Of a stretch of DNA of 32,000 nt, positions 1-32,000 are shown one piece after another. Position 1 is the first letter of the stretch. Every line of letters starts with the position of its first letter. A program made the position numbers and the translations under genes. The notes under the pieces were generated by a model. The model made no database searches and had not been told where the DNA came from. It saw only the letters and a program-made list of their open reading frames with translations. Source of the DNA: Candidatus Saccharimonadota bacterium (lineage in GTDB: Archaea; Nanohalarchaeota; Nanosalinia; Nanosalinales; Nanosalinaceae); the NCBI GenBank assembly GCA_001761425.1, contig CP012986.1, forward strand, positions 630,001 to 662,000, given 5' to 3'.

Positions 1-1
1 G

Positions 2-370
2 ATCGCTCTCTCCTCGGAAGGTGATGCACGCATAGCGATTGGAGTTCTACGTGCAGCGGCCAGGATGGCTGAGGAAAGAGATAAGAAAGAGATTACCCGG
101 GATATGATACAGGAAGCAGTTCCAGAAGCGAAGGACAACAACAAGAAGAAAAACGAAGAGAAACTGAACAACCACCAGGAGAAACTGTACGAAATAGTAA
201 ACGAGGAAGAAGAGATCCAGCCCGGCGATCTCTACGAAAAATACAGAGAAGCCATGGATGAACCGAAAAGCGACAGGATGCTCAGAAAATACCTTCAGAA
301 AATGGATCACTACAACCTGATAGAAGCCGAAGGAGAAGGTCGCTGGCGAAAATATCGGTCAGTGGAATGA
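2..370 (+). CDS. Orc1/Cdc6-family replication initiator, C-terminal part (5' end lies outside the window)
   Basis: The frame is open from the window edge. The translation IALSSEGDARIAIGVLRAAARMAEE carries the GDAR-type lid motif of Orc1/Cdc6 AAA+ proteins. A winged-helix-like tail follows (LYEKYREAM...RMLRKYLQKMDHYNLIEAEGEGRWRKY). The ORF track shows only the internal-Met version 65..370. Confidence 0.7.
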   Translation: MALSSEGDARIAIGVLRAAARMAEERDKKEITRDMIQEAVPEAKDNNKKKNEEKLNNHQEKLYEIVNEEEEIQPGDLYEKYREAMDEPKSDRMLRKYLQKMDHYNLIEAEGEGRWRKYRSVE

Positions 371-777
371 AAAAAGGAAGCTACATACTCCTCATAGAAC
401 TGGAGGAAAAAGAAACAGTAAAAATAGGTCCTGGAAACCGGGAACTAGAGAAAGGATTCTACACCTACTTCGGCACTGCATTCGGACCCGGAGGCCTCAA
501 AAGAGTAGAAAGACACAGCAAACAGGCCTCAGGAGAAAAAAATGTAAAACACTGGCATATCGACTACCTGACAACCCTGGAAAAATCAAGGATGATCAAG
601 GCCGTGAAATTCCCGGAGAAAGACCTTGAATGCGAACTCGCATCTCAGGCACAAAACATGATAGAGGCCTTCGGATCCACAGACTGTAAATGCGGTTCAC
701 ACCTCGCATACTTCCATGAAAGAGAGGAAGGAGAGGCCCTTCTGGAGAAGATGAAAGCGAAATACCTTAATTCTTAA
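367..777 (+). CDS. GIY-YIG nuclease superfamily protein, DUF123 family
   Basis: KGSYILLIELEE...GFYTYFGTAFGPGGLKRVERH...HWHIDYL...ECELA...FGSTDCKCGSHLAYF matches the characteristic archaeal DUF123 pattern. The start overlaps the Orc1/Cdc6 stop as ATGA. Confidence 0.8.
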   Translation: MKKGSYILLIELEEKETVKIGPGNRELEKGFYTYFGTAFGPGGLKRVERHSKQASGEKNVKHWHIDYLTTLEKSRMIKAVKFPEKDLECELASQAQNMIEAFGSTDCKCGSHLAYFHEREEGEALLEKMKAKYLNS

Positions 778-802
778 ATCCTGAGACCTTTCCCTCTGTT
801 AA

Positions 803-943
803 GGGCTCTTAGTTCAGTCTGGCAGAACGCCTGCTTCGCAACACCACTTGCTTGAATCTAGGTGAAAGCTGGAGGTTAGAGAAGAACAAAGATCTTCAAA
901 GCGGAATAGCAGGAGGCCTCGGGTTCAAATCCCGAAGGGTCCA
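803..943 (+). tRNA. tRNA-Ala (anticodon CGC) with a ~67-nt intron at the canonical 37/38 position (about 841..907)
   Basis: Acceptor GGGCTCT/AGGGTCC with the G3:U70 alanine identity pair. D arm GTTC/GAAC, anticodon stem CCTGC/GCAGG, loop TTCGCA|A, T arm TCGGG-TTCAAAT-CCCGA, discriminator A. The exons sum to 74 nt, the same as the intronless tRNA-Ala at 15093. No CCA is encoded. Confidence 0.9.
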
Positions 944-1097
944 AATTTATTTCGTCCAGGATTTGATATCCTCCGAGAAGATTCTCTGATCTTCGGACGG
1001 GTTCAAATCATCGAAAATTTCCCTGAGAAATTTTCTGGAGATGCAGAAACTCTGCGAGTTTCGAATCCCGAAGAGTCCAAGTTTATTCCGTCCATGA
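918..1097 (+). repeat. Degenerate direct copies of the tRNA-Ala 3' end plus trailer (fossil att-like repeats)
   Basis: 921-961 GGGTTCAAATCCCGAAGGGTCCAAATTTATTTCGTCCAGGA is echoed at 1056-1097 GAGTTTCGAATCCCGAAGAGTCCAAGTTTATTCCGTCCATGA (about 35/41 identical). A third 12-nt exact piece CGGGTTCAAATC lies at 998-1009. Confidence 0.6.
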
Positions 1098-1109
1098 CTT
1101 TTCCTGGTT

Positions 1110-1469
1110 CTATGCAAGGTTTTCAGGCAATCTGTAGAACAGGTTTTTCCGCGGGTATGATTCGTTCGGCAGGTCCACATGTTTGACCTCTCTTTCAAGG
1201 AGTCCCTGTTCCACTGCTCCGTTCAACAGGTTTTCAAGCCGGTTCCAGTCACTTTCTCCAGCGATCTGTGCCGGTACCCCGCTGTATTCCCCGGTTTCTG
1301 CGTATTTTTCTCTAAGCTTTTTCATCGCGTCCAGAGTGTTGAACTCGTTTTCCTGTATATGACTGGAGTAAAGCCTGTCTCCTGAGTTGTAAAGGCCTCC
1401 AAGATCTTCTACCAGGTTATGTGCTGTATACTGTCCTGTATCTGCGTCCTGAGTTTCTGTGCCTGACAT
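1110..1469 (-). CDS. Hypothetical acidic protein (119 aa)
   Basis: Clean ORF with the acidic composition typical of this window. No family recognised. Confidence 0.5.
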   Translation of the reverse strand: MSGTETQDADTGQYTAHNLVEDLGGLYNSGDRLYSSHIQENEFNTLDAMKKLREKYAETGEYSGVPAQIAGESDWNRLENLLNGAVEQGLLEREVKHVDLPNESYPRKNLFYRLPENLA

Positions 1470-1623
1470 GGGAAAGTAGATATATACCTCACAGTTTAAA
1501 AAGTATTACGTCGTAATATCTTTTCTCTGCGTTCTACTTTACCGGGAAAACACAGGCCTTGATCTGGGAGGGGGATAGTTGATTTACAAAGGTTTTATTT
1601 AAGGCCTTACGGAAGTTAGATGT

Positions 1624-2247
1624 ATGTCATCTAGTATTCAGGAGTTGCTGGCGGATGGTGAGCAGGTTCAGGTAAGGACCAGTCCATCCATCATGGATTC
1701 GAGTTTTGTAAAGAGCTATGTTGTTGCCTCTGTACTGGCGATAGGCATCTTTGTGACTTCTGTCCTGCCTATCCAGTTGCCGTTCAATAGCCTCTACTTG
1801 AACGTTTTGCTGGTTCTCCCTCTTGGTATTGTTTTGAAGTCGGAGGTTGAGAGAAGGTTTATCAAGTACTTTGTCACCAGTCAGAAAGTTATCGAGAGAA
1901 GAGGAATGCTTAGTCAGACGACGGAAAGCACGATGTATGAAAATATTACAGATGTCAAGCTGAGTAAAGATATCAACGAAAGACTTTTCGACGTCGGAGA
2001 CCTTAAAGTCAACACAGCAGGCCATGACGGGGCCACGATCAGGCTGAGAGGCCTTAAAGATCCTGAACAGTACAAGAGAACTATCGAGAACAATATAAAC
2101 AGAGCAGAAGGCAGTCCTCGGCCAGGACAGCAAAACAGCTTCGGAAGCGGAAACAGTGATATGGGAGGCTCACAGGATGATCTCGGCGGAGGCCTTGAAG
2201 ACTCCGATCTTGGAGGTATCGGTGACGACGATGACTTCGGCCTCTGA
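1624..2247 (+). CDS. Membrane protein with a bacterial PH (bPH_2/YdbS-like) domain and an acidic G/D-rich tail
   Basis: Two N-terminal hydrophobic helices are followed by FIKYFVTSQKVIERRGMLSQTTESTMYENITDVKLSKDINERLFDVGDLKVNTAG, the typical bPH_2 pattern. The tail ends in DDDDFGL. Confidence 0.6.
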   Translation: MSSSIQELLADGEQVQVRTSPSIMDSSFVKSYVVASVLAIGIFVTSVLPIQLPFNSLYLNVLLVLPLGIVLKSEVERRFIKYFVTSQKVIERRGMLSQTTESTMYENITDVKLSKDINERLFDVGDLKVNTAGHDGATIRLRGLKDPEQYKRTIENNINRAEGSPRPGQQNSFGSGNSDMGGSQDDLGGGLEDSDLGGIGDDDDFGL

Positions 2248-3543
2248 TCAGTAAAGACTAGAGTCCGAGGCCTTCATCTCCTCGATATACTTCTGTCCAA
2301 TACCTGTTTCCAGGTCTTTATCCAGCTCCTTCAGTTTTTTCTCCCTCATCTCACCGATCTTGACAGCTCTCAGTACGCTTGTCTCTTCAGGCCTTGGAAC
2401 ATAGCTTATCAGAGCCAGTAATTCAATTTCTTCCTCGCTCAGTGTTCCATCCTTCTTCAGTTCCTGTACTTTCTCTTCTGAGGCCTTTGTAGCTGGATCC
2501 GTACTTTCCTGGTAGTATATAGTCGATTCTCTCGGGTATCCGAGGAATTCGCCTACTCCTCTATCCGAGAAACCGTAGAACCTTCCTTCTGACTGTTCAA
2601 GTCTTTCCAGGGCTTTTTCATCTCTTGCTATGAAGAATCCATCCTTGAACATGCGTGTATCTCTTCTCAAAATTTTGTCCAGTAGCGATCTTTCTCTTCC
2701 TCCTGTGACTCTGTAGCTCAGGTCAAGTTCATTACACAGCTCTTCCAAGGCCTTTTTCTGCTCCATATCAGGGCTCATCACGAGGCTTCCAGGTTTTTCT
2801 CCTGTCAGCATCATCAGTATGTCGTATGTGTGTTCGAAACCGATTTTCTCCGGCAGGTACTTCATGAAGTATTTTTCCAGTTCTCCGGTCTCATACGTCA
2901 TTATGAAGTCGATATAAAGCATCTCTATCTTCTGCTGAGTTACGAAGTTGCGGGCAGAATAGACCTCTTCCTCAAGAATCTGCGAACCGATCTCAAGGCC
3001 TGAATCACTGTCTTTCTGGAGAACAGATTTCTCACGTTCTTTTCCAAGCTCTATAGCCTCCTTAACATTCTCCTCAGAAAGCTCTGGAATGTACTGAACC
3101 AGATACAGGTACTGAAGCTCCTCAACATCTATCTCACCGTCATCAAGAAGCTCTTCAAGAAACTGGATGTATTTCCAGTTCAAACGATTTCCCTGGTACT
3201 CATTAAAAAATTCTACAGCACTTTCAGGATAGCCAAGGAACTCTCCCATAGACTCGACCCTCTCAAGCTCCTCCTCATCACATGAAATAAAGTACTCGTT
3301 TCCTATATCATTTTCTCCAGCTTTCCTGTACTCAAGGCCTGTCAGATCACAGAAGTATTCCAGTTTTGAAGGTCTGTCGGTTATGATGGACGCGCCGGGT
3401 TTTTCACCGTAGAGGACCAGTGTAACTGAGATCCGGGCCTCCGGTTCCAGGCCTTCCCGCAGCTCGTTCATAAGAAGTTTTTTCGCCCTCTCTATCTGTT
3501 TCCTGGATTCGGCATCCATCTTATGTTCGATTATTGTTCTCAA
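2248..3543 (-). CDS. Hypothetical protein (431 aa) built from two tandem copies of an unrecognised ~180-aa module
   Basis: Both halves share ordered motifs: GEKPG, F(I/F)xxDEExLERxE, GEFLGYPxS, EExxxLxL(V/I)xY(I/V)P, A(I/V)xxGxxREK and LExGxGQ. Confidence 0.6.
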   Translation of the reverse strand: MRTIIEHKMDAESRKQIERAKKLLMNELREGLEPEARISVTLVLYGEKPGASIITDRPSKLEYFCDLTGLEYRKAGENDIGNEYFISCDEEELERVESMGEFLGYPESAVEFFNEYQGNRLNWKYIQFLEELLDDGEIDVEELQYLYLVQYIPELSEENVKEAIELGKEREKSVLQKDSDSGLEIGSQILEEEVYSARNFVTQQKIEMLYIDFIMTYETGELEKYFMKYLPEKIGFEHTYDILMMLTGEKPGSLVMSPDMEQKKALEELCNELDLSYRVTGGRERSLLDKILRRDTRMFKDGFFIARDEKALERLEQSEGRFYGFSDRGVGEFLGYPRESTIYYQESTDPATKASEEKVQELKKDGTLSEEEIELLALISYVPRPEETSVLRAVKIGEMREKKLKELDKDLETGIGQKYIEEMKASDSSLY

Positions 3544-3831
3544 GGTTTAAACCTCGAACTCTCTGGTTTCCAGGCCTGAAAATTTTTCCATTTGAAGGTG
3601 GCTGTGGAGGTTTGCGGGAAAAACCGGATGAAGTTTTTCGAAAAAATTTAGTAGGCATCAAAAGTGGAAGTGATCGATGGCCCGTTATTCAGGCGACTTC
3701 ACGTCAGAGCCGGGTTAGGGATGAGTTAAGGTCTAGAATCTCTGGAATAAGTGGGAGAGGACCGGGCTTCGAGTCCTGAAGGCCTTTCGACAAGTTTCAT
3801 ACTTAAAAGGATTTGAGGCCTTTGTAAGGTT

Positions 3832-4476
3832 ATGAGTTTGAAAATTCTGGTTACCAGTGATTTCCACGCTATCGATGATTTGAAGGAAGCAGCTGTGGAA
3901 GAGGCTAACTCTGGGGATTATGATCTTTTTGTTAATCTTGGAGACTATATGGATGAGGAATATGCCGAGGAGCTTTTCGAAGAGATTGATATTCCGGGGA
4001 TAGGCTGTACCGGTAACAGGGATATGATGTTCAGCGATGAATTTCTTGACAGTTCCGTACCAGTCTACAACTTTCTGGAAGCAGATATTGACGACGAATA
4101 CAAGCTGATTCTTGTGGGAGGAGACTTTCCGGATGAGATCAAGGAAAAAATAAGAGACCTGATAGAGGACCATGACCCCGGAAAAGTCATTATCGGGACA
4201 CACTACCCGCCGAAGAAACTGGGCGACAGAGTACACTCCGGTAAAAGAATAGGTTTCGACCAGTTCAGAGAACTCATAATTAAACACAAACCAGCTCTCT
4301 GGATGAGCGGACACGTCCACGAAGACTTCGGGGAAAAAAGCCTTATGGGCACCACAGTCCTCAACGCAGCGGCAGAATCCACAGGAAAGGCCTACTCTGT
4401 GACTATCGGTGATGAAGGAGGAGTAGAAGAGGTTAAAGAGGTAAAGCTAGTAGAAAATACCGAGAAAAATTTATAA
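3832..4476 (+). CDS. Calcineurin-like metallophosphoesterase
   Basis: Motifs in canonical order: SDFH, GDY, GNRD, GTHYPP, GHVHE. Confidence 0.8.
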   Translation: MSLKILVTSDFHAIDDLKEAAVEEANSGDYDLFVNLGDYMDEEYAEELFEEIDIPGIGCTGNRDMMFSDEFLDSSVPVYNFLEADIDDEYKLILVGGDFPDEIKEKIRDLIEDHDPGKVIIGTHYPPKKLGDRVHSGKRIGFDQFRELIIKHKPALWMSGHVHEDFGEKSLMGTTVLNAAAESTGKAYSVTIGDEGGVEEVKEVKLVENTEKNL

Positions 4477-4499
4477 GCCGGATATCCCCATCCTTATCT

Positions 4500-5714
4500 A
4501 TGGGATTAAGTACAGGTGCTGCTTTTTCTGACGCAGATAAACCGGAAAAAATCGGCGAAGAACTGAGCAATGAGCTGGGTGAACAGATATCCAGTCCCAG
4601 GATAATCTTTGTATTCACAAGTTCAGAGTACGCGGAAAAATCTCTTCTCTCGAAGCTGGACAAGGCCTATGAAGAAGCGAGGATAGTAGGATCATCAACC
4701 GGAGGAGAGCTTTACGCAGGCGGGATAGGCACCGGAAACTCCGTGGCTATCGCTCTGGAAGGAGACTTGGAAGTAGGTGTAGGCGTCGGAAAAGGCATCT
4801 CCGATGATGAACGCAAGGCAGGAATGACAGCAGCTGGTAAGGCCTTGACAGATCTTGATGAGGATTACTATATCACCAACGAACTTCATAAGAGAGGTAT
4901 CGAGTGGGATGAGAAGAATCCTGTCAGCTTCACTGTCTTTTCCACCGCTCTCACAGGAAACGGCTCGGAGGTTATGAGAGGAGTACAGGAAGTCCTTGGA
5001 AGAGGAGCACAGGTCACCGGCGGAATAGCCGGAGACGACTGGAAACTGGACCAGACCTATGTCTACAGAGACGGTGAAGTGATAACCGACGGTCTCGTGG
5101 TCACAGCTATAGATTCAGTGTACCAGACCTCTCATGGAGTAAAACACGGCCTTGAGAAGACAGACCACCGGTACAGAGTGACCAGCTCAGAGAACAATAT
5201 CGTGGAGGAGCTCGATGAAAGGCCTGCAGCGGACGTCTATGAGGATGTATTCGGAGCCAAGGGGCGAACAGCGAATTTTATAATGACCAAGCCTCTCGGA
5301 ATAGAGACAGCGGAAGAGGAGCCGAGAGCAAGAGATCCTCTGGATGTACAGGACGATGGAAGCATCGTTTTCGCCGCAGAGATCCAGGAAGGAAGCCTGG
5401 TCTACATGCTGGAAAGCCCTGAGGAACAGGTCATAGAAGCAGCAAGAACCGCTGCTGAGAAAGCCATCGAAAACGCAGGTAACCCTGATAAGGAAGACAT
5501 CAAAGGCGTGATCATGCACGACTGCGTCTGCAGATGGAACTGCCTTAAAAATGATGAAACAAGAGAGAAAGAGGTAGAGGCTGTAAAAGACGTGGTCGGC
5601 GAAGACACGAGTATAGTAGGATGGTACACATACGGTGAGATCGCCCTGCCCCGTGCACTGGCCGGAGTCCACAACCAGACCATGGTCCTGCAGCTCTTCA
5701 CGGAGAGTGAATAA
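4500..5714 (+). CDS. FIST-domain (FIST_N/FIST_C) sensory protein
   Basis: 404 aa. N-terminal IIFVFTSSEY...GSSTGGE and C-terminal GWYTYGEIA...HNQTMVLQLF resemble FIST N and C domains. Confidence 0.6.
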   Translation: MGLSTGAAFSDADKPEKIGEELSNELGEQISSPRIIFVFTSSEYAEKSLLSKLDKAYEEARIVGSSTGGELYAGGIGTGNSVAIALEGDLEVGVGVGKGISDDERKAGMTAAGKALTDLDEDYYITNELHKRGIEWDEKNPVSFTVFSTALTGNGSEVMRGVQEVLGRGAQVTGGIAGDDWKLDQTYVYRDGEVITDGLVVTAIDSVYQTSHGVKHGLEKTDHRYRVTSSENNIVEELDERPAADVYEDVFGAKGRTANFIMTKPLGIETAEEEPRARDPLDVQDDGSIVFAAEIQEGSLVYMLESPEEQVIEAARTAAEKAIENAGNPDKEDIKGVIMHDCVCRWNCLKNDETREKEVEAVKDVVGEDTSIVGWYTYGEIALPRALAGVHNQTMVLQLFTESE

Positions 5715-5717
5715 AGA

Positions 5718-5999
5718 TTGGACGATAGCCAGATAGCTGAGATAGCTATACAAAATCAATCCGACCTATCCAGTGAAGAACTGGCAGTGAGACAGGCAAA
5801 CCAGGTAGAAGGCCTCCAGGTGAACGACGAAGGAGAGGTAGAATCATTCAATGGAGACAAGAAAGAAATTCTCTCCCAGCTGGTAGAAAAATACGAGGAA
5901 ATGATGGGAAACGTCGCCACGAACCTGATCGCAGAAGAAATGAAAAACAGAGATGTCGAGGCCTCTGAACTGCCTGAAAAACTTTCAGAAAAAATATAA
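5718..5999 (+). CDS. Small acidic protein (93 aa), paralog 1; TTG start 3 nt after the FIST stop and in the same frame
   Basis: ORF with no ATG near its 5' end. The only plausible start is TTG at 5718, one codon after the FIST stop TAA (5712-5714). About 50% identical to the frame at 6149..6436. Confidence 0.55.
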   Translation: MDDSQIAEIAIQNQSDLSSEELAVRQANQVEGLQVNDEGEVESFNGDKKEILSQLVEKYEEMMGNVATNLIAEEMKNRDVEASELPEKLSEKI

Positions 6000-6148
6000 T
6001 AGCACCTCTCACCCCGTATCAACTTTTTTATTCTATCAATAAAATCTCTATATATGAGGTTACATATAGGTAACTTTGAACAGGTTGTATCTCCGGGGAA
6101 AAATCTGGACGCTATCAGGCAGTCTATGAGAGAGCTGTCAGGAAGTGA

Positions 6149-6436
6149 GGTACAGTAGAAGCCAGGGAGCTTGCACAGATAGCTATTGAGAAGGAGGCAG
6201 AACTTTCTAACGAGCAGCTTGCGATCAGACAGGCCAACAAAGTTGAAGGCCTTGAGGTTGGAGAAGATGGCGAGGTCAAATCTGTAGACCTGGAGAAATC
6301 AGAGGCCTTGAAACGCCTGATTGAAAACTTTGAGGAGATGATGGGTGAGGTCGCGGCAAATCTGATTGCGGAAGAGATGAAGAGCAAGGAGGTTGAGGCC
6401 TCAGATCTTCCGGAGGAACTGTCGGGACGTTACTAG
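6149..6436 (+). pseudogene. Paralog 2 of the small acidic protein, with no in-frame start codon (frameshifted start, pseudogene or recoded)
   Basis: Translation ...EARELAQIAIEKEAELSNEQLAIRQANKVEGLEVGEDGEVKS...EEMMGEVAANLIAEEMKSKEVEASDLPEELSGRY* aligns along the whole length with 5718..5999. No ATG, GTG or TTG lies between the upstream in-frame TGA (6146) and the internal MM. An ATG at 6126 opens a 10-codon ORF (MRELSGSEVQ*) that is offset by -1. Confidence 0.5.
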
Positions 6437-6486
6437 GTAGTTCGAAAAACCGGGAATTTTTATCTTTTTCTTAACAGAAAGTGTCT

Positions 6487-6885
6487 ATGGATCAGAAAGA
6501 CGAAAAAATCCTTGAAATCCTCAAACAGGATGGAAGAGCGAGCTACACGGATATAGCGGAGGAGGTAAATGTTTCTGAGGGCACGGTCAGGAACCGCGTT
6601 GAAAAGATGCAGGAAAACAGTGTAATAGAGAAATTCAGTGTCCAGACAGGAACCAGAGGCTCCAGGGCAGTAGTCATGGTCGAACTCAGGACAGGAAAGG
6701 ATATAGAAAAAGTCCTGAAAGAGTTCCCGGAGAAAATACAGATAATGGAGGTCGCAGGAGAATACGACCTCGTACTCGAGATAGAAAGGCCTTCAAACAG
6801 AGAGATCAACAACCTGCTCGATGATATAAGAAGTATTGAAGGCGTGGACAGCACAGAGACCTATATGGTCCTCAACGAGAGATAA
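6487..6885 (+). CDS. Lrp/AsnC-family transcriptional regulator
   Basis: An HTH (ILEILKQDGRASYTDIAEEVNVSEGTVRNRVEKM) is followed by an AsnC-type ligand-binding domain. An alternative GTG start lies at 6481. Confidence 0.9.
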   Translation: MDQKDEKILEILKQDGRASYTDIAEEVNVSEGTVRNRVEKMQENSVIEKFSVQTGTRGSRAVVMVELRTGKDIEKVLKEFPEKIQIMEVAGEYDLVLEIERPSNREINNLLDDIRSIEGVDSTETYMVLNER

Positions 6886-6894
6886 AAAATTATT

Positions 6895-8016
6895 TTAGAG
6901 CATGTCTCTCTTCTTCAGATACAGCTCCATCGACTGACGGGCGGTCCACGTCGCACCACGCCTCAGATTATGGCTTAACGAAAACAAGGAGATCCTGTCG
7001 TCATCAAGCTGCCTCAGGTCGCCTACAACCACACTCATACCTTCCTGATCGAAAACATCTTTCTTCGGCTCCGGCTGTCTATCAAGAACTTTCACAGGGT
7101 TCTCCGCAGTTGAAGGCAGACCCATAACTCTCTCATCAGGCCTCCAGGACTTCAAGGCCTCGTGAACTTCTTCAACACCGACTTCTTCGGAAAAACTGAT
7201 CCTCAACGACTCCAGATGACCGTACTGGACAGGAACCCTTCCGGTCTGAGCGTCAATACTAAGGCCTCCGCTTCCTGCCTCTTTTCTGCTCTCGGCGAAA
7301 CCAAGAATCTTCTGAGGCTCGATCTCGGACTTTATCTCCTCTCCGTTGTGATTACTGTTCCGATTCCAGTCATCGACAACATTACCTGAAATCCGTGAAG
7401 CATATTCATCGCCCGCCACCCTGTCTCCTTTTCCAGAGATAGCCTGGAAAGTAACAAGATCAACCTTCTTAACTTCAAAACTGTGTCTCAAGGCCTCTAT
7501 CACAGGGACGTAACCTGCTGTCGTACAGTTAGGATTATTCGCCTGTTTTCCAGGCTTCTCCTGATCTTCCAGCATCTCGATATCTTTAGGGTTAACTTCC
7601 GGGAGCATCAGAGGAACTTCTTTTTCCCAGCGGAACTCGCTGGCGTTCGAGAAGACGTGAACACCTCTTTCTCTTAATTCTGGCTCGATTTCTTTCGCTA
7701 CAGAGCTTGGAAGAGCGGAAATCACGTAATCAATTTTTTCAGCGATCCTGTCGGCGTCAAGGCCTTGGACAGTCATTTCTTCGTATTTTTCCGGGCATTT
7801 CTGTGGCTCCCAGAATTCGTACTTCTCCGATAACGCTTCTTCTTTTTCCCTGAAGATTTTTCCCAGGTTTTTTCCCTGGCTGCTGGGGCTTCCTGTCACT
7901 ATTTCAAGTTCTGCGTAGTCGTATCCGTTTTCCTCAAGTTTTTTCTGGTGTATGACGGCCTCTCTGCCCGCCATGCCCGTCGCACCTAGAATTCCAAGTC
8001 TAATTTTTTCTGTCAC
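6895..8016 (-). CDS. asd: Aspartate-semialdehyde dehydrogenase
   Basis: N-terminal Rossmann motif GILGATGMAGRE and catalytic-Cys region NPNCTTAG. The length is typical and the gene lies in an operon with lysC, dapB and dapA. Confidence 0.85.
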   Translation of the reverse strand: MTEKIRLGILGATGMAGREAVIHQKKLEENGYDYAELEIVTGSPSSQGKNLGKIFREKEEALSEKYEFWEPQKCPEKYEEMTVQGLDADRIAEKIDYVISALPSSVAKEIEPELRERGVHVFSNASEFRWEKEVPLMLPEVNPKDIEMLEDQEKPGKQANNPNCTTAGYVPVIEALRHSFEVKKVDLVTFQAISGKGDRVAGDEYASRISGNVVDDWNRNSNHNGEEIKSEIEPQKILGFAESRKEAGSGGLSIDAQTGRVPVQYGHLESLRISFSEEVGVEEVHEALKSWRPDERVMGLPSTAENPVKVLDRQPEPKKDVFDQEGMSVVVGDLRQLDDDRISLFSLSHNLRRGATWTARQSMELYLKKRDML

Positions 8017-8021
8017 TGTAT

Positions 8022-9206
8022 CTATCTCTCCAGGTTTTCCTGTATTATTTTCAGTGCTTCTTCTCTGACATCATAGGCGACGAAGACGATGACGCTAGAA
8101 GCCGATGTCACGATCTCGTGGATGTTTATATTTACGTCAGCGAGAGGGGTGACGATATCTTTTACCACGCCAGGCCTGTCTGGAAGTTTTCCTCCAGCCA
8201 CCCGTACTACGCCGATCCCGTCGTCGACGGTTACAGAGGAAATCTTCTCCTTATCCAGGACCATGTTATGCAAGGCCTCGTTTGCCTTCTCAGCTCTTTC
8301 TTCTTCTATGAAAAGGCTTACACTGTCCATTCCTGTCGAAGCGGCCTCAATATTGATCTCTTCTTTATCCATTGCAGAAGTCATCTTCGCCAGGATACCT
8401 GGCTCAAGCCTTATCTCCCTGCCCGCTACAGTCAGACACGCGAACTCTTTCTCATCAGTATTGATTATACGCTCGAACTCGCCCTCGATACTCGTTCCCG
8501 AATCAAGTAAATCCGCGTTCTGGTAATGGACAACAGTAACATCCATAACGTCTTCTTTGTAAGGCAGGGCCTCGGGAGCCACAACTTCAGCACCTTTGAA
8601 CGAAAGATCCCGCAGCTCATCGACGCTGATCTCGCCCACGTTGTGAGCAGACTCTACAATTTCAGGATTGCCTGTCAAAACACCTTCAACATCCGTAACA
8701 ATTACTGTCCTGTCCGCATCCATGTAGTTTCCAAGCATCACCGCAGTGATATCAGAGCCTCCACGACCAAGCGTGGTAACTTTCTCTTCAGTACCTTCCG
8801 CCAGGAAACCTGTTATCACAGGAACCTCTTTTTCAAGTTTTTCAGCAAGCTCTCCAGATCTTTTTCGAGTTTTTTCTTTCTCTACAGATCCTGTTTCGTC
8901 AACCTTTACCGGCCACCCTTCCTTCCCTGGCTCATAGAACTCTGCGTCAAGGCCTCGAGCGTTCAAAGCTGCTTTAAGCATCCTCACGCTTGTCCTTTCT
9001 CCCATCGAGACTATTTCATCCCGGTCATCTTCTTCTGCGCTGAAATTAATGTTGTCGAGCAGTTCATCTGTAGTGGAGCCCATGGCCGATGCGACGACAG
9101 CTATCTCATGGCCTTCCTCCACAGCTTTTTCGATAGAATCGGCGGCGTTCTCGATCCTGTCGCCGTCTTTCAAACTGGTGCCTCCAAATTTTGCGATTAT
9201 CCTCAC
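8022..9206 (-). CDS. lysC: Aspartate kinase
   Basis: N-terminus MRIIAKFGGTSL, kinase core TTLGRGGSD and C-terminal ACT-like repeats. The GTG start overlaps the dapB stop (GTGA). Confidence 0.9.
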   Translation of the reverse strand: MRIIAKFGGTSLKDGDRIENAADSIEKAVEEGHEIAVVASAMGSTTDELLDNINFSAEEDDRDEIVSMGERTSVRMLKAALNARGLDAEFYEPGKEGWPVKVDETGSVEKEKTRKRSGELAEKLEKEVPVITGFLAEGTEEKVTTLGRGGSDITAVMLGNYMDADRTVIVTDVEGVLTGNPEIVESAHNVGEISVDELRDLSFKGAEVVAPEALPYKEDVMDVTVVHYQNADLLDSGTSIEGEFERIINTDEKEFACLTVAGREIRLEPGILAKMTSAMDKEEINIEAASTGMDSVSLFIEEERAEKANEALHNMVLDKEKISSVTVDDGIGVVRVAGGKLPDRPGVVKDIVTPLADVNINIHEIVTSASSVIVFVAYDVREEALKIIQENLER

Positions 9207-9955
9207 TCTTCAAGCACCTCTGAGAAGCTGTAAAACCCTGGCTTTTTGTCTTGAAGCCATTCAGCAGCTCTGAGTGCGCCGGAAGCGAAGACTTCTCGTG
9301 ATTCGCTTCTGTGTCTGATCTTCAGGACTTCTTCATCTCCGGCCAGGAGAACTTCATGTGTTCCTTTTATGTCGCCTGCTCTCTTTGCGTGTACGCCGAT
9401 TTCTCCTTTTTCTCTAGGCTGTTTTCCTTCACGGCCGTGAACTTCCTCGAAACCTCCTCTTGCTTCCTCAATTTCACTCAGGAAAGTTTTTGCGGTGCCT
9501 GACGGTGCATCTCTCTTCCTGTTGTGATGTGTCTCCGTGACTTCTATATCATACTTCTCAAGTTTTCCAGCAGCTTCTCTGACAAGTTCCCTCATCACGT
9601 TGATGCTCGGAGAAAAATTCGAGGCCTTCAGTACAGGGATTTCCTCGCCAGCTTCCTCAATTCTTTTTTCTTGATCTTCTGAGAATCCTGTGGTTCCGAT
9701 GACGATAGCAGTTTCGGTTTTCCGTGCTGCCTCCAGGTATTTCATCGTTGCTTCCGGGACTGTGAAATCTACGATAACATCGACTTTGTTTTCTCTGAGA
9801 AGCTGTTCAAGGTTTTCATCGCTTTCGACTTCGAGGCCTCTGTGTTCTGTTTTTTCCCTGTCTACCGCTATCGAGATGTTTTCTCCGCGGTCTCGTGTGA
9901 CTTTCATGACGTTGGTTCCCATCTGGCCTGTGGCTCCGGTCGCCGCTATATCCAT
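9203..9955 (-). CDS. dapB: 4-hydroxy-tetrahydrodipicolinate reductase
   Basis: N-terminal GATGQMG nucleotide-binding motif and E(T)HHNRKRDAPSGTA, the DapB signature. Confidence 0.9.
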   Translation of the reverse strand: MDIAATGATGQMGTNVMKVTRDRGENISIAVDREKTEHRGLEVESDENLEQLLRENKVDVIVDFTVPEATMKYLEAARKTETAIVIGTTGFSEDQEKRIEEAGEEIPVLKASNFSPSINVMRELVREAAGKLEKYDIEVTETHHNRKRDAPSGTAKTFLSEIEEARGGFEEVHGREGKQPREKGEIGVHAKRAGDIKGTHEVLLAGDEEVLKIRHRSESREVFASGALRAAEWLQDKKPGFYSFSEVLEE

Positions 9956-9965
9956 TGTATAACCT

Positions 9966-10958
9966 CTATATTAGGCCTTGGTCCTCTAAAACGTTTCTGA
10001 TCTCAGTTCTGTTTTCATATTCTTCGTCTTCCCGAGGCCTTCTGTTCAATGGTGCGCGAGGCGTCCCGAAGTCAAAGCCAAGAAGATTTACTGCGTACTG
10101 AACGCTGATAGGGTTCTTCTCTCCTGGCTGGAACATCGCATCGTGCAGCGGTCTCAGTTCCCGGTTTCTCTCGAATGCAGTCTGGGCGTCTTCTTCCTGG
10201 AATCCGAGTCTCCAGACATCCACTACTCCTTCCGGATGAACGTTCGCAGAAACCGAAATCCCGAAGCTGCCGCCCTGTTCAAAGACGAAGTGGTTCGCAG
10301 CATCGTCTCCTGATCCGAAATAGAAATCACTGAGTCCTTCCTCCTGCTCGCTTCCTCTGGAAGCCGTGCTCGAGAAGCTGATATCTTCAGCAGCTTCGAG
10401 TCTTCTACCGATCTCATGGATCTGCCGGAAGTCAAGAGAAGCCTCTTTGATCCCGATTATCCCGTCGATTCTGGCGAGTTCTACCGTGGTTTCTGCCTCG
10501 ATGTTTCTACCGGTTCTACCCGGCACGTTGTAGGCGATTATCGGTTTTTCAAGATTTTCCGCCAATGTTTCATAATGTTCGATTATCAGGTCCTGTGGAG
10601 GACAGTTCTGGTAGGGTGAGATCATCAGGTGGGCGTCGATATCTGCCTCTTCTTCGATCCTGGATGCGAGTTCAAGTGTCTGCTGGGTCGAGTTCATTCC
10701 ATCACCAGCGATGACAGGCAGATCCGTCATCTCAGATATTCTACGGACGAACTCTACGTGTTCGTCGTACTCCAGGTTTTCTCCTCCGTGATCTCCGAGT
10801 GTCGCTGCATGTCCTGTACATCCTGCAGGAACGATTCCATGGACGCCGTTTTCTTCAAGGTATTCGATATGGTTTTCTGCGGCCTCATAGTTTATCGAGC
10901 CGTCGTCGCTGATAGGTGTCGGCAGCGCAGGAAAAATTCCTTCAGGTTTGAAACTCAT
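9966..10958 (-). CDS. dapA: 4-hydroxy-tetrahydrodipicolinate synthase
   Basis: GIFPALPTP...GVHGIVPAGCTGHAATL, YNVPGRTG and GIKEAS (Schiff-base Lys region). It contains an acidic insertion of about 30 aa (SSTASRGSEQEEGLSDFYFGSGDD). Confidence 0.85.
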   Translation of the reverse strand: MSFKPEGIFPALPTPISDDGSINYEAAENHIEYLEENGVHGIVPAGCTGHAATLGDHGGENLEYDEHVEFVRRISEMTDLPVIAGDGMNSTQQTLELASRIEEEADIDAHLMISPYQNCPPQDLIIEHYETLAENLEKPIIAYNVPGRTGRNIEAETTVELARIDGIIGIKEASLDFRQIHEIGRRLEAAEDISFSSTASRGSEQEEGLSDFYFGSGDDAANHFVFEQGGSFGISVSANVHPEGVVDVWRLGFQEEDAQTAFERNRELRPLHDAMFQPGEKNPISVQYAVNLLGFDFGTPRAPLNRRPREDEEYENRTEIRNVLEDQGLI

Positions 10959-10980
10959 AGTCTATCACCAGTATTTGATC

Positions 10981-11170
10981 CTTCATTTCGAATTTCGTAA
11001 TCAGTCATACGGGACTTTATCAGGCGCAGGTAATCGTCGTCCATACAACAGCAATCAATCGCGAAAGCTTAAAAACTCTTCTATATTCGAAGAAAACTTT
11101 TCGGAAATCATAACTACGTAATGGTACCAGTTAAATTTTCGAAGATTACTTAAAGCTTTTCGAGAAATGG
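10981..11170. promoter_or_regulatory. Divergent dapA/lysS control region with repeated TTTCGA-type boxes
   Basis: ATTTCGAATTTCG (10985-10997), ATTCGAAG (11085-11092), CTTTTCGGAAAT (11097-11108), ATTTTCGAAGAT (11135-11146) and CTTTTCGAGAAAT (11156-11168). Also inverted CGAAAGCTT (11062-11070) and AAGCTTTTCG (11153-11162). A TATA-like TTTCTATAAAC lies about 40 bp before the lysS ATG. Confidence 0.3.
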
Positions 11171-11301
11171 AGTTTTACAATGAGCGGTGAATGTTTTAAG
11201 CAACGACACATATACACGCAGGACTCCGTACGAGTCTGCAGTTGAAAATCTTTCTATAAACGCAGCTTCAGCTCTATTCGCCAGCGTCTCAGGTGGTTCT
11301 T

Positions 11302-12747
11302 ATGTCGAGTGAACGGGAACAACGCCTGGAACAGCTCAGGTCACGAAGAGAAAACGGCGAGGCCTTTGCGTACAGCTTTGATCGCTCACATACCATAAGG
11401 GAACTCCAGGAACTCGATGAAGAAGATAGGGATCTTCCTGACAGGGAATTTTCCACAGCCGGAAGAGTTATGGAGGTCAGAGATTTCGGAGGCCTTTTGT
11501 TCCTTGACTTGAGAGATGCCAGAAGCGAGATTCAGGTGATGGTGCGTGAAAACGAAGAGGCCTTACAGACCATTGAAGACGTCTACAGGGGAGATTTCAT
11601 AGGAGTAACGGGAACACTGACGTATACCGATAGAGGAGAGTTCTCCCTTGAGGCGTTGGATGTAGAGATTTTGACGACAGCTGTCAGACCGATACCATCC
11701 AAACACTTCGGCGTTGAAGACGAGGAACTCCGTTACAGGGACAGGCCTCTACATCTGACAATGGATATGGAGGCTCGGGATAGGTTCAGGACGAGAAGCG
11801 AGATCATTTCAGAGCTGAGAAGTTTTCTTGAAAGCCGTGAGTTCATGGAGGTTGAGACGCCGACTATCCAGCCGGTTTACGGAGGTGCGAACGCTGAGCC
11901 GTTCGAAACCCACGTCAACGACAGGGATATGGATGCGTATCTCAGGATTTCGCCGGAGCTGTATCTCAAAAGACTTATCGTCGGTGGTTACGAGCGTATC
12001 TTCGAGATTGCGACGAACTTCAGGAACGAATCGATTGATACAACGCATAACCCTGAGTTCACGATGATGGAGCTGTATCAGGCCTACGCTGACTACGAGG
12101 ATATGATGGAACTGACAGAAGAGCTTGTAGAACACATAGCAGTGGAGGTTCTTGGAGAAACGGTCGTCGAGTACCGTGGAGAGGAAATTGATCTCTCAGC
12201 ACCGTGGAGAAGAATGACTATGCACGAAGCCATAGAGGAACATGGAGGCCTTGAGGTTGAAGAGATGAGCGACGAAGAACTGAGAGAAGCAATGGATGAA
12301 CTTGGGATCGAGCTTGATTCAGGGTTTGAGAGAGGATTGGCGATCGCGGAGATTTTCGAGGAGGTCGCGGAGGAAGAGCTGGTCCAGCCGACCCATATCA
12401 CCGATTATCCGGAGGAGACCACCCCGCTCTGCATGGATCACAGGAGTGAAGAAGGACTTATCGAGCGGTTTGAATCCTTCATCGCCGGTATGGAGCTGGC
12501 GAATGCTTACACTGAGCTACGTGATCCTATCCGACAACGGGAGCACTTTGAAAGAGAACATCAGCGTCAGGAGGAAGGAGATGACAAAGCACATCCTCTG
12601 GACATGGAGTTTGTAGAAGCCCTGGAGCTGGGCATGCCTCCGACCGGAGGCCTTGGAATCGGAATCGATAGACTGGTGATGATTCTGACAGATCAGGAAT
12701 CTATCCGGGATGTCCTCTTCTTTCCGATGATGGGTGAGGAAGAATGA
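11302..12747 (+). CDS. lysS: Lysyl-tRNA synthetase, class II (bacterial/eukaryotic type), full length
   Basis: N-terminal OB anticodon-binding region GRVMEVRDFGGLLFLDLRDARSEIQVMV. Motif 2 region FRNESIDTTHNPEFTMMELY and motif 3 GMPPTGGLGIGIDRLVMILT. The track ORF starts at GTG 11293, but ATG 11302 is more likely. Confidence 0.9.
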   Translation: MSSEREQRLEQLRSRRENGEAFAYSFDRSHTIRELQELDEEDRDLPDREFSTAGRVMEVRDFGGLLFLDLRDARSEIQVMVRENEEALQTIEDVYRGDFIGVTGTLTYTDRGEFSLEALDVEILTTAVRPIPSKHFGVEDEELRYRDRPLHLTMDMEARDRFRTRSEIISELRSFLESREFMEVETPTIQPVYGGANAEPFETHVNDRDMDAYLRISPELYLKRLIVGGYERIFEIATNFRNESIDTTHNPEFTMMELYQAYADYEDMMELTEELVEHIAVEVLGETVVEYRGEEIDLSAPWRRMTMHEAIEEHGGLEVEEMSDEELREAMDELGIELDSGFERGLAIAEIFEEVAEEELVQPTHITDYPEETTPLCMDHRSEEGLIERFESFIAGMELANAYTELRDPIRQREHFEREHQRQEEGDDKAHPLDMEFVEALELGMPPTGGLGIGIDRLVMILTDQESIRDVLFFPMMGEEE

Positions 12748-12787
12748 AAACCTTTCAGTCCTCTTTTTTCTCTGCGGGGAATGAGAT

Positions 12788-14020
12788 ATGAATGAGAAGC
12801 TTGAGATCGGAGGCCTTGCAGCGGAGGAAATAGTGGAAGACCACGGTACTCCCTTGTTTGTCTATGACGCGGAGAGGATCAGGGACCAGTACAGGAAACT
12901 TGATGATGCCTTTTCCTCACGGTACGATGATTTTATGATCAACTTTGCGGTGAAATCTAATTTTAACCCGATTATCGCCCGTTTGCTCGTAGAAGAGGGA
13001 GCAGGTCTTGACTGTGCTTCAAAGGCGGAGATACTGCTTGCGAATGAAATCGGAGCGGACGAGGTAATGTATACTGCGCCGTACAACAGGAAGGATGAAA
13101 TAGAGTACGCTATTGAACACGGTGCGACTGTGAATCTTGATTCGATCTTTCTCCCGGAGAAGATAGATGAGATGCCGGAGGAGATATGTTTCAGGATAGA
13201 TCCTGGCATCGGAGAAGGCGACCATGGTCTTGTCTTCGGAGGCGGCGACACAAAGTTTGGAATACCTGAGGAGAGAGCTGTTGAAGCTTATAGAAAGGCT
13301 AAGGAACGTGGAGCGGAGAAGTTCGGTATCCACATGATGACAGGATCAAACGTCAGGAATCCAGAGTACTTCGGACAGATAACGGAGAAACTACTGGAGA
13401 TCGCCGGAGAAATCGCTGAGGAGCTGGATATAGAGTTCGAGTTTGTAGATGTCGGCGGAGGCCTGGGAGTGCCTTACAGGCCTGGAGACGAGGAACTGGA
13501 TATTGAAAGAACTGGTGAAAACATTATAGAAAAATTCCAGGAAGGAATCGAAAAATATGATATCGGAAGGCCTCAGCTCAGGATTGAACCGGGCAGGTAT
13601 CTCGTGGCGCAGTCAGGCTATCTTCTATCCCGTGTAACCGGTGTAAAGAAGAAAGTAGGCACAGAGTTCGTAGGAATTGACACAGGGATGCATCACAACC
13701 TGAGGCCTATGCTACTCGACGCCTACCACGAGATCAGGCTGGCAGAAGATGTTGAAAAGCCTGTAGACGGGAAGAAAACTGTTGTCGGCCCCGTCTGCTC
13801 CTCCATAGATGTGATGGCGGAGGACCGTGAGCTTCCGGAGATGAGCGAAGGAGATCTGGTTTCCATAGAGGATGTCGGTGCTTACGGCTTCACCATGGCA
13901 TCTCACTGGAATTCAAGGCCTCTACCCGCAGAAGTTTTGGTCGATGACGGAGAAGCAGAAGTTATACGTAAACGTGAAGGCCTGAGAGATGTCTTTCACG
14001 GCACCGGGCTGGAGAAATAG
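12788..14020 (+). CDS. lysA: Diaminopimelate decarboxylase
   Basis: Fold-III PLP decarboxylase pattern (FAVKSN, GGGLGVPY, EPGRYLV, CSSIDV, GAYG), next to the dap genes. Confidence 0.85.
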   Translation: MNEKLEIGGLAAEEIVEDHGTPLFVYDAERIRDQYRKLDDAFSSRYDDFMINFAVKSNFNPIIARLLVEEGAGLDCASKAEILLANEIGADEVMYTAPYNRKDEIEYAIEHGATVNLDSIFLPEKIDEMPEEICFRIDPGIGEGDHGLVFGGGDTKFGIPEERAVEAYRKAKERGAEKFGIHMMTGSNVRNPEYFGQITEKLLEIAGEIAEELDIEFEFVDVGGGLGVPYRPGDEELDIERTGENIIEKFQEGIEKYDIGRPQLRIEPGRYLVAQSGYLLSRVTGVKKKVGTEFVGIDTGMHHNLRPMLLDAYHEIRLAEDVEKPVDGKKTVVGPVCSSIDVMAEDRELPEMSEGDLVSIEDVGAYGFTMASHWNSRPLPAEVLVDDGEAEVIRKREGLRDVFHGTGLEK

Positions 14021-14043
14021 TGAAAGAAGAATAGGGAAGTTTC

Positions 14044-14062
14044 AAAGGCCGCGGAGGCCTTT
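14044..14062. terminator. Hairpin between convergent lysA and dapD (AAAGGCC-GCGGA-GGCCTTT)
   Basis: A 7-bp perfect stem with a 5-nt loop. It overlaps the dapD stop codon. Whether it acts as a terminator is speculative. Confidence 0.25.
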
Positions 14063-14933
14063 AGTCCATTCTGAGTGTGTCTTCCAGCTCTACGGCGTCT
14101 TCCTCGTATTCTACTGCTACGACAATCGGTTTCTGGACTGATTCGTCTTCGTCGAAGAGTTCGTGGTCGCTGACACTGGATTCTTTGGTTCTTCTGAACG
14201 CTGTTCTTTCGCTCGGGATCTCTCCTTCGAGAACCTCTCCTTCTACGAGGTCGTAGACTTCGATTCCCGGGCTTAGAAGGAGTTCTTCTCCTGTGTTGAC
14301 GTTGTCTCCGATTTGTGCTCCTCCCGTGATCCGGCTTCCTGCTCCGATGGATACATTATCGCCGATTACGACAGGAACCTGTTCTGCTGGGTCGAGTACG
14401 CCTCCGATCGTGGTATTTGCGCCGACGTGACCGTTTTCTCCCATCTGTGCGGCGGATCCAAACGTCACGTTGGAATCCACCATGGTATCGTCGTCGACGT
14501 ATGCTCCGATGTTGACATAGGCCTCGCTCATCACTGTGGAACCGTCTCCGAAATAGTTCCCTACTCTCAGAGTTGTTCCAGGCGTATTTCTTGCTCCTTT
14601 ATCCAGGAATTCTTCAACGTTTCGTGTGGGCATGACGTCGTGGTATACTTCTCCGTTTTCGGCGTCTTCACGGGCCATGTTCTCCGCTAAGCCGAAAATG
14701 GAGAGGATTCCTTCTTTCACCCATGCATTGGCCTCCCATTCGCCGTCGTACTGATCGGCAGCTCTGACATCTCCCTGCTCAAGCGCGTAGATAAACTCGT
14801 TCAGAAGCTCTTCCTGCTCTTCTTCATCGTACTGGGAAGGATCCTCGTTCAGGACAGTCATTCTATCTTGAAGGGTTTCAGGCTCGTAATTAGAAAAACT
14901 TTCGCGGTAATCATCTTCGATAGTAACCGACAT
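14061..14933 (-). CDS. dapD: 2,3,4,5-tetrahydropyridine-2,6-dicarboxylate N-acyl(succinyl)transferase
   Basis: N-terminal helical domain with AWVKEGILSIFGL, followed by left-handed beta-helix hexapeptide repeats (IGAYVDDDTMVDSNVTFGSAAQMGENGHVGANTTIGGVL...IGDNVSIGAGSRI). Confidence 0.8.
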   Translation of the reverse strand: MSVTIEDDYRESFSNYEPETLQDRMTVLNEDPSQYDEEEQEELLNEFIYALEQGDVRAADQYDGEWEANAWVKEGILSIFGLAENMAREDAENGEVYHDVMPTRNVEEFLDKGARNTPGTTLRVGNYFGDGSTVMSEAYVNIGAYVDDDTMVDSNVTFGSAAQMGENGHVGANTTIGGVLDPAEQVPVVIGDNVSIGAGSRITGGAQIGDNVNTGEELLLSPGIEVYDLVEGEVLEGEIPSERTAFRRTKESSVSDHELFDEDESVQKPIVVAVEYEEDAVELEDTLRMD

Positions 14934-15092
14934 ACACCTACTAACCCCTTAAATACTTTATAACTTCCGGAGAACAAAAATAGAAACCTTCGAAAGACAG
15001 AGAAAAAATACAGAAATCGGAGAAATATGAATTAGAGTCTAAGACATAGTCCGATTTAAAAAACTCTCCTCTCAAGGCCTTTACACGTAGAA

Positions 15093-15166
15093 GGGCTCTT
15101 AGTTCAGTCTGGCAGAACGTCTCCCTGGCACGGAGAAGGCCCTGGGTTCAAATCCCAGAGAGTCCA
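15093..15166 (+). tRNA. tRNA-Ala (anticodon GGC), intronless
   Basis: GGGCTCT/AGAGTCC acceptor with G3:U70. Anticodon stem TCTCC/GGAGA with loop CTGGCAC. T arm CTGGG-TTCAAAT-CCCAG. The first 27 nt are identical to the tRNA at 803. Confidence 0.95.
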
Positions 15167-15339
15167 TAGCTTTAGGCTATGACATCCCAAAGTTTAGTGG
15201 AAAATACTGTGATTTTTTAACTGGGAGTATTTTTTCTCTTTGAAAGATTTGTTTTTGGAGGCCTTTAGTGGTGTTTATGTAGAGTGATCAATTGGGGGTC
15301 GGGGTAGGTGATAAAAACCGGCGGGTGGATTATAGGATT

Positions 15340-15888
15340 ATGGGTCTCGAGTATGATGAAGACAATGTTTATGATACAGTTTTTCCTTTCAGGGTTCTGC
15401 GTAATGTGTATCATTCGGATGGCGGTACCTACCATGTTCAGATGAATCTTAAGGCAGGTATGGACCAGGAGTACGCTGAAGGAGTTTTGGATCTGTTGGA
15501 TGGCCTGGGTTTTGTCTATCCTGTGCCTGACACTGATCCACAGCTGTTCAAGCTCCGTGTTCAGGGCCTTGTAGATGCTTGGTACAGGCTCTGGGAACAG
15601 GAGGTGGAGCATATTCCTACTGCTCCGGAGAACTTTGACAGGTTCCTGGAGAGATATATCAAGTCGTATCTTGAGACGGAGAGAAATTCCACGATCCGTG
15701 AGATGCTGGTCAAAGACTTTTTCTGGGGTATGAAGACCCTTGATCTAAGCGAGGAAGACGAGTTCCTGGACCCGAGCTTCAAAGAATTCGAGTTAAGACT
15801 GGAGGATCGGTACGAAAGCGATAGACACGCTCATGAACATGTACAGGAAGCTATGGGCTTCAGAGAAGAAAAAGGAGTAGAGGAATAA
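15340..15888 (+). CDS. Hypothetical acidic protein (182 aa from ATG 15340; the track starts at TTG 15292)
   Basis: Long clean ORF. No family recognised. It contains no AGGCCT at all. Confidence 0.5.
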   Translation: MGLEYDEDNVYDTVFPFRVLRNVYHSDGGTYHVQMNLKAGMDQEYAEGVLDLLDGLGFVYPVPDTDPQLFKLRVQGLVDAWYRLWEQEVEHIPTAPENFDRFLERYIKSYLETERNSTIREMLVKDFFWGMKTLDLSEEDEFLDPSFKEFELRLEDRYESDRHAHEHVQEAMGFREEKGVEE

Positions 15889-15911
15889 AGGAAGAAAGGC
15901 CTTTGAGTTCT

Positions 15912-16271
15912 CTATTTTTCTTCAAGTCTGTCGGCAGTTTCTTCCATCTGTTCTGAAATACTTCTGAGCTGGTCGATGAAGGCCTCAGTCCTGGCCGAGT
16001 ATTCTTCTTCGATCTCTATGTCTCTCAAGGCTGCTCTAAGATGTGCTTCTTTGATCTTTGCCATCATTGCTCCTTCATCCATTGTCTCATCCACTATCTC
16101 ATCAAGCATCCTTGATAGAACAGTGTTGATTACGTGAGGTACGTCTCCGTCCAGTGTCTGGTCCTCATCCATTCTCTCACGGATAATCCTTCTGATCCTG
16201 CCCTCTGAAAGTGCAAGGTCATCATTTTCCATCGTGCCGTAATCTTCCGGTATAAGCTTCTCCAGGTTCAT
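15912..16271 (-). CDS. Hypothetical acidic protein, possibly histone-fold-like (DUF1931-like)
   Basis: LSEGRIRRIIRERM...VPHVINTVLSRMLDEIVDETMDEG...KIKEAHLRAALRDI follows the helix-loop-helix-loop-helix spacing of archaeal histone-fold proteins, but it lacks the classic RKT loop. The function call is weak. Confidence 0.35.
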   Translation of the reverse strand: MNLEKLIPEDYGTMENDDLALSEGRIRRIIRERMDEDQTLDGDVPHVINTVLSRMLDEIVDETMDEGAMMAKIKEAHLRAALRDIEIEEEYSARTEAFIDQLRSISEQMEETADRLEEK

Positions 16272-16440
16272 ATAACAGAGAATATCGGGGAAGTTACAAA
16301 AAGGTTACAGGGGAGGCCTTCCACAGGTTTTTTGATTGGGTTTAAACAGCCTGAGACCTTTGCCTATAACGTCTTGGCGGCCGCAAAATCCTTATATAGA
16401 GAGTTTGATCGCTAAACCGTGCTTCAGCAGCTTCTATGGA

Positions 16441-16725
16441 TTAATCTTTTTCTTCCGTGTTTTTGTCAGGCCTTTCTTCTGGTGCTTCGAAGTCTGCGAT
16501 TTTCTGGTCTTTTTCTGCTCTCTCTGCTTTTTCCAGGTCTTCGAATCCGTCTGCGAGGCCTTGTGTTGCTTCCATCATTTCGCCCATTTGCTGTTCCATC
16601 ATTCCTATTTGCTGGTTCATTTTGCGTTTGATGTAGTAGAGGGTTGCTCCGATTCCGATTATTACTCCGAGTGTGAATCCGGTGATAACGCTCAGTAGAT
16701 CCATAGGGTTTTTTGAGGCCTTCAA
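16441..16725 (-). CDS. Small single-pass membrane protein with an M/Q/E-rich acidic tail
   Basis: TM helix LLSVITGFTLGVIIGIGATLYYI followed by a charged tail. The start could instead be the internal Met (MDLL, about 16704). Confidence 0.5.
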   Translation of the reverse strand: MKASKNPMDLLSVITGFTLGVIIGIGATLYYIKRKMNQQIGMMEQQMGEMMEATQGLADGFEDLEKAERAEKDQKIADFEAPEERPDKNTEEKD

Positions 16726-16807
16726 GAATTAAAGGGTGATGCCTGTTTCCCGGAAATAAAGAAGAGGGTGGGAGAAGATGTTACCTGTGCGGGAGGCCTG
16801 AAGGTTT

Positions 16808-16999
16808 TTAAGCTCTCTTTCCTTCAGACTTCCATTCGTCCACGATATTCTGGCCTTTGGACGCAGAACTTGTGGAATCGTTGTCATTCACGTGTTCATT
16901 GGCTCTGTGAATTCCTTCCTGTGTGGTTGCGTCTTCCCCCTCAAAGACTTCACCGCAGTATGGACATTCCTTAGTTTCTTCCGTCATAGTCATATTCAT
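16808..16999 (-). CDS. Small C2H2-like zinc-finger protein (63 aa)
   Basis: CPYCGEVFEGEDATTQEGIHRANEH, i.e. C-x2-C-x15-H-x4-H. Confidence 0.5.
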   Translation of the reverse strand: MNMTMTEETKECPYCGEVFEGEDATTQEGIHRANEHVNDNDSTSSASKGQNIVDEWKSEGKRA

Positions 17000-17109
17000 T
17001 ACCTTCTGATAACAAAATTAAATAGGTTTCGGTTTTTTCCCTCACTGGATAACATGTGAGAGAACGTAACATTCTTTCAGTTGGACAACTGTTAAAAATG
17101 TGGTGGAGA

Positions 17110-18222
17110 TCAACCGAGGAGGCCTTCATCTACCAGGTCTTGTTCGGTCCTGTTTCCAGAATCCGTACCTGTTGATTCCTCGTTCTCTGTTTCCGGGTAG
17201 GCCTCATTTTTTGGTTCGCACCCTTTGTTTTCCACGCTATGTTGTTTGTCGTCCACGAGTATGTCTGTCTGGATCTGGATGATACATTCCATTCCTCCTG
17301 CCGGGGCCTTGAACTCTTCGCCTTCGACGTTAAAGATTAGCTGTGCGTCTATCTCAGCTTCTGTGTATTCTCTGTTTCTCACGTGAGTTTCCAGCCAGTC
17401 ATCCATCCTCTGGTTCTTCAGGCCTACCCTGAAACGCAGTTCCTCGGTCTCTCCAGGTGCTATCATTCCTTCCTCGGCTAGCTCAGTCAGTGGCTCCGAG
17501 TTGGCTGTCCAGTTTGCTACGGTAACGTTGTTCAGATCAGCTCTGCCTCCGAAACTCGGTGTCGGAATCGGATAGCTGTTAGGATTATGCACCTTCATAT
17601 CCATCAGGACCTCGGATTCCTGCTCAGATATATCACCCCATGAGGCCTTGAAGTCCCTGACCTCTATCTCAGGCCTTATCTCTACAGAGAGACCGGATCT
17701 TGTGGTCTCGATACCTGGGCCTGTGTAGGATCCTTCTATACTTTCTAGGCTGTTCTCTATACGTGATGAGATATTTGTGCTTATCTCTTTTGAAAAGGCT
17801 TCTACGCTGAAGCTGGTTACAGGAGTATTTATCTCGACAGGTACTGAAACTGTGGAGTTTTCTCCGTTTTCAAGGTGGCTTACCCACCAGTCCGGTATTC
17901 TGCCCTGCCTAAGCTCTGTCTCAAGAGTCTTCGTATTATTCCCGGATTCAATGCTTACCTCATCGACCTTTCCCTCTGCCAGAGAGATATCGTTAATCTC
18001 TGCTTCATATCCTACGTCGATAAAGCCGACGGAAAGGCCTAAGGAGTTAGGATTGTGGATCCAGGCCTCTGAAACCACTTTAATACTATCGTCTGAGATA
18101 TTCTCCCAGTCTCCCATGTCAACGATTCCAAAGGAAGGTTTCTCAAAGTTCATAGCCATGTAGCCGGCTCCTCCGGCAAAAATCATTGTGGCTGCGAGGC
18201 CTGCGATCAGTAGATTATTCAT
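17110..18222 (-). CDS. Membrane-anchored protein with repeated LEA_2 (LEA14/WHy-like) domains
   Basis: N-terminal TM helix. Recurring beta-sandwich signatures WIHNPNSLGL and KVHNPNSYPIP (the NPN motif of LEA_2), plus a third degenerate repeat. Confidence 0.55.
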   Translation of the reverse strand: MNNLLIAGLAATMIFAGGAGYMAMNFEKPSFGIVDMGDWENISDDSIKVVSEAWIHNPNSLGLSVGFIDVGYEAEINDISLAEGKVDEVSIESGNNTKTLETELRQGRIPDWWVSHLENGENSTVSVPVEINTPVTSFSVEAFSKEISTNISSRIENSLESIEGSYTGPGIETTRSGLSVEIRPEIEVRDFKASWGDISEQESEVLMDMKVHNPNSYPIPTPSFGGRADLNNVTVANWTANSEPLTELAEEGMIAPGETEELRFRVGLKNQRMDDWLETHVRNREYTEAEIDAQLIFNVEGEEFKAPAGGMECIIQIQTDILVDDKQHSVENKGCEPKNEAYPETENEESTGTDSGNRTEQDLVDEGLLG

Positions 18223-18451
18223 ATTTCAGTAGATGTGCTGTAACGGTTAAATTAGTTTGTAACCGGGGTACTTGAAGATTTCTACTTCTTCTGAAACGTG
18301 TTTAAATCCTTTTGGAAGCCGGTGTCCTGTAAAGGATAGGCCTTGAATGGTGAAAGCTTTTGTTCAGAGAATGTATGAGCCAAGGATGCAGTAACACGAC
18401 TTTTTTCGGTTTATGCAATGAATGCACAGGCCAGCGTGTGGAAAAAGAGGA

Positions 18452-18556
18452 TTAAGGATCGGAACAGTCCCTGATCATCCCGCAGTTGAAGCATTTCAGT
18501 TCGCAGGCGACGAATTCTGTCATCTCTTCTCCGCAGTTCCAGCATTTTGTCTCCAT
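18452..18556 (-). CDS. Unannotated 34-aa Cys-rich zinc-ribbon micro-protein immediately downstream of the ferredoxin gene
   Basis: The reverse complement reads ATG...TAA = METKCWNCGEEMTEFVACELKCFNCGMIRDCSDP, with two CxxC pairs and three further Cys. It starts 6 nt after the ferredoxin stop and is below the ORF-track length cut-off. Confidence 0.45.
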   Translation of the reverse strand: METKCWNCGEEMTEFVACELKCFNCGMIRDCSDP

Positions 18557-18562
18557 AGTTTT

Positions 18563-18868
18563 TCAGTACCATTGTGGTTCCGAGATTTTGATGTCTCCAT
18601 GGACAGTGGTCTGGCAGGAAAGCCTGAAAGGGCCTTCAAGTTTTTCCTCGCCCTTGAAACGTCGGATAGTGTTTTTCTCGTCTTCCTGCATATCCGAAAG
18701 ATTATCCATGCCCTCTTCGACCTTTACACGGCATGTAGTGCAGTTACAGAAGCCTCCGCAGGCATGCATCCATTCGACACCGCCCTCAAGCAAAGCATTC
18801 AGAACTGTCTGACCCTCCTCTGCCTCTACCTCTGCATCTCTATCTATGATCTCAATTTTATGCGTCAT
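18563..18868 (-). CDS. 2Fe-2S ferredoxin (adrenodoxin/vertebrate-type pattern)
   Basis: MTHKIEIIDRD...ACGGFCNCTTCRV (C-x5-C-x2-C) and the distal RLSCQ cysteine. I prefer Met at 18868 over the track start 18916, whose extension is hydrophobic junk. Confidence 0.8.
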   Translation of the reverse strand: MTHKIEIIDRDAEVEAEEGQTVLNALLEGGVEWMHACGGFCNCTTCRVKVEEGMDNLSDMQEDEKNTIRRFKGEEKLEGPFRLSCQTTVHGDIKISEPQWY

Positions 18869-18938
18869 AACTGGAAAAGGCCTCTGAAAATACAAAAACA
18901 AACCGGAAAAAACCAAAAAAATTTGAAGAGGGAAGGCC

Positions 18939-20147
18939 TTAGATCGCTGTCGCTACTGAGAGCAGGATTGTACCTATGAGGAGCAGCATTCCAAGGATTG
19001 AGAAGTAGTTGAAGGCCTTGACTCCGTTTTCACCAGTGTATTTGTCTACGAGGCCTCCTATGATCTGTCCTCCGTCAAGTGGTTTGAACGGAAGCATGTT
19101 GACCAGGCCGATCCCTATGTTGAGGATTGCAACTGTTTCGAACAGTGAGAGGAACCAGTTCAGGATTCCTGAGTACGGCTGGTACTGATCTGTCAGCTGT
19201 GTTCCCTGTCCGAATCTTATGCCTATATAGCCGTCCCCGTCTTTCTCTGTTGCGTTTACGGTACGGACTCCTTCGCTTGTGTTCAGCGTGACCTGATCTC
19301 CAGGCCTTATGTTGCTTGCTATCTCTTTAAGCTGGCTCTGTGAGTTTATGCTTTTGCCGTTTATGCTGTAAACTGTTCCGTTGTTGAGGCCTGCCTGGGC
19401 TGCAGGATAACCGTCTTCAGCGACGTAGACAACATCTCCAGGTTCTGCTACCGCGCCCAGGATTGCTGTGGAAAGCAGTATGAAAACTATTGCTGTCAAG
19501 TAGTTCGCGAAGCTTCCGGCTCCGAGAACCTTTATGCGAGAGGTCAGACTTCCCTGATCCCACATCCCGGTGCTTTCCTCTTCTCCGTCGTTTTCATCTT
19601 TCTGCATGTGCTTTTCGTCATCGTTTGGAAGCATCTTCTCTCCCTTGGGCTCGACAAAGGCACCGGGGAAAATACCCAGTACGATCCAGCCAACAGAGTT
19701 GATCTCAAAGCCCTCGCTCCGGGCGACGATTCCATGACTTAACTCGTGTACAGTCATTAAAACCCCGATTGAGATGATCCAGTACTCGACAGGGATGAAG
19801 GATACACCTGGCTGGAAACTGCTCTCAGCTACAAGGCCTGGAAGAACGGCTGAAAGACCGCTTTCTTTTATTGAACCAGCTTGGAAAACACCTATGTACT
19901 GTGTCCCGATATAGTAACTGGCCAGCGCAATGGAGATCACTCCTGAAACCGCTGCACCCCAGCCATAGGCCTTCCAGAACCTTGGTAAACGTTTCTGTAT
20001 TGCGTCAATCTTATCTATACCGCTTTTCGTCCTGCGGTAGAAAAGTATAGAACTTCTCTGAATTTTGTTTCTGTCCTTGTACAGGAAAACTGTCAGGCCT
20101 GCGAGGAAAACAACTAGAAAAATCAGCTGCGGATCAGGTTCTAACAT
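18939..20147 (-). CDS. Site-2 protease (M50 family) with a PDZ domain
   Basis: HELSHG zinc motif in a TM helix, second motif NMLPFKPLDGG, and a PDZ-like insert (AAQAGLNNGTVYSINGKSI). Confidence 0.85.
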   Translation of the reverse strand: MLEPDPQLIFLVVFLAGLTVFLYKDRNKIQRSSILFYRRTKSGIDKIDAIQKRLPRFWKAYGWGAAVSGVISIALASYYIGTQYIGVFQAGSIKESGLSAVLPGLVAESSFQPGVSFIPVEYWIISIGVLMTVHELSHGIVARSEGFEINSVGWIVLGIFPGAFVEPKGEKMLPNDDEKHMQKDENDGEEESTGMWDQGSLTSRIKVLGAGSFANYLTAIVFILLSTAILGAVAEPGDVVYVAEDGYPAAQAGLNNGTVYSINGKSINSQSQLKEIASNIRPGDQVTLNTSEGVRTVNATEKDGDGYIGIRFGQGTQLTDQYQPYSGILNWFLSLFETVAILNIGIGLVNMLPFKPLDGGQIIGGLVDKYTGENGVKAFNYFSILGMLLLIGTILLSVATAI

Positions 20148-20283
20148 ACTTGGTAAACGAAGGCCTGAAGTTTATAATTAAATTCTTTCACCACGAACTT
20201 TCGGCCATGAGCAATCAACAGTCTCTATTCTGGACCCGGGAACTCAGGAAGTTTTCTACAGGCAAAAAAGCTGGTGAGAGCAG

Positions 20284-21894
20284 ATGACTGATCAGGAGCA
20301 ACCTTTGTTCTGGTCGGATCAGCTGGCTTTTGGAGTGAAGAGAAAATTTGATGACAGGGATACGTATGTCTGTGCCTCGGGGATCAGTCCCTCTGGCTTT
20401 GTCCACATCGGGAATTTCAGGGAGATAATAACCACAGATTTCGTTGTAAAAAGTCTCAAGCACTATGACGAGGACACACGTTTTATCTACTCATGGGACG
20501 ACTACGACAGGTTCAGAAAAGTACCGGAAAACGTGCCAGAAGAATTTGAAAAGTACATAGGCCTTCCACTGTCTGAAGTACCGGATCCTGAAGGCTGTCA
20601 CGGTAGTTACGCCGAACACTTTGAGAAAAAGCTGGAAGACGAGCTTGACGACATGCATATGGATATAGAGTTCATCAGGCAGTCCGAAATGTTCCAGGAC
20701 GGAGAGTACGCAGACCTTATCAAGAAAGCAATGAACAGCAGAGATACGATAAGAAGGATACTTAACCAGTACAGGCAGGAACCGCGTCCAGAAGGATGGT
20801 ATCCGCTCCAAATTTACTGCGTAGAGTGTGGAAAAGATTTCACAGAGATCAAGGCCTATGACGGCGAATATACGGTAGAATATTACTGTGAAGAATGCGG
20901 TAAGGAATTTGAAATCAATTTCAAGGAAAATGACTCTGTGAAACCGCCTTGGAGAGTTGACTGGCCGATGAGATGGTTTTACGAAAATGTCTCGTTCGAA
21001 CCCGGAGGAAAAGATCATTCAGCAGCAGGATCTTCAAGAGACACTGGTAAAGAGATAGTAGAGGAAGTCTACGGTGCTGAGGCCCCGGTCTACCAGATGT
21101 ATGACTTTGTAAGGCCTAAAGGAAGCGACAAGAAAATCTCATCTAGCTCCGGTGAGAATACTTTGCGTCTGAAGGATATGAAAGAGGTCTACAGTCCTGA
21201 AATGATCCGTTTCCTGTTCTCCCAGACGAAACCGAAGACAGTCTTTAACCTTGCATTCGACGAGGAGATCATCCAGATCTACGACCGTTTTGACAGGATA
21301 GAACAGAACTACTATGGTGAAGGCCTCGATAACGAGAAGAAACAGAGGCATCAGGAAAGAGTTTACGAACTTGCGATGGTCAAGGTACCTCAGGAAAAGC
21401 CTCTCAGAGTTCCTTTCAAGCATGCGTCACTGATAGCCCAGACAGTACCTGAAGACGAATGGAGTGAGAAAGGCCTTCAAGTGCTTCAGAAGACCGGTCA
21501 TCTTCCAGAAGAGATCTCCGAGGACGGAAAACAGCAGGTCCTGGACAGGATGAGACGTGCGAAAAACTGGGCAAGAGAGTATGCTCCAGAGGATTACAGA
21601 TTCGAGATAAACTACGAACTTCCTCAGGAGATAGTTGAAAACTTTTCTGATAACCAGGTCAAGGCCTTACAGCTTTTGAAGGAGCTACTGGAGGAAGAAG
21701 AATTTAACGGCTCTGAGGAACTTGACGGAGAGATTTTTGCAGTTAAGGATGATTCAGAGCTTGGTACAGTCAAGTTTTTCGATACTGCGTACCAGGTACT
21801 GCTGTCTAGAGAACAGGGGCCGAGACTGTCAACGCTTATCCTTTCAATTGGACAAAGTGAAACCGTTAAGATACTTGAACAGGTGAAACAGTGA
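20284..21894 (+). CDS. lysK: Lysyl-tRNA synthetase, class I (archaeal type)
   Basis: SGISPSGFVHIGNFREI (the HIGN variant of HIGH typical of LysRS-I), a zinc-binding CVECG...CEECG insert and a KISSSSG (KMSKS-like) loop. 536 aa. Confidence 0.85.
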   Translation: MTDQEQPLFWSDQLAFGVKRKFDDRDTYVCASGISPSGFVHIGNFREIITTDFVVKSLKHYDEDTRFIYSWDDYDRFRKVPENVPEEFEKYIGLPLSEVPDPEGCHGSYAEHFEKKLEDELDDMHMDIEFIRQSEMFQDGEYADLIKKAMNSRDTIRRILNQYRQEPRPEGWYPLQIYCVECGKDFTEIKAYDGEYTVEYYCEECGKEFEINFKENDSVKPPWRVDWPMRWFYENVSFEPGGKDHSAAGSSRDTGKEIVEEVYGAEAPVYQMYDFVRPKGSDKKISSSSGENTLRLKDMKEVYSPEMIRFLFSQTKPKTVFNLAFDEEIIQIYDRFDRIEQNYYGEGLDNEKKQRHQERVYELAMVKVPQEKPLRVPFKHASLIAQTVPEDEWSEKGLQVLQKTGHLPEEISEDGKQQVLDRMRRAKNWAREYAPEDYRFEINYELPQEIVENFSDNQVKALQLLKELLEEEEFNGSEELDGEIFAVKDDSELGTVKFFDTAYQVLLSREQGPRLSTLILSIGQSETVKILEQVKQ

Positions 21895-22493
21895 GAGAGA
21901 AAGTCAAAGAAGGCTATGAAGAAGGAGACTATGAGGGAGACTATAGAGAAGGCAGAGATGTAAGAGAAAAGGAAAAAGAGCTTTTCGAAGGCCTTTTCAA
22001 TGAGATTTCTGGCCCTGAAGTTCTCGATCTTGGCTGTGGTACAGGCCTTCCATTTGACCAATACCTTGTAGACCAGGGATTTGAGGTTAAAGGCCTTGAT
22101 ATCTCAGACAAGCACGTCAAAAAAGCCAGGGAAAATATTCCTGAAGCAGAGTTTTTCCAGGGAGATTTCTTCGAGAAAGAGTTTGGAGATAACAGTTTTG
22201 ACGCTGTAGTCAGTTTTTATGCTATCTTCCATATACCAAGGGAAGAACACGAAAAACTCTTCACTCAGATACGTGAATGGGTGAAAGATGACGGAGCTGT
22301 TCTGCTGACTCTGGGACCGGAAAAAATGGATGAACATCGTGGAGAAATCGGCGGTGAGGAGATGCTCTGGAGCTCTTACAGCCCAGAGAAAAACCTTGAA
22401 CTTCTAAAAGAATCAGGTTTCAAAATCCTGGAAACATACACTGAGGACTACAGGGAAGAAACCCATTTTTGGGTCCTAGCCCAACCCGAATAA
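21891..22493 (+). CDS. Class I SAM-dependent methyltransferase
   Basis: Motif I VLDLGCGTG and post-I D(I)S. The GTG start overlaps the lysK stop (GTGA). Confidence 0.8.
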   Translation: MREKVKEGYEEGDYEGDYREGRDVREKEKELFEGLFNEISGPEVLDLGCGTGLPFDQYLVDQGFEVKGLDISDKHVKKARENIPEAEFFQGDFFEKEFGDNSFDAVVSFYAIFHIPREEHEKLFTQIREWVKDDGAVLLTLGPEKMDEHRGEIGGEEMLWSSYSPEKNLELLKESGFKILETYTEDYREETHFWVLAQPE

Positions 22494-22496
22494 AAT

Positions 22497-23135
22497 ATGG
22501 AAACAAAAAAATTCAGAGACTTCAACTGGGGAGCGATCAAGCTCTCAGCACTTTTATCCGTCGTATTCGGGATACAGGTATTCTACGACGTGGAACTGGC
22601 CTACAAGGCCTTTGAATCACCTCTCTGGAAGTTCTTCACCTCTTTCCTAGCACACGGAGGCCCTGAACACCTTTTCAACAACCTCTTCTTCATAGCGCTT
22701 TTCGGCTCTATCTACGAACTACATACCTCGGAAAAAGAACTATACAAGGCCTTCCTGGTATCAGCTGTATTCGCCAACTTCGCAGCATTTGTCTTCTTCC
22801 CGGACTCGTACATCATCGGTGCTTCAGGCGGAGCAATGGGAATACTCGCAGCTTTGACGGTTTACAGGCCTAATCAGACAGGCCTGGCTCTTGGCATCCC
22901 TGCTCCGATGTGGGCTGTCCTGATAATCTATATATTCATCAACTTCGCAGGTCTCACAGGAACAGCAGGCACTGCTTACGAAGCACATCTCCTGGGAATG
23001 GTTTCAGGTGCTTTCCTCGGTTACAGAATGCGTGAAAGGCCTCTGGTCCAGGGATCAGAGGATAATGAAGAGGAAGAGTTTTCTAACTGGGAGAGAAAGA
23101 TAAATAGATGGGAAGAAAAGTATATGGAGGATTAG
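22497..23135 (+). CDS. Rhomboid-family intramembrane serine protease
   Basis: HGGPEHLFNNLFF (H..HxxxN), GASGGAMG (GxSG catalytic Ser) and AHLLGMVSGAFLG (catalytic His). Starts 3 nt after the methyltransferase stop. Confidence 0.85.
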   Translation: METKKFRDFNWGAIKLSALLSVVFGIQVFYDVELAYKAFESPLWKFFTSFLAHGGPEHLFNNLFFIALFGSIYELHTSEKELYKAFLVSAVFANFAAFVFFPDSYIIGASGGAMGILAALTVYRPNQTGLALGIPAPMWAVLIIYIFINFAGLTGTAGTAYEAHLLGMVSGAFLGYRMRERPLVQGSEDNEEEEFSNWERKINRWEEKYMED

Positions 23136-23138
23136 AAG

Positions 23139-23759
23139 CTAGTTTAAAGGGTTGAAATCTCTCTCGTCCGAACTTCTTTCTTCCTCCTCTTTTTCGTCTT
23201 TCTGGAGGCCTTCAGTTTCTCCTTCGAGGAAGCTATCGACATCTTCCTCATCTATATCCTGTTCCTGGTTGTTTCTCTGGTTTCCTCTTTTTGAATTTCT
23301 CTCATTATTTCTCCTGGATCTCTGGTCCTGTCTGTTTCTATTTCTTCCTGGAGAGTTCTGCGAGCTGGCTCCCCCGGAGTTACTTGTTCTTTGTCTGGAG
23401 GTATTTTTTCCCTGGGATTTTGCTCTGGAGGATTTCTGATCACTGCCTTTCCTTTTTCTCTGTGAGGCCTTTCTGCTGCTTCCCGAGTTCTGTTTTTCTC
23501 TTTTTCCCTGTTTGTTCTGTCTCTGGCCTCTGCCTGAGTCTTTCCTTCTCTCCTGTTTCTGGTTGTTTCTCTGCTGTTTCTGGCCTTCCTGCTGGAGATT
23601 CTGTATGTACTGGTCTGTATCAAGACCTGCGTCTTCCAGGGCCTGGAGATGTTGCTGTAGCTGTGAGTTAACAATCTGTAGAAGTCTTGAAAGTTCTTTT
23701 TTCTCGTGCATAAGGGTTTCGACTGCGCCTTTATGTTTCCCTATCTGTTCGTCTTTCAT
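23139..23759 (-). CDS. Charge-block protein: N-terminal coiled coil, ~130-aa extremely basic R/K/Q/N/S low-complexity region, acidic tail
   Basis: QKQQRNNQKQERRKDSGRGQRQNKQGKREKQNSGSSRKASQRKRKGSDQKSSRAKSQGKNTSRQRT...RNRNRQDQRSRRNNERNSKRGNQRNNQEQ, then DIDEEDVDSFLEGETE...EEEERSSDE. The coding strand is strongly purine-rich over about 480 bp. Confidence 0.6.
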   Translation of the reverse strand: MKDEQIGKHKGAVETLMHEKKELSRLLQIVNSQLQQHLQALEDAGLDTDQYIQNLQQEGQKQQRNNQKQERRKDSGRGQRQNKQGKREKQNSGSSRKASQRKRKGSDQKSSRAKSQGKNTSRQRTSNSGGASSQNSPGRNRNRQDQRSRRNNERNSKRGNQRNNQEQDIDEEDVDSFLEGETEGLQKDEKEEEERSSDERDFNPLN

Positions 23760-23784
23760 ACCAATATTTTGTGCGCTGAATGGT

Positions 23785-24915
23785 TTAAAGGCCTGACAAG
23801 ATGGAGGCGATGTAACCTGCTGAGAGGAATGTCGCTGAGGCGCTTCCTAGAGTGACGAATAAAAATGTCAGCAGGATCCTGCCGACCTGGTTGCTCCAGA
23901 GATCCCGGTACTTCTCCAGGTAGGCTATATCTTCTGTTTCGCCGACTGTCGGAGGCCTTACCTTTCCCTCTGCATAGGCTGCTACCATCCCGGCACCCAG
24001 AGCAGGGTCCAGTGATGTCAAAGGAGCTGCGACAAAAGACGCCAACCAGGTTACAGGCGAGGCCCTGGCTATTATCGCACCAGTCATCGCCAGTATCCCG
24101 TTGCTGAGTATCCAGAAACCTGTAGCATTGATCCCTGCCGTGAAACCTATCTTCCAGAAGCTGTAGCCAAGGCCTGCGAGTATGAACGCTGGCATACCGT
24201 ATTTAACGGCCTTGAACCAGGGAAAACCCGGGTTTATCTCTTTTTCGACGTATTTTTTCTCCTCTTCGAGGCATTTGACAAGGCCTTCTACGTGGGCTGC
24301 TCCTACTACCATGACTGCGTGATCGAAGTCTTTTTCCAGCAGTTTTTCCGCCATGTATTCGTTTCTCTCGTCCAGGAATACTCTCTTCACTGTCGGGAAC
24401 TCTTCTTCCAGTTCACTGATCAATGTGTTGAGCATGTTGTCTTCTTTGAGATCCTCGACTTCCATATCTTCTTCTGCTGCGAACAGACTTGCGAGAAGTT
24501 TCATCTTCTCCCAGAAAGTAAGTTCGGAAAGCATCCGGGAGAAAGTCTCGCTTATCTCTCTGTCAAGCAGGGCGTAATCTATCTCAAGTTCCTCTGCTTT
24601 TTTTACACCGGCCATTAATTCTTTGCCGGGCTTGACGCCTTCCTCCAGGCCCATCCGCCTCTGGTAAATCGACATAACAAGGTTGATCAGCAGGAGAGGG
24701 CCTTTACCATTTCTTATGGCCTCTACTATATTCATATCGCTCCAGCCTGTTTTTTCCTTCAAGGACTTGAATCGGGATTCGTCAAGTTCTACGCCTATCA
24801 GGTCAGGCCTCTCTTCTTCTACGGTATCTTCGACTTCCTCTATGCTTTTCTCGGAGATATGTGCGGTTCCTATGACTGTGACTTCTCTGTCCCCGAGGTC
24901 TACGTGTTTCCTCAT
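23785..24915 (-). CDS. TraB/PrgY/GumN-family protein with a C-terminal membrane domain
   Basis: VTVIGTAHISEKSIEEV...PDLIGVELDESR...VVGAAHVEGL is the TraB-family signature. Several C-terminal TM helices. Confidence 0.75.
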   Translation of the reverse strand: MRKHVDLGDREVTVIGTAHISEKSIEEVEDTVEEERPDLIGVELDESRFKSLKEKTGWSDMNIVEAIRNGKGPLLLINLVMSIYQRRMGLEEGVKPGKELMAGVKKAEELEIDYALLDREISETFSRMLSELTFWEKMKLLASLFAAEEDMEVEDLKEDNMLNTLISELEEEFPTVKRVFLDERNEYMAEKLLEKDFDHAVMVVGAAHVEGLVKCLEEEKKYVEKEINPGFPWFKAVKYGMPAFILAGLGYSFWKIGFTAGINATGFWILSNGILAMTGAIIARASPVTWLASFVAAPLTSLDPALGAGMVAAYAEGKVRPPTVGETEDIAYLEKYRDLWSNQVGRILLTFLFVTLGSASATFLSAGYIASILSGL

Positions 24916-25006
24916 CTCTTACTTGAGGTTGGACAGTCTATCGTTAAAAACAAAATTGCCTGGGAGATGGAAACTTTCTTATTTAGAATCGATACACTAT
25001 GTAACA

Positions 25007-25678
25007 ATGATCAGGGTCGAAGAACTTGCGAAAAATTACGGCGATGTAGAGGCCTTAACATCTGTAGATATGGAAGTTGATGACGGTGAGATAGTAGGAG
25101 TCCTTGGAGCCAACGGTGCAGGAAAGTCTACGCTTGTACAGATACTTACAGGCCAGATAGACAGAGAGGATGGAGAAGTTGAGGTTCTAGGCCTTGATCC
25201 GCAGGAAAAACCTGTAGAGCTTCGTGATAAACTGGGTATTCTTCCAGAGAGGGAGGATCCTCCGAGCTTCCTGACGGGAAAGGAATATCTTGATTTTGTC
25301 TCTGAAGTCAGGGATGAGGGCATCGACAGAGAGTTCTGGAGTGAAAAGTTCAATCTTGAAGGAAAAATGGATAAGCTGACCTACACCCTTTCCAAGGGGG
25401 AACGTCAGAAACTTATGATCGTACAGGCCCTGTTCCATGAGCCTGAGCTTGTATTTATAGACGAACCGCTCGTCAACCTCGATCCTGTGATCCAGGAACG
25501 TGCGAAAAAACTTTTCAAAGAGAGAAGAGAGGCCGGTGGAACAGTATTCCTCTGCACACATGTTGTTTCCCTGGCCGAGGAAATATGCGACAGAGTTTTC
25601 TTCCTGAAAGACGGCGAGATAACAGAGGTTATCGAAGACCCGGAAAATCTTACAGAGAAATTCCTTGAACAAGAATGA
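25007..25678 (+). CDS. ABC transporter ATP-binding protein
   Basis: Walker A GANGAGKST, signature LSKGERQK, Walker B LVFIDEP. The track ORF (from 24683) includes a spurious extension antisense to TraB. ATG 25007 gives the normal N-terminus MIRVEELAKNYG. Confidence 0.9.
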   Translation: MIRVEELAKNYGDVEALTSVDMEVDDGEIVGVLGANGAGKSTLVQILTGQIDREDGEVEVLGLDPQEKPVELRDKLGILPEREDPPSFLTGKEYLDFVSEVRDEGIDREFWSEKFNLEGKMDKLTYTLSKGERQKLMIVQALFHEPELVFIDEPLVNLDPVIQERAKKLFKERREAGGTVFLCTHVVSLAEEICDRVFFLKDGEITEVIEDPENLTEKFLEQE

Positions 25679-26865
25679 AGAAAGAAGAAAGCCTTGTAAA
25701 GAGGATGATCAAAGAAGAGTGGAGAATGCACTCTACACTTTACAAAGGCCGAAGCTTCGCCTTCTTCCCAGTACTAGTATTCCTCTTCACATTTACCTTC
25801 GCCTACGCCACAGCAAAATACTCCACACTAGGCCCTGAACCCGTAGGCACAGCACTCGTAGTCCTAGCAGCGTTTCTAGGCCTCGGAATCGGAAACCTGA
25901 ACTACTCCGGCAGAGACGCATGGAGAAATCTTTTAGGAGACACAAGCTACCTCGTATACTCGTCCAGAACACTTCCGATCTCAAGAAAAAAGATACTTGC
26001 ACAGCTCGTACTGAAAGAACTGATCTATTACACAGGCCTGTTCCTGCTTCCTGTCGCCCTGGGAGGCCTCATCGGAACAGGATTCGAAGTTATCAAGGGA
26101 GCAACACTCATGATACCTGCTTTCCTGGGAGGAATCCTTGGAGGCCTCGTACTGGCCCAGTTCTCTATTGACGGGCCTTCACTGCATCTTTTCAACTTCG
26201 AGAGAAACAAGTTTATGGAACCTGTCGCGGACAAATCCCTGATGGATGTTCTCAGGTCTTCAGGAGGTTTCTTCAAGATATTTTTCTCCCTGGGCCTTCT
26301 GACTGCGTTCTATTGGTACGTGGTGCTTTACTTCCCGTTTACAAAGGTCCTGCTTAACAATCCGCTGATCTCATACAGCGTGATGATAGGCCTGCTGAAT
26401 CTGACAGTTTACAACTGGGTCAACAGGTTTGACGGACTCGAGGATTACACCCATCTGCCTCTGAGCAGGAGAAAAATCCTCAGCGGAAAGGAAGAGGCCT
26501 ACATGGCGATTACAGTTCCTCTGACGTTTGTACTGATCACGGTTTCATGGTGGTACTATCCTCACCACTATGTTCTGGCACTGGCGACAGCTCTCGGCAT
26601 GACACTGTATAACCTGGCTATTGCGATCTATACGACAGGCCTTGAACCAAATGACAGGATGTTCAACACCTGGACGTTCATCAAGTACATGCTACTGGAG
26701 AATCTGATCGCAGGACCGCTACTGGCACTTTCAATCATCTACACTCCGGTCTTAAGGCCTCTCTACATTGGAGTCCTCGGCTTTGCAGTCCTGGTCTCTA
26801 TAGTCTATCTCTACTATACAGATGAGAAACGGAGACAGAGGATACCCGGATTCAACCGCAGGTGA
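25675..26865 (+). CDS. Polytopic membrane protein, putative permease partner of the ABC ATPase
   Basis: About 10 hydrophobic segments. The start overlaps the ATPase stop (ATGA). No family signature recognised. Confidence 0.5.
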   Translation: MKKEESLVKRMIKEEWRMHSTLYKGRSFAFFPVLVFLFTFTFAYATAKYSTLGPEPVGTALVVLAAFLGLGIGNLNYSGRDAWRNLLGDTSYLVYSSRTLPISRKKILAQLVLKELIYYTGLFLLPVALGGLIGTGFEVIKGATLMIPAFLGGILGGLVLAQFSIDGPSLHLFNFERNKFMEPVADKSLMDVLRSSGGFFKIFFSLGLLTAFYWYVVLYFPFTKVLLNNPLISYSVMIGLLNLTVYNWVNRFDGLEDYTHLPLSRRKILSGKEEAYMAITVPLTFVLITVSWWYYPHHYVLALATALGMTLYNLAIAIYTTGLEPNDRMFNTWTFIKYMLLENLIAGPLLALSIIYTPVLRPLYIGVLGFAVLVSIVYLYYTDEKRRQRIPGFNRR

Positions 26866-26904
26866 GGAAAGCCCTTAACAGGTTCAGTGGATAAAAACTC
26901 AGGT

Positions 26905-27957
26905 ATGAAGATATACGAGAAACTGAAAGAACTCACACTGAACGTGGAAAAAGTTGAACTGGAGAGAAATGAGAAACAGGTAAATCCAGAGTTCAACCGT
27001 GTCACAACCACTGTAAAGCTGAAAGGCCCTGAAAAAACAGGTTACGGGGAAGATGTTATCTGGGACCCTGAGGAACACGACAGACTCCAGGAAAACATAG
27101 AAGAACTGACTTTGACAGAAGGTCATACACTGGAAGATTTTTCCGAAAGGCTTAGCCTCCAGGATCTTTTCTTCGGAAAAGAACCGTCCAGAGAAGACTA
27201 CAGAAACTACAGGACATGGGCATTTGAAAGCGCGGCGCTCGACCTTGCGTTAAAACAGAAAGGCATATCCCTGGCCGAGGCCCTGAGCCGTGAATACTCC
27301 AGGCTTAACTTTATCGCGAGTCCAGGCCTTGGAAACCCTCCGAGCTACGATAAAATCGAGAAAATCCAGAGCCAGGTCGATGTAGGCCTCAAGCTTGATG
27401 CTACAGATGACTGGAGCGAGGAACTGATCGAAAAACTTGCGGAGTCCGGAAAGGTCAGAGTAATCGACTTGAAAGGCCATTACGAGGACAAAGACGTTCG
27501 TCAGGAGGCAGATCCAGATCTTTACAGAAAAGTAATTGATCGTTTCCCGGAGGCCTTGATTGAGGATCCTGTGCTTAATGATGGCACAAGGCCTTTATTC
27601 GACGGCGAAGAGGAAAGAATTACCTGGGACGAACCGATAACAAGTGTAGGATCGATCAAGAGCCTTCCTTTCAAACCTGAGAAGATTAACATAAAGCCTT
27701 CACGGTTCGGTTCTGTAAGGAAGCTTCTGGACGCTATCGAATACTGCATCAACCACGAAATCCAGATGTACGGCGGAGGACAGTTCGAACTATCCAGAGG
27801 AAGAGAACACATTCACTCCATCGCCTCAGTTTTCTACCCAGAGGCAGACAGCGATATAGCACCGAGAAAATACAACGTACAGGAACCAAAGGATCTTCCA
27901 AGCCCTCCTCTGAAACCTGAAAAAGGCCTTGAAGGCCTCAACTGGAAATTCAAATAG
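26905..27957 (+). CDS. Enolase-superfamily-like (MR/MLE-type barrel) protein
   Basis: Ordered barrel-strand motifs GLKLDATDDW (xxDaN-like), ALIEDPV (iExP), ITWDEPI (DE) and INIKPSRFG (iKp). Specificity unknown. An alternative GTG start lies at 26887. Confidence 0.4.
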   Translation: MKIYEKLKELTLNVEKVELERNEKQVNPEFNRVTTTVKLKGPEKTGYGEDVIWDPEEHDRLQENIEELTLTEGHTLEDFSERLSLQDLFFGKEPSREDYRNYRTWAFESAALDLALKQKGISLAEALSREYSRLNFIASPGLGNPPSYDKIEKIQSQVDVGLKLDATDDWSEELIEKLAESGKVRVIDLKGHYEDKDVRQEADPDLYRKVIDRFPEALIEDPVLNDGTRPLFDGEEERITWDEPITSVGSIKSLPFKPEKINIKPSRFGSVRKLLDAIEYCINHEIQMYGGGQFELSRGREHIHSIASVFYPEADSDIAPRKYNVQEPKDLPSPPLKPEKGLEGLNWKFK

Positions 27958-28117
27958 TGGTTCACAGGTAGCAGAAATACTTCAACAATTTTACAGAACT
28001 GTGTCTTTTATCCTGTCTGAGAGATTTTTCGACGCATTCTGGAAAAGAGCTTTTAGATGGTAAAGGACTGTTTGGAGAGGTTATTGACTTAACTTTTGAT
28101 CCCCCAGTTTTTGATCA

Positions 28118-28444
28118 ATGGGATTTGAAGCTGTTGACCGTTTTCTCACACAGGATCTTGGAGAAACGTCTTCTGACAGTATTTTTATCGAGACCGATCA
28201 GCTCTGGGAAGGTGAAGGTCTTGAGCCAGGTTCACGTCAGAGGCTTTACGATGTTTTATCCGAAAACGATTACAGCCATGCCCTGGTACTGGTTCAGGGA
28301 GATCCCTACGAATTTGATTTGACAGGTTTTGAAAAAGCCGATTACAGGGTTGACCCCGATGGAGAGATAACCAGGGTAGATCCTGCGGAAGATATGATAG
28401 ATGAGATAGAGGCCTTTTACAGCGAGAAATATGGAAAACTGTAG
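28118..28444 (+). CDS. Hypothetical acidic protein (108 aa)
   Basis: Clean ORF with acidic composition. No family recognised. Confidence 0.45.
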   Translation: MGFEAVDRFLTQDLGETSSDSIFIETDQLWEGEGLEPGSRQRLYDVLSENDYSHALVLVQGDPYEFDLTGFEKADYRVDPDGEITRVDPAEDMIDEIEAFYSEKYGKL

Positions 28445-28559
28445 GGTGGGCTGAAGCGTCAATCACAGGAGAAAAAAATCTCCTGTTCAAGGCCTTTTCC
28501 GAGGAAAAAGCATAGCTTCCAAGCCCGACCCGCCCCGCATAGTTTCAGCGGAACTATTG

Positions 28560-28582
28560 GAAAAAACCCCGATTTACGGGGT
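28560..28582 (-). terminator. Hairpin plus T-run downstream of the minus-strand gene 28646..28933
   Basis: On the minus strand it reads ACCCCG-TAAAT-CGGGGT followed by TTTTTT. A second 8-bp hairpin ACAGGAGA-AAAAAA-TCTCCTGT lies at 28465-28486, behind the plus-strand gene. Confidence 0.45.
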
Positions 28583-28645
28583 CTACTTATCTTCAGTTAT
28601 CAAGTGTTATGACGTTAACTGTTGGAAAAAATCTTTGCCTAAAAT

Positions 28646-28933
28646 TTACCTGTATTCTTCATCTCTGGGGCCTTCTTCTCTGGCCTCTCGCTCTTTTTCA
28701 GGAGTCATTTCTGGCTCCTGATGTACTGAGCCTTCATCAATTTTCTCCATAAGATCTTTCACATCTTTTACAGCTTCCTCCAGTTTACCGGATTCTTTCT
28801 CGATTTCATGGCGTAGATCATCAAGTCTTATCTTCAGTACTTCCACCGTTTCATTCTCACGGTCAATATCTTCAACAAGTTTCTCACCGCTTTCCAGGAC
28901 ATCCTCAGCCTCTGCCACATCAACTCCAGCCAT
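28646..28933 (-). CDS. Hypothetical acidic coiled-coil protein (95 aa)
   Basis: Heptad-like E/K/L-rich sequence. No family recognised. Confidence 0.45.
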   Translation of the reverse strand: MAGVDVAEAEDVLESGEKLVEDIDRENETVEVLKIRLDDLRHEIEKESGKLEEAVKDVKDLMEKIDEGSVHQEPEMTPEKEREAREEGPRDEEYR

Positions 28934-29160
28934 AACACCAAGTTATCCTTTGAGGCCTTAAAAAATTGTTTTGGACTCTGACAGAGGAAGGGTTGCCGGT
29001 AGTTTCTTAAAAACTTCTGAAACAGTTAATTTTTACACATGAAATACAGCGCTAGTCCTGTAGAACAGGGTGGACGCGTTCTGGTGTATTCACGATAATT
29101 TCTTCAGCACCGGCTACAGCTTTTCCAAAATCTGTAAAAACTTCTTGAGGACGATCTTCT

Positions 29161-29892
29161 ATGTTTGACTCCAGGCATGAAGTCGCTGTCATAGATGCGA
29201 CCATGGAGTGGCCTAGATACAGCAACAGGTTCGATGAGCTTATCGGAGAGGAAATCCAGAAGTACAAGGCCATGAAACAGGAGTTCCCGGAGAATCCGGA
29301 AGTAGTGATCATATCAGGCTCAACGACAGGGATCTACGAAGACGAGGAATGGATAGACAAACTCGTCGAAAAGACCAGGAAATACATAGAAAACGACGTA
29401 CCAGTGCTAGGCCTCTGCTTCGGACACCAGATAATAGCGAAAGCCATGGGCGCAGAAGTTGTCCAGATGGATGACTACGAGATAGGCTACAGACCTGTCG
29501 AGTTCAGGGACAGCGAGATATTTGAAGGCCTTGACTCTGTAGAATACCCGTTTAACACCCATCAGGACAAAGTCATAGATATGCCAGAGGACCTGGAGCC
29601 TATCGCCGAATCCGACATCTGCAACCAGGGGATTCAGCACCGCAGTAAACCGGTTTACGGAGTCCAGTTCCACCCGGAGCTGACACCGCCGATAAAAAAG
29701 AAAGCAGTCCGTACCAAAGAACTAGAAGAACAGAGAAAGAAACGCCTGATGAAAGAGATCAACGAACCAAACTACGAGAGAGCGCAGAGAGTCCTCAAAA
29801 TCTTCGAAAACTTCTTTGAAGCCGCAAGACGCCACCACGCCTCAGGCTCCATAGGAGACGAAAAAGTCACCTCCGAAAGAACAGTCAAATAA
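29161..29892 (+). CDS. Class I glutamine amidotransferase (GATase1, GuaA-N-like stand-alone)
   Basis: Nucleophile elbow GLCFGHQ and catalytic GVQFHPE. Confidence 0.8.
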   Translation: MFDSRHEVAVIDATMEWPRYSNRFDELIGEEIQKYKAMKQEFPENPEVVIISGSTTGIYEDEEWIDKLVEKTRKYIENDVPVLGLCFGHQIIAKAMGAEVVQMDDYEIGYRPVEFRDSEIFEGLDSVEYPFNTHQDKVIDMPEDLEPIAESDICNQGIQHRSKPVYGVQFHPELTPPIKKKAVRTKELEEQRKKRLMKEINEPNYERAQRVLKIFENFFEAARRHHASGSIGDEKVTSERTVK

Positions 29893-29986
29893 AGGCCTCC
29901 ACGGGTCTTTACCCAACTTATCTTTTCTCTAGAAAAACTTTTCCCGTCTCCAAGGCCTATTTGCCAAACGCAGATGTTGTATGGGT

Positions 29987-30013
29987 TATGCGGGGCGGAG
30001 CATTCGAGAATTT
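29987..30013 (-). repeat. Degenerate tRNA 3'-end-like fragment about 30 bp beyond the tRNA-Leu 3' end
   Basis: TGCGGGGCGGAGCATTCGAG compared with the genuine tRNA end TGCGGGGGAGAAGATTCGAA (30043-30062). They share the acceptor-like TGCGGGG and T-loop-like ATTCGA. Confidence 0.3.
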
Positions 30014-30042
30014 GATGCTTCTTCGAGCAAATACGATGTGTT

Positions 30043-30125
<83 letters not shown>

Positions 30126-30300
30126 AAGATTTTGATTGGAAAACTGTGTGTAGCGTGGTGAGTAAGGCCTTATACAGGCTTTCAAAACTCGGGTATGTTT
30201 GTTTTTTACAGTAAAGGTTTTTAATGGGCCTGTTTTCGTCTCAGTCTGTAGGTTTTCGGTGTCCGGGAAATGGATTTAAGTTTGGGTTCGAAGGAGTTAT

Positions 30301-30960
30301 TTGTCAGGTGTTATTTTGCTGAATTATCAAGATTTCGAGGTGTTCTGGGATGGTCATGCCTCTGTTAGAGTTGAGGATGAAGATTTTACAGTCGCTGTAG
30401 ACCCGTGTAGTAAGGTTGGAACCGGTTTTACGGCGGATATCGTTCTTTTGACTCACGGTGATACAGGTCATTTCGATCCTGAGGCCTTGGAACAGGTTAA
30501 GGGGCCTAGGACTGTTCTTGTTGCACCTGATTCTATGAGGGACGAGGATTTCCCTGTTAGAGATGTCGAGTTTATCTCTGAGGGTGAGCATCTGGATATT
30601 TACAGTGTTGAGATCGAAGCCGTACCGATGTTCAACGAGGATCATTCTAGAGACAGTGGTGTCGGCTACAGGTTCGTCATGAGAGATAAGGCCTTCTACG
30701 TGGCGGGGGACACCGGGCTTCAGGATGAGTTGAGGGAGCTTGAGAACCGTGTGAACGTTGCCTTTCTGCCTGTGGATGGTGTCTATACTATGGATGTTGA
30801 GGAGGCGATCAAGGCTGCTGTAAAGATCAAGCCAGATATTGCAGTGCCGTATCACTATGGAGAGCCTTTTTTCGAGGATTTAGAGGTTGATCTCCGGGGT
30901 TTTGAGGCTGAACTGGTTGAGAGGAATATCGGCGTTGAAGTCCTTGACCCGGAAAAATGA
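30301..30960 (+). CDS. MBL-fold metal-dependent hydrolase (UPF0173-like), copy 1
   Basis: VFWDGHASVRV...VDP...LLTHGDTGHFD...VPYHYG. No ATG is present. The start is TTG at 30301 or 30316, so it is uncertain. Confidence 0.7.
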   Translation: MSGVILLNYQDFEVFWDGHASVRVEDEDFTVAVDPCSKVGTGFTADIVLLTHGDTGHFDPEALEQVKGPRTVLVAPDSMRDEDFPVRDVEFISEGEHLDIYSVEIEAVPMFNEDHSRDSGVGYRFVMRDKAFYVAGDTGLQDELRELENRVNVAFLPVDGVYTMDVEEAIKAAVKIKPDIAVPYHYGEPFFEDLEVDLRGFEAELVERNIGVEVLDPEK

Positions 30961-30988
30961 TTAATGCTTCGAGGCCTAAAACTTTGAT

Positions 30989-31681
30989 GTGATATCTATG
31001 AGAGGTTCTCATGAATTTGAAACTGTAGAGGTCGACTGGATCGACCATGCGACGGTAAAACTTAAAGACAGCGACGGTCTGGTCGTCTACATTGACCCGT
31101 GGAGCGACGTATTTGATGGTGAACAGGAGAAGGCAGATGTCATAGTCTCGACGCACGATCACTTCGACCATTTCGACAGGGAAGCGATAAAGGCCTTGAA
31201 GCAGAAAGATACGGTCCTTATTCTTACAGAGGATTCGGAGGACGATGCACCGGAAGAGATGGAGACAAAAGTTATCAGCCCAGGAAATTCGGTAGAGGCG
31301 CACGGTCACAGCTTCAGAGGTGTAGAGGCCTACAACGTTGACAAGTTCAGGGAGCCTGATACGCCTTTCCACCCTAAAGGCCTGTGTACAGGAGTTATCT
31401 TTGAACTCGACGGCTTAAAGTTCTACCATGCTTCAGATACAGATCCTATCGAAGAGATGGAGAAGTTATCGGAGGAAAAAATCGATGTAGCCTTCATGCC
31501 TGCCGGTGGACACTACACCATGGATCAGGAGGAAGCTATCGAAGCAGTGAAGAAGGTGAGGCCTGGAAAAGTCGTTCCGATACATTACGGCTACGTAGAC
31601 GAGACCACATGTGATACAGAGAAATTTGAAGAAGACATAACAGAGGGGACGGATTCAGAGGCCTTCATACTCGAAAACTGA
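30989..31681 (+). CDS. MBL-fold metal-dependent hydrolase (UPF0173-like), copy 2
   Basis: VDWIDHATVKL...IDPW...VSTHDHFDHFD...VPIHYG. Collinear paralog of 30301..30960. The start is GTG 30989 or ATG 30998. Confidence 0.75.
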   Translation: MISMRGSHEFETVEVDWIDHATVKLKDSDGLVVYIDPWSDVFDGEQEKADVIVSTHDHFDHFDREAIKALKQKDTVLILTEDSEDDAPEEMETKVISPGNSVEAHGHSFRGVEAYNVDKFREPDTPFHPKGLCTGVIFELDGLKFYHASDTDPIEEMEKLSEEKIDVAFMPAGGHYTMDQEEAIEAVKKVRPGKVVPIHYGYVDETTCDTEKFEEDITEGTDSEAFILEN

Positions 31682-31699
31682 AGGCCTCTACTAATTTTT

Positions 31700-32000
31700 T
31701 TATTTTACTGTCACGCTTTTCGCCAGGTTTCTCGGTTTGTCCGGGTTATGCCCCAGCTCTACTGATGTCAGGTAAGCGATCATCTGGAAAGGTGCGACCT
31801 CTACGATCTCTTCAAGGCCTTTATCCGGTATCTCGATGAAGTACTCGAATGAGGAAATTTCATTCTTTCCGACTCCTATAAGATCAGCTCCTCTGGACCT
31901 TGCTTCCGCTGCGTTAGAAACTATCTCGTCGTACCCATTGTCCTTAAGGAAAGCGACTACAGGAGTACCCTCTTCTACGAGCGCGAGAGTACCGTGCTTG
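31700..32000 (-). CDS. glmS: Glutamine--fructose-6-phosphate aminotransferase (isomerising), C-terminal end (5' part outside the window)
   Basis: The reverse-strand translation ends ...FQMIAYLTSVELGHNPDKPRNLAKSVTVK*, the hallmark GlmS C-terminus (DxPRNLAKSVTV). It is absent from the ORF track because it is open at the window edge. Confidence 0.85.
   Translation of the reverse strand, partial: KHGTLALVEEGTPVVAFLKDNGYDEIVSNAAEARSRGADLIGVGKNEISSFEYFIEIPDKGLEEIVEVAPFQMIAYLTSVELGHNPDKPRNLAKSVTVK

What the first reader, a model, noticed from the sequence alone, without database searches (positions are those of the whole stretch)
11302..21894. Complete class II and class I lysyl-tRNA synthetases both encoded within 10 kb
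11302..12747 has every hallmark of a full-length class II LysRS: the OB anticodon domain, FRNE...HNPEFT and GGLGIGIDR. 20284..21894 is a typical class I LysRS, with PSGxxHIGNxRE, a Cys-rich insert and a KISSSSG loop. Organisms normally have only one class. Co-occurrence is rare, the classic cases being the Methanosarcinaceae and the Bacillus cereus group, where dual or specialised tRNA charging has been discussed. Each copy here sits in a distinct context: class II in the lysine-biosynthesis cluster, class I heading an operon with a SAM methyltransferase and a rhomboid protease. Both carry host-typical AGGCCT density (7 and 6 sites), so neither looks freshly acquired. The possibilities include condition-specific isozymes such as a lysine-limitation or analogue-resistance copy, charging of a special tRNA, or a non-translational role.
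Basis: partly seen in the sequence, partly recalled or inferred. Interest (0 to 1): 0.65.

Follow-up and report, generated by a model that had tools for sequence, protein, structure and literature searches.

The report
Two lysyl-tRNA synthetase classes, nanohaloarchaeon
A tiny salt-loving archaeon (Nanohaloarchaeota) carries intact genes for both unrelated kinds of the enzyme that loads lysine onto tRNA, and relatives show this is an old shared trait in which single lineages lack the class II gene at its usual place or have it in the class I gene's place.

Summary
ORF 11302-12747 is a full-length class II LysRS and ORF 20284-21894 is a full-length class I LysRS. Both score above the curated NCBIfam cut-offs and both keep their catalytic motifs.

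The window comes from a nanohaloarchaeon; its contig is 1.125 Mb. The pair is not peculiar to this genome. Both genes lie on one contig in at least seven nanohaloarchaeal assemblies, including the closed genome of cultured Nanohalobium constans and the 2011 Nanosalina J07AB43 assembly. Four of these also share the window's gene order. Class II copies from Nanohaloarchaea form one clade with 100/100 bootstrap support. Both proteins are acidic and host-like in composition, so neither is a recent import.

Class II travels with a LysM-like Lrp regulator, a decaying lysine-biosynthesis cluster and a conserved 23-nt upstream motif. Class I sits in a conserved slot: M50 protease, lysS1, rhomboid, TraB. 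N. occultus lacks class II at the syntenic site. In one lineage (L088, L097) class II occupies the class I slot.

My best reading is two working LysRS enzymes, with class II under lysine-responsive control; that control is inferred, not shown. I found no paper mentioning the pair. I rate it a new member of a known kind, of moderate interest.

The parts
6481..6885 (+). Lrp/AsnC-family (feast/famine) regulator, LysM-like
   Evidence: It carries Pfam HTH_AsnC-type and AsnC_trans_reg domains. Its best NCBIfam hit is LysM (NF040947) at 109 bits, below the 180-bit cut-off. It stays near lysS2 in 12 of 21 related class II loci compared, and sits directly upstream of lysS2 in L009, which has none of the lysine-biosynthesis genes tested.
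6895..10958 (-). asd, aspartate kinase, dapB, dapA (lysine/DAP pathway genes, co-oriented)
   Evidence: NCBIfam hits: asd NF006416 at 261 bits (cut-off 232), aspartate kinase, dapB TIGR00036 at 223 bits (cut-off 122), and dapA TIGR00674 at 189 bits, below its 206 cut-off.
10959..11301 (.). Divergent control region between dapA and lysS2. It holds FFRP-like boxes TTCGAATTTCGTA (10987-10999) and TTCTATATTCGAA (11079-11091), a TATA-like CTTAAAG (11149-11155), the conserved motif CAATGAGCGGTGAATGTTTTAAG (11178-11200), a possible mini-ORF (11180-11245) and a second motif AAAATCTTTCTA (11245-11256).
   Evidence: The motif occurs once in the window even when 3 mismatches are allowed. It matches exactly ahead of lysS2 in L001, L002, L003, L005, L009, L010 and L081 and in L087. 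In L007 it lies ahead of an upstream ORF that overlaps the lysS2 start. I found no consensus RNA structure and no credible Rfam match. Palindromic boxes are listed.
11302..12747 (+). Class II lysyl-tRNA synthetase (lysS2), 481 aa
   Evidence: HMM and PDB matches are. LysU residues E240, R262, E264, H270, F274, E278, Y280, E414, E421, N424, E428 and R480 are kept. It matches 84 of 88 near-invariant class II columns.
12788..14020 (+). Diaminopimelate decarboxylase (lysA), 40 nt downstream of lysS2
   Evidence: TIGR01048 scores 354.7 bits against a cut-off of 297.9. The gap contains a T6 run. The lysS2-lysA adjacency is also seen in L001, L002, L003, L087 and L090, with a lysA fragment left after lysS2 in J07AB43.
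14061..14933 (-). dapD (tetrahydrodipicolinate N-succinyltransferase)
   Evidence: NF008808 scores 207.7 bits against a cut-off of 204.
15093..15166 (+). tRNA-Ala(GGC), a syntenic anchor downstream of the lysS2 module
   Evidence: Found. It holds the same position in L002, L003, L005, L007, L009 and L081.
18939..20147 (-). M50 (RseP-like) site-2 protease, divergent from lysS1
   Evidence: PF02163 scores 79 bits. It is the conserved left neighbour of lysS1 in L081, L082, L084 and L087.
20207..20287 (+). Upstream ORF of 26 codons (MSNQQSLFWTRELRKFSTGKKAGESR). Its TGA overlaps the lysS1 ATG.
   Evidence: Read directly from the sequence. Comparable uORFs whose N-termini resemble that of LysRS1 occur in N. 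constans and N. occultus but not in VS9-1.
20284..21894 (+). Class I lysyl-tRNA synthetase (lysS1), 536 aa
   Evidence: HMM and PDB matches are. It matches 21 of 21 columns that are at least 95% conserved among 125 class I representatives.
21891..22493 (+). SAM-dependent methyltransferase, overlapping the lysS1 stop by 4 nt
   Evidence: Methyltransf_25, Methyltransf_11 and related domains. It holds the same position only in L087 and is absent from L081, L082, L084 and L085.
22497..23135 (+). Rhomboid protease, the conserved downstream partner of lysS1
   Evidence: PF01694 scores 82 bits. lysS1-rhomboid followed by TraB on the opposite strand is seen in L082, L084 and L085.
23785..24915 (-). 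TraB/PrgY/GumN-family protein, right border of the conserved class I slot
   Evidence: PF01963 scores 102.8 bits. Synteny is shown.

Best explanation
The window is from a nanohaloarchaeon (Nanosalina/Nanohalobium-like, DPANN). It encodes two functional lysyl-tRNA synthetases of unrelated folds.

Both genes are old, vertically inherited residents of Nanohaloarchaeota. The class I gene occupies a conserved housekeeping slot: M50 protease, lysS1, rhomboid, TraB. The class II gene belongs to a lysine module. That module comprises a LysM-like Lrp regulator, the DAP-pathway genes, lysS2-lysA and tRNA-Ala. It has its own conserved promoter-proximal motif, flanked by Lrp-type half-sites.

My proposed mechanism has three parts:
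- Both enzymes charge tRNA-Lys.
- Class II expression is tuned to lysine supply through the LysM-like regulator and/or the conserved leader. Class I provides the basal activity, or the reverse.
- This division of labour has kept the dual state stable, while single lineages have resolved it either way.

Shown: gene identity, intactness, lineage-wide distribution, synteny, motif conservation, absence of class II at the syntenic site in N. occultus, and class II occupying the class I slot in L088 and L097.

Inferred: catalytic activity, lysine-responsive regulation, and which enzyme is the main one.

Organism:
- The best class II and class I hits are Ca. Nanohalobium, Nanosalina and Nanohaloarchaea.

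Both classes on one contig:
- The window itself.
- L087, the closest relative, with the same layout.
- N. constans CP040089, with class II at 10001-11440 and class I at 18547-20148.
- Nanosalina J07AB43.
- NHA25, plus JGI contigs of 207 kb and 60 kb, joined by shared contig length.

Vertical descent and long residence:
- Nanohaloarchaeal class II is monophyletic at 100/100 bootstrap.
- Nanohaloarchaeal class I falls in a single 50%-identity cluster; the next representatives are at most 44% identical.
- pI is 4.36 and 4.71, and GC3 and AGGCCT density match neighbouring genes.

Purifying selection on both:
- Window versus N. constans: class II 73%, class I 64% identity.
- Three further genome pairs give 68-73% for class II against 63-64% for class I.

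Lysine module:
- The LysM-like regulator is linked to lysS2 in 12 of 21 related class II loci compared.
- In L009 it sits directly upstream of lysS2 with no lysine-biosynthesis gene between them.
- N. constans keeps only the regulator, a dapA-like gene and lysS2.

Control region:
- The 23-nt motif is conserved ahead of lysS2.
- A TATA-like TTTAA(A/G)G lies 22-23 nt upstream of the motif in 7 of 10 loci (read).
- WWTTCG(A/T)AG half-sites resemble published FFRP sites (PMC2715240).
- Sulfolobus LysM binds just upstream of BRE/TATA at lysW (PMC3597687).

Resolution of the dual state:
- N. occultus has Metallophos followed directly by tRNA-Ala, with no regulator, dapA or lysS2 between them.
- L088 and L097 have M50, then lysS2, then rhomboid and TraB, with no class I remnant.
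Against: - There are no expression, TSS or enzymatic data.
- The regulator scores below the LysM equivalog cut-off (109 against 180 bits).
- The motif may be nothing more than a promoter or start-of-transcript signal.
- In the L007/L089/L086 clade the motif's GTG is called as the start of an S-Me-THD-family ORF.
- A T6 run lies between lysS2 and lysA, so co-transcription is unproven.
- All 14 nanohaloarchaeal class II proteins aligned carry D->H151 and N->R407 at positions otherwise invariant in 68-69 other class II LysRS. This could signal an altered function.
- Class I has its own conserved uORF containing Lys codons, so class I might be the regulated copy.
- tRNA-Lys genes and whole-genome presence or absence could not be examined with these tools.
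Confidence: 0.6

Rival explanations
1. The roles are reversed. Class II is the main translational LysRS, and class I is the ancillary or regulated copy, controlled through its overlapping uORF. This would parallel stationary-phase LysRS1 in Bacillus cereus.
For: - Class II is more conserved than class I across distant genome pairs (73 against 64%, 72 against 63%).
- In L088 and L097 class II sits in the class I slot with no class I nearby.
- A uORF with Lys codons ends on the lysS1 start codon in three genera.
- B. cereus LysRS1 is the ancillary, regulated copy (PMC2916919).
Against: - N. occultus keeps class I while lacking class II at the syntenic site.
- Nanosalina VS9-1 shows no class II within 10 kb of class I or beside tRNA-Ala(GGC).
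- It is class II that travels with an amino-acid-type regulator.
Confidence: 0.2
2. One enzyme has a specialised or non-translational job. Candidates are charging only one tRNA-Lys isoacceptor or an odd tRNA, Ap4A synthesis, supplying Lys-tRNA for lipid or cell-envelope modification, or conferring resistance to lysine analogues.
For: - The lineage-wide D->H151 and N->R407 changes lie at otherwise invariant class II positions.
- Two enzymes have been retained for a long time in genomes of about 1 Mb.
- Precedents exist. M. barkeri LysRS1 and LysRS2 act together on tRNA-Pyl in vitro, and the B. cereus pair acts on tRNA-Other (PMC2916919).
- From my own knowledge (Jester et al. [quoted passage not shown]
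Against: - Both proteins keep full anticodon-binding domains and all known catalytic and lysine-binding residues.
- No unusual tRNA lies in the window or in 15 related loci.
- Either gene appears dispensable in some lineage.
Confidence: 0.15
3. The pairing is an artefact (assembly chimera or mis-binned contig), or one gene was recently transferred horizontally.
For: Some public MAG labels around these genes are wrong. L001 is labelled Colwellia. The 'Methanosarcinales' contigs L014 and L016 cluster with Woesearchaeota.
Against: - The two genes are 7.5 kb apart on a 1.125-Mb contig.
- The same gene order occurs in a closed genome of a cultured strain and in independent assemblies.
- Both are acidic and share the host's extreme AGGCCT enrichment.
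- Class II is monophyletic within the lineage.
Confidence: 0.02

Closest known systems
Methanosarcinaceae LysRS1 + LysRS2
   Same: An archaeal lineage in which a class I and a class II LysRS coexist across the family. Both are canonical full-length enzymes.
   Different: - The nanohaloarchaeal pair is syntenic, within about 7-10 kb.
- Class II is tied to a lysine-biosynthesis and LysM-like regulator module.
- No pyrrolysine system is evident in the window.
- The genomes are about 1 Mb symbiont genomes.
- The two 'Methanosarcinales'-labelled class II sequences (L014, L016) fall outside the nanohaloarchaeal clade in my tree, among Woesearchaeota and other DPANN sequences; no Methanosarcinaceae isolate was sampled.
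Bacillus cereus/thuringiensis LysS (class II) + LysK (class I, T-box regulated)
   Same: It is a dual-class pair with a division of labour. One copy is housekeeping, and the other is regulated by nutritional status (PMC2916919).
   Different: - In Bacillus the class I copy is the horizontally acquired, regulated, ancillary one, controlled by a T-box riboswitch.
- Here both copies are ancient in the lineage.
- The candidate regulated copy is class II, through a protein regulator or leader motif. No RNA structure or credible Rfam match was found.
E. coli LysS / LysU isozymes
   Same: Two LysRS genes in one genome, one constitutive and one condition-induced (PMC9437257). The window's class II enzyme aligns to LysU at E = 1.7e-124 with the active site conserved.
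   Different: LysS and LysU are same-class paralogues. Here the two enzymes are structurally unrelated.
Sulfolobus LysM regulon (Lrp-type, lysine-responsive activator of lysWXJK)
   Same: An Lrp/FFRP regulator is encoded beside lysine-biosynthesis genes. Its operator lies just upstream of BRE/TATA (PMC3597687). Here the window regulator's best hit is LysM, and FFRP-like boxes lie upstream of a TATA-like element.
   Different: - The score is below the equivalog cut-off.
- The pathway is DAP, not the AAA/LysW pathway.
- An aminoacyl-tRNA synthetase as target has not been reported to my knowledge.
- Binding is untested.

Membership tests
Class II lysyl-tRNA synthetase (TIGR00499 / NF001756; subclass IIb) | Full-length match to curated family HMMs above the trusted cut-off | tested here: met
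   NF001756 scores 609.2 bits (cut-off 468). TIGR00499 scores 541.6 (cut-off 427.6), covering model positions 4-494 of 496.
Class II lysyl-tRNA synthetase (TIGR00499 / NF001756; subclass IIb) | N-terminal OB-fold anticodon-binding domain plus class II catalytic core with motifs 2 (fRNE) and 3 (GxGxGxDR) | tested here: met
   PF01336 scores 54.5 bits at residues 52-124, and PF00152 scores 307.5 bits at 140-477. NFRNE and GGLGIGIDR are present.
Class II lysyl-tRNA synthetase (TIGR00499 / NF001756; subclass IIb) | Lysine-, ATP- and Mg-binding residues as in E. coli LysU (residue list recalled from my own knowledge of the LysU structures) | tested here: met
   In the alignment to LysU (1E1O), E240, R262, E264, H270, F274, E278, Y280, E414, E421, N424, E428 and R480 are kept; F426 is Y. 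The window matches 84 of 88 near-invariant columns. D->H151 and N->R407 are lineage-wide exceptions outside these sites.
Class II lysyl-tRNA synthetase (TIGR00499 / NF001756; subclass IIb) | Aminoacylates tRNA-Lys | not testable with these tools
   This needs an in vitro assay at high salt.
EpmA/PoxA (GenX) and LysX paralogues of class II LysRS | EpmA lacks the anticodon-binding domain and matches TIGR00462. LysX carries an N-terminal MprF domain. | tested here: not met
   TIGR00462 scores 251.6 bits, below its 286.9 cut-off, and matches only residues 163-474; the OB domain is present. The LysX model scores 512.8 against 742 and matches only its LysRS part.
Class I lysyl-tRNA synthetase (TIGR00467 / PF01921) | Full-length match to curated family HMMs above the cut-off | tested here: met
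   TIGR00467 scores 505.3 bits (cut-off 147.55), covering positions 2-511 of 515. PF01921 scores 410.4 bits.
Class I lysyl-tRNA synthetase (TIGR00467 / PF01921) | HIGH-type motif, KMSKS-type loop, Cys-rich zinc insertion and C-terminal anticodon-binding domain, as in P. horikoshii LysRS-I | tested here: met
   HIGN, KISSSSG and the CVEC/CEEC pairs are present. The protein aligns to 1IRX over residues 9-531 against 3-519 at E = 3e-127. It matches 21 of 21 columns that are at least 95% conserved in 125 class I representatives.
Class I lysyl-tRNA synthetase (TIGR00467 / PF01921) | tRNA-dependent lysine activation and tRNA-Lys charging | not testable with these tools
   Biochemical assay required.
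Dual-class LysRS organisms (Methanosarcinaceae, B. cereus group, some Streptomyces) | Both classes encoded in one genome as intact genes | tested here: met
   The window and six other nanohaloarchaeal assemblies (seven in all) carry both on one contig.
LysM (NF040947) lysine-responsive Lrp-type regulator | Equivalog-level HMM score; lysine-modulated binding to lysine-gene promoters | tested here: inconclusive
   LysM is the best hit, but at 109.1 bits against a 180 cut-off. Family-level Pfam domains are present. Ligand and DNA binding were not tested.

The most novel reading that the evidence does not exclude
Nanohaloarchaeota would be a living record of LysRS class switching. Under this reading the ancestor held both classes. 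Most members still do. Individual lineages have resolved to class I only (N. occultus) or to class II only, with class II moved into the class I slot (L088, L097).

The dual state would be stabilised because class II is wired to a lysine-sensing circuit. That circuit would comprise a LysM-like FFRP operator plus a leader at the start of the transcript. The leader contains a possible leaderless mini-ORF with invariant Phe-Lys codons. This would be the first amino-acid-responsive control of an archaeal aminoacyl-tRNA synthetase.
Probability: 0.2. Interest if true: 0.7.

Novelty: new member of a known kind. Interest (0 to 1): 0.5.

Why it matters
LysRS is the one aminoacyl-tRNA synthetase that exists in both structural classes. 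How one class replaces the other is a standing question in the evolution of the genetic code machinery. Dual-class organisms are the expected intermediates, yet they are rare: 39 of 2588 genomes in one survey, mostly Bacillus and Streptomyces.

A whole archaeal lineage appears to keep both, despite genomes of about 1 Mb. Its members also show class II missing from its usual place in one lineage and class II sitting in the class I slot in another. That would give a natural comparative system for asking what keeps two non-homologous enzymes with the same function in place. Cultured co-cultures such as Nanohalobium constans with Halomicrobium exist, so the system is tractable.

The link between class II and a lysine regulator and biosynthesis module is a concrete, testable hypothesis for division of labour.

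Tried and rejected
- **Riboswitch or structured leader ahead of lysS2.** The Rfam gathering scan of the window found only two tRNAs. A permissive scan of 10950-11400 gave one chance-level hit at E = 5. RNAalifold on nine leaders found no consensus pairs. Rejected.
- **Leader peptide as the sole explanation for the motif.** The third codon positions of GGT, TTT and AAG are invariant in nine sequences. That points to a nucleotide-level constraint. I keep the mini-ORF only as a possibility.
- **Sister group of the nanohaloarchaeal class I enzyme.** The exhaustive representative search gave unnamed clusters at 44% identity or less. A cluster look-up returned no organism names. Unresolved.
- **Whole-genome census of both classes.** The tools return only 10 kb either side of a hit. 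Absence from the top-120 lists is not reliable: N. constans class I, at 64% identity, is missing although the gene exists. I therefore claim only locus-level presence or absence.
- **Genome and metagenome scans with the class II protein**. The remainder were bacterial or other DPANN sequences at 42-51% identity.
- **Literature.** No paper in the library combines Nanohaloarchae* with lysyl-tRNA synthetase, LysRS or lysyl. Three papers hold 'lysine', 'tRNA synthetase' and 'Nanohaloarchaea' together; the two I opened are irrelevant. Narasingarao et al. 2012 could not be opened.
- **PoxA/EpmA, LysX or truncated-enzyme reassignment.** Rejected by the HMM scores and domain content.

Full report
**1. 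Observation**

The window holds two uninterrupted ORFs at the stated coordinates.

The first, 11302-12747, is a class II LysRS.
- It scores 609 bits on NF001756 (cut-off 468) and 541.6 on TIGR00499 (cut-off 427.6), nearly end to end.
- It has the OB anticodon domain and the class II core.
- It aligns to G. stearothermophilus LysRS (3A74, E = 7e-131) and E. coli LysU (1E1O, E = 1.7e-124).
- In the LysU alignment E240, R262, E264, H270, F274, E278, Y280, E414, E421, N424, E428 and R480 are all kept, and F426 is Y.
- EpmA/GenX and LysX models score below their cut-offs and cover only the catalytic part.

The second, 20284-21894, is a class I LysRS.
- It scores 505 bits on TIGR00467 (cut-off 147.55) and 410 bits on PF01921.
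- It aligns over its whole length to P. horikoshii LysRS-I (1IRX, E = 3e-127), including HIGN and the KISSSSG loop.
- Against 125 class I representatives it keeps 21 of 21 columns that are at least 95% conserved.
- The class II protein keeps 84 of 88 near-invariant columns.

In one survey only 39 of 2588 genomes had both classes (PMC5388404).

**2. Organism and distribution**

The best hits for both proteins are Candidatus Nanohalobium, Nanosalina and other Nanohaloarchaea. The window's own contig is 1.125 Mb.

Both classes are common in the lineage. About 95 class II clusters reach 60% identity or more, and at least 120 class I clusters reach 56% or more.

The two genes share a contig in these assemblies:
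- the window;
- its closest relative L087, with an identical layout;
- N. constans LC1Nh, a closed genome, with class II at L081 10001-11440 and class I at 18547-20148;
- Nanosalina J07AB43, where several genes including class I are split, probably by sequencing errors;
- NHA25 and two JGI contigs, joined by shared contig length.

In a neighbour-joining tree of 85 class II sequences the nanohaloarchaeal copies form one clade with 100/100 bootstrap support. That clade is separate from a cluster of Woesearchaeota, Pacearchaeota, Nanoarchaeia and Micrarchaeaceae, and from bacteria.

All nanohaloarchaeal class I proteins fall in one 50%-identity cluster. The next representatives are at most 44% identical.

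Both proteins are acidic (pI 4.36 and 4.71). Their GC3 and AGGCCT density match neighbouring genes.

Across distant genome pairs class II is at least as conserved as class I: 73 against 64% for window versus N. constans, with 72/63, 68/63 and 73/64 for three other pairs.

Both genes are therefore old, vertically inherited and under purifying selection. Chimera or recent transfer is excluded.

**3. Anatomy and context**

*Class II module.* The gene order is:
- Metallophos;
- a LysM-like Lrp regulator (6481-6885);
- asd, aspartate kinase, dapB and dapA on the minus strand;
- a divergent control region;
- lysS2, then lysA;
- dapD on the minus strand;
- tRNA-Ala(GGC).

Comparing 21 related class II loci shows the biosynthetic genes in every stage of decay.
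- The set of asd, aspartate kinase, dapB, dapA, lysA and dapD is present in L002, L003, L085 and L087.
- It is partial in L005, L090 and L092.
- Only a dapA-like gene remains in N. constans.
- None of these genes is found in L009.

Through all of this the regulator and lysS2 stay together.

*Motif.* A 23-nt motif, CAATGANNGGTGNNNGNTTTAAG, lies 102 nt before the lysS2 ATG (window 11178-11200).
- It is unique in the window even with 3 mismatches allowed.
- It matches exactly ahead of lysS2 in L001, L002, L003, L005, L009, L010 and L081 and in L087.
- L088 carries a 2-mismatch version.
- In L007 it lies about 1 kb upstream, ahead of a 353-aa ORF that overlaps the lysS2 start.
- In that clade (L007, L089, L086) the motif's GTG is read as the start of this upstream ORF. 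The L089 ORF is an S-Me-THD-family protein.

*Promoter geometry.* A TATA-like TTTAA(A/G)G sits 22-23 nt upstream of the motif in 7 of 10 loci (read). The transcript probably starts at or near the motif.
- The motif's ATG opens a mini-ORF of 11-22 codons, M-x-G-(E/G/D)-(C/R)-F-K.
- The invariant third codon positions argue for a nucleotide-level constraint instead.

*Other features.* I found no conserved RNA structure and no credible Rfam family.

Upstream of the TATA-like box, half-sites of the form WWTTCG(A/T)AG recur. They include 13-bp palindromes: TTCGAATTTCGTA and TTCTATATTCGAA in the window, and a perfect TACGATATTCGTA in L005. These resemble published archaeal FFRP optima, TTCGA[AWT]TCGAA and TACGA[AWT]TCGTA (PMC2715240). 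Sulfolobus LysM likewise binds just upstream of BRE/TATA at lysW (PMC3597687).

*Class I slot.* The conserved order is Fer2, M50 protease on the minus strand, lysS1, rhomboid, then TraB on the minus strand. It is seen in the window, L087, N. occultus, VS9-1 and, inverted, J07AB43. The methyltransferase between lysS1 and rhomboid occurs only in the window and L087.

A 26-codon uORF (20207-20287) ends on the lysS1 start codon. Its N-terminus (MSNQQSLFW) resembles that of LysRS1 (MTDQEQPLFW). Similar uORFs exist in N. constans and N. occultus.

**4. Resolution of the dual state**

In N. occultus, Metallophos is followed directly by tRNA-Ala. The regulator, dapA and lysS2 are missing at the syntenic site, while class I is kept.

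In L088 (242.8-kb JGI contig) and L097 the reverse appears. Their class II proteins are 90% identical to each other.
- lysS2, with its own upstream motif, sits between M50 and rhomboid-TraB.
- That is exactly where class I sits elsewhere.
- tblastn finds no class I remnant within 10 kb even at E <= 10.

I could not establish whole-genome presence or absence with these tools.

**5. Mechanism**

*Shown:* two intact genes, ancient in the lineage, each in a conserved and distinct context. Class II is physically tied to a lysine-type regulator and a conserved control region.

*Inferred:*
- Both enzymes charge tRNA-Lys.
- lysS2 is lysine-responsive through the LysM-like regulator and/or its leader.
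- lysS1 supplies basal activity.

The reverse assignment is a serious rival. Class II is more conserved, class I has a uORF, and class II replaces class I in one lineage.

A specialised role for one enzyme cannot be excluded. All 14 nanohaloarchaeal class II proteins aligned carry D->H151 (RYLDL to RPLHL, LysU D173) and N->R407 (ELNDP to ELRDP, LysU N430). Those positions are D in 69 of 69 and N in 68 of 69 other class II sequences.

**6. Comparison and novelty**

The closest analogues are four.
- Methanosarcinaceae: both classes across the family.
- The B. cereus group: class II housekeeping, with class I regulated by a T-box and expressed in stationary phase (PMC2916919).
- E. coli LysS and LysU: constitutive and inducible copies of the same class (PMC9437257).
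- The Sulfolobus LysM regulon.

The nanohaloarchaeal case is a further lineage of the known dual-class kind. Its distinctive features are conserved synteny, linkage of class II to a lysine module, genomes of about 1 Mb, and apparent resolution in both directions.

The genes are annotated in public genomes. No paper in the searchable library mentions the co-occurrence.

Verdict: a real feature, ordinary in biochemistry as far as can be seen, moderately interesting for aaRS evolution and archaeal gene regulation.

Noticed in passing
whole window (140 sites); also L002, L008, L084, L087, L088, L097: AGGCCT is the commonest hexamer in the window, with 140 sites against 6.9 expected from base composition. 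It sits in genes and spacers in proportion to their length, in all three codon phases, with R-AGGCCT-Y flanks. The roughly 18-27-fold excess recurs in some nanohaloarchaeal loci, for example VS9-1 at 104 against 4.4. Other loci have none: NHA25 shows 0 against 5.1 expected, and L004 and L006 show 0. N. constans shows 2 against 3.8. This looks like a lineage-specific DNA-level process of unknown nature.
   Followed up: partly
window 11178-11200 (motif), 11149-11155 (TATA-like), 11180-11245 (mini-ORF), 11245-11256 (second motif): A conserved control region accompanies class II lysS across Nanohaloarchaeota. It consists of a TATA-like box, the motif CAATGANNGGTGNNNGNTTTAAG 22-23 nt further on, and then AAAAYCTT(T)CTA. 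It also reads as a possibly leaderless mini-ORF with invariant TTT-AAG (Phe-Lys). I found no RNA structure and no credible Rfam match.
   Followed up: partly
window 20207-20287; L081 and L082 upstream of class I: A uORF ends with a TGA that overlaps the lysS1 ATG. Its first 9 or so residues resemble the N-terminus of LysRS1 itself, although the DNA is only about 60% identical by my own hand count. It is conserved in three genera, absent in VS9-1, and contains Lys codons. It may be an old 5' duplication now used for translational coupling or control.
   Followed up: partly
L088 8630-15150; L097 4-3125: In one nanohaloarchaeal lineage the class II lysS gene occupies the M50/rhomboid/TraB slot that holds class I elsewhere. 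No class I remnant lies nearby. This looks like an in-situ non-orthologous replacement.
   Followed up: partly
L006 3637-4950 (-): One nanohaloarchaeal MAG contig carries a second, divergent class II LysRS-like gene beside lysA and back to back with the regular lysS2. It is 47% identical to the window enzyme. Its NF001756 score of 472.8 bits is just above the cut-off, and its TIGR00499 score is just below. In the tree it groups on a long branch with a 'Thermoproteus UBA157' sequence.
   Followed up: partly
window residues H151 and R407 of the class II protein (DNA about 11752-11754 and 12520-12522): Two lineage-wide substitutions occur at positions invariant in the other class II LysRS sampled. 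RYLDL becomes RPLHL, and ELNDP becomes ELRDP. They may be a coupled pair, and their structural meaning is unknown.
   Followed up: no
window 12788-14020 versus L001, L002, L003, L087: lysA is 84-91% identical to the window copy in L003 and L087 but only 55-56% in L001 and L002. In those two loci the flanking lysS2 is 83-86% identical, and L002's other lysine-cluster genes are 78-89% identical. This suggests allelic or xenologous replacement of lysA within the cluster.
   Followed up: no
L007 8943-10004; L089 8685-9737; P0065 (793 aa): In one clade an S-Me-THD family gene (PF06032/PF20906) is inserted between the leader motif and lysS2 and overlaps the lysS2 start. One JGI gene call, P0065, is a 793-aa class II protein. 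I suspect, but did not check, that it merges such an upstream ORF with lysS2.
   Followed up: no
L001, L014, L016: Public MAG labels look wrong. A contig labelled 'Colwellia polaris' (L001) is plainly nanohaloarchaeal, with class II 83% identical and a lysA gene immediately downstream, as in the window. Two 'Methanosarcinales' contigs carry class II genes that cluster with Woesearchaeota.
   Followed up: no
window 30301-30960 and 30989-31681: Two adjacent metallo-beta-lactamase-fold (Lactamase_B_3) paralogues lie next to tRNA-Leu(TAG), with a FIST-domain protein at 4500-5714. I did not examine them further.
   Followed up: no
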